Virus record (IMG/VR): IMGVR_UViG_3300016476_000183
Location: 1 to 55,931 of that record
Direction: 5' to 3' (one strand)
Length of the DNA stretch: 55,931 nt
DNA from: a virus
Lineage: Duplodnaviria > Caudoviricetes
The notes under the pieces are model-generated. The model searched no databases. It worked only from the letters and a program-made list of their open reading frames with translations, and had not been told where the DNA came from. Positions 1 to 55,931 of the stretch are shown here, one piece after another. Every line of letters begins with the position of its first letter. Within the stretch, counting starts at the first letter, position 1. Both the position numbers and the translations under genes were made by a program.

Positions 1-199
1 TGCGGGCAATCTCTGATGCCCACTGCCCACCACCTACACGGGGGATTGCGATCATAAGCAGCGCAGCCTCAAGCCTTTCGATGTAATCTGCGGCCTCTCC
101 GCAAAGCGGTTTCGTCGTGCTAACGGGTGTAAAATCTACAACCCGATAGTCCTTCTCGGCCCGCAGCCGATCAACCAGTGCCCTTGCTTTGTCAGTCAT
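1..199 (-). CDS. hypothetical protein, runs off the window start
   Basis: ATG at 199 behind GGAGAG; MTDKARALVDRLRAEKDY... stays open to position 1. Confidence 0.55.
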   Translation of the reverse strand, partial: MTDKARALVDRLRAEKDYRVVDFTPVSTTKPLCGEAADYIERLEAALLMIAIPRVGGGQWASEIAR

Positions 200-527
200 G
201 GCTCTCTCCTAGTGCTGCGCGGGCGCGTTCGCCGCCATCCCTATCCAGTGCATAGCGAGCATCGTCGCCTTCTCGGGTAATCTTGCGGCAGTCATTTGCC
301 TGCTTTTCATACCAGCCCAACGCCCCACGCAGCCGCTCGATCTCGCGGGCTTGGGTTTCGATTAGGTCGGCACATCGAATACGGTCATGCGGGTATTCAA
401 GCACCTGAAGGTTGCGCATCCGATAAACCAGCGCCTTTGCTTCGTCAGTCATTGCTTCCTCGTAAGTTTTGGCCAGCTTTGCGCATTCATCGAGCCATTC
501 GGCCCTTGTTAGTGGGGTAGCCATCAC
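192..527 (-). CDS. hypothetical phage protein
   Basis: ORF in tightly overlapping minus-strand operon. Confidence 0.65.
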   Translation of the reverse strand: MMATPLTRAEWLDECAKLAKTYEEAMTDEAKALVYRMRNLQVLEYPHDRIRCADLIETQAREIERLRGALGWYEKQANDCRKITREGDDARYALDRDGGERARAALGESHD

Positions 528-898
528 TCACCCTCCCACACAATGCGACCGCCACGGGCTTCGATGGCTGCGCGAAGGTCTGCTGCCATTTCCGCAGCGC
601 TGTGGTTGACGATGCCTCCTTTAATCAGCGCCTCAACCAGCGGATCGGGCTTGGCGATGATGAAGCGCCCCATGTATCTGCGGACAATAGAAGAACTGTC
701 GTCGTAAACGCATACCGCCAACTCCTCCACCGCATCGCTCACTTCCTGCCGGAAGGCTTCGTGCTGTTCTATGGCGCGGGCGTGGGCCTCAATAGACTGA
801 CGTAGGACGTTTTCCTCGGCCATAATGGCGTAGTCTTGCATCCGCCGCCCAGCGGCTGCCACCGCCTGCTCCAGTGCTTTCTTTTCGGTTTTAGTCAT
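524..898 (-). CDS. hypothetical phage protein
   Basis: 4-nt overlaps with both neighbours. Confidence 0.7.
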   Translation of the reverse strand: MTKTEKKALEQAVAAAGRRMQDYAIMAEENVLRQSIEAHARAIEQHEAFRQEVSDAVEELAVCVYDDSSSIVRRYMGRFIIAKPDPLVEALIKGGIVNHSAAEMAADLRAAIEARGGRIVWEGE

Positions 899-1092
899 AG
901 CACTTCTCCCGTCATGTACTTGTACAGGCGCTTCATTGCGGCCAAGTCCAGCGTGGCTTCTTCCCGGTCGTCGGCATGGGTCGTGCGGTATATCTCATCC
1001 TGCGCCCACGCCATGTGCTGACGTAGGAATGCGAGGATGATCTGGTCTGCCAGTTCATTGTTGATCGGCAGCAGCATGGGTTCTTTGGTCAT
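895..1092 (-). CDS. hypothetical phage protein
   Basis: ATGA overlap, GGAGG upstream. Confidence 0.65.
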   Translation of the reverse strand: MTKEPMLLPINNELADQIILAFLRQHMAWAQDEIYRTTHADDREEATLDLAAMKRLYKYMTGEVL

Positions 1093-1571
1093 CGTACCGC
1101 CTCCCTATATCCACCTTGATTGTTGATCGCCTGAGCTAGTCGTTCCGATCCACGGATCATTCCCTTGTACACAAACTTTTCCTTCTGGGTTCGCTCGTCT
1201 CTGACCGGCTTAGCCTTCATGAGTTTGTCCACCACATTCTCGGATACAGGCGAGACCTTGATCGCAGGGCTGTCAGCAATCTTGGCCACGTATTTCCTGA
1301 GTGCGGTAATCAACAAGCGAAACCCCGGCCTCTCGACTTCGTACAGCTTGGCCTGACGCACCCCGTGAAGGACTGACGTGTGATCTCGATTGCCTAGCTG
1401 GCGACCGATTTCCTTCAGGCCGTGACCATACTCATTACATACTGCGAACACGGCGAACCGAGCCGATGATACGTGGCGACGACGATTGTCCTCGTAGAAC
1501 TCTTCCACGGGGATGCGGGTGATCTCAGACACACACTCGACGATGGTGCGAACCATTACCTTAACTGTCAT
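1089..1571 (-). CDS. DnaA C-terminal (domain IV)-like helix-turn-helix protein
   Basis: LKEIGRQLGNRDHTSVLHGVR matches the DnaA domain IV signature IG..FG.RDHTTV.H; RBS AAGGAGAG. Confidence 0.8.
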   Translation of the reverse strand: MTVKVMVRTIVECVSEITRIPVEEFYEDNRRRHVSSARFAVFAVCNEYGHGLKEIGRQLGNRDHTSVLHGVRQAKLYEVERPGFRLLITALRKYVAKIADSPAIKVSPVSENVVDKLMKAKPVRDERTQKEKFVYKGMIRGSERLAQAINNQGGYREAVR

Positions 1572-1590
1572 TGGTCTCTCCTTGGTAGGG

Positions 1591-1718
1591 GTCGGGGCTA
1601 TTTAACGTCAGCGTGGTAACGTCACGCTCCCCGACAGGACGGCTTACTCTGATGGGGAAAGGTTAACCCACCCGTAAGCTGCCGGTGATACCTAGCGCCT
1701 CTCAACCGGCTTGGCGCA
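1591..1718 (-). ncRNA. candidate structured intergenic RNA (pseudoknot plus two stem-loop domains)
   Basis: Complementary pairs GTCGGGG/CCCCGAC, AGCGTG/CACGCT, GCTTAC/GTAAGC, GCCGGT/ACCGGC and crossing GCGCC/GGCGC within a 150-nt gap. Confidence 0.4.
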
Positions 1719-1723
1719 CCAAC

Positions 1724-2050
1724 TCAACCGAATAGCAGTTTGAGTTGGTCGTACAACTTGCGAGCTTCAGTGGCTGACATACTGATATCTCCTACCAGAA
1801 TAGTAACACCCTCGTTGCGAGGTTCTACTGGTGGGGCAGAGAAATCCACATAGTAGACGAACGGCTTCCTCCCAGTACCTACTCTTGATCCTCTAGCTTT
1901 TCTGCGCTGAATCTTCCCCTCACGATACAGGGTCGTCAACTCTTGTCGGATTTGTGCTGGGTTGCCTCGCACCTTACCAACGATATCCTTTGCTCTGACG
2001 GAGCCGGAAGTGTTCGAGATGATCTGGTATACTTGTTCGCGTACAGTCAT
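1724..2050 (-). CDS. winged-helix DNA-binding protein (putative)
   Basis: VRAKDIV...QIRQELTTLYREGKIQR wHTH-like pattern; RBS GGAGA. Confidence 0.6.
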   Translation of the reverse strand: MTVREQVYQIISNTSGSVRAKDIVGKVRGNPAQIRQELTTLYREGKIQRRKARGSRVGTGRKPFVYYVDFSAPPVEPRNEGVTILVGDISMSATEARKLYDQLKLLFG

Positions 2051-2061
2051 GGCTTGTCTCC

Positions 2062-3183
2062 TTACTTCTTCATCTTAACAACATCACCCCAAGGGGCATC
2101 CTCACGTCCGTTGGAAACCCAGAGAACTGGATACCCCGGCTGCGATCCGAAGTCGCTGCACCACAGGTCGGTCAGGACCACGCAAGCAGCAGGTTCGATG
2201 GCGTTCTTCTGAACGTACCGAAAGATGGGCGAGAACGCCGTGCCGCCGCCGCCGTGAGGGCGGATGTCAAGCTGGTCGTCAGGCTCGTAGCTCTCGTAGT
2301 GGCTGACCTCGCTGTCGAAATACACCACGTGAATCTTGGTGGGGCGGCAGTCCTCGTGGATGGCTGCGATCTCTGCTGCAAACTCGCTGATCTCACGGGC
2401 GCTGATGGAACCGGAGCAGTCTACTGCAACAACGATCTCACCCAGTGCTTCGCCAGACATGCTAGGCATGATGAGGTCGTGCGTCAGGAAGCGGCGGTTG
2501 GGACGAGCGTAGGTCAGATCGACCTTGGCCTTGGTTGTGAGGAAGTTGCGAAGGACAACGCGCCAGTCAACGGTAGGTGCCAGTGCCTCGTCAACCAGAC
2601 GGGACAGACCGGCAGACAATTTACCGGCAGCCTTGGCGACACGTGCAGCCTGAGCGATAGCTACACGCATCTCTGCCTCGGCTTGAGCGCGCTCGGACTC
2701 GTCACCCGGAGCATCCTCGCACAGGTCGATACCTGTACCGGGATAGCCGCCATCATCACCCTCGCAGTCATCGGGGAGCAGGGCATACACACCCTCGGTC
2801 GTACCACCACCGGCTGCCACGATTTGGGAGTCGATGAGCGCACCGTCTGGCAGCTTGCCGATACCGTCTGCTACGATCATGTCATTGATAACGTAATCAC
2901 CTGCGATGTTGAAGCGCTTGGGGTTGCGGTTGCCGCGCCGGAACGGGTGGTTGAAGATGCAGTGGCCGACCTCGTGACACAGCACAGCAATGGTGTTGTC
3001 GAGGGACATGCTGTCAACAAAGTCCGGGTTGTACAGGATACGCTTACCGTTGGTCGCCATGGTCGGGATGCTGGGGTCCTCGATGATCGGCAGGTTGCAC
3101 ACGATGGTGGCGAAGAACGGGTGGTACATTACCAGCTTGGCCTTGGCACGGGACAGCTTGGCTTCGGGGGTGAGGTCGGTCAT
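2062..3183 (-). CDS. metallopeptidase plus VWA domain protein (DUF2201-like)
   Basis: TMATNG, LCHEVGH (HExxH), NIAGDYVIN, MIDAS VDCSGS, GGGGTAF, VLTD. Confidence 0.9.
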   Translation of the reverse strand: MTDLTPEAKLSRAKAKLVMYHPFFATIVCNLPIIEDPSIPTMATNGKRILYNPDFVDSMSLDNTIAVLCHEVGHCIFNHPFRRGNRNPKRFNIAGDYVINDMIVADGIGKLPDGALIDSQIVAAGGGTTEGVYALLPDDCEGDDGGYPGTGIDLCEDAPGDESERAQAEAEMRVAIAQAARVAKAAGKLSAGLSRLVDEALAPTVDWRVVLRNFLTTKAKVDLTYARPNRRFLTHDLIMPSMSGEALGEIVVAVDCSGSISAREISEFAAEIAAIHEDCRPTKIHVVYFDSEVSHYESYEPDDQLDIRPHGGGGTAFSPIFRYVQKNAIEPAACVVLTDLWCSDFGSQPGYPVLWVSNGREDAPWGDVVKMKK

Positions 3184-3209
3184 GGTGGTCTCCTTGTCTT
3201 GTGGTCTGT

Positions 3210-3238
3210 AGTATAGGTGACACTGTGTGTTATGTCAA
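3210..3238 (-). promoter_or_regulatory. sigma70-type promoter
   Basis: TTGACA-17 nt-TATACT on the minus strand ahead of the VWA gene. Confidence 0.8.
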
Positions 3239-3478
3239 AGCGGCTCTCAACATGAGGTACGCTACCTTGGCTGCGTCTAGGTCCTTGAAGGGGCCAGCTA
3301 CTTTGGGAGGGTACAGGATTTCTCCATGGTGGTCCTCTCTCTTGACGATGGCCCAACGCTTTCGCCTTGAGTTGTGACGGTTAACCCGCTCTATCAGATA
3401 GACGACTGGTACCTTGCGTCCGATCCAGTACTGCTCGGTACCATCGGGGTGCGAGTTGTACAGCCACTCAGGCTCCAT
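3230..3478 (-). CDS. hypothetical protein (82 aa, MEPEWLYNSHPDG...)
   Basis: 3' part of the track ORF 3230..3799; ATG at 3478 overlaps the end of the upstream gene. Confidence 0.6.
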   Translation of the reverse strand: MEPEWLYNSHPDGTEQYWIGRKVPVVYLIERVNRHNSRRKRWAIVKREDHHGEILYPPKVAGPFKDLDAAKVAYLMLRAALT

Positions 3479-4319
3479 ACAGACCACCCATCTTGGCGAG
3501 GATGTCAGCCATCTGGTCGGACACTTCTTGGCGTACCTCAGGGTGCTTGCGGATATCTTCCGCATCTGTGGTGGCGAAGTAACCCTCCAGTTCCTGACGG
3601 ATTTCTTCCAGCTTGGGGTCGTCAGAGATGTTGAGCGATGGCAAGATGGCACACAGGTCCTTGGCGCTACCGACAAGGCTGTCATAGATACGGCCCTCGG
3701 GGTTACTGGTCTGGGTGTGAATGCGCTTGACCACATCGTGAACCCGCTGCCACGCAGCTTGCATAGCTTGGCTGACCTTCTCCGTAACATCCATCTCAAG
3801 ACGCTTGCGCAGCGAGTCCATCTGGTCGTCGGCCATATCTACACGCCAGTCCTTGGCGGCGGGCATGGGGTAGAACCCAACGTCCATGCGGAACTTGGAA
3901 CGGATGGTGTCCACTGCGGGGTAGTCCGACTCGTTGAACAGCGTACCGAGCAGGTGCTTGGCATCGTCAACAGATGTCTCATAGCTACGCAGGAAACGAT
4001 CCACTGCTTGGGTCCACTCACGCTTACGATCTGCCATGCGCTGAGCGAAGGTCAGGTAGCCCTCCGACTTGATGATCTGCATACCCTCCATCCACGGCAG
4101 GGAAAGCTGGTAGTATTCGTTGCGGATGGCGCTCGTCATCTTGTGGACACGATCAAGCTCGGTGTTGAGTGGGAGCAGTGACTTGTTGACACGGGCAGCA
4201 TCGACAGTGGTGCCGTGCTTGGCGTTGACTGCGGCGCTCTCCTTGCGGTCCAGCTTGCGGGCAGTCCACTGAGAGATGTTGAGGGTAACGAGCAGAGCGC
4301 GGTTGGTAAGTTCGGTCAT
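3468..4319 (-). CDS. helical phage protein, DUF3150-like, associated with the MoxR/VWA module
   Basis: LVTLNISQWTARKLD...FNESDYP pattern; strong RBS AAGGAGAC; lies between ATPase and VWA genes. Confidence 0.7.
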   Translation of the reverse strand: MTELTNRALLVTLNISQWTARKLDRKESAAVNAKHGTTVDAARVNKSLLPLNTELDRVHKMTSAIRNEYYQLSLPWMEGMQIIKSEGYLTFAQRMADRKREWTQAVDRFLRSYETSVDDAKHLLGTLFNESDYPAVDTIRSKFRMDVGFYPMPAAKDWRVDMADDQMDSLRKRLEMDVTEKVSQAMQAAWQRVHDVVKRIHTQTSNPEGRIYDSLVGSAKDLCAILPSLNISDDPKLEEIRQELEGYFATTDAEDIRKHPEVRQEVSDQMADILAKMGGLYGA

Positions 4320-4321
4320 GT

Positions 4322-4546
4322 TCAGTCTCCTTGATTTAATCGGATTAATTCGATTTCGGTGTCGTCGAAGGCGAAGGACTCGCCTGTAAGGAATGATACG
4401 ATGCAGTAAGGGTACTCTGAGTAAGGCGATCTTCTCTGTATCATTCCTTTTACTAACCCTACTGATCCAACGGGCGGGCCGTAAAAGTACGGGTTGGCTA
4501 CAACCCGTACTGCATCACCCGGATTAAAGGATGACGGCTTTGCCAT
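4322..4546 (-). CDS. small SH3/KOW-like beta-barrel protein (74 aa)
   Basis: MAKPSSFNPGDAVRVV...GSVGLV...IVSF...DTEIELI; start reassigned to ATG 4546. Confidence 0.6.
   Translation of the reverse strand: MAKPSSFNPGDAVRVVANPYFYGPPVGSVGLVKGMIQRRSPYSEYPYCIVSFLTGESFAFDDTEIELIRLNQGD
4335..4348. repeat. palindromic motif TTTAATCGGATTAA copy 1
   Basis: Exact motif just upstream of the RBS of gene 3468..4319. Confidence 0.95.
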
Positions 4547-5522
4547 CGGTCGTCGCCCAGTCGATGTATGCACGGGTGGACTGTACCTCTGGCACCTTAC
4601 GGATGCAGTCGAGGATCGCCATCGTAGCAAACTCGGAAGGCAAGCGGCGAACGAACGAGCAGATTGCTGGGAAGTTATCCACAGTGACTCGGCTGGCAAG
4701 TGCGCCGCACAGTGCGAAGCGAACACTGGGTTCTGCCGGAACCTCTGTACCGAGCGGGTCCATGATAACTGCATCGGGGTTGGGCAGCTTGCGGTACATG
4801 GTGAGGAACGCACAGAACTTGGTAGCCATCGCCTCACCCACGGTACCACGGAACATCTCGTACTCTGCCTCGGCAGGGATGTTGCCGATCACGGGGGACA
4901 CACCCTCGGTCCAGCCACGGAATGTTGCGTTGTGATCTTGGTTCGGGTCGAACGAGTAGAAGTCCTTGTCGAACCGGGAGAACGCCACGACCACGGGATG
5001 CACGTCATTCTTGAGCGCCCACTGACCCCAGTCGTCGATGGAGATGTCAGCCTCGATCTCGGTCATGCGGTCCTTGAGGTGGGTCAGCAGACGGTTGGCA
5101 CCAGCACGGTCAACGGTACGGTTGCCGGTACCTACGATCAGCCAGCCAGCCTTGAGTTTGCGACCGTGGATTTCACGGGACTGGATGATGTTGGCCCAGC
5201 CCTTCTGTGCGGGACCGTCAGCTTGGCCAAGCTCGTCGGCAATCAGGATGCCGTGGTCAGGCCAGTGCGAACCTTCGAGGGGGAAGCGATCATTGAGCAG
5301 GTAGGTCAGGCCATCCTTGTCTGCGTTGGGGAACGGAACCCCGAAGTCATCGACCGGCATGGTCGGGACGTGCGACTTGATGCACCCGATGCCACGCTGA
5401 GCAGCGACCTGCTCGGGGATGGAGGTCTTGGCGGTACCCGGAGGACCCGAGATGTACAGGGCGCGGAGGTTGCCAGCATCGAGCAGAGCGTTGAGGGTAC
5501 GAGCGATAAGAGTCGGTTTCAT
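4524..5522 (-). CDS. MoxR/dynein-like AAA+ ATPase
   Basis: Walker A GPPGTAKT, Walker B ILIADE, VGTGNR sensor, ATFRGW. Confidence 0.9.
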   Translation of the reverse strand: MKPTLIARTLNALLDAGNLRALYISGPPGTAKTSIPEQVAAQRGIGCIKSHVPTMPVDDFGVPFPNADKDGLTYLLNDRFPLEGSHWPDHGILIADELGQADGPAQKGWANIIQSREIHGRKLKAGWLIVGTGNRTVDRAGANRLLTHLKDRMTEIEADISIDDWGQWALKNDVHPVVVAFSRFDKDFYSFDPNQDHNATFRGWTEGVSPVIGNIPAEAEYEMFRGTVGEAMATKFCAFLTMYRKLPNPDAVIMDPLGTEVPAEPSVRFALCGALASRVTVDNFPAICSFVRRLPSEFATMAILDCIRKVPEVQSTRAYIDWATTDGKAVIL

Positions 5523-5540
5523 AGTCAGTCTCCTTGTTGA

Positions 5541-5555
5541 TTTAATCGGATTAAA
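5541..5555. repeat. palindromic motif copy 2
   Basis: TTTAATCGGATTAAA upstream of the ATPase RBS. Confidence 0.95.
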
Positions 5556-5594
5556 TGGTCGTCCGGTTGGCCCGGAACTTGATCTTGTCTACGT

Positions 5595-5636
5595 ATCTTA
5601 CGAGTATCCGGTATTTATGTCAAACAGAGCTACACC
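5595..5636 (-). promoter_or_regulatory. sigma70-type promoter with upstream GGTGTAGC box
   Basis: GGTGTAGC-5 nt-TTGACA-17 nt-TAAGAT. Confidence 0.75.
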
Positions 5637-5839
5637 TTTACGATACGGAACCCCCCCTCAGGAAAAGTCTTGAACGGTATGCGCGCCATGTTCTTGGCCA
5701 GCGTTATCTCCAAGTGATCCGGGCGAAGCTCCGTCACCCACCCGCTGTCACCAATGTTCACAGTCACCTGTCCACAGTTGTACGATCCCCACTCGGTGGC
5801 ACGGACAACTTCCACCACGCTGCCGATTTCAACAGACAT
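5630..5839 (-). CDS. small SH3-like protein
   Basis: VEIGSVVEVV...IGDSGWVTEL; RBS GGAGG. Confidence 0.6.
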   Translation of the reverse strand: MSVEIGSVVEVVRATEWGSYNCGQVTVNIGDSGWVTELRPDHLEITLAKNMARIPFKTFPEGGFRIVKV

Positions 5840-6014
5840 CTTTTCCTCCGTGCTTAACTGCCCTCACTTGGTCCTTGCACTCACGCTCACGGATATCGTT
5901 GATGATCTTCTGGCGCGGCGGCATCTTGCGAACGATAAAGCCCATGCTGCTCGTGTCCACAACGGTATGAGTAACACGCTTGGCATACGGGTTGCGTACT
6001 GTGTGTGCCATCAT
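5829..6014 (-). CDS. hypothetical protein
   Basis: Overlapping operon ORF with GGAGG. Confidence 0.55.
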   Translation of the reverse strand: MMAHTVRNPYAKRVTHTVVDTSSMGFIVRKMPPRQKIINDIRERECKDQVRAVKHGGKDVC

Positions 6015-6205
6015 TCATCCTCCGCTGCCTGACTTCCAGCTAGTTGGTACAGTGCCGACATCTCCTCACCGATAAAGTGCGCCATGGATTTCAGGGCGGG
6101 CACGGATTTTATGGCGGGATGTTCTTCGATAAACTGCTCCCACATCTCTACCATCATGGACACGCGATCCATTGCTTCGTGGCGATGCCATTTGTCTACA
6201 CGCAT
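6011..6205 (-). CDS. hypothetical protein
   Basis: TAATG overlap, GGAGG upstream. Confidence 0.6.
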   Translation of the reverse strand: MRVDKWHRHEAMDRVSMMVEMWEQFIEEHPAIKSVPALKSMAHFIGEEMSALYQLAGSQAAEDE

Positions 6206-6648
6206 TACTTGTCCTCCAGCTTGATAAGGTCACGGGGCCACACTTCGAGAAGCTCGCCGGTCATCAGTCGCACAGCCACAGTATCTCGTATGTCGCCATA
6301 CGCTCGGCCCCTGACCACGTCATCATCCCACTCTACAACTACGCCAAGTGTGTCGGGTGTTATGTCGGGCATATCGTCTGGGTGTATCAGCTCGTCGTAC
6401 TTACGCATGTCCGGCTGGAACTTCACCATGTTGCCACGCTCGAAATCCTCGGACCGCAACGCCCACCTGTGGGGGTAATACGGGACATTCACATTGCGAC
6501 CATCATCTCCGCAATGACTACAGTACGCCAGATCGTCGTAATGATCGTAATCATACCTTTGCTCGCGAACATCCCAGTACGCGGTGACGCTACTAAATGA
6601 TGTGCTGTTGCTACCGCAGTCGGCGCAAACAATGTCCACTTTATCCAT
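6205..6648 (-). CDS. zinc-ribbon plus SH3-like protein
   Basis: CADC...CSHC N-terminus; FERGNMVKF...TLGVVVE...VWPRDL C-terminus. Confidence 0.65.
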   Translation of the reverse strand: MDKVDIVCADCGSNSTSFSSVTAYWDVREQRYDYDHYDDLAYCSHCGDDGRNVNVPYYPHRWALRSEDFERGNMVKFQPDMRKYDELIHPDDMPDITPDTLGVVVEWDDDVVRGRAYGDIRDTVAVRLMTGELLEVWPRDLIKLEDK

Positions 6649-6664
6649 AGTGCTATCCTTTTGA

Positions 6665-6678
6665 TTTAATCGGATTAA
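6665..6678. repeat. palindromic motif copy 3
   Basis: Overlaps the TAA of 6675..7295 and precedes the RBS of 6205..6648. Confidence 0.95.
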
Positions 6679-7295
6679 TACTTGTACTCTACTTCTGCCT
6701 CACGAAGCTGGTCGTGCAGTTCCTTTGGCACGTGGTCACTCATGCCATTCTCGAACGGGTCACTCCCATAGAATCCCCAGCACGAGTCAGTCTCGACCCA
6801 CTCACCGGCATCGCACTCCTCGCAAGCACAGGCCCCAGTCCACTCCTCGATCACGAACCCATACACGTCACCATCTGCCCACTGCTTAAAGGTCTCGATG
6901 CTACCAGCCATGGCCTCTGCTGCACGGTCCCATGGGGTGCCGACATACTTACATAGTTCGGGGGTGGTATGCGCTATGTACTCGTTATGCTGTGTCCTAA
7001 ACACCTCCACGATAAGTTCGTCCTTGACTGCTTCGAGCCATGTGTTGCGGAAGTCCTCGTCATCCCGCAGTCGATCCTCCGAGTCGAGGATTCTGTCCAG
7101 TGTGTTGTGGCCAGCGACAGAGGCCATCTCCTCCATGGCGCGCCAGCCCTTGGTTCGCACAATGAGGTCTGCAATCTGGCTGTTGGCTGACTGGTCCCAC
7201 CTACCGGAGGCATTAATCTCGCACATGTCGTCCCAATCACGAGGGTCCTCCGCACAAGAGTCGTGGATGATGCGGACACGAAGGGTCTTGCTCAC
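6675..7295 (-). CDS. acidic hypothetical phage protein
   Basis: EDPRDWD...WADGDVYGFVIE...DSCWGFYG pattern. Confidence 0.75.
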   Translation of the reverse strand: MSKTLRVRIIHDSCAEDPRDWDDMCEINASGRWDQSANSQIADLIVRTKGWRAMEEMASVAGHNTLDRILDSEDRLRDDEDFRNTWLEAVKDELIVEVFRTQHNEYIAHTTPELCKYVGTPWDRAAEAMAGSIETFKQWADGDVYGFVIEEWTGACACEECDAGEWVETDSCWGFYGSDPFENGMSDHVPKELHDQLREAEVEYKY

Positions 7296-7453
7296 AGTTC
7301 GATCTCCCGTTCTACACGCATGACTTCGATCAGGCGAACCTTGATGCTCAGACGCTTCTCGATGGCGCGCACCTCAGTCTTGGCACGGTCGATATTGTCG
7401 AATGCAAACAATGGTTTGTTGCGCAGGTTGCGGATTTCGTAGGTCGAGTTCAT
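7292..7453 (-). CDS. hypothetical protein (53 aa, not in ORF track)
   Basis: GGAGACTGAC-ATG; MNSTYEIRNLRNKPLFAF...EIEL*; GTGA overlap. Confidence 0.7.
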   Translation of the reverse strand: MNSTYEIRNLRNKPLFAFDNIDRAKTEVRAIEKRLSIKVRLIEVMRVEREIEL

Positions 7454-7464
7454 GTCAGTCTCCA

Positions 7465-7478
7465 TTTAATCGGATTAA
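7465..7478. repeat. palindromic motif copy 4
   Basis: Overlaps the TAA of 7475..7825 and abuts RBS GGAGAC. Confidence 0.95.
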
Positions 7479-7825
7479 TTGCCGAGAGCGGCGTGTTCTA
7501 TCTCACGCATGGCGAACTTGTTGGGTCCCAGCTTGGCCAGCACTTCCATCTGACTGCACGACAGGTGCAATACCTCGGTATACGGGTGCGCCTTGCCTTG
7601 GTGGTTTGATGTGGTGCGGCTTACCTTCTCCCGGTTGGCGTACCACTCTCCTGTGTTGCGGTCGCAGACATACATCGGGAAATGCTCCCCGTAAGAATAG
7701 ACCGCGTACCACTTGTCCGTGTCCGAGGCATAGTTGCGCCCGAAGATGGTATGGTTGTTGGTAACAAAGTCCCTGCACTTCTGGACAAGCGAGCGAACGT
7801 CTGCGTTGGATACACCTTTAATCAT
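7475..7825 (-). CDS. hypothetical phage protein
   Basis: YAVYSYGEHFP...SRTTSNHQ motif; start reassigned to ATG 7825 (GAGGTG RBS). Confidence 0.75.
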   Translation of the reverse strand: MIKGVSNADVRSLVQKCRDFVTNNHTIFGRNYASDTDKWYAVYSYGEHFPMYVCDRNTGEWYANREKVSRTTSNHQGKAHPYTEVLHLSCSQMEVLAKLGPNKFAMREIEHAALGN

Positions 7826-7833
7826 GTCACACC

Positions 7834-8091
7834 TCACGAATGAAAGCCGAAGTGGTCGTCGTGCCATACGGCACCGATCACATAGCGGCGGGTATAGTCG
7901 CGCTCCTGATTGAAATAGACCGCCATCATTTCATACTCGTCACCGGAAATGGTGATCTCGCATATCGGGTAGCCGACAGGCGACCATGTGGACAGGTAGC
8001 CGATAGCTTCGTAGACCTTGCGGCCATCAGTGTTCTCGATCAGGCCCTGCAATGCGGACGGGCCGTACAGATGCTTAACAATACGTTCCAT
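7834..8091 (-). CDS. hypothetical protein
   Basis: RBS AGGAGACTGACC; ends ...FGFHS. Confidence 0.7.
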   Translation of the reverse strand: MERIVKHLYGPSALQGLIENTDGRKVYEAIGYLSTWSPVGYPICEITISGDEYEMMAVYFNQERDYTRRYVIGAVWHDDHFGFHS

Positions 8092-8106
8092 GGTCAGTCT
8101 CCTAAA

Positions 8107-8121
8107 TTTAATCGGATTAAA
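8107..8121. repeat. palindromic motif copy 5
   Basis: Overlaps the TAA of 8117..8287 and precedes an RBS. Confidence 0.95.
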
Positions 8122-8287
8122 TGTCGTACTTCAGGATGATCGCAGTCTCGTCGTCGAGGTACGTCTTATGGAACGTACGAGCAGACATAGGCTCACCTGC
8201 ATATCCACGGGTACCTGTGATGGGGTACGTCTTGCGCATGTGGCGCATCCAGTCGAACAGATGCTCGTCGAAGAAACCCTTGGTCAT
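8117..8287 (-). CDS. hypothetical protein (56 aa)
   Basis: GGAGACTGAC-ATG at 8287; first gene after the promoter at 8369-8410. Confidence 0.65.
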   Translation of the reverse strand: MTKGFFDEHLFDWMRHMRKTYPITGTRGYAGEPMSARTFHKTYLDDETAIILKYDI

Positions 8288-8298
8288 GTCAGTCTCCA

Positions 8299-8313
8299 TT
8301 TAATCGGATTAAA
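8299..8313. repeat. palindromic motif copy 6
   Basis: TTTAATCGGATTAAA abutting an RBS. Confidence 0.95.
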
Positions 8314-8368
8314 TCCGGTCCGTCCGGTGGACCCCTGCGGTCCGAGGTAATCTGTAAATTGTCTTTAC

Positions 8369-8410
8369 AGACTAGCATATAAACATGTTTATGTCAACTC
8401 GGGCTACACC
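8369..8410 (-). promoter_or_regulatory. sigma70-type promoter with upstream GGTGTAGC box
   Basis: GGTGTAGC-5 nt-TTGACA-17 nt-TAGTCT. Confidence 0.75.
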
Positions 8411-8425
8411 TCGTGAGCCGCAGAC

Positions 8426-8453
8426 AAAAAGAAACCCGCCTGTTAGGGCGGGT
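8426..8453 (-). terminator. intrinsic terminator
   Basis: ACCCGCC stem followed by TTTCTTTTT on the minus strand, right after gene 8456. Confidence 0.8.
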
Positions 8454-8455
8454 CG

Positions 8456-8674
8456 TTAGATGGGTAGAAAGAAACTTCTCGGTAACTGTATCGGGTGGCT
8501 CGGGTTCTTGAATAGTGTGACCGTTAGGGAGTTGTCGAAGTGTTTTGATGGTTTGCCAAGTTCTGTGACTACGCCTGTGTCGCCATGCTTAAGTTCCAGC
8601 GCCCCATCATAGAGGCCGAATGGTCCCACGTACTTGACTAGATCACCGATCATGTATGGACCTGATCTCTCCAT
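8456..8674 (-). CDS. small SH3-like protein
   Basis: MIGDLVKYVG...HGDTGVVTEL; start reassigned to 8674 (GGGGAG RBS). Confidence 0.65.
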   Translation of the reverse strand: MERSGPYMIGDLVKYVGPFGLYDGALELKHGDTGVVTELGKPSKHFDNSLTVTLFKNPSHPIQLPRSFFLPI

Positions 8675-8891
8675 AGTATGCTCCCCACTCTTTCCCCGGC
8701 CACCCGAAGAACTCGATGACGTACTCATAGTTTTTCCACTTGCCATAGCCCACCACTGCTTTGACCACGGCAGTGTCTCCTTCGACGGGATGCTCCCCAA
8801 CCCCCCACTCGAACTCTGTCCTAAACACATCCACCCCGTAACCTGTCAGGTAAACCACGTCTCCTACTTCGAAGTCTGGTTTGTCGCTCAT
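8643..8891 (-). CDS. small SH3-like protein
   Basis: FEVGDVVYL...EGDTAVV...YVIEFF; start reassigned to 8891. Confidence 0.65.
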   Translation of the reverse strand: MSDKPDFEVGDVVYLTGYGVDVFRTEFEWGVGEHPVEGDTAVVKAVVGYGKWKNYEYVIEFFGWPGKEWGAYYGEIRSIHDR

Positions 8892-9172
8892 TTCACTTCC
8901 TCCAACCATGGGCTGCTCAGGTAGTGCAGCTTCTCAGGACAGGTGAAGAACCTCACCCCATACAGGTCGATGATCTTGTACCCCTCGTCGTTTTTACCGG
9001 CTGTCTCGATGATGCCCGTGTCGCCGTTGGATACTGGTATGTCTGTCCAGTTGCTCAGCCACCGGGCTGGCTCCCTGTACTTGACGAGTGTGCCTTTCTT
9101 AAAGTTCCTCCTGAGAGGCTCAAGCTCCGGCCATATGTCGTCGAGTAGGTTTGCTTGCTTGGGCTTAGTCAT
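8888..9172 (-). CDS. small SH3-like protein
   Basis: FKKGTLVKY...NGDTGII...GVRFF...WLEEV; start reassigned to 9172. Confidence 0.65.
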   Translation of the reverse strand: MTKPKQANLLDDIWPELEPLRRNFKKGTLVKYREPARWLSNWTDIPVSNGDTGIIETAGKNDEGYKIIDLYGVRFFTCPEKLHYLSSPWLEEVK

Positions 9173-9428
9173 CGACCACCTCCAGCCACATATCACCCAA
9201 CCAAATCTCCTCGTCCGGCCAACGGAAGAACCTGATTCGCTTCAATGGTGCGACATCATCACCTCCGCCAAGTATTTCCTCGACTACACCCACGTCACCA
9301 AACTCAATCGAGCAATCGGCCCACGGTGGCTTAGGCCCCGACCATCGGTGCATCTGCTCAGCAACCACTGGCATCACAGTCCCCGGTTTGACGGGTACAC
9401 ACCTCACGACTGTGCCTACCTCAATCAT
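9165..9428 (-). CDS. small SH3-like protein
   Basis: IEVGTVVRC...FGDVGVV...RIRFF...WLEVV. Confidence 0.65.
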   Translation of the reverse strand: MIEVGTVVRCVPVKPGTVMPVVAEQMHRWSGPKPPWADCSIEFGDVGVVEEILGGGDDVAPLKRIRFFRWPDEEIWLGDMWLEVVDD

Positions 9429-9603
9429 CGGGGTTGTCCTCCTCGCGGTTGGCCAGCATCTCCGCTGTCACTCGCTCGATCATGCGCTGCATCAGTGACC
9501 CGGTATCCCACGCCCCGCTGAGTATTGCACTCTTGTGGAACGGTGCTGTCCATAGCTCCGCCAGTCGCTGGCGCGCTATCACGACGATCTTATCAGTATC
9601 CAT
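9421..9603 (-). CDS. hypothetical protein
   Basis: GAGGAGG RBS; AILSGAWD motif. Confidence 0.6.
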   Translation of the reverse strand: MDTDKIVVIARQRLAELWTAPFHKSAILSGAWDTGSLMQRMIERVTAEMLANREEDNPDD

Positions 9604-9613
9604 CACAACCTCC

Positions 9614-10414
9614 TCACGCCATGGCATCTATGCTTGCGTAGGCATCAGCCAACCATTCCCCGAAGTTCGTCCCCATAGGTACGACCCCGGACCTCATCTT
9701 GATGAACGCCTCGATCTGGCGCTGCTTCCACCCTCGCGAGCGATACTCGGCAAGCTGCTCCGCACTTGGCACAAACTCACCCGTGGGTATCTCCCCCATC
9801 TGGTAGACCATTTTCCCATCCCGCACTCGCACCATCACAGGCTCGTAGTCCATGGGGTTGTCCACCACTTCATACTCCCCGGCCAGCCACCGCTGCACCA
9901 GTTCCTCTTGGTTGAGTACCTTCATGGGATACTTGTCTTGCGACACGACCCCTTCAGGCGTGGCAAAACTTATGGACTCCACCTTCTCCCCGGTATCCAC
10001 GTCCTTGAACCTCGCCATGACGCTAGGCAGTATGGCCGTGCCAGTCTTGTTCTCATAAAAGAAAACCTTGCACTGGTTCACGACCACACCCTGCTCGTTG
10101 TACGGGTCCTTGAGCCTCACCCCATCCATGATGACACGCTGGTCGGCATCCTCCGGGATGAGCTTGTTCTTGCGCTTCTTGAGTACGATCCCCTTGGTCT
10201 TGGGTGCATCCGAGTCTGTCCCGAATGTGTTGGTGGTATGTGGTTTGATCTCGTCAGGGGATTTAATCGGATTAAATGTCCCATCCCCCAGCGACATCAA
10301 GACATAGGACAACATGTCCTCGCTACTGCGGAACGATGCCTTGGCCGCACGGCGCAGATTCCTCAACGCCTCCACTGGCAACGTAAACGTCACCTTCATA
10401 GTATCACCAGCCAT
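9614..10414 (-). CDS. protein with N-terminal ribbon-helix-helix-like domain
   Basis: MKVTFTLPVEALRNLRRAAKASFRSSEDMLSYVL is RHH/Arc-like; the remainder is unknown. Confidence 0.6.
   Translation of the reverse strand: MAGDTMKVTFTLPVEALRNLRRAAKASFRSSEDMLSYVLMSLGDGTFNPIKSPDEIKPHTTNTFGTDSDAPKTKGIVLKKRKNKLIPEDADQRVIMDGVRLKDPYNEQGVVVNQCKVFFYENKTGTAILPSVMARFKDVDTGEKVESISFATPEGVVSQDKYPMKVLNQEELVQRWLAGEYEVVDNPMDYEPVMVRVRDGKMVYQMGEIPTGEFVPSAEQLAEYRSRGWKQRQIEAFIKMRSGVVPMGTNFGEWLADAYASIDAMA
10262..10276. repeat. palindromic motif copy 7 (intragenic)
   Basis: ATTTAATCGGATTAAAT inside 9614..10414. Confidence 0.95.
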
Positions 10415-10635
10415 CAGTCGTCATCCAACTCTGCCAGCACATCATCCAGCGGGCGGGCGCGAGAACCAAAGGCCATACCGCTCCGCTTGGCACTGTGACC
10501 CACAGCAGGATGTGAGAAGTTTTCCGATAGATAATAGGACAAGAAGTTGCTGATCGAACGCAGATCGTCCTTGGCGGCTGCCGCCACAGCGTCATAAACT
10601 TCGTCGGGAACAAGAATCTGGATACGGCGTGTCAT
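10414..10635 (-). CDS. ribbon-helix-helix (Arc/CopG-like) protein
   Basis: MTRRIQILVPDEVYDAVAAAAKDDLRSISNFLSYYL. Confidence 0.7.
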   Translation of the reverse strand: MTRRIQILVPDEVYDAVAAAAKDDLRSISNFLSYYLSENFSHPAVGHSAKRSGMAFGSRARPLDDVLAELDDD

Positions 10636-11439
10636 AAAATCCTACTATGTTTGAGTAAGATCGAGTCGTTGTAACGTCGATCACACTCTACTTAAACCGG
10701 GAGAGACCTACTGACAATGCACCGAATGCTACTCTCCTGTGAGTTGTTGTTGCGGATTCTCGGAGACTTGTGACGGTGTTTTGTCGCTACATTGATGGTA
10801 TGCGTGGGTAGCATGTGGGTGTGGTTTGGTGTGATGTGATGGCGGTTTGAGTATGTTAGAGTAGCTATGAGCTACTACAGGTGAGTATGTGTTGGTGGGA
10901 TGTTGCTTCGATGTTACTCAAATGTCGAGGTAAATGTAAGGTCGATGTAAGTGCAAGTGATTGGAATCATTGATTAATGCACAAATGTAAGCGGTTTGGG
11001 GTACCAGAGGGGTTTGGGGGCAGAAAAAATTTTCTCCGCGCAGAGGGGCCGAAAAAAAATTCGCTCGGGGAACCAGCTACCTTTTTCACTTACATTTATA
11101 CATTTGAACATTTGCACTACACTAACACAACAACACACACCCCCACCGTGGCACTAAGTACCTGTATTTCCTTGGTTCCTAACGTAACCCCGGTTTACGT
11201 AAACGTGCTTGTTGCGATGTTTTCGCAAATGTAAGGTGTTTACGTAGCCTTGCAAGGGAATGAAATTAAACGATTTCGTTTACGTAGCCCTGATCGGGCT
11301 AAAAGTTTACAGAAAACGCCCCTCTGGCACCCCCTCCGCAGCCCATATTCGCATCGCGACACCATATCCGTTTACGTGGATGTGTGCGTGTGTACGGGTG
11401 AAACGTCACATCGTAATGTGATGAGTATGACTGCCGTCA

Positions 11440-11454
11440 TTTAATCGGATTAAA
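11440..11454. repeat. palindromic motif copy 8
   Basis: TTTAATCGGATTAAA in the non-coding region. Confidence 0.95.
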
Positions 11455-11493
11455 TACTATACAAGACACACGAATGAGTAGGATTGACGCGGA

Positions 11494-11508
11494 TTTAATC
11501 GGATTAAA
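11494..11508. repeat. palindromic motif copy 9
   Basis: TTTAATCGGATTAAA 54 nt after copy 8. Confidence 0.95.
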
Positions 11509-11631
11509 TGAAAAAACGTGTGTTTTGAGTGGTTTGCAGAAAGTGCTTGCGCTAGGTGCAGCACGTGCTACGTAAAGGGGGCCGGGGCGAGCTATGCCCT
11601 AGGCAATCAACACTAGCAGAAAGACAATCCA

Positions 11632-12318
11632 ATGACTGTTTCCAAGAACAATCCCGCTGCAATCGCAAAGATTAACGCTGCTAAGGTAAGCGCCGAACGC
11701 AAGGTGCACCTTGAGTCGTACCGGGTGACGATCGGGCAGGCGGTAATTGCTGCAAACAAGGCCCATGGTGCAGTGACTAGCACCATGATTGCCGCAACCT
11801 TGGAGCTTGCCAGCAACAAAGTATTCAAGGGCGCAAAGCTTGCAGATTTTGACCGTATGGTGCGCCCGGTACTGAAGGCCGCTATTGAGCCGCTGGAGAC
11901 TGTAGGTGCTGGCAGCAAGGCCGGATACCTCACGGGGTGCCGCAATCTGTTTCTTGCCAAGGCCAATGGCATTGCGCCCGGCACGGTCAATCTCACGCAA
12001 GCAACGTGGAACGCCGGTATTGTTTCCAAGCTCCAAGCCAAGGGGGTTGTGCCCGCCGCCGTTGAAGGGGTGAAGGGCAAGGGCCGCCCTAAGGGCACTA
12101 CAGGGGGCAAGGCGAACCCCGGTGCAGGGCGCACCCCTGCACAACAGGACAGTGCAGCTAGCAAGGGGGCCGCAAGCTCCCCTAAGGTGGTCACGGTGCA
12201 GGCATTGCAGGACATGCTACGTCTCGCAGGCATTGGAGAGCATAGCGAGCAATTGGCCCACCTTATCCTGAACGAGCGCCCTGTAGTGATTAAGTGGTTG
12301 AATAGTACCGCCGACTAG
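11632..12318 (+). CDS. solitary Ala/Lys/Gly-rich basic hypothetical protein
   Basis: 228-aa ORF followed by strong terminators. Confidence 0.75.
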   Translation: MTVSKNNPAAIAKINAAKVSAERKVHLESYRVTIGQAVIAANKAHGAVTSTMIAATLELASNKVFKGAKLADFDRMVRPVLKAAIEPLETVGAGSKAGYLTGCRNLFLAKANGIAPGTVNLTQATWNAGIVSKLQAKGVVPAAVEGVKGKGRPKGTTGGKANPGAGRTPAQQDSAASKGAASSPKVVTVQALQDMLRLAGIGEHSEQLAHLILNERPVVIKWLNSTAD

Positions 12319-12338
12319 TCTGGACTAGTCTGGACCAC

Positions 12339-12373
12339 GGGAGGCTAGCCAATTGGCTAGCCTCCCTTTTTTT
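12339..12373 (+). terminator. intrinsic terminator
   Basis: 28-bp perfect palindrome GGGAGGCTAGCCAATTGGCTAGCCTCCC plus T7. Confidence 0.9.
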
Positions 12374-12391
12374 GTGCCTATTCAATACGAT

Positions 12392-12427
12392 AGCGTGATA
12401 CGCCGCGATGCGTGTCACGCTTTTTTT
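12392..12427 (+). terminator. second tandem terminator
   Basis: GCGTGATACGC...GCGTGTCACGC stem followed by a T run. Confidence 0.7.
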
Positions 12428-12450
12428 GTGCCATTTTTTCGTGCGTGTGA

Positions 12451-12530
12451 GGGTGGCAGGGTGGGTTGCTGGTAGGGTGGTATGGGTGGGGGGTAGGGGG
12501 GTGGGGTCCGGCGTGATCGGGTGGGGGTGG
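12451..12530 (+). other. G-rich tract (G-quadruplex-capable)
   Basis: About 10 runs of GGG to GGGGGG in 80 nt upstream of the packaging genes. Confidence 0.6.
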
Positions 12531-12628
12531 ATGCTTAAGTAGTGCGTGTAAAGCGCCCCCTATTTTTTAGTATAGTGTAGCCCCAGCTACGTGTATACTT
12601 GACGGGCAAGTACACGTATAGTAAAGCT

Positions 12629-12823
12629 ATGGACGAGGACGATCTCTACGAGCTTCTTGACTGGTGCGATGAGGGTGATCTATTCATCATGCACAGGGGC
12701 GAGGGCAATCACGTACCGTTCGAATGCTGGTGCTACCCGCTGGAACTTCCCGTAGACTATGTGATGGAAGCAGAGCCAGAGGTCTTAAAAGAACTACTGG
12801 AACAGTTCTTCAGGATACACTGA
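12629..12823 (+). CDS. acidic hypothetical protein
   Basis: MDEDDLYELLDWCDEG...; first gene of the late block. Confidence 0.55.
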   Translation: MDEDDLYELLDWCDEGDLFIMHRGEGNHVPFECWCYPLELPVDYVMEAEPEVLKELLEQFFRIH

Positions 12824-12824
12824 T

Positions 12825-13250
12825 ATGGCGAAACCCGACTCAGACTATAACATGGACGAGGTGCTAGGCACCTACCGCCTAGACGGCTCCATGCTGCGGT
12901 CAAAATCCCGTGTACTCTTGGAAGACTGGATCGAGCGCATCTATCCACGGATGCAAGACGATACCACCCCAACATCAACCCTGCTCGACATCGGTAAGAC
13001 GCTTATCGAACTGGGTGACATGAAACCCAAAACAAACTCCCAACCCGTCCAGCAAGGCCCCGGCTTCAGCATTACAATCAACATCCCCCAAGCCGAAGGC
13101 AAACCACCCATAACAATCGAGGGAACCGCACTACCCGTAGAAAGCGTTGAAGAACAAGAGGTTGAAGCCTTTCTTGAAGACGCAGCGGAAGAAACCTTGA
13201 ATGCTATTCCGGTACCTGACTTTGATCTGGAGGAAGACGACGATGGCTAA
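12825..13250 (+). CDS. putative terminase small subunit-like protein
   Basis: Upstream of TerL; GPGFSITINI tail; positional inference. Confidence 0.45.
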   Translation: MAKPDSDYNMDEVLGTYRLDGSMLRSKSRVLLEDWIERIYPRMQDDTTPTSTLLDIGKTLIELGDMKPKTNSQPVQQGPGFSITINIPQAEGKPPITIEGTALPVESVEEQEVEAFLEDAAEETLNAIPVPDFDLEEDDDG

Positions 13251-13545
13251 GACCCCTGCGTGGCAGCGCAAAGCTGGCAAGAACCCTGCTGGTGGATTGA
13301 ATGAAGCGGGTCGTCGCAGCGCCCGAGCAGAGGGCATGAACCTCAAGGCACCAGTCAAGTCTGGCGACAATCCACGCCGTGCATCGTTCCTTGCTCGTAT
13401 GGGTAACATGCCCGGACCAGAGCATGATGAGAAGGGTAGGCCCACACGCCTCCTGAAATCGTTGCAGGTATGGGGTGCCAGTTCCAAGGCAGATGCCAAG
13501 AAGAAGGCGGCAGCTATCAGTAAGCGGCTGAAGAATAAGAAATGA
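13243..13545 (+). CDS. basic conserved phage protein (DUF6321-like)
   Basis: MAKTPAWQRKAGKNPAGGLN.KGR...RRASFLARM; GGAGG RBS; start reassigned to 13243. Confidence 0.75.
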   Translation: MAKTPAWQRKAGKNPAGGLNEAGRRSARAEGMNLKAPVKSGDNPRRASFLARMGNMPGPEHDEKGRPTRLLKSLQVWGASSKADAKKKAAAISKRLKNKK

Positions 13546-14033
13546 TTAAGCACTGCACCAAGTGTGATGCGGTCAAAGAAACGACCCTATTCTCTAAACG
13601 TGCCAGATCGCCGGATGGCCTAGCTTCTTGGTGTAAGCAGTGCATGACCGCATATAAAAAACGCTGGGTGATAGATAACCCGGATAAACATAGGGCACAC
13701 GCACTCAAGTCGTACCACAAAGACCCGTCGAAAAACCGGGTCGCCAACAGAGAGTGGTATCGAAACAACCGAGGAAAGAATCGCGCAAAGACAGTTCAGT
13801 ACAAACTGGCAAAGATAAATCGCACCCCACCGTGGGCCGACTTAGATGCAATCCGGGCGATATACGTGGAGTGTGCGCGCAGACGCGCAGCCGGTGAAAA
13901 TGTTGTTGTGGACCATATCGTACCTCTTCGCGGAAAGTATGTAAGTGGTCTACATGTTCATCAGAATTTACGTATCATCCCTCACGATGAAAACGCTCGC
14001 AAGGGCAACAAGTTCGAGCTAGACCATGAGTGA
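13542..14033 (+). CDS. HNH endonuclease
   Basis: CTKC...CKQC; TPPWAD; VDHIVPLRGKYVSGLHVHQNL...N..K.N. Confidence 0.9.
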   Translation: MIKHCTKCDAVKETTLFSKRARSPDGLASWCKQCMTAYKKRWVIDNPDKHRAHALKSYHKDPSKNRVANREWYRNNRGKNRAKTVQYKLAKINRTPPWADLDAIRAIYVECARRRAAGENVVVDHIVPLRGKYVSGLHVHQNLRIIPHDENARKGNKFELDHE

Positions 14034-15474
14034 CATATCATACACACCACCCCCGTCAGCAGCGGGGTTCCTTACGTCGGAAGCCTTTATCTCGCTCATT
14101 TGCGGGCCAGTAGGGTCTACAAAGACCACGGCATCCATCATGAAGATTGCGTACCATGCTAAACAAATGGCGGCTTGCCGGGATGGCATTCGACGTTCTC
14201 GTGCTATTGTTATTCGTAACACTCGTGAGCAGTTGCGGGACACTACTATACCGGACTTTACGAAATGGTTTCCAGATGGAGTTGCAGGAACGTACCTCAA
14301 GACAGAGTACAAGTTCCTCCTCCGGTTCGACGACGTGGAATGCGAAGTCTTGTTCCGAGGGCTTGATGACGCGAACGACGTTAGGCGACTACTGTCTCTC
14401 CAAGCCAGCTTTGGTGTGCTCGACGAGTTTCGAGAGATCAACCCATCCATCTTCGAAGCCCTGCAAGGTCGTCTGGGACGCTACCCCGACGGGATGATGG
14501 TACCGCATCGACCGGAGTGGGGGGTCGATAAGAAAGGAAACCCGATACAAGGATGTGTCACAGACACTGGAGAACCCAACGCGCACGTGTGGGGAGCGAC
14601 GAACCCACCGGACATGGACACATTTTGGGAAAACTTCCTGAGCGATCCACCGGAGAACGCGAACGTGTTCTTCCAACCCTCAGGTCTCTCGCCGGAAGCG
14701 GACTGGGTGAAGTTCCTACCGCAGGATTACTACGAGAACCTAGCTGAAGGTAAGTCTGAGGACTGGATTGACGTATATATCAACGCCAAATTCGGTAAAT
14801 CTCTGGCAGGTAAACCAGTATTTCCGTCTTTCCGGAGCGATTTCCACGTCGCAAAACAACCAATAAAACCTATCAGATCGGACCAAAAACCACTGATTAT
14901 TGGTATGGATTTCGGCCTTTCACCGGCAGCAACCATCAATCAGCTAGACTTGCATGGGCGTTTCTTGACGTTTGCCAGCATTTCTAGCGAAGGCATGGGG
15001 ATTACTCGGTTCATTCAGGAGAAACTGCGACCCCTTCTTACGGAGAGGTTCCCCGGTTTGCCGGTTGTTGTGATCGGGGACCCGGCAGGTAGTCAGCGAG
15101 CGCAGACTGACGAGAGGTCGTGCTTCGATATCTTGAAGGCAGAGGGGTATCGGGTGTTGCCCGCCTCCACGAACAGCGTGGTGGCCCGTATTGCTGCTGT
15201 CGAGAAGCTGCTGTCGCGCCAGATCGAGGGTGGCCCCGGTCACTTGATTGATCCTAGCTGCACCGAGTTGATTCGAGCTATGCGCGGGGGCTATCGCTAC
15301 CGGCTAAAGAAGAACGGTGAGATGGATGCGGCTCCGGAGAAGAACTCACACTCGCACGTAGCAGACGCTCACCAGTACGCATGTCTCCACGCAGAAGGCG
15401 GAAGTATGTTTGGGACGATGATGCGGTCCGAGAAGCGTGAGATCAAGAGAGTCTCTGCCGCAGGGTGGACATAA
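14026..15474 (+). CDS. terL: terminase large subunit
   Basis: Walker A GPVGSTKT, Walker B VLDEFRE, TNPP, nuclease GMDFG, GDPAG, SHVADA. Confidence 0.95.
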   Translation: MSDISYTPPPSAAGFLTSEAFISLICGPVGSTKTTASIMKIAYHAKQMAACRDGIRRSRAIVIRNTREQLRDTTIPDFTKWFPDGVAGTYLKTEYKFLLRFDDVECEVLFRGLDDANDVRRLLSLQASFGVLDEFREINPSIFEALQGRLGRYPDGMMVPHRPEWGVDKKGNPIQGCVTDTGEPNAHVWGATNPPDMDTFWENFLSDPPENANVFFQPSGLSPEADWVKFLPQDYYENLAEGKSEDWIDVYINAKFGKSLAGKPVFPSFRSDFHVAKQPIKPIRSDQKPLIIGMDFGLSPAATINQLDLHGRFLTFASISSEGMGITRFIQEKLRPLLTERFPGLPVVVIGDPAGSQRAQTDERSCFDILKAEGYRVLPASTNSVVARIAAVEKLLSRQIEGGPGHLIDPSCTELIRAMRGGYRYRLKKNGEMDAAPEKNSHSHVADAHQYACLHAEGGSMFGTMMRSEKREIKRVSAAGWT

Positions 15475-15524
15475 TACTTGTCAAGTGATAAACTGCTACG
15501 CAGTTTATTCGTATCGGAGCCGGG

Positions 15525-17582
15525 ATGGAACCCTCAGTTGTTCAGCTAGGTGTAGTTCGCGCCGCACCTTTGTCGGTAGTTCTTGAAGAAGAACGCAAGG
15601 CCGCTGAAGACGTGCAGAACCAGCCGGTGCTTACCGGGCTGACTGCATACATCCGTCGTTGCTGGGATCAGGCTCGCACTGCCAAGCAGATGACTGTCGA
15701 GCCTCGCATGATTATGAACATGCGCGCACGTCGCGGTGAGTACGATCCGGAGAAGCTGGGTCAAATCCGCGAGATGGGCGGCTCGGAAGTTTACGCTGGC
15801 CTGACCTCGGTTAAGTGTCGTTCGGCTGCAAGCTGGCTGCGCGATGTTCTGATGGCGACAGGTACTGAGCGTCCGTGGACGCTGCGCCCAACACCCATGC
15901 CAGACTTGCCACCTGACATCAACGACCAGATCATGTTGAAGGCGGTCGGTCCGATCCAGAATGCCATCCTTGCAGGTCAGCAAGTATCACAGGATCAAGT
16001 CGTTGAATTGATGAAGGAACTGCGAGAGCAGGCCAAGAATCAAATCACGGAAGAGGCCCGTCGTCGCGCTGACAACATGGCTACCAAGATGGAAGACCAG
16101 TTGGTGCAGGGTGGGTTCCTGCAAGCGCTGGATGCGTTCATCGACGACATCACAACATTCCCCTCCGCGATCCTGAAGGGTCCGGTAATCCGCAACAAGA
16201 AAACCATGAAGTGGGTGCTCGATCCCAAGACTGGTCAGTACAACGCGGAAGCAGAAGATTCTCTGTGTCTTGAGTGGGAACGTGTGTCCCCGTTTGACAT
16301 CTATCCGTCGCCAGCAGCTACCTGTGTGGACGATGGGTACCTGATCCAGAAGCACAAGCTGTCGCGGGAGGACCTGACGCAGCTTATCGGGGTTGAGGGA
16401 TACGACGACGCATCCATCCGCATGGTGCTGGATGAGTATGGTCGCAACGGTCTGCGCGAGTGGTTGACCAACGACGTTGCCATGGCATCGGCTGAAGGCA
16501 AGGCCACCACACAGATCGCACAGAATGTCGATGGCCTGATCGACGCACTCCAGTTCTGGGGTCCGGTGCAAGGCAAGACACTACTAGACTGGGGCCTGAC
16601 CTCAGACGAGATTCCTGACCCTGTTCGGGAGTATCATGTCGAAGCATGGCTGATCGGTCACTACGTCATCAAGGCGGTACTGAACTACGACCCACTGGGT
16701 CGTAAGCCTTATTACGTAGCGAGTTATGAAGATGTACCGGGCAGTTTCTGGGGTCGCTGTGTTGCTGACCTTGTTCGTGATCCTCAAGTGGTGGTCAACG
16801 CTGCTGCCCGTGCAATCGTCAACAACATGGGTATTGCCTCCGGACCGCAGACTATTGTCAACGTTGACCGTCTCGCTCCCGGCGAAGATATCACACAGCT
16901 AACACCATGGCGCATCTGGCAGGTCACGAATGACCCGACAGGAAGCAGCCAGCCCCCGGTCATGTTCAATCAACCGGACTCCCGCATCGCTGAACTGGTG
17001 GGCATCTTCGAGAAGTTCTCTGAGATGAGCGATGAATACTCGGGCATCCCCAAGTACATGGGCGGTGAACCGGGCGGTGTTGGTCGTACTGCGTCGGGTC
17101 TCTCGATGCTGATGACTAATGCGGGCAAGGCGATCAAGCAGGTTATCAGCAACATCGACATCGGTGTGATGACCCCGCTGCTCCAGAAGCTGTACGACCA
17201 CAACATGCAGTTCAGTGACGACCCCGATCTCAAGGGCGACATCCAGATCGTTGCACGTGGCGCAGCTTCGCTCGTGGTCAAGGATGCTGCTCAGCTTCGC
17301 CGTAACGAGTTCTTGGCAGCCACAGCCAACCCGATTGACATGCAGATCGTCGGTGTTGAAGGTCGCGCTCACATCCTCCGTGAGACAGCCAAGAACCTCG
17401 ACATGGATGTGGACAAGGTGGTCCCTCCGATGAACGTGCTCCAGCAGAAGTTGGCCGCTCAGGCGATGATCCAACAGCAGGCAGCACAGCAGCAGGCGCA
17501 AGGTCCTCAGCCGGGATCAGGTCAGTCGCTTGAAGATGGATCACCCACTACAGATAACTTCTCTCCGCCAGCAACAAGTTAA
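15525..17582 (+). CDS. portal protein
   Basis: 685 aa after TerL; ERVSPFDIYPSP, GRTASGLSML, Q-rich tail. Confidence 0.9.
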   Translation: MEPSVVQLGVVRAAPLSVVLEEERKAAEDVQNQPVLTGLTAYIRRCWDQARTAKQMTVEPRMIMNMRARRGEYDPEKLGQIREMGGSEVYAGLTSVKCRSAASWLRDVLMATGTERPWTLRPTPMPDLPPDINDQIMLKAVGPIQNAILAGQQVSQDQVVELMKELREQAKNQITEEARRRADNMATKMEDQLVQGGFLQALDAFIDDITTFPSAILKGPVIRNKKTMKWVLDPKTGQYNAEAEDSLCLEWERVSPFDIYPSPAATCVDDGYLIQKHKLSREDLTQLIGVEGYDDASIRMVLDEYGRNGLREWLTNDVAMASAEGKATTQIAQNVDGLIDALQFWGPVQGKTLLDWGLTSDEIPDPVREYHVEAWLIGHYVIKAVLNYDPLGRKPYYVASYEDVPGSFWGRCVADLVRDPQVVVNAAARAIVNNMGIASGPQTIVNVDRLAPGEDITQLTPWRIWQVTNDPTGSSQPPVMFNQPDSRIAELVGIFEKFSEMSDEYSGIPKYMGGEPGGVGRTASGLSMLMTNAGKAIKQVISNIDIGVMTPLLQKLYDHNMQFSDDPDLKGDIQIVARGAASLVVKDAAQLRRNEFLAATANPIDMQIVGVEGRAHILRETAKNLDMDVDKVVPPMNVLQQKLAAQAMIQQQAAQQQAQGPQPGSGQSLEDGSPTTDNFSPPATS

Positions 17583-17585
17583 GTA

Positions 17586-17615
17586 TTGACGTGTTGTGCA
17601 GAGATACAGTAAGAT
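17586..17615 (+). promoter_or_regulatory. possible sigma70 promoter
   Basis: TTGACG-18 nt-TAAGAT, 6 nt before ATG 17622. Confidence 0.45.
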
Positions 17616-17621
17616 AACACT

Positions 17622-17867
17622 ATGTTGACCAAACCCAGCTTACATGCCTTGCGCAGTCTTTATGCTGTCAGCCAAGGTAAAAGCTGGGAAGAGATCGACA
17701 AACTATTTCGGGATGAGTTGCAGAAGTCTTTTGAATTTCTAGCAGAGAGCCGGGACGAACTGGCACTGCGTCAGATGCAAGGACGAGTTCAATTTATCCG
17801 AGAGTTCCTAGATGTGGTGCGCGAGGCACCCCGTCTTTTGGAAAAGCTAAAAGATTCAGGTCTTTAG
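17622..17867 (+). CDS. small head-assembly-region protein
   Basis: LRQMQGRVQ motif; typical portal-scaffold intervening gene. Confidence 0.65.
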   Translation: MLTKPSLHALRSLYAVSQGKSWEEIDKLFRDELQKSFEFLAESRDELALRQMQGRVQFIREFLDVVREAPRLLEKLKDSGL

Positions 17868-17947
17868 CTTCTAACCCGCCAGCAGACCGTACCGCCAAGT
17901 GGATACCGAGAGAGGACCACGTAACGTAGTCGGAGCAGGAGAACAAC

Positions 17948-18919
17948 ATGAGTCTACCCAAACAGGTCCAAGCACAGATCGAAGAGGCTGAACGTTTGGA
18001 ACGGGAACTGCTTGAACAAGCCAACCCGACCACGCAGGAAGTCCCAGTAGAAGAGCCGAAGGCCGAAGAACCTGTGGCAGAAGTAGAAGAGGGCGATCCT
18101 CTTCCCGAGCCAGAAGTTCTTGAGCAGGAACCGGAACCAGTCAAGCAGTCTGACGACGAGACTTGGGAACGTAAGTACAAGACGCTTCAGGGAATGTATA
18201 ATGCGGATGTTCCGCGTTTGCGAACTGAAGTAACTGATCTTAAACGACAGCTTGAACTTGCAATCGCAAAGCTAGAATCAGCCAGCAAAAAGACTGAGGA
18301 AGCTCCCGCTGAACGTTTGGTAACAGACAAAGACGTTGAAGATTTTGGTCCTGATCTTGTTGATCTGATTAAGCGTCAGGCTACGGAAGTAGCTCAGCAG
18401 CAGATTGATAGGCTTAAGGAAGAGAACGCACAGCTTCGACAGGAGTTGACCGGCGTTTCTGAGCGACAAGGCGATATCGCCCGTCAGACGTATTTTGCTG
18501 ACCTAGCCCGGTTGGTCCCGGACTACGAAGACATTAACGTTGACCAGCGGTTTCTTGATTGGCTCTCCGAAGTTGACCCGCTTAGCGGACACCAGCGGCA
18601 GGAGTATCTGACCAACGCCTTCAACACGTATGACGTGTCGCGTACAGCAACTCTGTTCAATACCTTTAAGGAACTGACAGGTTCTACGACTAAGCCCAAG
18701 TCACCGCCAAAAGAACTCGTCCGTCAAGTTGCGCCCGGTACCTCCAAGTCCTCTGCGCAGACAACCGTGAACACCAACGAAAAGATTTGGTCGATGTCTG
18801 AAATCGACCGCTTCTACAAGGACGTGGCACGTGGAGTCTACAAGGGGAATGATGCGGAGCAGGCGCGGATTGAAGCAGAAATTGATCTTGCCGTTCAGCA
18901 AGGTCGTCTAACGCAGTAA
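17948..18919 (+). CDS. capsid scaffolding protein (putative)
   Basis: Acidic N-terminus, coiled coils, YKTLQGMYNA; precedes the capsid gene. Confidence 0.8.
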   Translation: MSLPKQVQAQIEEAERLERELLEQANPTTQEVPVEEPKAEEPVAEVEEGDPLPEPEVLEQEPEPVKQSDDETWERKYKTLQGMYNADVPRLRTEVTDLKRQLELAIAKLESASKKTEEAPAERLVTDKDVEDFGPDLVDLIKRQATEVAQQQIDRLKEENAQLRQELTGVSERQGDIARQTYFADLARLVPDYEDINVDQRFLDWLSEVDPLSGHQRQEYLTNAFNTYDVSRTATLFNTFKELTGSTTKPKSPPKELVRQVAPGTSKSSAQTTVNTNEKIWSMSEIDRFYKDVARGVYKGNDAEQARIEAEIDLAVQQGRLTQ

Positions 18920-18967
18920 GCAGCGTCCGGGCGGCAAGGTCGTGTGTAATCTCATAGGAGAAGTATC

Positions 18968-19972
18968 ATGGCTATTGCCGTCCAGTCCCCGTTCAATACC
19001 AACCCGGCTTATTCGGGTACCTTCATTCCGACCATCTGGTCGGGCAAGCTGAACGCCAAGTTCTACGCCACCACTGTTTTCGGTGAAATCGCCAACACCA
19101 ACTACGAAGGCGACATCAAGAACATCGGTGACAAGGTTGTCATCAACAACATCCCGTCGGTGACGATCAACGACTACACCGTTGGCAACACCCTGAGCTA
19201 CGAAGTCCCCGCCCCGAGCAAGGTCGAACTCGACATCTCGAAGGCGAAGTACTTCGGCGTTAATGTTTCGGACGTTCTGGAATACCAGTCGCAGCCGAAG
19301 CTGATGGACATGTTCACCAACGATGCTGCTAAGCAGATGGCGATCAACATCGACACCGACCTGCTGAAGAACTCGATGGACACCGTGGCAGCCGCCAACC
19401 GTGGCACTATTGCCGGTGTTCGCTCGGGTTCGTTCAACCTCGGTGGCGCTGGCGGTACCTATAACGCCTCCACCAACCCGTTCGGCGGCGCTCCGCTGAC
19501 TCTCTCGACCTCGAACATTGTTTCGACCATCACCTCGATGGCTTCGGTGCTCGACGAACAGAACGTCCCGGATACGGATCGCTTCCTCGTCATCAGCCCC
19601 GCAGTGCGCAACCTGCTGATGGGTTCGAACCTGCAACAGGCATACCTGACCGGCGACAGCCAGTCGATCCTGCGTAACGGTAAGATCGGTACGATTGATC
19701 GCTTCACGATCTACGTCTCGAACCTGCTTCCGTCTGCTGCCGCTGGCCAGAACTTCGATGGCACCACCACTGGCACTGGTATCAGCGCCAACGCTGTGGC
19801 TCGTAAGTGCATCGTCGCGGGTCACACGACAGCCATCTCGTTCGCTTCGCAGATCGCGAAGGTCGAGTCGCTCCAGAACCCGAACGACTTCGGCACCCTT
19901 GTCCGTGGCCTGAACATCTACGGCTACAAGACAATCAAGCCGGAATCGCTCGTGATTGCACAGTACGCCTAA
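18968..19972 (+). CDS. major capsid protein
   Basis: FIPTIWSGKL, YEGDIK.GDKV.I, LDEQNVP..DR, FGTLVRGLNIYG; strong codon bias. Confidence 0.93.
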   Translation: MAIAVQSPFNTNPAYSGTFIPTIWSGKLNAKFYATTVFGEIANTNYEGDIKNIGDKVVINNIPSVTINDYTVGNTLSYEVPAPSKVELDISKAKYFGVNVSDVLEYQSQPKLMDMFTNDAAKQMAINIDTDLLKNSMDTVAAANRGTIAGVRSGSFNLGGAGGTYNASTNPFGGAPLTLSTSNIVSTITSMASVLDEQNVPDTDRFLVISPAVRNLLMGSNLQQAYLTGDSQSILRNGKIGTIDRFTIYVSNLLPSAAAGQNFDGTTTGTGISANAVARKCIVAGHTTAISFASQIAKVESLQNPNDFGTLVRGLNIYGYKTIKPESLVIAQYA

Positions 19973-19985
19973 TAGGTGTATACAG

Positions 19986-20024
19986 GGTAGGGGGAGTGGT
20001 TGGACTCCCCCTACCTTATTTTTT
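19986..20024 (+). terminator. intrinsic terminator after the capsid gene
   Basis: GGTAGGGGGAGT/ACTCCCCCTACC stem plus TTATTTTTT. Confidence 0.85.
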
Positions 20025-20038
20025 AAGTCGGAGCGCAA

Positions 20039-20728
20039 ATGGCTATTACAGCACAAACCATTCTCGACCGCGCCCGTATCCAACTTATTGACGAAGGTGT
20101 TACTAAGCGGTGGAGCGATTCTGAACTCTTGAAGTGGTTGTCTGACGGACAGCGCACAATTGTTTCTATCTCTCCCGGTAACTCCAGCATTACTTCTACA
20201 ATACCTATGGTCTCCGGAACGCAGCAGACGATTCCGTCGAATGGCCACATGCTGCTGTCTATCATCCGCAACAATAATGCCGCAGGTACCGCACCGGGCC
20301 GAGCAGTGCGTGTTGTGTCGCGTGAAATCCTAGATGCTCAGAACCCTAACTGGCACACTGCCACCCCTTCTGCCGTGGTACAGAACTATATCTTCGACCC
20401 GCAGGAGCCGCTGAAGTTCTACGTGTATCCGCCCAACAACGGCAGCGGATACCTTGACGCTATCTACTCTGTGCTTCCGATTGACATGACATCGGTCACA
20501 GACACACTGGTCGTACAGGATATCTTCCAGACAGCGCTGTTTGATTACGTCATGTTTCGGGCGCACCAGAAGGATAGCGATTTCGCTGCCGGTCAGGGCT
20601 TGGCCGCTACGTACCTACAACTGTTTATGGCTGCTGTTGGCGCTCGTGACACAGGCATCCTGTCCAGCAACCCGAACCTTCAGCTTGCTCCACCCGATCC
20701 GGGCAACCGAGGGAGTGCTAAGATATGA
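20039..20728 (+). CDS. head-tail adaptor-like virion protein
   Basis: ARIQLID...RWSDSELL.WL.DGQR, FYVYPP, ALFDYV.FRA. Confidence 0.75.
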   Translation: MAITAQTILDRARIQLIDEGVTKRWSDSELLKWLSDGQRTIVSISPGNSSITSTIPMVSGTQQTIPSNGHMLLSIIRNNNAAGTAPGRAVRVVSREILDAQNPNWHTATPSAVVQNYIFDPQEPLKFYVYPPNNGSGYLDAIYSVLPIDMTSVTDTLVVQDIFQTALFDYVMFRAHQKDSDFAAGQGLAATYLQLFMAAVGARDTGILSSNPNLQLAPPDPGNRGSAKI

Positions 20729-21369
20729 GCAGTGTTTCATACGAGACATTCTTTCCCGAGGTTGTGCCGTACGTACACGACGTTCCCGATCTCGTGGCGA
20801 CGAATGCCATTCGCAACGCATGTATCGAGTTCTGCGAGAAGTCCGATTACATCATCTACACGCACGACCCGATTACGATCTTGCCGCGAGTATCCGCGTA
20901 CCAGCTGGACCTGCCGTGCGGGACCACAGTATCTCGCGTGATTGCAAGCTGGGTAGGTAATCTTCCGATTACGTTTAAGAGTCAGGAAGACCTTCAGCGC
21001 ATCTACCCGCTTGATTGGCGGCAGATGGGTGGTCGCCCGCAGTACATCACACAAGACGTACCGGATGAAGTCATCGTGGCCCCGTTCAGTGATTACGAGA
21101 TGGACGATGGTCTTAAGCTGATCGTCGCGTTGAAGCCTACTCGTTCCTCCACCACCGTGGACAAACTGATTTATGAGCGGTGGGCTGAGCACATCGGGTT
21201 CGGCGCTCGCGCCCGACTGTACGACACACCCAATCAGCCGTACTACGATCCAGCCCAAGCGGTTAAGTTCCGCACGTGGTTCGAGTCAGCTATCGGTGAG
21301 GCCAAGATGGAGCGTAATCGCGGCCTTACGCGCAATGTAACGCGGGTCCGCCCGCCCCGATTTGTTTGA
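20725..21369 (+). CDS. second adaptor-like virion protein
   Basis: AIRNACIEFCEKS, LKPTR, I..GA.ARL. Confidence 0.7.
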   Translation: MSSVSYETFFPEVVPYVHDVPDLVATNAIRNACIEFCEKSDYIIYTHDPITILPRVSAYQLDLPCGTTVSRVIASWVGNLPITFKSQEDLQRIYPLDWRQMGGRPQYITQDVPDEVIVAPFSDYEMDDGLKLIVALKPTRSSTTVDKLIYERWAEHIGFGARARLYDTPNQPYYDPAQAVKFRTWFESAIGEAKMERNRGLTRNVTRVRPPRFV

Positions 21370-21377
21370 GGTAGGCT

Positions 21378-21728
21378 ATGGCTGCTAACTACGACATCAC
21401 TATCGAGCAGGGTGCCACGTTCCAGCTTAACCTGATCTGGAAGGACTCAGCGGGTGTACCCATCGACCTTACAGGGTACACAGCAAAGATGCAGGTGCGT
21501 CAGCGCTACGCATCAGATGATGCGGTTCTTAGCCTAAGCACAACAGCCGGAACCATTGTACTTGGCGGGGTTGCCGGTACGATCAATATCACAGGACCGG
21601 CGGCGGACACTGCGGCTATCACGATCAAACAAGGCGTGTATGACGTGGAGCTTACCTCCGCTGGCGGAATCGTTACTCGACTGATCGAGGGATGCGTGGC
21701 TATTTCACCGGAGGTGACACGAACATGA
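21378..21728 (+). CDS. beta-sandwich virion protein (tail-fibre-associated)
   Basis: [31 protein letters not shown]...SPEVT. Confidence 0.75.
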
Positions 21729-23086
21729 CCTCAGGCACCATCGTCATCAATGAAGACGATATCACAGTTGTAGAGGTATACGCGGACCTCACGCCAGAAA
21801 CCATCGAGGTTGCATCTGTCGGGCCGCAAGGGCCACAGGGCGCTACAGGACCTATCGGATTCACGGGACCCACGGGTCCAACTGGCCCTACAGGTAGTAC
21901 AGGCGCTGGCGGCGCTCTGGGGTATTACGGCGCGTTCTTCGGAACTTACGATCAGGCAGGGTCAACGATTCCGCAAATGGTGCAGTTTGCGTCTGTATCG
22001 GCTGCAAGCGGTATGTACATTCTAGGCTATGGCCGGATCGTTATCCAGAACCCCGGCACGTACAAGCTCACATTCTCCATCCAGCTTGAGAATACAGACA
22101 GCGCTATTCACTATGCCGATATCTGGTTGAAGTATAATGGGTCTAACTACCCGGACAGCAACACACGATTCCACGTACCTTCTCGAAAGAGCGCGACAGA
22201 GTATGGCTACACCGTAGCCACTGTTGATTTCATCGGTACGTCTGTAAACCCCAACGATTATGTTGAGCTTTGGTGGCAGACCGATAGCACCGCCGTATCC
22301 ATTCAAACCCTGCCAGCCGCTGGATCAGTACCTGAGACACCGGGCGTTATTGTTAACGTATCTCAGGTAATGTACACACAGTTGGGACCGACTGGCCCCA
22401 CTGGTAATTTGGGACCTACGGGTCCTCAGGGAGTTGCAGGACCCACCGGCCCGACAGGTGCAGCATCTACGGTTGCAGGACCCACCGGCCCCACCGGCCC
22501 GACAGGTGCGGCATCTACAGTTGCGGGACCCACCGGCCCTCAGGGAGTTGTAGGCCCAACCGGCCCGACAGGTGCAGCGTCCACAGTTGCGGGACCCACC
22601 GGCCCGACAGGTGCGGCATCTACAGTTGCGGGACCCACCGGCCCTCAGGGAGTTGCGGGACCCACCGGCCCCACCGGCCCGACAGGTGCGGCATCTACAG
22701 TTGCGGGACCCACCGGCCCTACTGGCCCCACCGGGAGCACCGGCTCTTATGCAGCGCCTCGCGTCAGCAGCGCCGCGTCAATCACTTCCCCGCTCGCGTG
22801 GAACAGTGACAACTACGACGAGTACGCTGCTACAGCGCAGGCAAACGCACTGACGATCAGCGCGGACGCAGGTACCCCGGTAGACGGGCGCAAGATCATC
22901 TTCCGCTTCAAGGACAATGGTACGCCCCAGACGCTTACATGGACTACCGGGTCTACCAACAGCTTCAGGGCTGTTGGCGTGACCTTGCCAACCACAACGG
23001 TGGCGAATAAGACTGCGTATGTTGGTTGCATTTACAACGCGGCTGACAGCCGCTGGGATGCAGTAGCAGTCGCGCAGGAGGCATAA
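21725..23086 (+). CDS. collagen-like fibre protein
   Basis: G-P-T triplets flanking a BclA/C1q-like beta domain ([11 protein letters not shown]); GGAGG RBS, ATG 21725. Confidence 0.85.
22381..22743 (+). repeat. tandem collagen repeats ([13 protein letters not shown] units)
   Basis: Near-identical GGACCCACCGGCCC / GGTGCGGCATCTACAGTTGCG units. Confidence 0.9.
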
Positions 23087-25453
23087 ATGGCAACGTATTA
23101 CATCGACTTCGAAGGCGGCAACGATGCCAACGCAGGCACCAGCTTCGCGACCCGCTGGAAGACCATAACCAACGGTGCCACTGCTGCGCGCATTGCACCG
23201 GGCGACACTATTCGTATCATGGCTTCGCCTGACCCTACGTCGATTGGCAACGCTACGTGGACTGGCGGCGGTCGGCCAGCAGCAATCAATATCTCGTCAT
23301 CGACGAATGCCACGCCTATCGTAATTACCACAGCATCTGCGCACGGCCTTGTTGCGGGCGATTACGTCTCCATCGCAAGCCATAGCACCAATACAAACGC
23401 GAACGGTATCTGGAAGGTTGGCACCGTCCCTAATTCGACCAGTTTTCAAATTCTCCAGATTAACGGGAACAACACCACCGGAAACGGAACTGGCGGCGCA
23501 ACTGGTACAGTTACCAACGTAGATAACTGCATCGTCAAGACGGCTACGCCACTGGTGCAGAACATAGCACTGTGCGGCGGGCTGGGCCAGAAACCAGCGT
23601 GGACGCCTTCGACAAACGTAACCGCGACCAACCCCACTAGCCTTAGCAGGGAAGGAAGCGGGATAGCCCAAATTGGGGTGCAATCCCTATTCACCACAGG
23701 CAAGGCTGCTTACTATACGCTTCCGGCAACTCTCGACCTGTCTGGCTATCAACAGGTTTCCTTTTGGGCGCAGTTCAGCATCGGAACGGTTGGTGCGGCA
23801 GGACAGGCTTATCTGGCTCTGTGTTCCGATACTGCCGGAAATACCGTCGTTCATCAGTGCAACATTCCAAACCTGGGCGCTCTTGGGGTGTGGGTTCCGG
23901 TCACGGTTGACCTTGGAACGAACCTGTCCACGACAATCAACAGCGTGGCGCTGTACATTGCGACTGACGTAGGCGCGCAGACAATCAATCTGGACAACAT
24001 CATTGCCTGCAAGGCCGCATCTGCGGCTGATAGCGTCACCCTGCAATCCTTGATTTCCAAGTCAGATGGAACGGGGAATGAAGCGTGGTACGCGATCCAG
24101 AGCATCAATCACGATGCAATCATGCTGACCAATGGCAACACTCTTACCCCCACCAATATCAGCCAGCGCGGCTATAGCGGGGCAACCGAAACTGTCACTA
24201 CGTACAAGCGTGAGACGGTAAAGGTGAATGTATCCACCACGCAGGATGCTGCGGGCAATGGCACTATTACGGCTAGCGGTACGGCGGGCAATCCGATCAC
24301 TTTTAGCGGTGGCTGGAGCCGCACGGATATGTCAACGCAGACCGGGCGCACTTGGCTCGACGGTCAGAATACCTACGGGCGCGGGATAAATGTTGTAGCC
24401 CAAAACTACGTAACAATTGACAAGCTGGATTGCTGCCGGTTCTACCGTGGCATTCTTTTTTCTGCATCTGGGACTGCCCAAGACGGTCTGGTTCTAACGT
24501 CTGCATATGCGACCGCCAATAACGCCCACGGGGTTATTTTTACTGGTTTCGCAAGCAATAGCTTTAGCGCGCCGAACCTGTGGTCAAACAATAACATCGG
24601 TACGGGGCTTTCCTTTGGTGCTACCAACTTCCCGGCTCTAGGGTTGTCCGTTGGCAATGTGTACGCCCTGAATAATGCGAGCGATGGGGTTCTGTTTGAC
24701 CAATCCGCAGATTGTTATGTTTCCAATCTCACCGCCATTAACAACGGACCCGGATCAAATGGGGGCAACCTCAACTTTTCCAGTTCAACAAATTGCTCGG
24801 TAGGCAATCTTTCAGCCAGCAACTCAAATAACAGTTCTGGCATACGCGCTGCAAATTCCTTGAACTGCTACGTAAATGGCGGCAGCACATCGAATAACGG
24901 CTTTGCTGCGGTGTACGCCGCAAACAGCACTTCGTTGTATCTGAACAACTTCACCATCAACGAGTCCACGGAAACCATTCTTAGTGCGGGGCAAGCATAT
25001 ATCTATTCGAACCGGCACGATAACACTGATGGTAACAATTGGATTTGGGCCGCCACATACGGCACTATCAACCAACAAACCGCTGTAGTAGATGCCCCAG
25101 CCACTACTGCTTGGAAAATCGTTCCATCGGCAAATGGCCTTGCAACGCCCACAAGCCCGGTACGCCTGAAGCTTGGCACAGTCGTTTGCGGGGCTGGGGG
25201 ACTTGTTACCGTAACCGCCCGTATGCGGCGAACCAATACCGCGATGACCATGCAGCTTGCTTGCCCCGGTGGGCAGATTGCGGGCGTTTCCAGCACGGTA
25301 GCTGCAAGCATGACCGCAGCGGCGAATACGTGGGAGACGGTGACAATCACCTTCACCCCGACCAAGGCGGGCGGCGTGGACATCTACGCCTACGCATTCG
25401 GCGGTACCACCTTCAGCGGCTACGTCTGCAACCTGACCGCAGCCCAAGCATAA
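23087..25453 (+). CDS. tailspike/receptor-binding-like protein with beta-helix region
   Basis: YYIDFEGGNDANAG start, TNATPIVITTASAHGL (FCCH-like), Asn/Gly-rich beta-helix repeats. Confidence 0.7.
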   Translation: MATYYIDFEGGNDANAGTSFATRWKTITNGATAARIAPGDTIRIMASPDPTSIGNATWTGGGRPAAINISSSTNATPIVITTASAHGLVAGDYVSIASHSTNTNANGIWKVGTVPNSTSFQILQINGNNTTGNGTGGATGTVTNVDNCIVKTATPLVQNIALCGGLGQKPAWTPSTNVTATNPTSLSREGSGIAQIGVQSLFTTGKAAYYTLPATLDLSGYQQVSFWAQFSIGTVGAAGQAYLALCSDTAGNTVVHQCNIPNLGALGVWVPVTVDLGTNLSTTINSVALYIATDVGAQTINLDNIIACKAASAADSVTLQSLISKSDGTGNEAWYAIQSINHDAIMLTNGNTLTPTNISQRGYSGATETVTTYKRETVKVNVSTTQDAAGNGTITASGTAGNPITFSGGWSRTDMSTQTGRTWLDGQNTYGRGINVVAQNYVTIDKLDCCRFYRGILFSASGTAQDGLVLTSAYATANNAHGVIFTGFASNSFSAPNLWSNNNIGTGLSFGATNFPALGLSVGNVYALNNASDGVLFDQSADCYVSNLTAINNGPGSNGGNLNFSSSTNCSVGNLSASNSNNSSGIRAANSLNCYVNGGSTSNNGFAAVYAANSTSLYLNNFTINESTETILSAGQAYIYSNRHDNTDGNNWIWAATYGTINQQTAVVDAPATTAWKIVPSANGLATPTSPVRLKLGTVVCGAGGLVTVTARMRRTNTAMTMQLACPGGQIAGVSSTVAASMTAAANTWETVTITFTPTKAGGVDIYAYAFGGTTFSGYVCNLTAAQA

Positions 25454-25463
25454 GGAACGCGCC

Positions 25464-25664
25464 ATGTATCAGGTTATAGATTGGGAGCAGGACGTAGCTG
25501 GCAAGTGGCGCATCCGAGTTCTGGTTTCCGGGCAAACCGTCATGTTCAAGTTTGACGAATGGCCGGACGATGAAGCGGTTCAGGCGGAAGCTGCGCGCTA
25601 TGACGTAATGATGCAGGAAATGGCAGCGCAGGAGCAGGCTAATGGCGCTACCGCTTCGGAGTGA
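25464..25664 (+). CDS. hypothetical protein
   Basis: AAGGA RBS, operon position. Confidence 0.6.
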   Translation: MYQVIDWEQDVAGKWRIRVLVSGQTVMFKFDEWPDDEAVQAEAARYDVMMQEMAAQEQANGATASE

Positions 25665-25848
25665 CATCGAAACACTGGACTTTTCCGGCTATGGTCAGCC
25701 TGCCGCCTATCTGGAAGCCAAAAGTCTTTCACCGTCGTCTGCCACGCTCGACTACAGCAGTTACGCGCAGCCAGCCTATGGGTTGCCTAGTGGTGTGGCC
25801 CCGGTTACTCAGAACAGCAACTTCCTGCAATTCTTTAACGGACCGTAA
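25642..25848 (+). CDS. hypothetical protein
   Basis: AGGAG RBS; internal LD(F/Y)S.Y.QPA repeat. Confidence 0.6.
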   Translation: MALPLRSDIETLDFSGYGQPAAYLEAKSLSPSSATLDYSSYAQPAYGLPSGVAPVTQNSNFLQFFNGP

Positions 25849-25851
25849 CCC

Positions 25852-26904
25852 ATGAAGATCGCCGTCTACGCCATCAGCAAGAACGAAGAGATGTTCGTCG
25901 AGCGCTTCTGCAAGTCAGCGGCAGATGCCGACCTGATCCTGATTGCTGACACAGGTAGCGTAGACGAAACCGTATATCTGGCCGAGCAGCACGGTGCCGA
26001 GGTGCACCACATTGCCATCACACCATGGCGCTTTGACAAAGCCCGTGACGCAGCACTGGCCCTGATTCCTCGTGACTATGATGTCTGCATCAGTCTTGAT
26101 CTGGACGAGGTGCTTGAGCCGGGTTGGCGCGAAGAGATTGAGCGCGTCTGGAAAGAAGGTACGACACGGCTGCGTTACAAGTTCGATTGGGGCGCAGGCA
26201 TTTCTTTCTACTACGAGAAAATCCATGCTCGCCACGGCTACCACTGGCACCACCCATGCCACGAGTATCCTCGCGCAGACGCTCGCATCACAGAAGTGTA
26301 CGCCCACACAGATAAGCTACTGGTGTCACACCACCCCGACCCGACCAAGAGCCGAGGCCAGTATCTCGATCTGCTGGAGTTGTCGGTCAAGGAAGACCCT
26401 CACTGCCCACGCAACGCATTCTACTACGCTCGCGAGCTTACATTCCACGACCGCTGGCTGGACGCTGTAGTTGCTCTAAACAAGTATCTAGATAATCCAG
26501 ATGCCACGTGGCCGAACGAGCGCTGCTACGCGATGAGGCTTCTGGGTCAAGCGTACGAGCGTTTGGGTGATGTAGTGGGCGCTCAGCACTGGCTTCAGCG
26601 AGCCACAGACGAGGCACCCGGTACACGGGAGCCATGGGTAGAGTTGTCCGATCTAGCTCGCCGCACCAATCAGTGGCAGCTTTCCTATGATGCCGCATCG
26701 AAGGCTCTAGAGATCACAGACAAGGAACTGGTATACACCATGGACCCGTCTGTCTGGGGAGCGAAGCCACATGATCTGCTGGCATTGGCAGCTTACCATC
26801 TCGGTAAGCAAAACGTTGCCATCAAGCACGGAGCGATTGCCTGCGATATGGAGCCGGACGACGAACGACTCCAGAGCAACCTGAAGTTTTATGTAGAGAA
26901 GTGA
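25852..26904 (+). CDS. glycosyltransferase family 2 with TPR domain
   Basis: YAISKNEE, ADTGSVD, RFDKARDAAL, DxD in SLDLDE, HE; helical TPR C-terminus. Confidence 0.9.
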   Translation: MKIAVYAISKNEEMFVERFCKSAADADLILIADTGSVDETVYLAEQHGAEVHHIAITPWRFDKARDAALALIPRDYDVCISLDLDEVLEPGWREEIERVWKEGTTRLRYKFDWGAGISFYYEKIHARHGYHWHHPCHEYPRADARITEVYAHTDKLLVSHHPDPTKSRGQYLDLLELSVKEDPHCPRNAFYYARELTFHDRWLDAVVALNKYLDNPDATWPNERCYAMRLLGQAYERLGDVVGAQHWLQRATDEAPGTREPWVELSDLARRTNQWQLSYDAASKALEITDKELVYTMDPSVWGAKPHDLLALAAYHLGKQNVAIKHGAIACDMEPDDERLQSNLKFYVEK

Positions 26905-26916
26905 GTGGAGGTAGGT

Positions 26917-27285
26917 ATGATTGAACAACTGGTATCGCGTGTATTCTATACCCGCAACGCAGCCCACCTTCAACACTGGAAGGTTAAGGGTCCGGGTAGC
27001 TACGCACAGCATGTAGCGCTGGGTGATTTCTATGACGGACTGGTGGACAAGATCGACAGCATCGTTGAAACATATCAGGGCTACTTTGACCTGATCTCCA
27101 TGGTTCCGCCTAAGCCGGGCCCTCTTCTTCCGTCCGATATTGTTACACATCTTTCGGACGACTGCGACTGGATCATGGAAAACCGGGAAGACATCGCCAA
27201 GGATAACTCTGCCGTAGAGAATTTGGTTGACGATCTTCTCGCGCATTACATGGCAACTCTCTACAAGTTGCGCAATCTCAAGTAA
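26917..27285 (+). CDS. ferritin-like four-helix protein (DUF5856-like)
   Basis: AHLQHW..SYAQH.ALG.FYD.L...D..VETYQG...TLYKL..L. Confidence 0.75.
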   Translation: MIEQLVSRVFYTRNAAHLQHWKVKGPGSYAQHVALGDFYDGLVDKIDSIVETYQGYFDLISMVPPKPGPLLPSDIVTHLSDDCDWIMENREDIAKDNSAVENLVDDLLAHYMATLYKLRNLK

Positions 27286-27289
27286 GATG

Positions 27290-27312
27290 TTAAGGTGCGC
27301 CTAGCGCACCTT
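27290..27312. terminator. hairpin between genes
   Basis: TAAGGTGCGC-CTA-GCGCACCTTA, weak U tail. Confidence 0.45.
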
Positions 27313-27329
27313 ACATTACCGAGGACTAT

Positions 27330-28214
27330 ATGGCGGTAGCAGTCTACACGAATAACGCTACGGCGACACTCTCGTCTAGTATCACAGCGGCATCCACTAG
27401 CTTGACTGTGACATCGGGGCAGGGCGCTCTGTTTCCGTCTACTGCCAGCGGTAATTACTTCTACGTGACCCTGATCGACACGGTAGGCACCGTCGAGATT
27501 GTTAAGGTAACTGCCAAGACAACTGACACGTTCACCATTGTTCGCGCTCAGGACGGCACTACTGCCAGCGCCTTCGCCAGCGGCAGCAAGGTAGAGCTTC
27601 GCATCGTAGCCGCAGGTATGAATGAGAAGCTGGCGAAGACTGGGGATACAGCTACCGATCTTGCCATCACCAACCTGACCGTAACAAACATGAGCTTGTC
27701 AGGTAATGTAACTGCTGGCTCAGCTACGATCTCCCCCGCCGAACTGAGCTATCTCGACGGCGTAACTTCTAACCTCCAAGCACAGATCAATACCGTATCG
27801 GCAGCTTCCATCCCTGCCGGGACGAAGATGTTGTTCGCGCAGACGAATGCCCCGACTGGCTGGACCAAGGACACGACGCACGACAACAAGGCTCTGCGCG
27901 TAGTTAGCGGTGCGGCTAGCACTGGCGGTAGCGTTCCTTTCACCACCGCGTTTGCCTCGCAGGCAGTGTCTGGCACTGTCGGTAATACTACCCTCACTCT
28001 AGATCAAATCCCCTCGCACTTCCACGCTTATGGCGTTACGTTGAAAACGGTGGACGCGGGCGGTTCGGCTACTTTCTATATTCCAGACATAGGCGGGTCT
28101 AATACCAGCACCATCACCGCTGGCGGCAGTCAGGCCCATACTCACTCATTTACGGGCACTGCCATCAATCTCGCCGTGCAGTACGTTGACGTTATTATTG
28201 CGACGAAGAACTGA
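27330..28214 (+). CDS. tail fibre protein
   Basis: NNATATL N-terminus, RAQDGT, GTKMLFAQ..APTGW collar, TLTLDQIPSH.H. Confidence 0.85.
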   Translation: MAVAVYTNNATATLSSSITAASTSLTVTSGQGALFPSTASGNYFYVTLIDTVGTVEIVKVTAKTTDTFTIVRAQDGTTASAFASGSKVELRIVAAGMNEKLAKTGDTATDLAITNLTVTNMSLSGNVTAGSATISPAELSYLDGVTSNLQAQINTVSAASIPAGTKMLFAQTNAPTGWTKDTTHDNKALRVVSGAASTGGSVPFTTAFASQAVSGTVGNTTLTLDQIPSHFHAYGVTLKTVDAGGSATFYIPDIGGSNTSTITAGGSQAHTHSFTGTAINLAVQYVDVIIATKN

Positions 28215-28216
28215 CC

Positions 28217-28525
28217 ATGATCGGCAAGAAGCAAGAACCCGGCACACACTGTCCGATGCTCAACAAGACGTGCATCGAGCATAAGTGCGCGTGGTACATG
28301 CTGGTGCGGGGGGCTAACCCCAACACGGGTGAAGAGGTTGATAACTGGGGCTGTGCGGTAGCGTGGATGCCAGTGCTTACGATTGAGAATAGCCAGCAGC
28401 AGCGTCAGACAGGTGCAGCGGTTGAGAGCTTCCGTAATGAGATGGTCAAGTCAAATGAATTGAATCTTCGTATTCAAGCAATGGCCGTGAAGCAGAACTT
28501 GATTGACGGCGGCGATAATAGGTAA
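28217..28525 (+). CDS. tail-fibre-associated Cys-rich protein
   Basis: CPML...C...CAW...G.NPNTGEEVD.WGCA...AAVESFRNEMV. Confidence 0.7.
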   Translation: MIGKKQEPGTHCPMLNKTCIEHKCAWYMLVRGANPNTGEEVDNWGCAVAWMPVLTIENSQQQRQTGAAVESFRNEMVKSNELNLRIQAMAVKQNLIDGGDNR

Positions 28526-28585
28526 TTCTTGTGGGCAGAGCAGGTTTAGAATAGTACAAACATATCTAGATGCAGGGTTTGGTCG

Positions 28586-28843
28586 ATGGATTACCAAGTA
28601 CTCTTCAACATTGCGTTCGGTGCAGCGGGCTTCCTTGGGGGGTGGGCCTTGAATAACTTATCTAAATCTATCGAGCGTCTAGACAATGACGTTCGCGCTA
28701 TGCCTCACACTTACGTGTCCAAGACCGATTGGAAGGACGCGATGAAGGAAGTGAAGGATGAGATGCGATCAGGGTTTGACCGGATCGAGAACAACATCAA
28801 CGCGGTGTTCAAGAAGCTGGACCACAAAGAGGATAAGTCCTGA
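28586..28843 (+). CDS. small membrane protein with coiled coil (lysis-region)
   Basis: N-terminal hydrophobic helix then coiled coil. Confidence 0.65.
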   Translation: MDYQVLFNIAFGAAGFLGGWALNNLSKSIERLDNDVRAMPHTYVSKTDWKDAMKEVKDEMRSGFDRIENNINAVFKKLDHKEDKS

Positions 28844-29280
28844 TAGACCTATCCAACCAAGCAAAGGGGCGCATAGGCGAATACATAGCTGCCGCCGCCA
28901 TAGAGGGCTGCGGATGGAAGACTATCTTGACCCCAATGGAGTACATCGACATTGTGGCGATGTACGGGACCCGGTTCATGAGGGTTCAAGTAAAAGCGTC
29001 CAATCTTGGGCACAGGCACGACCGAAAACCGGCGTATAATTTTTTAACCAGAGACCAGCACAACAACCCACTGAGCGACCACCTCATAGATATTGTCGCT
29101 CTGGTAGCTATAGATCAACGCAAGACTGTCTTCGAGTTGCCATGCAACTTAAAGAGAAGAACTGTAAGACACCCAAAACATTTCCATGACATTGACATTG
29201 AGCGCATTACATGGGAGAATGCTGTCACCCAAATTCTAGGTGAAGCATATGGCGTTCGTTCTCGGCCAGAGGTCTCTTGA
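28840..29280 (+). CDS. PD-(D/E)XK endonuclease (homing-type), probable CTG start
   Basis: Frame extends upstream to KGRIGEYIAA; YIDIVA...RVQVKAS catalytic motif. Confidence 0.75.
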   Translation: MIDLSNQAKGRIGEYIAAAAIEGCGWKTILTPMEYIDIVAMYGTRFMRVQVKASNLGHRHDRKPAYNFLTRDQHNNPLSDHLIDIVALVAIDQRKTVFELPCNLKRRTVRHPKHFHDIDIERITWENAVTQILGEAYGVRSRPEVS

Positions 29281-29677
29281 CAGACTGAAGGGCGTACATC
29301 CCGATCTCGTAAAGGTGGTCAAGCGGGCCATTGAACTCACACCTATTGACTTTACTGTACTTGAGGGTCTTCGGACTGTTGAGCGGCAGAAGCAACTGGT
29401 AGCCAAGGGTGCATCCAAGACGATGAACTCCCGCCACATCACTGGTCACGCCGTTGACTTGGGAGCAGTTATAGACGGCGAGGTTAGGTGGGATTGGGCG
29501 CTCTACCTACAAATAGCGCAGGCAGTACAATCAGCATCATCCGAGTTAAAGATACCAATCCGGTGGGGGGGGAGTTGGAAGCTGTTATCTGACACTCCGC
29601 TCATCTCATCCAAAGTCTTAAGCCGATCATTTCCTGATGGCCCACACTTTGAGTTATGGTCTAAGGTTTACCCATGA
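29249..29677 (+). CDS. endolysin, M15 family (L-Ala-D-Glu peptidase type)
   Basis: LKGVHPDL, EGLRT..RQ, SRHITGHAVD, WGG.W, DGPHFEL. Confidence 0.92.
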   Translation: MAFVLGQRSLDRLKGVHPDLVKVVKRAIELTPIDFTVLEGLRTVERQKQLVAKGASKTMNSRHITGHAVDLGAVIDGEVRWDWALYLQIAQAVQSASSELKIPIRWGGSWKLLSDTPLISSKVLSRSFPDGPHFELWSKVYP

Positions 29678-30186
29678 CCTCTGCGCTTCCAGATTTCAGA
29701 GATGACTTTTCCTATAAGCATCATCTCATCTACAGTAAACCTGTCGCCACGAGCGATATTGCAAGCGGTACAAGCCGTCTGAACGTTACCCCTCACATGA
29801 GGCTTGGAGCTATCAATTCTATCCAGTCCTCTATTATGGTGTGTAGTACCACAGTAAACGCATGGCTGCTCAATATAACTCAGGACCTCTTCAGGGGTAA
29901 GATCGCAAGCATCTATTTTAATGTAAGCATTGCGCAAAGATATAGCCCGTCCTTTAGGACTTCTTCCGTAGCGAAGTTGTCTAGCACGAACCTTCTTTTT
30001 TTGCTCTGGGCTAAGATTACTCCAGCGATCAGTTCTGTTTTCACGCCCACGTTTCCTAGCCCGGTGACAGATACGACACTCGTAACCAATACCGAGCGGC
30101 CTAGAAGAGTCTTTTACAAACATCTCAGCATTAGCTGGAAGCGTTTGTTTGCAGCGATTACAAGTTCTGGTATATGTAGTTTTCAT
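29668..30186 (-). CDS. HNH endonuclease, antisense to the late operon
   Basis: CNRC...CRIC; CVYCG...GLDRIDS.K.H..GNV..C..CN; start reassigned to ATG 30186. Confidence 0.85.
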   Translation of the reverse strand: MKTTYTRTCNRCKQTLPANAEMFVKDSSRPLGIGYECRICHRARKRGRENRTDRWSNLSPEQKKKVRARQLRYGRSPKGRAISLRNAYIKIDACDLTPEEVLSYIEQPCVYCGTTHHNRGLDRIDSSKPHVRGNVQTACTACNIARGDRFTVDEMMLIGKVISEIWKRRGHG

Positions 30187-30257
30187 AGGACACAGTAATA
30201 CGTGTTGTAGTGGGGATTTTAGTACATACGGACCCCACAGCGCAAGGAGAGATTTCA

Positions 30258-30410
30258 ATGCTCAAAGGTTACAAGACATACGTTACAGCCGGTGTTGCCG
30301 TCATTGGCGCAGTGGCAGCCTATCTCGTCGGTGATGCCGACCTGATGCAAACGGCGAACCTCGTGTTCACCGCCCTCCTCGCTGCGTTTGTGCGCAACGG
30401 TATCAAGTAA
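30258..30410 (+). CDS. putative holin (50 aa, two hydrophobic helices)
   Basis: MLKGYKTYV...LAAFVRNGIK; AAGGAG RBS. Confidence 0.7.
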   Translation: MLKGYKTYVTAGVAVIGAVAAYLVGDADLMQTANLVFTALLAAFVRNGIK

Positions 30411-30424
30411 GTCGGAGATTAAAC

Positions 30425-30610
30425 ATGGCAACACCTTACAAGGCTACCCCGATGAAGGCCGGTAGCATCCACGGTAAGTCCGACAAGGGCGGCGAATATC
30501 AGGCCGACCGTTGGGACGGCAGCGTCGTCAAGTCCACCATTCCGTCGAAGGCTGACGCTAAGTCGTCCATGCACGACGGCCCGTACGGCGGTAAGAAGCC
30601 GCAGTCGTAA
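30425..30610 (+). CDS. small hypothetical protein ending DGPYGGKKP
   Basis: GGAG RBS, strong codon bias. Confidence 0.7.
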   Translation: MATPYKATPMKAGSIHGKSDKGGEYQADRWDGSVVKSTIPSKADAKSSMHDGPYGGKKPQS

Positions 30611-30620
30611 GGAGGTAGAG

Positions 30621-30785
30621 ATGGCTGAGAAGTACAGCTACGAAGAAATCTCGCGGGGCAAGGTGGAAACACCGGAGTCCAAGCAGTGCTCCATGGGTGA
30701 CACTCCGCTGCGCATCCCAGCCATCAAGCCTAACAGCAAGGAGTCGTTTATCGACGGCCCCTTTGGTGGCAAGAAACCGGAGTAA
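30621..30785 (+). CDS. small hypothetical protein (54 aa) ending DGPFGGKKP, not in ORF track
   Basis: AAGGAGG RBS; MAEKYSYEEISRG... Confidence 0.75.
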   Translation: MAEKYSYEEISRGKVETPESKQCSMGDTPLRIPAIKPNSKESFIDGPFGGKKPE

Positions 30786-30790
30786 ATGAT

Positions 30791-30949
30791 GTGGCGAAGA
30801 TGCCGATGATGTTCTTGGGCAAGGAGTCCAAGAAAGAAGAGAAGGCGGAAAAGATGCTGAAGTCCCGCAAGGGTGGCAAGGCAGCTTACGCCAAGGGTGA
30901 AATGGCTGAGAAGAAGAAGAAGAAAGCCATGAAGCCTAAGAAGAAGTGA
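30791..30949 (+). CDS. Lys-rich peptide (about 52 aa), not in ORF track
   Basis: MAKMPMMFLGKESKKEEKAEK...KKKKKAMKPKKK; start uncertain. Confidence 0.6.
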   Translation: MAKMPMMFLGKESKKEEKAEKMLKSRKGGKAAYAKGEMAEKKKKKAMKPKKK

Positions 30950-30957
30950 TTTTGTAG

Positions 30958-30979
30958 CCGGGGTTGTTCAAACCCCGGC
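30958..30979. terminator. GC hairpin before the tail gene
   Basis: GCCGGGGTT/AACCCCGGC stem. Confidence 0.45.
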
Positions 30980-30996
30980 ATAACTCTGGGAACGCT

Positions 30997-32841
30997 ATGC
31001 CTCAGCTTAAGATCATGGGTTTTGACGGGGTTATCCCGCGCACCAGCGCGACGATGCTCCAAGACAATCAGGCTCAGGTTGCTGAGGATGTAAAGCTGTA
31101 CTCGAAAGAGCTTCGTTACTGGCGTGGCCCTGCTGTGGATAGTTACGTTCCACCGGCAAACACGGTAACGCTGTACAAGTACTACTACAACTCTGCTGAC
31201 AACTATAAGTGGTTGACGTGGGGTACCGATGTCAACGTTGTGCGTGGGCCGATTGCCGACACCACAGATTACCGGCTGTACTACACAGGGGACGGTGCTC
31301 CCAAGAAGACTTACAACACTATAGCTACTACAGGTAGTGGCCCTTACCCAGCGTCGTGGCTATATATGGGTGTGCCTGCTCCAACAGCAGCGCCGACAGT
31401 AACTCGTGTAGGTACCGGAACCGCTGATCCCGAGTCTCGGGTGTACGTATACACATATGTATCTACATTTGGCGGGGTAACAGAAGAGAGTGCGCCATCA
31501 CCAGCAAGCAGCATTGTCACGGTATACACCGGGGATTCTGTTACGATTAATGGCTTCGCCGCCGCACCGACAACCGGTTACAACATCACACATCGCCGTA
31601 TCTACCGCTCAGTAACGGGTGCGACGACTGATAACTACCTGCTAGTGGCAGAGATTCCGATTGCCACCACGTCGTACTCGGATACGAAGACAGCAGCCCA
31701 GCTTGGCGAAGCTATCGGCACAATCGGATGGGTCCCTCCCCCATCAGACTTGGCTGGCCTACTATCCCACCCTAGTGGCGCACTCGTCGGGTTCTCCGGG
31801 AACACGGTCTACTTTTCAGAGCCGTTCTACCCTCATGCTTGGCCGCTAGGTTACGCGCTCTCCATCCCGGACAAGATCATAGGGCTGGGGATATATGGTA
31901 CATCTATCGCGGTCATGACTGATCGCTACCCGTACATCATTACAGGCTCGTATCCCGGCGCTATGTCAGCGGAGCGGGTTCCGATCCTTGAGCCATGCGT
32001 ATCCAAGCCGTCGATCTACAGCGACGAGTTCGGTGTCGTATACGCCAGCCCTAACGGTATGGTAGGGATTGGCCCGTCGATGCGCGGCGTGATTACTAGC
32101 GGCCTGTTCGCGTATAACGAGTGGAATCAATACATGCCTCACCTGATCGCAGGTGCGGTAACAAACAACCAGTACTTCGCGATCTACCCGCAGAATGTTA
32201 GCGGCATGAAGACGATGGTGATTAACCGCACCGACGTTCCGGCCCTGTCGTTCGTGGAGATGCAAGCCAGCGCGGTACACATCGACAGCAAGACCGCGCA
32301 GCTTCACTACATTGACTCGCTGGACGGACGCATCAAGCAGTGGGACGCTGACGAGCTTAACCCCTTGTCTTACACGTGGAAGAGCAAGCGGTTTGTCATG
32401 CCTATCGGCACCACGTTCTCGGCCATGAAGCTCGATGGTGACTTCGGTCAGATCGGCAACGCGACTATTTACAATCAAGTGGTCGCAGAGATTCAGGCTC
32501 GCAACACAGCTAAGTTTAGCGGCAATCTTCTGGGTACACTGAACAGCACCACACTCAACTACTCGTATAAGGATACTGCTATACCTAACGGTATTCAGTA
32601 CCACGGGATTGAGATGAACGGTAGCACACTGGAAACGGTACCCACACTTGCGTCGATCCGGTCAGTGCAAGTTACGTTCTACGGCGATGGGGTTAAGATC
32701 GACCCAGCGCTCACTGTTACGACGTTTGATCCTGTGCGCATCATGCCGTTCAAGTCTCGCACCGTTGAGGTAGAGATTACCGGAACGCTCAACATCCGGT
32801 CTATCGCACTCGGCACAACTGTAGCGGAGTTGCATCAGTGA
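30997..32841 (+). CDS. tail tubular/nozzle (stabilisation) protein
   Basis: YVYTYV..ESAPSP, RIYRS, FSEP..P.AWP, YASPNG, WKSK.F. Confidence 0.8.
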   Translation: MPQLKIMGFDGVIPRTSATMLQDNQAQVAEDVKLYSKELRYWRGPAVDSYVPPANTVTLYKYYYNSADNYKWLTWGTDVNVVRGPIADTTDYRLYYTGDGAPKKTYNTIATTGSGPYPASWLYMGVPAPTAAPTVTRVGTGTADPESRVYVYTYVSTFGGVTEESAPSPASSIVTVYTGDSVTINGFAAAPTTGYNITHRRIYRSVTGATTDNYLLVAEIPIATTSYSDTKTAAQLGEAIGTIGWVPPPSDLAGLLSHPSGALVGFSGNTVYFSEPFYPHAWPLGYALSIPDKIIGLGIYGTSIAVMTDRYPYIITGSYPGAMSAERVPILEPCVSKPSIYSDEFGVVYASPNGMVGIGPSMRGVITSGLFAYNEWNQYMPHLIAGAVTNNQYFAIYPQNVSGMKTMVINRTDVPALSFVEMQASAVHIDSKTAQLHYIDSLDGRIKQWDADELNPLSYTWKSKRFVMPIGTTFSAMKLDGDFGQIGNATIYNQVVAEIQARNTAKFSGNLLGTLNSTTLNYSYKDTAIPNGIQYHGIEMNGSTLETVPTLASIRSVQVTFYGDGVKIDPALTVTTFDPVRIMPFKSRTVEVEITGTLNIRSIALGTTVAELHQ

Positions 32842-33047
32842 TTAAGAAACCCGGCATCCCATCCATACCAGCAACAGTATCTCGGGAACTGTTCCCGGTT
32901 CTCATCTCGATGAAAGAGAACATAGAGTTGCTTACTGGTGTAAGGGGTGGTAATATAGATCAGCTAAGTGCATCTGCTACAACCGCTGAGATCGTTGCCA
33001 AGATCAACGAGATCATTGTGAGATTGAATGGTAGGTATGGTAGGTAG
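32838..33047 (+). CDS. small virion-module protein
   Basis: MKENIE.LTG.RG; GTGA overlap. Confidence 0.65.
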   Translation: MIKKPGIPSIPATVSRELFPVLISMKENIELLTGVRGGNIDQLSASATTAEIVAKINEIIVRLNGRYGR

Positions 33048-33456
33048 TCGTTACTTAGTTGAAAGCGATGCTGAAGGAGCCTTCCAGTATGTCACTCAGT
33101 TTTACGGCCTCGATTGGTCCAGAGGGCAAAAAGGGATCGTCCTTCGGCGTGACGGCGAAATCATCGCCGCTGCTCTCTATGTTGAGTTTAACGGCACCAA
33201 CATTTTCGTTCACGTGGCAGGCAGTCCGGGAAGACCGTGGCTCACACGAGAGTTCTTGTACTGGTGCTTCCACTACCCATTCGTCCAACTCGGATGCAAG
33301 CGAATGACGGCGTGGATCGAGTCCAACAATGCAGCGTCTATCCGCTTTGCGGAGAAGACCGGGTGGACTCGTGAGGCTGTACTGGAAGGTGCAGGTAAGG
33401 ATGGCGTAGACGCTTACGTCTACAGGATACTCCGTGAGGAATGTAAGTATGTCTGA
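33037..33456 (+). CDS. GNAT-fold acetyltransferase-like protein
   Basis: FHYPFVQLGC.R, N.AS.RF..K.GW..E. Confidence 0.8.
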   Translation: MVGSRYLVESDAEGAFQYVTQFYGLDWSRGQKGIVLRRDGEIIAAALYVEFNGTNIFVHVAGSPGRPWLTREFLYWCFHYPFVQLGCKRMTAWIESNNAASIRFAEKTGWTREAVLEGAGKDGVDAYVYRILREECKYV

Positions 33457-34477
33457 TCGTACAATCTGTGGTGGCGGCAAAGGAGGTGGCTCGGCATACG
33501 ACCCTCAGATCGGTCGTGCAGCAGCACAGACTGCCGAGACTGCACAGCAGGCCCTCGACTGGTCCAAGCAGTACTACGCGGATGTCATCACCCCTATGCT
33601 CAAGCAGCAGTCTGAAGCGTCCATCAAGGCGCAGACCCAGATGGGTGAAATCTACGGCACCCAAGCTGAGCAGATGAGGTTGGGCGCGGAGCGCTACAAA
33701 GAGTTCGGCATCCCGGCAGAAAATCGGTACTACAAGATGGCTCAGGAATATGCTGAGCCAGCGGAGTATGAGCGTCAGGCTGCTCTTGCCAAAGGTGATC
33801 TGGAGACGGCTCAGGCCAACGAGATGGCTCAGACCACTCGTCAGATGGGTGCGCTGGGTATCAACCCCGCCTCTCCGGGTTTTGCATCTGCAATGGCTGA
33901 TGCCTCGGTGCGTAATGCTGCTGCTCAAGCATCAGCCATGAACCGCGCACGTCAGGGTGCGAAGCAGTTGGGTATGGCCTTGACTGCGGATGCTGCTAAC
34001 TTTGCATCCGGTAAAGGTGCATCCAACATCGCGATGTTTGGTCAGGGCGCACAGGGTGCATCGGGCGGTGCGTTCGGTGTTGCCAATCAGGCTCTCGGTA
34101 CAGGTATGCAGGCTGGAGCAGGTGTGCAGCAGGGCTTCGGTCAGGCGCTGTCTGGTTACAGCAACATCATGGAAACCTATGGCGGCATGGGTAAGGCGGA
34201 CATTGCGGCTCAGGCTGCATCCAGCCCGTGGAGCGGTTTGGGTCAAATGGTTGGGATGATCGGTTCTGCCGCTATTAAGTCCGACCGCCGACTCAAGGTT
34301 CATGTTGTCAAGGTTGGTGAGCTTCCGTCAGGACTGTCGGTTTACGAGTACGAGTATATCTGGGGTGGTCCGCGCCAGTGCGGCGTTATGGCTCAGGAAG
34401 TTCAGCACATTATTCCGGAAGCGGTCATCCAAGATGCGGATGGTTATCTCTCGGTAGATTACAGTAAGGTAGCTTAA
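33449..34477 (+). CDS. internal virion/ejection protein with C-terminal S74 chaperone-like domain
   Basis: Ala/Gln/Gly-rich; SDRRLK...YEYEY...GVMAQEV...VDY. Confidence 0.75.
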   Translation: MSDRTICGGGKGGGSAYDPQIGRAAAQTAETAQQALDWSKQYYADVITPMLKQQSEASIKAQTQMGEIYGTQAEQMRLGAERYKEFGIPAENRYYKMAQEYAEPAEYERQAALAKGDLETAQANEMAQTTRQMGALGINPASPGFASAMADASVRNAAAQASAMNRARQGAKQLGMALTADAANFASGKGASNIAMFGQGAQGASGGAFGVANQALGTGMQAGAGVQQGFGQALSGYSNIMETYGGMGKADIAAQAASSPWSGLGQMVGMIGSAAIKSDRRLKVHVVKVGELPSGLSVYEYEYIWGGPRQCGVMAQEVQHIIPEAVIQDADGYLSVDYSKVA

Positions 34478-34479
34478 CC

Positions 34480-35988
34480 ATGGCTTACGGCGGCGGTTTT
34501 CTTGGTGGTCTCAGTGAGTTTGCTGGCGGTCTCGCGCAGGGCATTCAGACTGAGAAAAAGATGCGGATGGAAGAACAAGAAGCCGCGATGCGCAAGGCTG
34601 AGTTCGATGCGCGCATGGAGGAAGTAGAGCGCCTCAAGCAAATTCGCAAAGGTATGGGCGGCGTGGCTGGGTATCAGGCTGCTCCAGATGTCAGTAACGT
34701 GCTAACCGATGAGCAGTACGAACAGCTTGGCAAGGAGCCGCCCACGTTCCAAGGTGGGGAAGACACCCGAGCGACTCGGGCATTTAGGGCTGGCGCAATG
34801 CCTTTGCCTGAGCCTCAAGTTCCTAACTTCGCTAAGGCCCCTGTACCCACCGATAGTGCGGAGGAAGCCCCTGCACCGAAAGCAGCTATCCCGGCTTCCC
34901 CGATGGTTCCTGCTCAAGTAGAAGCTCAAGCCCCGGCCCCGGCCCCTGCGGGTCTTCCTGCTCAAGGTGCTCAAGCCGAAGTCACCCCTACCCCTGCCCC
35001 TCAGGAAGCTCCGGTCGCGGAAGCTAAGCCTCTCGGCAAGGGAGACTACGTTCGTGCTCGTCTAGCTGATGGATCGGTTGGCTGGGTTCCCAAGAGCAAC
35101 GCGCAGTTGCGTGACGCTGCCGATGTTACCCGTGACATGGCTGAAGCTGTCCGTGCGATTGACCCGGAAATGTACCAACGGATGCTGGCCAACTCGTACG
35201 ATCTGGATGTTAAGCGCATTCAGGCAACCACTGCCCGGTACGGGGATGCCGTGGCTCAGGCTGCTCGCGTGTTCCAAGCCAATCCTGAAGAGGGTGTGAA
35301 GCAGTTGACCAAGGCTTGGTCGCTGATGCCTGACATGACGGACGCTGACATTAAGCAGAACGACGACGGCACTCTGTCGGTTCAGCGTTACATCACTAAG
35401 GGCGACAAAAAGATTCCGGTCGAGAACGCCCAGAAGTACAAGCCTGAAGACCTGTTCCGCTTCGCTGTATCGCTGGCATCGCCTGATGCTATGCGTCAGT
35501 ACTCGGTCGATCAAGCTGCGTTTGCTGCGCAGGAGTTTGAGAAGACCATGAAGAAGGAAGAGTTCAAACTTGCTCGCGAGAAGTTTGACTTTGATAAGAT
35601 GGACTCCAACCGTCGCTATGGGTTGAGTGCCGCTGCTGCTCGTCGTGCCGCCAGTGGCGGAGGTTCCTCGACAGGTGGGTACGGTGTTCCGTCCACGATG
35701 CCAGTATACGGAACAGATGCGGATGGTCGGCGTGTAGTAGTTGGTCAGGATGTTGTACGTAAAGGCAAGGGCGGCAGGATCGAAACCCTGTCCACAGCCT
35801 TTGGTGGATACATGCCATACGGTTACGACTGGGATCGACTTGCTGTTGATATGCAACGAGAGGCGGGCAAGCTGAACCTTCAGGTGGGTATCGACGAAAA
35901 GACAGGACTTCCTGCGTATCGTGGTCTAAGGTCTGGTAAGGTTAGGCCGATCTCGGCAAATACTCTCGAACAATACCGCCGCAAGTAA
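34480..35988 (+). CDS. internal virion/ejection protein (putative)
   Basis: GGFLGGL..FAGGLAQG N-terminus, Pro/Ala linker, position. Confidence 0.65.
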   Translation: MAYGGGFLGGLSEFAGGLAQGIQTEKKMRMEEQEAAMRKAEFDARMEEVERLKQIRKGMGGVAGYQAAPDVSNVLTDEQYEQLGKEPPTFQGGEDTRATRAFRAGAMPLPEPQVPNFAKAPVPTDSAEEAPAPKAAIPASPMVPAQVEAQAPAPAPAGLPAQGAQAEVTPTPAPQEAPVAEAKPLGKGDYVRARLADGSVGWVPKSNAQLRDAADVTRDMAEAVRAIDPEMYQRMLANSYDLDVKRIQATTARYGDAVAQAARVFQANPEEGVKQLTKAWSLMPDMTDADIKQNDDGTLSVQRYITKGDKKIPVENAQKYKPEDLFRFAVSLASPDAMRQYSVDQAAFAAQEFEKTMKKEEFKLAREKFDFDKMDSNRRYGLSAAAARRAASGGGSSTGGYGVPSTMPVYGTDADGRRVVVGQDVVRKGKGGRIETLSTAFGGYMPYGYDWDRLAVDMQREAGKLNLQVGIDEKTGLPAYRGLRSGKVRPISANTLEQYRRK

Positions 35989-36004
35989 ACACAGGTAGAC
36001 ACTT

Positions 36005-39000
36005 ATGCCCTCAGGTTTCCGCCCGATCAACGATCCACGTCAGGGCGCTCGTACCGCACGTGGTGGCAATGCTGATAGTGGCGGGTTCCGGGTAATCTAC
36101 GATCCGGCGCAGGATGAAGCGCAGCGGAGGCAGCAGCAACAGCAACCTGCACCTAAGCAAGAAGAGGGCGGCTGGTTCGGTCGAGCACTTAAGCGCGGTA
36201 CTGGCGCGGCCATTGGTGGTGTAGGTGGCCTTCTTGAGGAACTCCCTGAAGCTCTTACCGCTGGAGCAGTTAATACTGGTCTACAGGTAGCGTCAGCCCT
36301 CACAGGTATACCGTTGCAAGCGTCCCGCCCAGTTTCCGGAGCACTCGGTAATGCTGCTGCGCAAGAAGTAGGGCGACAGGTAGGTACTCCGTACCGATCT
36401 TTTGTTGAGCCAGCGACTACAGCTATCCGCTCCACCGGTCAGCGGATGGTTCAGGCTGGCGGTACACCCGTCACACAAAGCTCAGATGTAACAAACCTGC
36501 CCGGAAGTTTTTCGGAAATTCCGGATTACCTCAGCACAGTAGGGAAGTTCGCGGCAGAGCGCACAGCGGAATCTGCTCCAACGATCTTGGCAGGTGCTGC
36601 AACTACAGCACTTACTCGTAGCCCCACCGCAGGTCGCTCTGTACTAGGTGGTCTCGGCGGAGCGCAAACATATACAGGCATCCGCGAGCAGCAGAAGGAA
36701 GCCGGGGTAACAGATTACTCACGCGCTACCGCTGCGACAATCGCATCTACAGGTCTGGACCTTATCTCTGGTACAGGCAAAGCAGTCACGTCTATTGGGC
36801 AGGGCGCTCGTGAAGGTATCTTCAAGACTGCGTATAAGACTGCCAAGGAAGAAGCTCCTACAGAAGTAGCGCAAACATTTTTTGAGCGTTACGGCGGGTA
36901 TCAGGACCTGACCAGCCGCGAAGCAGTGGATGAGTACATTGGGTCGTTCATCGCTGGCGCTGCTGGCGGTGCGTTCTTCGGTGGTTCCGCTGGTGTTACC
37001 AACAAGTTTATTAAGCCGAAGACTGAGCCGGGGCAGGGAGATCAAGATGCGTCGCTCATCAAGGGCAAGGAAGACACAGACCTTGGCTCCGATGTAGCTG
37101 GTGGCACTGAAGCAGACGACACGATCACGAGCGGTACCAAGGCAGCCGAGCCTGTGCGCGAGCCGCAGATTCTTCCCACGGAAGTGGTCAAGGGTCTATT
37201 CAACGAGGGCAACGTGATTGCCTCGCTCAGCAACACAGGCATCGCACCCAAGTATCTACCTACTCTGGCAAAGCGTCTGACATCTGCGTTCCAGTCAAAC
37301 AACGAAAAGGAACTGGACAACATCCTGAAGGCACAGGAGCGCCGGGTTGATCCCGCACACTCCAGCGTAAAATCGGACGAAGACCTCGCCCGCAACGAGG
37401 CGGTCTATGGTGCGGTGTCTCAGCTTATCGGGAACTTCCGCGAGTTCCACAATCAGGCTCTGCAAGAAGAAGAGTTGCTGACTGGCCCGTCCGAAGTCAC
37501 CAAGTATGTTGGCGAGAAGCTCAAGCAGGAGGTGGCACGGGCCAAGGAAGCGCAGCTTCGCACACAGCAGGCAGATCAAATCCTGAACGCTCAGCGTCAG
37601 GAAGCTGAACTCCAAGAACAGCAGCGCATCGCCAGTGAGGCGGCTGCCCGTGAACAGGAAATCGCTGCGGCTGCCAAGCGTGTGGAGAACATCCACCGTC
37701 AAGGTATCTTGCAGACTGTCGTTAATGACCCTGAAACCCGCGACCCGGTGAAGCGGTTCACATCTTTGCTCAAGCGCAACAACTTCGACGCTACAGTTTC
37801 TCCAGAAGAAGCCAAGGCGTTGGAGGCTGCCACTGCCAAGCTGGAACAGCGCACTGCTGGTGAGGCCGCTAAGGCTGGTCTGTCGGTGGAGGAGTACAAG
37901 CAGAACCTTCCTGCCAAGTCGCTGCGTGAAGCAGAGAACTTGGGCATGACACCTGAGCAGTACATGACTGCCAAGGGTGCAGCCGACGAGATGGGTATCT
38001 CGGTTCCGGCGTTTATTCAGATGCAGCAAGAGCAGCAGTTGGCTCGTCAAGCTGTACAAGCACAGCCCCCTGCGAAGCCCCCGGTTCCGTTCTTTGAACT
38101 TCAGGCAGAGCGGGAGATGGGTCCTGCTGATATCGCTGCCATGGAGAAGGCTCAGGCCAAGCGTGAGCGCAAGGCACAGCGCGATGCTGCTAAGATGGCA
38201 GAGCAGGCGGTCGAAGATCGCGATCAGCTTTCGTTCCTGACAGAGGCAGCCCCTGCTCCCGAAGTACTGGAAGGTAAGAAGGTCGTTACCCCAGCCAAGA
38301 CTGGCATCAAGCAGCGGTTTGATGTTGGTAAGAAGCGGGCTGAAGCGTTCGATATCGCTGAGCGTGAACGCCGTGCCAAGGCGCTGGAAGAAGCTCGGGC
38401 CAAGGCTGCCAAGGCCAAGAAGTCTAAGCGCCCTGCGCTGCCCAAGGACAAGGTTGCAGAGACTAAGCCTGAACAGAAGGCTAAGCGCCCTGCGCTGCCC
38501 AAGGACAAGGTGGTTGAACAGAAGGCTGAGCCTAAGCCTGTACTCAAGGAGAAGAAGAGTGCCGCTCAAAAAAGGAAGAAGCCAGAAAGTGGTGTCAGCC
38601 AACGTGTCCGAGCTAGTGAGGGGCGGAAGGCCCCAGAAGCAGGCCGTGGCAATCGCCCTGAGCAAGGCCGGGAAAAGCCGAAAGCAGCCGAAGAAAAAGT
38701 AAAGGCCCCCACCGCTGAGGAGATCGGAGATCGCATCTACGATTACACGGCAGAACTGGATCGCACCGGCCTGATTAAGTATGCCCGCAGCCTGCACAAG
38801 CAGGGTGTGATATCCAAGGATGATATCAACGAGATCGAGCGCATGTCCAAGGATCGGGACATGGGCGTGGAGGATATCGCCAACGAGCTTAGCGGTCAGG
38901 TAGATGTTGCTCTTAACCCTAAGGCAGAACCTGCGCCCGCTCCGCTGAGCTACGAGGATGTTCTGAAGGAGGCTGAGACCTATCTTGCCGAAGATGGTGA

Positions 39001-42000
39001 GACAGGTCTGCTCAAGCCCAAGGAGTATCAGCAACTTTCTCTGCTGGCAGAGCAGGGCGGAATGTCTCCGCAAGAGCTTCGTGATCGTCTCGATGCTATC
39101 GTAACTGCTCGCAGTGAGCGGGCCATGTCTGATGCAACAAGCAAGATGCAGGCTGGCGGTTCGGTCAAGAAGGCTCAGGAAAATCGTCGTAAGCTGGACA
39201 AGGTTGCTCAAAACCTGCGCGCCCAACTTCGTGCCATGGGGTTGGAGCAAGCTGCTGTTGGCCTGTCAGATAAGAAGACAGTCGGTGCAAGGGGTAAGTA
39301 CGACCCTAACACTAAGCTGATGATGGTTGCGTACGATCTGTCCGAGCGCGGTAGGTCGGCCACGTTGAACCACGAAGTTATCCACTATCTGGTAGACATA
39401 GGCGCGCTGACCAAAGATGATTGGTCCAAGCTGGAAGCTGCTGCTGCCAAGAACAAGCGTCTTCAGCGCTGGTACACTGCTAACTATAAGTCTCTGTACG
39501 AGGGACAAGAGTATGCAGATATGCGCGCCGAAGAGATTGTTGCTGAGATGTTCTCGGAGTGGATGGAGAGCAGGCAGCCTGCGCCATCTGGACTTGGCGG
39601 CATCTTTACCAAGATCAAGAACTTCTTCCGCGCCATCACCAACGCTTACAAGCGCGAGGGTTTTGATACTGCGGAATCTGTGTTCGAGGCTATTGCTTCA
39701 GGGCAGCGTTCGGACGTGGGCATAGACCTGTTTAAGTCCAAGTCATCTAAGACAGCCAAGTATAGCGCATCCCAAGATGACACGCTCGCTGGCAAGAACA
39801 TGCCCGACAAGGTTGGCTCCTTCGCCAAGAACATCGGCAAGCGGTTTCTTAGTGCCACGGATGAAAACCTGACGGTCTACGGGTTTACTGAGAACCTGAT
39901 CGAAGACGCGCAGAAGCTGATCCCTTCCACGAAGAAGTACCTGACTTCCATGCGGGACCGCATGATGAAGAAGGAAGAGATGACTCGTCACATCGACGGC
40001 ATCCGCTCCAAGTTCGTGGGTCTTGGGTTGCAGCGTCAGGGCGTTGGCAGCGGGACCATCAACGGGTTCCTTCAGAACACCGTGAACACAGAGAAGTGGG
40101 GCTTCCAGCCTGACTGGCTTGATGCTGAGGTAGAGGTTGATCCCGATCTCGAAGCTGAGTTCAAGCGTCTGCCTGCCAAGGAGCAGGAGATCGTCAAGGA
40201 AGCGCTCAAGACTAGCTATGATACGTTGAAGACCAAGATCGACACAGTGATCGAGGCTGTCAACAGCAACTATGAGACCTTGATCCTCAAGGCCATGGAC
40301 GAGAACAACGAGAAGAAAGTCGCCAAGCTGGAGCTTGAGCAGAAGAATGCTCTCGCTGAATACCGTGGCCTGTTCGCTGCTCGCAAGGACAAACCATACA
40401 TCACAACGCGCCGCTTCGGTGACTACATGGTGGTGGCCAAGTCAGCGGATATGCACACTGCTGTAGAACTTGGTGACAAGAAGCTGGTCGAGGAGATGAA
40501 GGGTCAGGAAGATCACTACTTCGTCCAGCGCTACGACACCTTGCAAGAAGCTCGTGATGCTCGTCAGAAGCTAATCGAGTCTGGTGCGTTCAAGGACGGC
40601 ACTGTGGTGGCAGGTGAGGTGGACAAAACATACCAGCAGTTCGTTGGTAGCCGCGACATGATGCTGGCGTATGATCGTCTGCGCAAGCTGATCCAGAATC
40701 AGGTCGAAGCTCTGGATGAAACCAACAAGGTCAACGCCAAGGTTATCGCCAACATGGAGCGTATGGCGGTGGACCTTCAGCTTCTGGCGCTGAAGCAGAC
40801 ATCGGCACGTAAGTCCGAACTGCGCAAGCTGGGTGTGGCTGCTGGTGAAATGGATATGATGCGCAACTTCGTGGCACAGGGTGCTGCCGATGCGCACATG
40901 ATCTCGTCGCTGATGTACAGCAAGAAGATCGACGAAGCCATTGAGGGTATGCGCAAGGAAGCGTTCTCTGACTTCAGCGCTGATCCCGAAAAGGCTCGCC
41001 GGTTCTACAACGAACTGATGCTGCGCCACGCTGCGGGCATGGCGTATGAGCACAGCAACATGGCAGAGACCATCAAGACGGCAACGTCGATGATGATGTT
41101 GTCGCTCAGCCCGTCCTACTACCTGACTAACATGACCCAGCCGTGGGTCCTCAGCGTACCGTACATGGCAGGGGAGCACTCCTACGCCAAGGTTAGTGCT
41201 GAGATGCTGAAGTCGTATGGCGAAGTCGCCAAGGCGTGGGGTGATCTTAACGTCATCGACCCGTTGGACCTCAGCAAGGTTAGCTCGGACGTGCGTAATG
41301 CCATCGAAGAGCTTGCTAACCGGGGCCGCATCGACATCGGTGTGGACAAGGAGATCGGTGAGTTCCACTCGCTCAAGGCGGGCAAGGTGTCGAACGCATT
41401 CGACAAGAGCGGTGCAGTTATTCGTGCCATGTCTCAGAAGATCGAGTCGATCAACCGTGTGTCCACCGCCGCTGCGGCATATCGACTGGCAGTAGCTAAG
41501 GGTAAGTCTCACGAACAAGCTGTGGACTATGCCGACAAAGTTATCCGTACCACTCATGGTACATACGATGGCTTCAACGCACCTCGCTGGATGCGCGGCC
41601 CTGTTGCCAGCACGATCACACAGTTCAAGAAGTTCCAGCTTATGCAGGTAACTCTCCTGTGGAAGCTGCTCAAGAACTCGATCTCTAAGGCTGACACAAG
41701 AGAGGCTAAGCTGGAGCGGGCAGTCGCACGTCGCCAATTCGCCTTCACCATGTGGCATACCATGGCTCTCGCGGGTCTCAGGGGTATGCCGGGTATGACG
41801 GCTGTCATCTTCTTGTGGAACCTGATTGTCGGTGCCATGGATGACGACGACGAGCCGGAAGATATCGAGCAGGAAATCCGGGATGCCATCGGCAAGGACT
41901 ACGCGGAACTTATTTTGACGGGTGCCCCATCTCTAGCTGGTATCGACATCTCGGATCGTGTTGGCATGGGTCAGGCGTTCTCGATCATGCCATACACCGA

Positions 42001-42610
42001 CATCAAGTTCAGTCGCGAGGGGTTTTTCTCGGCACTGGCCGGTCTGCTTGGTCCGGGTGCAGCACTGGTGGGTAAGGCCGGTGATGCTGCCAATGCTCTG
42101 TACAAGTATGGAGATTACTACGGCGCTCTCGGTAAGCTGCTGCCCAACGGTATCGACGATGCCTATGCCGCTGTCCGTGAAGCCACTGGTGGGGTGAAGC
42201 GTGGTGGCGACACCGTGATTGATCCAGAGGACATCGACTTCGCACAGACATTCGCTCGTGCCATGGGTGTGATGACGACTGAGCGGGCTGAGCGGCTGCG
42301 CAAGCAGGATCGGAACTATTCTGTGCGGGAAGCTCTGAAGAACCGTAGCGGGCAGATCACACGTGCATACGTCGAGGCACGGGACAGCGGAGATGCTGAA
42401 GCTCGCAAGGCTGCCGAAGAAGATTGGAAGGCGTTGCAGGTAGAGCGTGAACGCCTTGGCGAGAAGAAGCAGCCACTGTCCAACCTGCTGAAGGCGTACC
42501 GTGCTCGCGAAACCAAGCGGAAGTCCATCGTCAAGGGTGTCGAGTACAGCCCCAAGAGTGAGGCGCTGCGCCGTGCGCAGGAAGAAGCCGAAGCTGAGGA
42601 CGAGGAATAA
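36005..42610 (+). CDS. giant internal virion (polyvalent-type) protein, 2201 aa
   Basis: Hydrophobic Gly-rich N-terminal part, HEVIH plus EE..AE peptidase-like motif, RRFGDY (PLxRFG-like), hydrophobic C-terminal helices. Confidence 0.85.
38424..38511 (+). repeat. 31-nt direct repeat, period 57 ([10 protein letters not shown] x2)
   Basis: CTAAGCGCCCTGCGCTGCCCAAGGACAAGGT at 38424 and 38481. Confidence 0.9.
38559..38702 (+). CDS. nested small basic phage protein in an alternative frame (47 aa)
   Basis: AAGGAG-7 nt-[50 protein letters not shown]. Confidence 0.7.
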
Positions 42611-42650
42611 AAGAAAACCCCCCACCAGCTTCCAATCTAGTGGGGGGTTT
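42611..42650. terminator. terminator between convergent late and replication blocks
   Basis: AAACCCCCCA/TGGGGGGTTT stem with A-rich left flank. Confidence 0.75.
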
Positions 42651-42721
42651 AGTTAGTAGCAAAGCCACTAGGAGACTGACAGAAGAGACCAACCGACTGT
42701 CGATGCTGTAGTACCGGATGC

Positions 42722-45703
42722 TCAGGTACTAATCAAGTCATCTATTTCGTTTTCCCCATCCCCGTCAGATTTTTTCTCGAAGAAGGATTCACCTACCGTG
42801 GCGGGTTGAACGGGTTGGCCGGTCAGCTTGACCTTGGCACCAATGGGATCGTCACCCAGCAACTCGTTCATCTTAACAGCGTCGAGTTCCCAGCACAGCA
42901 CAGACGTGGATGTGCCAGCGTACTTGGCAACACCTTGGCCCAGCTTGATGCGGGCAGGCTTGGCGGAGATAACGCCGCCGTTGGTAAGCGCTGCTTCGAT
43001 TTCCTTGAGCGGTACACCGTGCTTGGTTGCCCAGTCACGTGCTGCGGACACGCTGAGGATAAGAACCTCGCGAGTGTTCTTGTCGGTGGGATAGATATAA
43101 CGACCGATGAGAGAGGCGGTGCCACGTGGTTCGGAGATGATACGAGCCGACTCGCTCTTGGCAAGGTTGCCGCGACCACTGGTGACAAGGATGCCGCTCT
43201 GAAGCTCGGACAACATACGACCAAACTGCTCAGCCGGGTCAGCAGTGGACTGCGTTACCGTGGTACGTGCTGACTTGAGTTCGTTCTTAACCCACTTCAG
43301 CAAACCAACTTGGTCGATCTGGAGCAGATCAAGCTCAGCCACGAGGTCGCGAGCCACGAAGATGGTGGCGAACAGCAGCGCCCAGTAACGCTCCTTGTCC
43401 TGCATGTCGAAGTACTTGGTGAGCTTAGCGTGGGTGGACCACAACCGCTCCAGCACAATATCGTAGTTGTCAGATACGTACTTGATGTAGATCGGTCCAG
43501 CCAGACCGTAGTTGTCCTTGAGAAGCTGGGTGTACTTGACGAACTGATCGAGCGGCATCTTCTGCTTGCTGCGAGGGATGAACTCCCACAGACGCATCAA
43601 CTCGCCTTCTGCGTTGGCACGGTTTGCTGCCAGCTTTTCGGACAGGAGGGTGTTGCCGTTACCAAGGAAGATCGTGGACCACGAAGCGGTGGTCTTAAGT
43701 GCCGAGTCTGCACCGAGGCGCAGCTTACCTACACCGTTGCTCACACTGTAGACCAGTTCAGACGCGAACGAGTTCGTGCAGTTGGTCATTTCGTCGCCCA
43801 CCAGTGGCAGGTTCTTGAGCACACCAAGCTGTTCAAACAGTGCGTTGGAGGTGAACTGGTTGAGAACCATGTCACTCATGCCGTTGCCCCACGCTGTGAG
43901 GCCCGCTTTACAAGCTGTGGTCTTGCCGAAGCTGGAGTCGCCGGTCCCGGCGTACACAGTGATGCCGCCCTTCTGCTCCATCATACCGAACAGCGGAGCA
44001 GCAAACGATACCAGTACACAGAACTGCTGAGCCTCCAGACCCGGCACGTTGTACAGCTTATCCATGGCATGTTTCCACAGGTCCAGTGAACCCTTCTCGT
44101 GGAGAGCCTTGGCTACCTCAGGTGCGCCCTTGGTAAGCAGCGACTTGCCTTCATCGTTACCGGAGATCAGGCGGGTACCCAGTGCAAACGACTTGTCGTA
44201 CCACCCAAGCTGGCTGATCTGGCGAACTTCATTGAAGTCATCGCGCAGCTTGCGCGCCCACGCCTTAAGGTATGCCTGCACTGCTGCATTCTGATCGGTC
44301 ACGATCTCTCTCCTGCCAAGCTCTGAAATCAATTCCACGCCGCCTGCTGCGACCAGCTTGGTGTCCAGAACAAAGTCCCGCTGAGCCTTCTTCTTGTCAG
44401 TGAGCGTGATGTTCATCTTGTAACCCCAGTCAGTGAGGCTGTTGAACTCGCTGATGCGGGTGGTCGGGTAGAAGAGAACGTCAGAAATCTCGATCTTCTC
44501 TTTCTCCCACGTGATGATGCCCGTGTCAGGGTCCTGCTCTTTGGTAATGATCTCCCGCCACAGGCAGGACACCTTGTCACCGTCCTTGAGTGGACCCCAT
44601 CCGAACCCGTCAGGCATGGTGTGCAGATGTTTGTGAGGTAGGTCAGGGACATCCCCGTTCTCATCCGGGATGTACTGCGGTTCTTCTTCTGCGATACCCA
44701 GCACGATAGGCGACTTAATGTTGCCGAAGTGCGGGCACGACTCACACATGGCAGGGCGACAGTCCGACAGCCTCTCACAGGTTGTCGGTGCAAACTTGAG
44801 CGCTTGTGCTACCTTGCTGGATGTTTCACGTGCGCTGTAATCCGGGTGGCCAGACGACCACTCGTGGCAAATCTCTTCACCTTCTTCAGTGAATGCCAGC
44901 ACACCAATCGAGTGGTACCACGTGGGCTGATCTATATCGCCCTTCTTATCCATCATCTCATGGATAACCGCGCAGTGCTTAGCAATACGGAGCGCGCTCG
45001 ACGGACGGTACTCCTTCTGGATCACCAGATCGGAGTTGATGTTATCAACCTGCTTTTGCGGAGTGTTAGGTAGCGCGTCGTTGTCACGCAGGTACCTGTA
45101 CAGGGCAACATGGATTTCGGTCTGAGTGAATGTCTCACACTTGCGGATGAGACGGACTTCCTTGCGGGTGTCGTTCTTGAAGTTTGCCGCACCTACCGGG
45201 CGAAGCACACTGGCCTCATCCGAAGTACGGCTCTGGTCTACAGCCAGACCCCATGTCTTGGTGGCTTGCTTCAGGAGAGTAGCAGTCTCCTTCCATTTGG
45301 CACGGGTCATGTCCTCATCGCACGGCCAGTAGGCGTGGATGCCGTAACCGGAACTAACCAGCATCGGCTGGGGGAGACCCACCTCCTTGCAGAAAGCATC
45401 CAGACAAGCCACGGCAGTGCGGCGATCTGGGTACTCTTCCTTGGGCTTGCCCTCTTGGGTGTCTATGTCGAGCCAGAACGAACGAGTAAACGCTACGTTG
45501 TCCTGATGACGGGAGCCTTGGCTAACGAACGAGGAGCAGCCGAAGTAAACGTCAAGCCCTTTGTTGAGCAAGCGTTCAACGGATTCGGCTGCCCACTCGT
45601 TCGCCCCCCCGTAATAATGTTCGAACCGCCCATTAACTGGAGTGCATATGCACCGCAACCCTTGGGTCGGCAGAACAGTATCTAGAAATTGTTTAGTATC
45701 CAC
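42722..45703 (-). CDS. primase-helicase-type replication protein (RepB/AEP-like N-terminus plus DUF927)
   Basis: FWLDID, SSGYGIHAYW, VLRP.G..N.K, QLGW, GKTT, DEMT. Confidence 0.85.
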   Translation of the reverse strand: MDTKQFLDTVLPTQGLRCICTPVNGRFEHYYGGANEWAAESVERLLNKGLDVYFGCSSFVSQGSRHQDNVAFTRSFWLDIDTQEGKPKEEYPDRRTAVACLDAFCKEVGLPQPMLVSSGYGIHAYWPCDEDMTRAKWKETATLLKQATKTWGLAVDQSRTSDEASVLRPVGAANFKNDTRKEVRLIRKCETFTQTEIHVALYRYLRDNDALPNTPQKQVDNINSDLVIQKEYRPSSALRIAKHCAVIHEMMDKKGDIDQPTWYHSIGVLAFTEEGEEICHEWSSGHPDYSARETSSKVAQALKFAPTTCERLSDCRPAMCESCPHFGNIKSPIVLGIAEEEPQYIPDENGDVPDLPHKHLHTMPDGFGWGPLKDGDKVSCLWREIITKEQDPDTGIITWEKEKIEISDVLFYPTTRISEFNSLTDWGYKMNITLTDKKKAQRDFVLDTKLVAAGGVELISELGRREIVTDQNAAVQAYLKAWARKLRDDFNEVRQISQLGWYDKSFALGTRLISGNDEGKSLLTKGAPEVAKALHEKGSLDLWKHAMDKLYNVPGLEAQQFCVLVSFAAPLFGMMEQKGGITVYAGTGDSSFGKTTACKAGLTAWGNGMSDMVLNQFTSNALFEQLGVLKNLPLVGDEMTNCTNSFASELVYSVSNGVGKLRLGADSALKTTASWSTIFLGNGNTLLSEKLAANRANAEGELMRLWEFIPRSKQKMPLDQFVKYTQLLKDNYGLAGPIYIKYVSDNYDIVLERLWSTHAKLTKYFDMQDKERYWALLFATIFVARDLVAELDLLQIDQVGLLKWVKNELKSARTTVTQSTADPAEQFGRMLSELQSGILVTSGRGNLAKSESARIISEPRGTASLIGRYIYPTDKNTREVLILSVSAARDWATKHGVPLKEIEAALTNGGVISAKPARIKLGQGVAKYAGTSTSVLCWELDAVKMNELLGDDPIGAKVKLTGQPVQPATVGESFFEKKSDGDGENEIDDLIST

Positions 45704-45732
45704 GCCTGTACCACCACGCGATGGACCTGAGG

Positions 45733-46023
45733 TCAGACCTCAGAGTCGCTGTTGCTATTTACCGCTTCTTCTCCAAGGTGCTTGGCGATCACACGATCAA
45801 CGTAGCTACCCCGTTCGCGAGCCTTGATATCTCGTGGAACCGGAAGTTCCCCAGTCTCTACTGCCGCATCAATTGCGTCAAGTAGTTTATCCACGCGATC
45901 CTTGAGGTAGCGGTGCGGTTCGTTGTGTCCGTTGAACCATGAACTGACAGTCACACGGTGGACACCCAAATGCTTGGCGATGTCGTTGGGTAGAACCCCA
46001 GCGTCCTTAGCCACATCAAACAT
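45733..46023 (-). CDS. helix-turn-helix DNA-binding protein
   Basis: IAKHLGVHRVTVSSWFNG. Confidence 0.8.
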   Translation of the reverse strand: MFDVAKDAGVLPNDIAKHLGVHRVTVSSWFNGHNEPHRYLKDRVDKLLDAIDAAVETGELPVPRDIKARERGSYVDRVIAKHLGEEAVNSNSDSEV

Positions 46024-46040
46024 ATCTGATCTCCTGAATC

Positions 46041-46116
46041 TGGTGCCGCCTGTCAGACTCGAACTGACGACCTACCGCTTACAAGGCGGTTGCTCTACCA
46101 ACTGAGCTAAGGCGGC
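46041..46116 (-). tRNA. tRNA-Thr(UGU)
   Basis: GCCGCCT acceptor, AGCTCAGTTGGTAGAGC D arm, anticodon loop CTTGTAA, GTTCGAGTC T arm, encoded CCA. Confidence 0.95.
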
Positions 46117-46168
46117 TAGGCTGTCTTTCCAGCAGTCACAGGTCTTTCCCTGTCGTCAGGTGGTACCC

Positions 46169-47083
46169 TTAGTCGTCGAGCATACTCAGCACATCGTCGA
46201 GCGAAGCATCGGCTTCTTCAAGGATGCGCTTCATGTCAGGCTTCTTAGCCTTCGGCTTGGGCTGCTCTTCTTCGAACTCAGCGTCCTGTTCCACCACCTT
46301 GGCGGGGGCGGGCTTGGAGACGTGCTTGGGTGGGGGAGGCAGTTCGTCCACACCGTTGTCGATATGGATGTCAGCCTCTACACCAGTGATGCGATTAACA
46401 ACGTCCAGCTTGGCAGCGGTCTGAATGGTTTCAAGCTCTGCCTCGTCGAGCCAGCGAACTGCGCGGAACTTCATCTTCTGGTACGCAACTTCGGGATCGA
46501 ACCCGATCTTGGTAACGACCGCAGAGTACGGAGCCTTGCGGCGGTTCAGCATCTCAGCGTACTGGGAGAGTTCCTTAAGCGAGGCTGCCGGAATACGGAG
46601 CAGCATCGGCTTACTCAGATCACCGGAGGGTGCCACCGCAATACGGCGCAGGTCGGCGCACGACTTGCCCTTGGAGCCGTTCTCAGTGATGCGCGAACCC
46701 CATGCGTTGTGAGGGCAGACAGCGCACTTGTTTGCCTGCGGCTCAGTAGCATCCGATGCCGGACCGACACCATCGTTGGAGTAGCAGGTCGGCTTAGCCG
46801 TGGAACCTTCTTCGTACCCACCTTCGTAGTAAATCTTCGACAGGTTCGGGTTGGACTTCAGGATAACGACTTCGATAGACGAACGAGGGTCGCCATCTTC
46901 GTTGGTGATGAGAGTGCGGTTGCCGCCCTCGACCACGTGCCAGCGGTTGCCCTTGTAAGAGATGACCGGATAGCCACCAGCGACAACACCCGATGCCAGA
47001 TCGTTGTTGCTTTCAATCCCACCAAAGCTCTCGCGGATGTGGGCCGGGACTGCGCCCGAATCAAACGGAATGATGTTGCTCAT
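46169..47083 (-). CDS. putative ssDNA-binding/recombination protein
   Basis: KIYYEGGY, PTCYS.DG, C..CP.N.WGS, LRIPAASLK, acidic C-terminus. Confidence 0.65.
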   Translation of the reverse strand: MSNIIPFDSGAVPAHIRESFGGIESNNDLASGVVAGGYPVISYKGNRWHVVEGGNRTLITNEDGDPRSSIEVVILKSNPNLSKIYYEGGYEEGSTAKPTCYSNDGVGPASDATEPQANKCAVCPHNAWGSRITENGSKGKSCADLRRIAVAPSGDLSKPMLLRIPAASLKELSQYAEMLNRRKAPYSAVVTKIGFDPEVAYQKMKFRAVRWLDEAELETIQTAAKLDVVNRITGVEADIHIDNGVDELPPPPKHVSKPAPAKVVEQDAEFEEEQPKPKAKKPDMKRILEEADASLDDVLSMLDD

Positions 47084-47095
47084 ACTGAATACTCC

Positions 47096-47470
47096 TCAGC
47101 TACGACGAACGTTGACGACCACTTCTTCACGCCAGTTGATACCGGGGGGCAGGTCGCCGTGCTCCTCCTTGTATTGTTCAACCGCTTGCTTGCTCACGCG
47201 CCGCTCCAGCATGTTCCACAGGTCGTGGGTCTGGATAAAGTTCAGCACGTAATCCCAATCAGCAACAGTGGCCGAGGTACGGTTGGACTTGTACACAGTA
47301 CCGCTCTTGCAGCGAGCAGACTCCATACCATTTTCTTCCAACTGCACTAGCAGCACAGCCTCTACCTTGTCCAAGGTCTCGTCGATCTTGGCGATCTTGG
47401 CTTTGTGCGCTGCAACGATCTCTGCCTTCTTGTCGCGGATCGCGATATACTTTTCGATCAGTTCTTCCAT
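47096..47470 (-). CDS. conserved replication-module protein
   Basis: LIEKYIAIRD...LERRVS...LPPG.N; GAGGAG RBS, ATG 47470. Confidence 0.75.
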   Translation of the reverse strand: MEELIEKYIAIRDKKAEIVAAHKAKIAKIDETLDKVEAVLLVQLEENGMESARCKSGTVYKSNRTSATVADWDYVLNFIQTHDLWNMLERRVSKQAVEQYKEEHGDLPPGINWREEVVVNVRRS

Positions 47471-47498
47471 GGTGGTCTCCTCTGTTGTTGTGTTGCTA

Positions 47499-47527
47499 TA
47501 ACTACACTGTGCCATGTGTTATGTCAA
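47499..47527 (-). promoter_or_regulatory. sigma70-type promoter
   Basis: TTGACATAACACA as at 3238; 17 nt to TAGTTA. Confidence 0.6.
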
Positions 47528-47535
47528 GCGAGGCT

Positions 47536-49074
47536 TCACCCTTGTAGGATTTCCAGAAGAAGTCCTTGAATTTGCCGCTTATTCCGTAGGCGCTCGTAAA
47601 CCCTGCGCTCAACGGGGGTGCCTTCGATGTGGACAATGAACTGCGTGTTCTTCTGTCCGGGCCGGGTGACACGTGCGTTTGCCTGCTCGTACTGTTCCGC
47701 TGATACAGGCGGTCCGAACCACACGATTGTGTTGGCAGCAGTGAGCGTCAGCCCGTGGGACAGAGTGCCGGGATTGGCCACCAGTACCCGCATGTCCTTA
47801 CCTGTCTGAAACTCAGAGAAGATATCGTCACGCGCAGACTTCGGAGTACCACCGTGGATCACCCCAGTGTGCCAGTGCTTACGCAGTTCAGTGGCTACCT
47901 GCTCCAGTGCTGCCGTGAACGGCACGAACACCAGCGTCTTGCTGTCCGCCTGCTCAATCACGTCGATGACTTCTTGGATACGTGCTGAGATGTCCAGAGT
48001 AACCGGCTGACCCTTGCCATCGTAGGCCGCACCGCAACATATTTGCAGCAGCTTGGACAGCTTGACCGCCTCATTGACAGCCATCACCTCATTGTTGTCC
48101 ATCTCGAACTTCAACCGGCTGAGCATGTCCTTGTATGCTGTGCTCTGCTCCTTGGACAGCGGCACGTCCCGTGACTGATAGATGCACGGGGGTAGGTCAA
48201 CGCACTGGTCGCGGGTGAACCGGATGCTAGGCTGCATGGCCTGAGCCACTACGTCCGTGGCGTTCTCGCGAGGCATCCACTTGAACTGACTGATCTGCTT
48301 CATCACACTGTCGCGGAACTTACCGAAGTAGGGCGGCACGTTCTCAGGGCAAACCAACCGGCACTGCGCCCACGCATCAGTGGGGGCATTTGGTGTAGGT
48401 GTACCTGTCAAACCCCATACATACTTACGACCGTCGATCACTTTGCGCAGGGCTTTCCACCGGCTGGTCGATGCGTTCCGGAAGCTGGCGATCTCGTCTA
48501 CCACAATTGTGGTAATGTCTGTCCGCGCAGCAAGCTCCTTCTCCATCACCTTCACACCGTCATGGTTGATGAGGTAGATGTCCGCCTCCATCGCCAACAT
48601 CTTTTGACGACGAGCCTTTGCCCCATACAGCACAGACACGGTGAGATGTGGGAAGTGACGGAATACTTCGTCAGCCCAAGTACGCTCCAGTGTGGAGAGC
48701 GGAGACACAACCAGCATCTTGGATGCCATGCCCTGCTTGCGCAGGTAGTCGAATGCCCAGAGTACGGAGAGGGTCTTGCCTGTACCCATGTCGTTCAGGA
48801 CAAACGCACGATCATTGAACGTCAGAAACTCAGTGGTCTCTAGCTGCGCATGGAACGGGTTGTTCTGACCCGACCACTGGTAGTGGTACTTGATCGGAGA
48901 GGGTGCCTGTATACCCATGCCACGCAGCACACGGGTGTTATGTAGATCGTGCGGCACAGCCAGCAACTCATGGCCCTTGTACTCGAAGGACTTGGCTGCT
49001 GGTATGACTGTCTGGATGTGCTGTGGATCGCGCACATTGAGCACGATCTTCTGCTTGGTCTTGGAGATCAACAT
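47536..49074 (-). CDS. SNF2-family helicase
   Basis: DMGTGKT, VVDE, LTGTP, HGLTLT.A, EQA.AR..RPGQ. Confidence 0.92.
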   Translation of the reverse strand: MLISKTKQKIVLNVRDPQHIQTVIPAAKSFEYKGHELLAVPHDLHNTRVLRGMGIQAPSPIKYHYQWSGQNNPFHAQLETTEFLTFNDRAFVLNDMGTGKTLSVLWAFDYLRKQGMASKMLVVSPLSTLERTWADEVFRHFPHLTVSVLYGAKARRQKMLAMEADIYLINHDGVKVMEKELAARTDITTIVVDEIASFRNASTSRWKALRKVIDGRKYVWGLTGTPTPNAPTDAWAQCRLVCPENVPPYFGKFRDSVMKQISQFKWMPRENATDVVAQAMQPSIRFTRDQCVDLPPCIYQSRDVPLSKEQSTAYKDMLSRLKFEMDNNEVMAVNEAVKLSKLLQICCGAAYDGKGQPVTLDISARIQEVIDVIEQADSKTLVFVPFTAALEQVATELRKHWHTGVIHGGTPKSARDDIFSEFQTGKDMRVLVANPGTLSHGLTLTAANTIVWFGPPVSAEQYEQANARVTRPGQKNTQFIVHIEGTPVERRVYERLRNKRQIQGLLLEILQG

Positions 49075-49325
49075 AGTGACATCGCCACCTTAACGCGAAC
49101 GAGGTCTAGCTCGTCCTGCGGAATATCTAGCCCATCGAACTCGCAGTCAAACTCATGGCGATACTGTAGTCCGTTAGCCCCCCGCCACACGATTACAAGA
49201 TTATTGGATTCAACACTCCGGAACACTCCAGCGTGATGCTCATGTGGGCGCTTGTCCAGACCAATAGCTCGACATAGCTTCGCCAGTCGCTTAGCCATCG
49301 TTACTTCCCACATACAGACTTCCAC
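49068..49325 (-). CDS. hypothetical protein
   Basis: Operon ORF; start uncertain. Confidence 0.5.
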   Translation of the reverse strand: MEVCMWEVTMAKRLAKLCRAIGLDKRPHEHHAGVFRSVESNNLVIVWRGANGLQYRHEFDCEFDGLDIPQDELDLVRVKVAMSLC

Positions 49326-49489
49326 GCAGCGTTGTGCTCAACTACTTGCTTGGCTGTCTCCAACGTATCTTGCTTGGACCACGTGATGGGTTTGAAAATG
49401 GTGCAAGAACCAACGGTGTTAATCCCTGCGGAACCCGTCGTCTGGCAGCCCGTCAGTAGAAACGACATCAGCAACAGCACTGCGCACAT
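49301..49489 (-). CDS. putative o-spanin (lipoprotein)
   Basis: Signal MCAVLLLMSFL plus lipobox LTGC; C..F.PI.WS..DT...HNA.W..C; overlaps the i-spanin. Confidence 0.75.
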   Translation of the reverse strand: MCAVLLLMSFLLTGCQTTGSAGINTVGSCTIFKPITWSKQDTLETAKQVVEHNAAWKSVCGK

Positions 49490-49646
49490 CGTCGCGAGCT
49501 TCACTGGCTTTGTTGATTGCATCGACTGTCTCCTTGGTTTGCTCGGCTATAGCCTCTGCCCTCCCCGCCCGAAGAAGTCTTTCCTGCTGGAATATCTCAG
49601 CAAACTTTTGGAAGAGGGTGAAAAGGGAAGAGAGTATCTTAAGCAT
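49419..49646 (-). CDS. putative i-spanin
   Basis: N-terminal hydrophobic segment, helical, ends DDGFRRD, overlaps the lipoprotein gene. Confidence 0.65.
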   Translation of the reverse strand: MLKILSSLFTLFQKFAEIFQQERLLRAGRAEAIAEQTKETVDAINKASEARDDVRSAVADVVSTDGLPDDGFRRD

Positions 49647-49947
49647 TTACTAGCCCGTGGTACAGCAAATAATCCATCACGGTCTGCACGTCACTGGCCA
49701 CGAAGGCCAGACCATCTGCTTCCCTGATCTTGTCGATGGTTGCTTGCTGGTTTGGTGTTACGTTACCCTCCTTGCCCGGAGCCTTGGTCTCGATAGCAAC
49801 GAAGCGACCGTTGATTACTGCAATGATGTCAGGGATACCAACAACACCCATCCCGTTCTGGACCGGCATATAAAACCAGCAGTCAGGGAGGGTCTTGAGG
49901 TAGACCTTGATCTTGGCTTTGACTTTGCCCTCAGGTGTCTGTGCCAT
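49639..49947 (-). CDS. VRR-NUC nuclease (resolvase-like)
   Basis: TPEGKVK, GIPDII, IETKAPG, T..Q. Confidence 0.9.
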   Translation of the reverse strand: MAQTPEGKVKAKIKVYLKTLPDCWFYMPVQNGMGVVGIPDIIAVINGRFVAIETKAPGKEGNVTPNQQATIDKIREADGLAFVASDVQTVMDYLLYHGLVNA

Positions 49948-50213
49948 TACGCAATAAACTCCACGTAGTGGAACATGCTCTTCAGGTGCTCGAAGTCCTT
50001 GGCCCGAACGTGGAGCATGATCGGCTTCTCTAGTGGATCGAGGCGGCGATTGGCAGCGCAGTACGCTACGTAACTGATCTCACCGTTTTCTTGGTGAGAC
50101 TCCACCTGCCACTGGGACAGAGTGATGTTGGTCATGTCGGTATGCAGGACCTTCTGCGCAATCTCTTGCGTATTGTTCCGGATCATATCGACAGGGTTTT
50201 CTACCAAGATCAT
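49947..50213 (-). CDS. hypothetical protein
   Basis: GGAG RBS, TAATG overlap. Confidence 0.6.
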   Translation of the reverse strand: MILVENPVDMIRNNTQEIAQKVLHTDMTNITLSQWQVESHQENGEISYVAYCAANRRLDPLEKPIMLHVRAKDFEHLKSMFHYVEFIA

Positions 50214-50214
50214 G

Positions 50215-50886
50215 TTACTCTCCGCAGTGCTCGCACAACTTCTTGCCCACCGGACACCACTTGCGGCACAGACCCGACGGACGGGCGGGCCACTTGTTAT
50301 CAGCCATGGCTGACTCCAGCCGGTTCACGCGAGGGGTGAACTCCTGCCAGATTTTGGGGATGTCCTCGCGAGTAAAGACCTCGTGGGTGATCGAGCCAGT
50401 CTTAAGCCACACGAATGCGTTGATGACTGTGTTGATGTAGGGCTTCTGGTGCATGGTCATGGCGGCAGTCAGCATAAGCTGCGCGCTACCCGGTGTAGGT
50501 TTACCAGTCTTCCAGTCACCGATGAACACCTTGTCACCCTTGGTGATGGTGAAGTCGGTGATGCCACGAACCCATACGTCCTTACCGAACCATGTGGTGG
50601 GAGTGAACGACTTGGTGAGGGCCATCTTCTGCTCGGCTTCCAGCTTGCCGCCCTTGGCCTTCTCCGCAACAGATGCGGCGATAGGCTCAAACATCTCCAT
50701 GCTTTCCGGGAGCGGTGCTGCTTTGACCAGCCGGTGTTCAAGCGCCTTGTGGACCTTGTTACCCCACAGCGTTGCCTCGGTCTGTGGCTCGGAAACTTCC
50801 TTGGACACTTTGGTGAGATAGTAGCGACGAGGGCATGTCTCGAACGCAGTGAGCGAGGAGTAGGACCACGCGAGGGGTTTATTCAT
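50215..50886 (-). CDS. PD-(D/E)XK Cas4/RecB-like exonuclease
   Basis: WSYSSL..F..CPR, G...H, DWKTG, QL, C..CP...C. Confidence 0.88.
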   Translation of the reverse strand: MNKPLAWSYSSLTAFETCPRRYYLTKVSKEVSEPQTEATLWGNKVHKALEHRLVKAAPLPESMEMFEPIAASVAEKAKGGKLEAEQKMALTKSFTPTTWFGKDVWVRGITDFTITKGDKVFIGDWKTGKPTPGSAQLMLTAAMTMHQKPYINTVINAFVWLKTGSITHEVFTREDIPKIWQEFTPRVNRLESAMADNKWPARPSGLCRKWCPVGKKLCEHCGE

Positions 50887-50895
50887 GGGAGTTCC

Positions 50896-51207
50896 TTAAA
50901 CGCAGCGCTCAGTCAGAGCGAGGTAGCCGATAGCATCCACCACGTTATCGTCGTGGGACTGGTCGTTAGCAGCGCGGGCTGTCTTGAGAAGGTTCATCAT
51001 CCAGCACACGTCCTTGGCGTTAAGCTCCACGGGCAGGCTACGCATGTTCATGCGACCCTCAAGATATGCTGACCACATCTTGGCGATGATCTTCAGGTTC
51101 TTGTCCGGTGAACCATAAGTCTTTTCCCGGTCGCCATAGATAATCTCTTTGGCCTCATCCAGTGCGGTCTTGGAAAACTCCGGAAACAGTTCGAGTTGTT
51201 CTGCCAT
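50896..51207 (-). CDS. DUF6378-like helical protein
   Basis: GDR..YG.P..N...IA..WS.YL...MM.LLK.AR...D...D..GY. Confidence 0.75.
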   Translation of the reverse strand: MAEQLELFPEFSKTALDEAKEIIYGDREKTYGSPDKNLKIIAKMWSAYLEGRMNMRSLPVELNAKDVCWMMNLLKTARAANDQSHDDNVVDAIGYLALTERCV

Positions 51208-51257
51208 ACTTGCCTCCTAGTAGGTAGTCGAAGGTGTAACCATTGCAACGTAAAGTG

Positions 51258-51515
51258 TCAACGCTGCTCGATCTTGCGGTTCACAAGGGCCAGCAAGATG
51301 GTCTCAGTTAGCTGTTCTTCGTTGGCAGCCACGTAGTGCTTCTCACGCTGATCGTAATTGCCGTTGTTTACAGTGACGACGTACCCGTTCGAGGCACAAG
51401 TAACCCGAATATCTGTAGGGTAGTAAGGACGATCTGGCCTATTAGTTACATCGAAGTCTTCCGTCCCACGAGCGCCTAACAGGGTGGTTACTTTTCTAAT
51501 AATTCCCATGGTCAC
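51258..51515 (-). CDS. hypothetical protein
   Basis: AGGAG RBS; ASNGYVV motif. Confidence 0.6.
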   Translation of the reverse strand: MTMGIIRKVTTLLGARGTEDFDVTNRPDRPYYPTDIRVTCASNGYVVTVNNGNYDQREKHYVAANEEQLTETILLALVNRKIEQR

Positions 51516-51835
51516 ATTCTCCTTCTGTACATAGACATGTAGTTGCGCATGTAATTCCTGCGCTCGGCTTTCTGTCTAATCTTTTTCTCGCCTAGCTTAG
51601 CCTTATAGATGGCCTTGCGCATGGCGTTTACCTTCTGTCTAATTAGTCTCCAGTCCTCAGCATCTTCTATGTAGGGGATGAAGTCTACTACAGAGTCGTC
51701 TAGCAGAGACGTATCGCCGTAGCCTTTCCGGTGGTACCACGAGATGTGGGATGATATCACTTTCCAGTCGTGGCCCGGTAGCTCGGCTAGGTATTCAATC
51801 AGGTCTGCTTCAGTCGTCGAAAGAGAGCGTGTCAA
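51512..51835 (-). CDS. hypothetical protein with basic C-terminus
   Basis: GGAGG-TTG start proposed at 51835; RRNYMRNYM tail. Confidence 0.55.
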   Translation of the reverse strand: MTRSLSTTEADLIEYLAELPGHDWKVISSHISWYHRKGYGDTSLLDDSVVDFIPYIEDAEDWRLIRQKVNAMRKAIYKAKLGEKKIRQKAERRNYMRNYMSMYRRRM

Positions 51836-52241
51836 TTCCGCCTCCGCAATAGATGTCGTACATGCAGGCAACCTCTACAGCCGTGACTGCATCGGCCCCC
51901 ATAGTCATAGCACCCAAAGCGAAGTCGCGACCAGAGCCTTCGGCAAATACTTTGTCCAGATACCTGATACCGAAGGGGGAGTTCTCAAACTTAACGATGG
52001 TTCCGTTGCGGTTTATCACCCAGACAGCGGTGTTGTCGTCGGTCTCTGAATGAGGGAACTTGTCAGGATGTGCTCCAGCCAGAATCCACTCACGAACTGC
52101 CTGCGTCGAAGTCTGAGTTCCGGTACCAGCAATCAGCACATCGCCGTGCCTACTGATCTTGGTCATCGTTCGACGCAGGTTTGAGTTCGTAGCCTGACGA
52201 TCAGCAGCCAGTGTCGTGCCGTCCCAGACTACCACGCTCAC
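51810..52241 (-). CDS. Ntn-hydrolase (proteasome/HslV-like) protein
   Basis: DG.TLAAD, KI, AG.G, GSG..FALGAM..GA.A..AV..A..YD..CGG. Confidence 0.75.
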   Translation of the reverse strand: MSVVVWDGTTLAADRQATNSNLRRTMTKISRHGDVLIAGTGTQTSTQAVREWILAGAHPDKFPHSETDDNTAVWVINRNGTIVKFENSPFGIRYLDKVFAEGSGRDFALGAMTMGADAVTAVEVACMYDIYCGGGIDTLSFDD

Positions 52242-52432
52242 TTGGAGTACTTCTCCACAAGCTGGCCCAGTGCGCTGGAGACGAAGTGATCTTCTTTCAT
52301 ATAGTCCTCAGCCCAGTAGCCCTTGTTGGCGTTCAGGAACTTGACCATGTTTACCAGATCAATCAGCGCCTGTTCGGTCAGGTCCTGCTCAGCATCAACT
52401 GCCTTGATCGTCTTGCGCTTAACGCCCGTCAT
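52238..52432 (-). CDS. hypothetical protein
   Basis: ATGA/GTGA overlaps, GGAG RBS. Confidence 0.55.
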   Translation of the reverse strand: MTGVKRKTIKAVDAEQDLTEQALIDLVNMVKFLNANKGYWAEDYMKEDHFVSSALGQLVEKYSK

Positions 52433-54330
52433 ATCTCCAACTCCTTAAGTTGACCCCAAGATTTCCCGGTCTTCGCATCCACGGGGAACTGGATGGGAAG
52501 GTTCACACCCCACGCCTGCTTGTACGGCAGGTTGGACAGTGTGTGATGGATGTCATGTACCGCCTTGTCTGCGTACCTGTCGGGTATAATTACAAACAAA
52601 CCGTCATGAAGCTCGAAGTAGAACCTGCCCTCGTACTTGGGTAGCAAGTTCTTCAGGACAGCCAGAGCAAGATACTTCTGGTCCGCACCTGAACCTTGGA
52701 TCGGGAAGTTGATCGCGGTGGACGTGGCCTTCCACGAGTTGTCGATCTCCACGTATGTGGTAGGGTCATCCTTGGCTGGCACCAACCGGAACCACTGATC
52801 CTCGTATCCGACATGGATACGCCGACCAACCACAGTCTCAACCCACCCTGTTTCCTTCGCGGCCCTGATCTGGTTCTTCCAGTACTGCGATACACGAGGG
52901 TATGATGTGATGTACGTGCCGTGGATAATCTCAGCTTCTTTCTGAGTCAGGGTCAGGCCGTACTGCACACGCGCAACCGTAACCAAAGTCTTGGCTGACG
53001 TGCGGTACTGAAGTGACAGGTTCGCGACCTTGCCTAGCTGACGCTTGTCCTTGTACCCTGCGACATGCTGCTCGTATAGCTGACAGAACTTGCGGTAGTC
53101 TTCCTTGGAAACACGGGACCCCATGTATGCGTGGGCATCCTCACCCGGCATACACAGTTGAAGCATCTGCTCGTCACCTGACTGCACTGCCATCCATCTG
53201 AACTCCTGCCCAGAGAAGTCGAACTCCATCAGGGTGTACCCGTCAGGCACTGTGATGATGTCACGGAAGTCTGCTGCTCGCTTCCACTGGTGGAGTGCGA
53301 TACCTGACTGCCGCTCAGACTTACCCCGTCCCACCTTGGATGAGTAGGTCATGCGTCCGGTGTAGGTGCCGAACACTCGTGGTTGAGGACGTGCGATGTT
53401 GTCACCGTTATATTCCGCAGAGCGCAGAGCACCCTCGGCAAACTTGGTGCAGTTGTTCTTGGCCTCACGGTGATCGTTGAGCAGCTTGGCTCGCCCATCC
53501 ACTTCTGCCAACTGGGACAGCGCATCTCGGTCGGTTGAGTCCGCACCCTTGGGTGTTTGCTTGGGAGCCTTAAGGCCCCAGTTCTCGTACAGGACCTTGC
53601 GCAACTTGGTGGGTGAGGCGATCACGCTCTCGTCGATATCTTGGTCACAGGTCTGGAGCTTGAGCGTAACCAGTGCCACGTCGGCATCCTCGGTCAGCTT
53701 CTTGCGTAGCTTCTCCGCAGCCTCGACATCAATCGTAACACCTTGCACGAACGACTCAGCCACCATCGGCAAGCATACTGCTTCGAGCAAGGCGCTACGC
53801 TTCTGCTTCTCCGTCATCTCCCCCAGAAACTTCTGGGTCAGAGCATAGGTAAAGCTCGCGTCCTTCTTGTTGTACTCGAACAGCGCAGCCAGTTCTTCTG
53901 GATCATCGGTCTCGAAGTTGATGTCCTGCTCGTACCCTGCCTCGTGTGGTAGGAACTCTGCCACGGCAGCCTTCAGGCTATACGACTTCGGGCCAAGGGT
54001 GGACCACTCGGGCGAGTTGGTAAGATGTTTCCAGAGAAGCATCGCGTCCAGCCACTTGTTGGCATAGACTTCTTCTCGCAAACCCATGGCGATAAGCCAC
54101 GCCATGTCGAACGGAGCGTTCCACGCTACGATGTTGGTCTTAGTTTCAGCGCACTTGTTCAACCACTGGCGAAGCTGGTTTGCGGTGGGCTTCATGTAAC
54201 CCATCGCCCCCTTGTCGTTGGCCATAGCGCACATGGTCAGCCACGCCTCACCGTTTTCCGCACGGGCGGGCTGTAGACCGTAGCCTACATCCACACCCCG
54301 TGTTTCAACGTCGAACGAAATTAATTTCAA
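52429..54330 (-). CDS. polA: DNA polymerase, family A, with 3'-5' exonuclease
   Basis: FDVET, WNAPFD, TYTGR, motif A DFSGQEFR, motif B R..GK..NL...Y, NFPIQGS.AD, motif C LHD. Confidence 0.92.
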   Translation of the reverse strand: MKLISFDVETRGVDVGYGLQPARAENGEAWLTMCAMANDKGAMGYMKPTANQLRQWLNKCAETKTNIVAWNAPFDMAWLIAMGLREEVYANKWLDAMLLWKHLTNSPEWSTLGPKSYSLKAAVAEFLPHEAGYEQDINFETDDPEELAALFEYNKKDASFTYALTQKFLGEMTEKQKRSALLEAVCLPMVAESFVQGVTIDVEAAEKLRKKLTEDADVALVTLKLQTCDQDIDESVIASPTKLRKVLYENWGLKAPKQTPKGADSTDRDALSQLAEVDGRAKLLNDHREAKNNCTKFAEGALRSAEYNGDNIARPQPRVFGTYTGRMTYSSKVGRGKSERQSGIALHQWKRAADFRDIITVPDGYTLMEFDFSGQEFRWMAVQSGDEQMLQLCMPGEDAHAYMGSRVSKEDYRKFCQLYEQHVAGYKDKRQLGKVANLSLQYRTSAKTLVTVARVQYGLTLTQKEAEIIHGTYITSYPRVSQYWKNQIRAAKETGWVETVVGRRIHVGYEDQWFRLVPAKDDPTTYVEIDNSWKATSTAINFPIQGSGADQKYLALAVLKNLLPKYEGRFYFELHDGLFVIIPDRYADKAVHDIHHTLSNLPYKQAWGVNLPIQFPVDAKTGKSWGQLKELEI

Positions 54331-54644
54331 CGGTCGTCTCCGGAACCGGCCAGCACGTTGCGGGCTTTCCGATCTCTTAGCTTGTTTATGTTGTCTGAGG
54401 CAACAGTCTGCAAGTCAATTCCCAGTGCATCGGCACATGCTGCGATGTACCACAGGCAGTCACCTAGTTCGGCAGATGCTGCTGACTTGTTCCACTCAGC
54501 GTCCCGGATTAGCTTCTTCACCTTACCTGCATACTCGCCAGCCTCGGATGCCAGACCAAGCGCGGTATAGTAGAATGCTGTCTTGTCATTGCGGGGATAC
54601 ACGGCGGTATCCATGGCGAGTTTCTGATACTCGGAAAAGTTCAT
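54327..54644 (-). CDS. MazG-like NTP pyrophosphohydrolase
   Basis: LGLASEAGE...ELGDCLWY...N..KL.DR. Confidence 0.9.
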   Translation of the reverse strand: MNFSEYQKLAMDTAVYPRNDKTAFYYTALGLASEAGEYAGKVKKLIRDAEWNKSAASAELGDCLWYIAACADALGIDLQTVASDNINKLRDRKARNVLAGSGDDR

Positions 54645-54826
54645 CGGTTCCTCACGATCTTGATGGTGCCGTCTTTCTTGCGGCAGGAGAAGTGCTTCTC
54701 GGTACGTGCGTTGTAGTTCACCACAGCCCTCCGGATTCTACGCTCGTCACCCGGATCAGTCAGCGGCATGTCTACCGACTCCCCAACTGGGATGTCGTGG
54801 AAATCATATGTCCTCTGGTACGTCAT
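54641..54826 (-). CDS. small hypothetical protein
   Basis: YDF..I.VGES; GGAGG RBS; start reassigned to 54826. Confidence 0.6.
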   Translation of the reverse strand: MTYQRTYDFHDIPVGESVDMPLTDPGDERRIRRAVVNYNARTEKHFSCRKKDGTIKIVRNR

Positions 54827-55073
54827 TCTCTTCCTCCGGTAATACTTCCACAGTGACTTGGCAGCGCCAGCCGTCTGAGAACTTAACGCTTCGCTCAATA
54901 CGCTGGATGCCATCTTGTGCGGACAGGTCTGCACACAGGTTCAACAAGATGTCGTTGGTGACATCTTTAATCGGATTAATTGGGTGGCGGTATTTCTCGT
55001 GCGTCAACCAGATCGAACCGTCCTCAGGCTTGGTCCGCAGGTGGAAGTGTTTGGGGTTTAGGACAACCTTCAT
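54804..55073 (-). CDS. hypothetical protein
   Basis: ATGA overlap with the glutaredoxin gene. Confidence 0.6.
   Translation of the reverse strand: MKVVLNPKHFHLRTKPEDGSIWLTHEKYRHPINPIKDVTNDILLNLCADLSAQDGIQRIERSVKFSDGWRCQVTVEVLPEEENDVPEDI
54966..54979. repeat. palindromic motif copy 10 (intragenic)
   Basis: TTTAATCGGATTAA. Confidence 0.9.
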
Positions 55074-55282
55074 GCGAGCATGTCCTGAAGTTCCGTAAAG
55101 CCACCGACTGTACGCAGCACCAGTGGGAATGTGTTGCGGCCAACAGCACCTAGCAGCATCGCTACCTCAGGGTTGTCAGCGCAGTTCACCTCGACATAGG
55201 TAAGACCTGATTCCGTGAGCTTGGCTTTTGCCTTCTCGCAGTACGGGCAGTTGTCGATGGATAGGATGATGTAATCAGGCAT
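55070..55282 (-). CDS. glutaredoxin
   Basis: CPYC, TFP, VGGF..L. Confidence 0.9.
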   Translation of the reverse strand: MPDYIILSIDNCPYCEKAKAKLTESGLTYVEVNCADNPEVAMLLGAVGRNTFPLVLRTVGGFTELQDMLA

Positions 55283-55499
55283 TGGTATCTCCAGTATCTT
55301 TCAAGAGGTGGGTTGGCGGTATGCCAAGAACGTCGGCAAGGGACTCAACAAACTGAAGGGTGGGGTTTGTTTTGCACCCTGACATAACCTTCCTGACATA
55401 AGCATAGTTGTACCCCGCCTTATGGCTTATAGCCTTGGTAGGTAGGGGGTGTGCCTTTATCGCGGCGCGCAGGTTCTGTCGAAATGTTTTAGCAAGCAT
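55275..55499 (-). CDS. XRE-like helix-turn-helix protein
   Basis: ISHKAG....V..V..G..NPTL...LADVLGI. Confidence 0.75.
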   Translation of the reverse strand: MLAKTFRQNLRAAIKAHPLPTKAISHKAGYNYAYVRKVMSGCKTNPTLQFVESLADVLGIPPTHLLKDTGDTNA

Positions 55500-55502
55500 G
55501 TG

Positions 55503-55589
55503 TTAGAACCTGATGTCGTCGTCGGCCCAGTCGATTAGCTCGAAGCCGAAGTTGTCCCAGAGCCAGTTGCGTAGATCAACCAGCCACAT
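55503..55589 (-). CDS. possible 28-aa peptide
   Basis: [36 protein letters not shown]. Confidence 0.4.
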
Positions 55590-55773
55590 CACCCAACTCC
55601 TTCAACGCTGCCACCGGATATATCTGCACCGAGCCACGCTCGGTTTCGCTCTCTACGGCATAGCCTTCAGCGGTCAGGCTGGTGGAGTAGAAGCCAACGA
55701 CCTTGCCGGTCCATTGGCTACCTTTGGTCTTGGTTACACGGGTGCCTAGCGGCCAACGGAAATTGTCAAACAT
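55576..55773 (-). CDS. dfrB: type II (R67-like) dihydrofolate reductase homolog
   Basis: [48 protein letters not shown] aligns with the R67 core including VQIY. Confidence 0.88.
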
Positions 55774-55931
55774 TGGTGGCTTCCTTGTATTGGCGCAGGG
55801 CTTCCTTCACGCGCTTCCACGCAAACTCGAACCCGTCGATCCATTCGCTAGGTGCCTCGACGTTGGCGATGGCGCACATGGATAGTTCGACTTCGATTGC
55901 CCGTGCTACCTCGGCGCGGACTGCTTCACGG
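55766..55931 (-). CDS. hypothetical protein, start outside the window
   Basis: Open frame ...[17 protein letters not shown]...EATNV*. Confidence 0.45.

What the first reader, a model, noticed from the sequence alone, without database searches (positions are those of the whole stretch)
4335..11508. Ten co-oriented copies of the palindrome ATTTAATC-G-GATTAAAT marking early-gene junctions
Seen: TTTAATCGGATTAA at 4335, 5541, 6665, 7465, 8107, 8299, 10262, 11440, 11494 and 54966; I found none in the 30-kb late block. The single asymmetric centre base is the same in all ten (plus-strand G). Six copies sit within a few nt of an RBS, five of them the GGAGACTGA type. Three supply the TAA of the upstream gene, and three are carried inside coding sequence (LIRLN, FNPIK, INPIK). 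Inference: this is either a phage operator/stoperator network (reminiscent of mycobacteriophage stoperators and start-associated sequences), an mRNA hairpin for processing or translation control, or a recombination site delimiting single-gene cassettes (motif-RBS-ORF-motif) that builds the variable early region. It is the best candidate here for an undescribed system.
Basis: partly seen in the sequence, partly recalled or inferred. Interest (0 to 1): 0.82.

Follow-up and report, generated by a model that had tools for sequence, protein, structure and literature searches.

The report
Phage-specific palindrome sites at early-gene junctions
An uncultured freshwater phage repeats one 17-base palindrome ten times just ahead of its early genes, most likely as docking sites for a phage-made regulator, and related phages have gained or lost whole genes exactly at these sites.

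Summary
TTTAATCGGATTAA occurs 10 times, all on the + strand, against 0 expected, with no degenerate copies. The early genes lie on the minus strand, so the motif reads ATTTAATC-C-GATTAAAT and ends 1-11 nt before GGAGAC..ATG.

Two close relatives keep 8 and 7 perfect copies in flanks that are 70-85% identical. More distant relatives carry their own palindromes at the same junctions, for example upstream of the AAA-ATPase gene. RNA hairpin stability is not conserved, and the hairpin is absent from the MFE fold of 3 of 3 window copies. Two copies sit between a conserved sigma70-like promoter and the SD.

The best reading is an operator or roadblock array for a phage-encoded DNA-binding protein. 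The candidate binder is a conserved 96-aa Xre/LacI-like HTH (45733-46023). This link is circumstantial.

Gene cassettes are present or absent exactly motif-to-motif, so the sites also act as recombination joints, as PeSLs do in T4-type phages.

This scan has already noted similar early-arm palindrome arrays in other phage clades. Cluster O and K mycobacteriophages have published analogues. I rate it a new variant of a known kind, of moderate interest.

The parts
4335..4348 (-). Palindrome copy, 16 nt upstream of the DUF3150 gene start (4319). GGAGACTGA follows it.
   Evidence: the same junction carries the local palindrome in G1, G2, G3, G4, G11 and G14
4520..4528 (-). Half-motif remnant TTTAATCCG that holds the ATPase stop codon. 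A 172-nt insert follows it. The 8-bp stretch TTAATCCG stands on both sides of the insert.
   Evidence: in G1 and G2 the ATPase stop lies in a full motif
5541..5554 (-). Palindrome copy in the 5' UTR of the AAA-ATPase gene, between promoter 5623-5595 and the SD.
5595..5623 (-). Sigma70-like promoter TTGACATAA-N-TAAGAT, conserved in W, G1, G2 and G4.
6665..6678 (-). Palindrome copy that holds the stop of ORF 6675-7295, 17 nt upstream of the start of gene 6205-6648.
7465..7478 (-). Palindrome copy that holds the stop of ORF 7475-7867, upstream of gene 7292-7465. It is the right edge of cassette Y.
8107..8120 (-). Palindrome copy between cassette X (8117-8299) and cassette Y (7834-8091).
8299..8312 (-). 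Palindrome copy in the 5' UTR behind promoter 8397-8369, upstream of the 60-aa cassette X gene.
8369..8397 (-). Sigma70-like promoter TTGACA-N14-TGC-TAGTCT, invariant in W, G1 and G2. It lies just after terminator 8454-8433.
10262..10275 (-). Palindrome copy inside ORF 9614-10414 (FNPIK). In G1 and G2 the orthologous copy is upstream of the homologous gene.
11440..11453 (-). Palindrome copy, one of a pair in the ORF-poor region between the early arm and the 228-aa gene.
   Evidence: the pair is conserved in G1 and G2 (spacing 65) and G3 (99)
11494..11507 (-). Palindrome copy, second of the pair.
54966..54979 (-). Outlying palindrome copy in the replication arm, inside ORF 54804-55073. It is not conserved in G1.
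45733..46023 (-). Candidate binder: a 96-aa Xre/LacI-like helix-turn-helix protein.

Best explanation
The ten copies are binding sites (operators) on double-stranded DNA for a sequence-specific regulator encoded by the phage.

The window is a whole ~56-kb podophage genome. Its early and replication genes are read on the minus strand.

Inferred mechanism. The regulator binds the 8-1-8 palindrome ATTTAATC-C-GATTAAAT at three kinds of place: the pair in the regulatory region, just downstream of internal sigma70-type promoters, and in the short gaps between early genes. Bound there, it would lower or block passage of host RNA polymerase. This is a roadblock, stoperator-like control of the whole early arm, probably for early shut-off in a lytic cycle.

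The best candidate for the regulator is the conserved 96-aa Xre/LacI-like HTH protein at 45733-46023. This assignment is circumstantial.

Because the same 14-30 nt (palindrome plus SD) is repeated in direct orientation, it also serves as a substrate for recombination. This explains why whole genes are present or absent exactly from copy to copy. I read this as a by-product of the repeats, as with the PeSL cassettes of T4-type phages.

Shown: the sites, their conservation, their lineage-specific replacement at orthologous junctions, the promoter-palindrome-SD layout, and the motif-bounded indels.

Inferred: protein binding, the identity of the binder, repression rather than activation, and the recombination pathway.
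For: (1) Selection on sequence. All 25 copies in W, G1 and G2 are identical over 14 nt, while the flanks are 68-85% identical or unalignable. W has no degenerate copies.

(2) Lineage-specific palindromes confined to the early arm of relatives.
- G3: GGTTATCCCGGGATAACC, 12 copies, all within 38405-54577 of 57023.
- G4: TATTAACT-NN-AGTTAATA, 8 copies.
- G9: 4 copies. G10: 9. G11: 10. G14: 11.
- G18: 11 copies. G19: 6.
- G6: 2 copies. G15: 2.

(3) Positional orthology. The junction upstream of the AAA-ATPase gene carries the local palindrome in W, G1, G2, G3, G4, G6, G10, G11, G14, G18 and G19. G15 has an imperfect one there. G5, G7, G16 and G17 have none.

(4) Layout. Two W copies follow the order promoter, GC hairpin, palindrome, SD, ATG. 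The promoter is conserved in G4, where the palindrome is a different one.

(5) The neighbouring GC hairpins differ in sequence from site to site. The palindrome does not. This fits protein recognition, not structure alone.

(6) RNA hairpin stability is not conserved.

(7) HTH candidate.
- It is present in 10 of 10 array-bearing genomes whose region is held.
- Its profile matches the FruR/Cra LacI-type DNA-binding domain (1uxc, E 3e-5).
- The AF2 model is confident (pLDDT 88.8) and has a helix-turn-helix core.
- The local palindrome lies 18-36 nt upstream of its gene in G10, G14, G18 and G19.
- Recognition-helix variants group with half-site cores: HRVTVS with TTAATC; NRITVS with TTAAC in G4 and G9; GRV(T/S)CS with ATTGC in G14, G18 and G19.

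(8) No bacterial genome shows a regulon of the 17-mer.
Against: - No binding was tested. The HTH link rests on co-occurrence, which shared ancestry can produce.
- In W, G1, G3, G4, G9 and G11 no copy lies upstream of the HTH gene.
- The HTH is also present in G5, G8 and G12, where I found no repeated palindrome. G8 and G12 are partial records.
- No protein family is present only in array-bearing genomes.
- Foldseek gave no PDB match at E <= 0.001. The weak top hits are Xre-family proteins.
- The centre base has the same orientation in 25 of 25 copies of W, G1 and G2. A symmetric dimer on duplex DNA does not require this. It fits an RNA or single-strand reading, or descent of copies by duplication.
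- Spacing between half-site cores varies by 1-3 bp among lineages.
- Most copies lie within 1-11 nt of an SD, which would also suit translational control.
- I could not find a convincing main early promoter next to the 11440/11494 pair.
Confidence: 0.55

Rival explanations
1. RNA-level element. Once transcribed, the palindrome next to the SD is a hairpin, or a single-stranded operator for an RNA-binding protein. It would control translation, processing or stability of each early cistron, like a RegA or coat-protein type operator or an RNase site.
For: - Six of 10 copies end 1-11 nt before an SD.
- All copies share one orientation relative to transcription, with C at the centre on the mRNA strand, in 25 of 25 copies of W, G1 and G2.
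- Arms always remain complementary across lineages.
- One junction variant in G14 (31640) keeps a U-G pair on the sense strand.
- Metatranscriptome contigs cover and bridge copy 4335. DNA carry-over is not excluded.
Against: - The hairpin is absent from the MFE fold of 3 of 3 W copies (z -1.08, +0.95, +0.18). Only G14 has a stable one (-14.6 kcal/mol).
- A pure structure would not need identical sequence in every copy. Real 5'-UTR hairpins next to it vary freely.
- Other imperfect copies give C-A mismatches on the sense strand (G10 54574, G3 variant).
- No RNA-binding protein was recognised.
Confidence: 0.2
2. Dedicated recombination site. The palindrome is the core site of a site-specific or structure-specific recombination system that captures and excises single-gene cassettes, in an integron-like manner.
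For: - Nested cassette series: W has X-Y-Z, G1 has Y-Z and G2 has Z, each bounded by a copy.
- 28 of 64 homology-block ends lie within 20 nt of a copy, against a null mean of 2.6 and a maximum of 11 in 10000 trials.
- A half motif at the ATPase stop, with 8-bp TTAATCCG on both sides of a 172-nt insert, places a breakpoint at the motif centre.
- Metagenome contigs change content at 5560, 6664 and 10278.
Against: - No integrase or recombinase was found in W. Only a PD-(D/E)XK exonuclease, VRR-NUC and endonuclease VII were found.
- Copies sit at fixed junctions before core genes (ATPase, DUF3150) in all lineages and downstream of promoters.
- Several gene differences are not motif-bounded, for example within 5554-6665.
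- BLAST block ends are biased toward any conserved island, so the count overstates the case.
Confidence: 0.12
3. Promoter element. The AT-rich arms (TTTAAT, 5 of 6 matches to TATAAT) act as -10 boxes, or as the site of a phage-directed polymerase, so that each copy starts a short-leader transcript.
For: - TTTAAT is in the left arm.
- An RNA-library contig starts at 11454, right after copy 11440-11453, and runs to the terminators at 12390.
Against: - There is no conserved -35 or TG upstream.
- Palindromes of other lineages do not resemble -10 boxes.
- Separate good promoters lie upstream of two copies.
- No RNA polymerase gene was found. The 2201-aa virion protein looks like a polyvalent (LPD39) protein and has no match to a solved RNAP.
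- The distance from motif to SD varies from 1 to 11 nt.
- Contigs cannot show RNA starts.
Confidence: 0.05
4. Host-factor site. The palindrome is the recognition site of a host regulator or nucleoid protein that the phage borrows.
For: Different relatives differ in GC content (44-67%) and so perhaps in host, and they have different palindromes.
Against: - The genome scan shows scattered single copies in unrelated, mostly AT-rich taxa and no genome with many.
- The palindrome lies upstream of the phage's own HTH gene in 4 lineages.
Confidence: 0.05

Closest known systems
17-bp dyad-symmetric repeats of Cluster O mycobacteriophages (5'-TGTTCGGNNNCCGAACA; Cresawn et al. 2015, PMC4351075; passages read)
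   Same: The length is the same (17 bp). The arms are invariant around a variable or short centre. There are tens of copies per genome, many of them between genes. The phages are not obviously temperate. The authors predict a dimeric DNA-binding protein, and function and binder are unknown. One Corndog gene is flanked by a 17-bp direct repeat that occurs once in relatives.
   Different: Cluster O sites lie throughout the genome, are not tied to translation starts, and show no meaningful orientation. Here the copies are confined to the early arm, mostly abut an SD, and share one orientation. The host phylum, phage family and sequence are all different.
Stoperators of Cluster A mycobacteriophages (L5 gp71-type repressor; PMC9283540 and PMC6550527, search listing and start of abstracts only; details recalled)
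   Same: Many copies of one short site lie in short intergenic gaps and are co-oriented with transcription. The site sequence is lineage-specific and co-evolves with a phage regulator. The proposed action is a block to elongation.
   Different: Stoperators are asymmetric 13-bp sites bound by a monomer. They lie in both arms and serve prophage immunity. Here the site is a palindrome in the early arm only, and W has no integrase.
PeSL (promoter-early stem-loop) cassettes of T4-type phages (Arbiol et al. 2010, PMC2839356; abstract read)
   Same: Small regulatory repeats between non-essential early genes mediate insertion, deletion and replacement of whole genes by recombination between copies.
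   Different: A PeSL is a strong sigma70 promoter plus a terminator hairpin. Here the repeat is a 17-bp palindrome plus an SD, and promoters are separate and present at only some copies. Mini-circles were not looked for.
SAS/ESAS of Cluster K mycobacteriophages (Pope et al. 2011, PMC3203893; passages read)
   Same: A conserved motif is tied to translation starts, with 17-bp inverted repeats just upstream. Copies are co-oriented and conserved at the same gene families across genomes. The function is unknown.
   Different: ESAS arms are imperfect, each 17 bp long, and separated by 4-13 bp. The SAS itself is asymmetric. Here there is one compact, perfect 8-1-8 palindrome.
LacI/FruR-type and Xre-type operators (family knowledge recalled; FruR DNA-binding domain 1uxc matched)
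   Same: Palindromic operators of similar size have A/T-rich half-sites around a central C/G. They are bound by HTH dimers. Operators downstream of the start site act as roadblocks (PurR and CcpA, recalled).
   Different: The phage protein has only the HTH part plus two long helices, and no sugar-binding core. The Pfam LacI hit is below the cut-off (20.6 against 27 bits). No dimer is shown.

Membership tests
Stoperator system (Cluster A mycobacteriophages) | Asymmetric ~13-bp site | tested here: not met
   The site is an 8-1-8 palindrome. Only the centre base is asymmetric.
Stoperator system (Cluster A mycobacteriophages) | Many copies in short intergenic gaps, co-oriented with transcription | tested here: met
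   10 of 10 copies share one orientation. 6 lie at gene junctions next to an SD.
Stoperator system (Cluster A mycobacteriophages) | Bound by the phage immunity repressor, and copies lie in both genome arms of a temperate phage | tested here: not met
   There are no copies in the late arm 11632-42610. W has no integrase. Binding is not testable here.
PeSL-type mobile regulatory cassette | Repeat made of a sigma70 promoter plus a terminator stem-loop | tested here: not met
   Promoters are found upstream of only 2 copies and are separate elements. The palindrome is not terminator-like.
PeSL-type mobile regulatory cassette | Gene insertions, deletions and replacements between relatives bounded by the repeat | tested here: met
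   Cassettes X and Y are present or absent exactly between copies in W, G1 and G2. 28 of 64 block ends lie within 20 nt of a copy.
PeSL-type mobile regulatory cassette | Mini-circles from recombination between nearby copies | not testable with these tools
   Only contigs were available.
Dyad-symmetric operator array for a dimeric phage regulator (Cluster O type) | Invariant inverted arms, many copies, same places in related genomes | tested here: met
Dyad-symmetric operator array for a dimeric phage regulator (Cluster O type) | A cognate DNA-binding protein that binds the site | not testable with these tools
   There is only a candidate, the HTH at 45733-46023.
LacI-family HTH (PF00356) for the candidate binder | Pfam score at or above the gathering cut-off | tested here: not met
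   20.6 bits against 27. HTH_3 scores 20.1 against 23. The profile of 13 homologues matches the FruR DNA-binding domain at E 3e-5.
Integron-like cassette system | Site-specific recombinase next to the array | tested here: not met
   None was found by PHROGs or Pfam in W.
N4-type hairpin promoters with virion RNA polymerase | A virion RNA polymerase gene | tested here: not met
   The 2201-aa protein has no Pfam or PDB RNAP match, and its nearest Atlas clusters are LPD39 polyvalent proteins. A fixed start 11 nt from the loop centre would fall inside the SD at some copies (N4 rule recalled).

The most novel reading that the evidence does not exclude
The palindrome-plus-SD unit is a portable gene-junction module. 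The phage's own regulator and its operator array have become the means by which new early genes are captured, wired into early control and exchanged between phages, with crossovers inside the palindrome itself. The half motif at 4520-4528, with TTAATCCG on both sides of a 172-nt insert, is an example. Regulation and cassette exchange would then be one system, an operator-based analogue of integron attC sites that works without a dedicated integrase.
Probability: 0.12. Interest if true: 0.8.

Novelty: new variant of a known kind. Interest (0 to 1): 0.55.

Why it matters
Early regions of uncultured phages are mostly unknown genes with unknown control. A short site that marks every early transcription or translation unit, differs between sister lineages and is kept at the same junctions gives three things:
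- a direct handle for finding the regulator;
- a way to delimit early genes in metagenomic phages;
- an explanation of how small accessory genes are swapped as units.

The clade is related to the abundant HMO-2011-type aquatic podophages. In my searches I found no description of such sites for this group. If the 96-aa HTH is the binder, the set of lineage-specific helix and half-site pairs would be a natural series for studying how DNA-recognition specificity evolves.

Tried and rejected
Searches that found nothing or little
- Nucleotide search of GenBank phages with 4000-12000 and 20000-40000: no match.
Only the known relatives had several copies.
- Rfam on the whole window: only the tRNA.
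- Earlier-findings look-ups by place and by sequence: nothing.

Virion-RNAP (N4-like hairpin promoter) idea
- No RNAP signal in the 2201-aa protein.
- The first Atlas call failed on length.

Other candidate binders
- RHH 10414-10635: no BLAST match in G1 or G2, which have the same motif. G1 has a different RHH-like ORF at that place.
- DnaA_C-domain protein 1089-1571: only 29-30% identical in G1 and G2.
- Presence/absence clustering of all ORFs from 9 array-bearing and 5 array-less genomes: the top families were antisense shadow ORFs, and no specific family emerged.
A 5-row alignment gave only 8 loci.

Tests of the HTH candidate without a usable answer
- Homodimer prediction of the HTH: no verdict (score 0.00, controls not run).
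- Foldseek against PDB: no match at E <= 0.001.

Promoter scans
- The standard promoter scan gave 4 sites against 5.7 expected and missed the conserved promoter at 8397-8369.
- I found no convincing main early promoter at the 11440/11494 pair.

Read laying
- All four runs were contigs, so RNA ends, strand and expression level cannot be read.
- The joint 4348->7832 has only 23 nt on one side and may be a cross-match between copies. I do not use it.

RNA folds
- Three of the seven sequences were mistyped. The folds were repeated by reference, and only one search is used.

Full report
What the window is.
The window is a complete record of an uncultured virus: 55931 bp, 97% complete by CheckV. PHROGs and Pfam give a podophage-like structural block on the + strand (terminase, portal, capsid, tail fibres, internal virion proteins and a 2201-aa polyvalent protein; 11632-42610). 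The early and replication genes lie on the minus strand (1-10635 and 42722-55931: primase, helicase, DNA polymerase, PD-(D/E)XK exonuclease, VRR-NUC, and an AAA-ATPase/DUF3150/DUF2201-VWA trio). The nearest named phages are distant. The portal is 38% identical to Rhizobium phage RHph_TM3_14A and 26-30% identical to HMO-2011-type Pelagibacter, Roseobacter and Puniceispirillum phages. Parts of the sequence occur in freshwater, wastewater, groundwater and estuary runs.

The observation.
TTTAATCGGATTAA occurs 10 times, always on the + strand, at the coordinates given. None occurred in 100 shuffles. There are no imperfect copies with up to 2 mismatches of 14 or up to 4 of 17. The exceptions are the same sites read on the other strand and one offset overlap. 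There are no copies in the 31-kb late block.

The early genes are on the minus strand, so the element reads ATTTAATC-C-GATTAAAT in gene orientation. At six sites it is followed after 1-11 nt by an SD and a start codon, and five of these SDs are GGAGACTGA. Three copies contain the stop codon of the upstream ORF. Two lie in plausible ORFs (10262 and 54966). The third 'coding' copy (4335) lies behind a 172-nt insert that looks non-coding.

Close relatives.
Two IMG/VR records were found: G1 (56018 bp) and G2 (28168 bp, partial). Their ATPase is 89% identical, and their DNA is 68-85% identical where it can be aligned. They have 8 and 7 copies, every one perfect over 14 nt and all in the same orientation. 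The sequence upstream of the copies is often unalignable. This is strong purifying selection or homogenisation.

Cassette pattern.
In gene orientation, W has A-m-X-m-Y-m-Z, G1 has A-m-Y-m-Z and G2 has A-m-Z, where m is the motif. X is the 60-aa gene 8117-8299. Y is 7834-8091. Z begins at 7465.

Of 64 ends of homology blocks of 100 nt or more, 28 lie within 20 nt of a copy. Random placement gives a mean of 2.6 and at most 11 in 10000 trials. This count is inflated, because any conserved island attracts block ends. The nested indels do not depend on it.

At the ATPase stop, W keeps only TTTAATCCG (4528-4520). A 172-nt insert that starts with a terminator-like hairpin follows, and then the full copy at 4348-4335. 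TTAATCCG stands on both sides of the insert. G1 and G2 have one full copy there.

Metagenome contigs of another run change content at 5560 and 6664, which are motif edges. A contig from an RNA library loses homology at 10278.

Not all gene differences are motif-bounded. Two extra small genes within 5554-6665 are not.

The wider clade.
I fetched 20 further related records, whole or partial. Nine of them carry a different repeated palindrome, confined to the early arm and mostly just 5' of an SD:
- G3: GGTTATCCCGGGATAACC, 12 copies, all within 38405-54577.
- G4: TATTAACT-NN-AGTTAATA, 8 copies.
- G9: CTTAACC-G-GGTTAAG, 4 copies.
- G10: GGTTAAAC-N-GTTTAACC, 9 copies.
- G11: ATTTACC-N-GGTAAAT, 10 copies.
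- G14: GATTGCAC-N-GTGCAATC, 11 copies.
- G18: AATTGCC-N4-GGCAATT, 11 copies.
- G19: AATTGCT-N4-AGCAATT, 6 copies.
- G6: 2 copies. G15 has 2 plus one imperfect copy at the ATPase junction.

I found none in G5, G7, G8, G12, G13, G16, G17, G20 or G22. Several of these are partial records.

The junction upstream of the AAA-ATPase gene carries the local palindrome in 11 genomes, plus an imperfect one in G15. It carries none in G5, G7, G16 and G17. The DUF3150 junction carries it in 7 genomes. The places are therefore ancestral, and the sequence has been replaced in all copies of each lineage. This calls for a lineage-specific trans factor, or for homogenisation.

DNA or RNA?
RNA folding of three W copies with their flanks does not place the palindrome hairpin in the MFE structure, and the energies lie within the shuffles. 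Across lineages the energies run from about -1.4 to -14.6 kcal/mol (by reference; it replaces).

Next to the palindrome in the ATPase 5' UTR, most lineages have a GC-rich hairpin whose sequence differs from genome to genome and from site to site. The palindrome is identical at all sites of a genome. That contrast fits sequence-specific recognition and not structure alone.

One fact speaks for an RNA or single-strand reading, or for descent of copies by duplication: the centre base points the same way in 25 of 25 copies of W, G1 and G2. It is biased but not uniform in G10, G11 and G14.

Promoter context.
Three sigma70-like promoters sharing TTGACATAA lie on the minus strand, at 8397-8369, 5623-5595 and 3238-3210.
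- The first follows terminator 8454-8433 and is invariant in W, G1 and G2.
- The second is conserved in W, G1, G2 and G4.

Behind both promoters come a small hairpin, the palindrome (about +35 to +60), the SD and the ATG. In G4 the promoter is kept but the palindrome is G4's own. The order promoter, hairpin, palindrome, SD recurs in G3, G6, G10, G11, G14, G15, G18 and G19. An operator downstream of the start site is the position from which a bound protein blocks elongation. In G4 and G11 another copy lies 9-15 nt upstream of a TTGACA box.

Candidate binder.
The only predicted DNA-binding protein conserved through the clade is the 96-aa product of 45733-46023.
- PHROGs labels its matches 'DNA binding protein' and 'transcriptional regulator'. 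The Pfam hits to LacI, HTH_23 and HTH_3 are below the cut-offs.
- A profile of 13 homologues matches the FruR/Cra DNA-binding domain (1uxc, E 3e-5).
- The AF2 model (pLDDT 88.8) has a three-helix HTH core followed by two long helices.
- Foldseek gives only weak hits, with Xre-family regulators on top.

The gene is present in all 10 array-bearing genomes whose region is held, and also in G6 and G15. It is absent from G7 and G17. It is also present in G5, G8 and G12, where no repeat was seen. In G10, G14, G18 and G19 the local palindrome lies 18-36 nt upstream of this gene. In W, G1, G3, G4, G9 and G11 it does not.

Variable positions of the presumed recognition helix group with the half-site cores:
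- W and G1: HRVTVS, with TTAATC.
- G4 and G9: NRITVS, with TTAAC.
- G14, G18 and G19: GRV(T/S)CS, with ATTGC.
- G10: SRITAS, with TTAAAC.
- G3: SRVTAS, with TTATCC.
- G11: TRATAS, with TTTACC.

G14, G18 and G19 are also each other's closest relatives. The sample is small, and phylogeny is not controlled. The resemblance of the half-sites to Cra and PurR operators is recalled from memory and was not tested.

Other candidates and readings.
The RHH and DnaA_C-domain proteins are not conserved among W, G1 and G2. No RNA polymerase and no recombinase were found.

Comparison with what is known.
The closest published case is the 17-bp dyad repeat of Cluster O mycobacteriophages. It has more than 30 copies, its function is unknown, and the authors predict a dimeric binder (passages read). 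The Cluster K SAS/ESAS share the link to translation starts and the conservation at given gene families. Stoperators share the idea of many co-oriented roadblock sites, but they are asymmetric and serve immunity (for the listing; details recalled). PeSLs share the recombination-mediated shuffling of early genes (abstract).

My searches found no description of such sites in HMO-2011-type or related phages. This scan has noted lineage-specific early-arm palindromes in other uncultured phage clades and likewise left the binder unidentified.

Verdict.
The most likely reading is an operator or roadblock array for a phage-encoded regulator (0.55). The 96-aa HTH is a plausible but unproven binder. 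The direct repeats also act as joints for cassette exchange. It is a new variant of a known kind.

Noticed in passing
window 46041-46116 (-), and about 46125-46170 (-): A tRNA-Thr(tgt) gene lies just upstream of the HTH gene. Before it stand two tandem small hairpins with GANAGA loops whose stems covary in W, G4, G8 and G9. This may be an RNA signal. There is no Rfam match.
   Followed up: partly
window 10640-11440: An ORF-poor stretch of about 800 nt between the palindrome pair and the first early gene holds repeated ACGTAAAC and CTTACAT boxes. G4 has CTGACAAATCAA seven times at the equivalent place. This may be an origin or a second set of regulator sites.
   Followed up: no
window 11632-12318 (+), 12339-12421 (+): A 228-aa gene of unknown family forms its own unit next to the palindrome pair and ends in two strong terminators. 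It has a Lys/Gly/Pro-rich middle with KGRPKG (AT-hook-like, recalled). An RNA-library contig spans 11454-12390.
   Followed up: partly
window 4349-4528 (-): A 172-nt insert lies between the ATPase stop and the next palindrome. It begins with a terminator-like hairpin (GTACGGGTTG..CCAACCCGTAC then TTTTAC) and is flanked by 8-bp TTAATCCG.
   Followed up: partly
window 2062-5522 (-): A conserved gene trio (MoxR-like AAA ATPase, DUF3150, and DUF2201 metallopeptidase/VWA-like) is present in nearly all relatives. PHROGs labels the third gene 'HNH endonuclease', which the Pfam domains do not support.
   Followed up: partly
window 36005-42610 (+): A 2201-aa virion protein. Its C-terminal third matches 'DarB-like/PLxRFG' giant proteins of many podophages, and its N-terminal 1450 aa look like LPD39-type polyvalent proteins.
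   Followed up: partly
window 3210-3238, 5595-5623, 8369-8397 (-): Three promoters share the extended -35 TTGACATAA. They are the only perfect TTGACA-N17-TAnnnT matches in the genome, and all are in the early arm.
   Followed up: yes
L310 (G9) about 11135-11200: In relative G9 one palindrome copy lies inside a gene whose product reads ..LRWGDIDWD.., which resembles tyrosine integrases (recalled). That lineage may be temperate.
   Followed up: no
window 54804-55073 and 54641-54934 (-): Two ORFs overlap by 130 nt in different frames. The 89-aa one starts with ATG overlapping the glutaredoxin stop and contains the palindrome. It is unclear which is the real gene.
   Followed up: no
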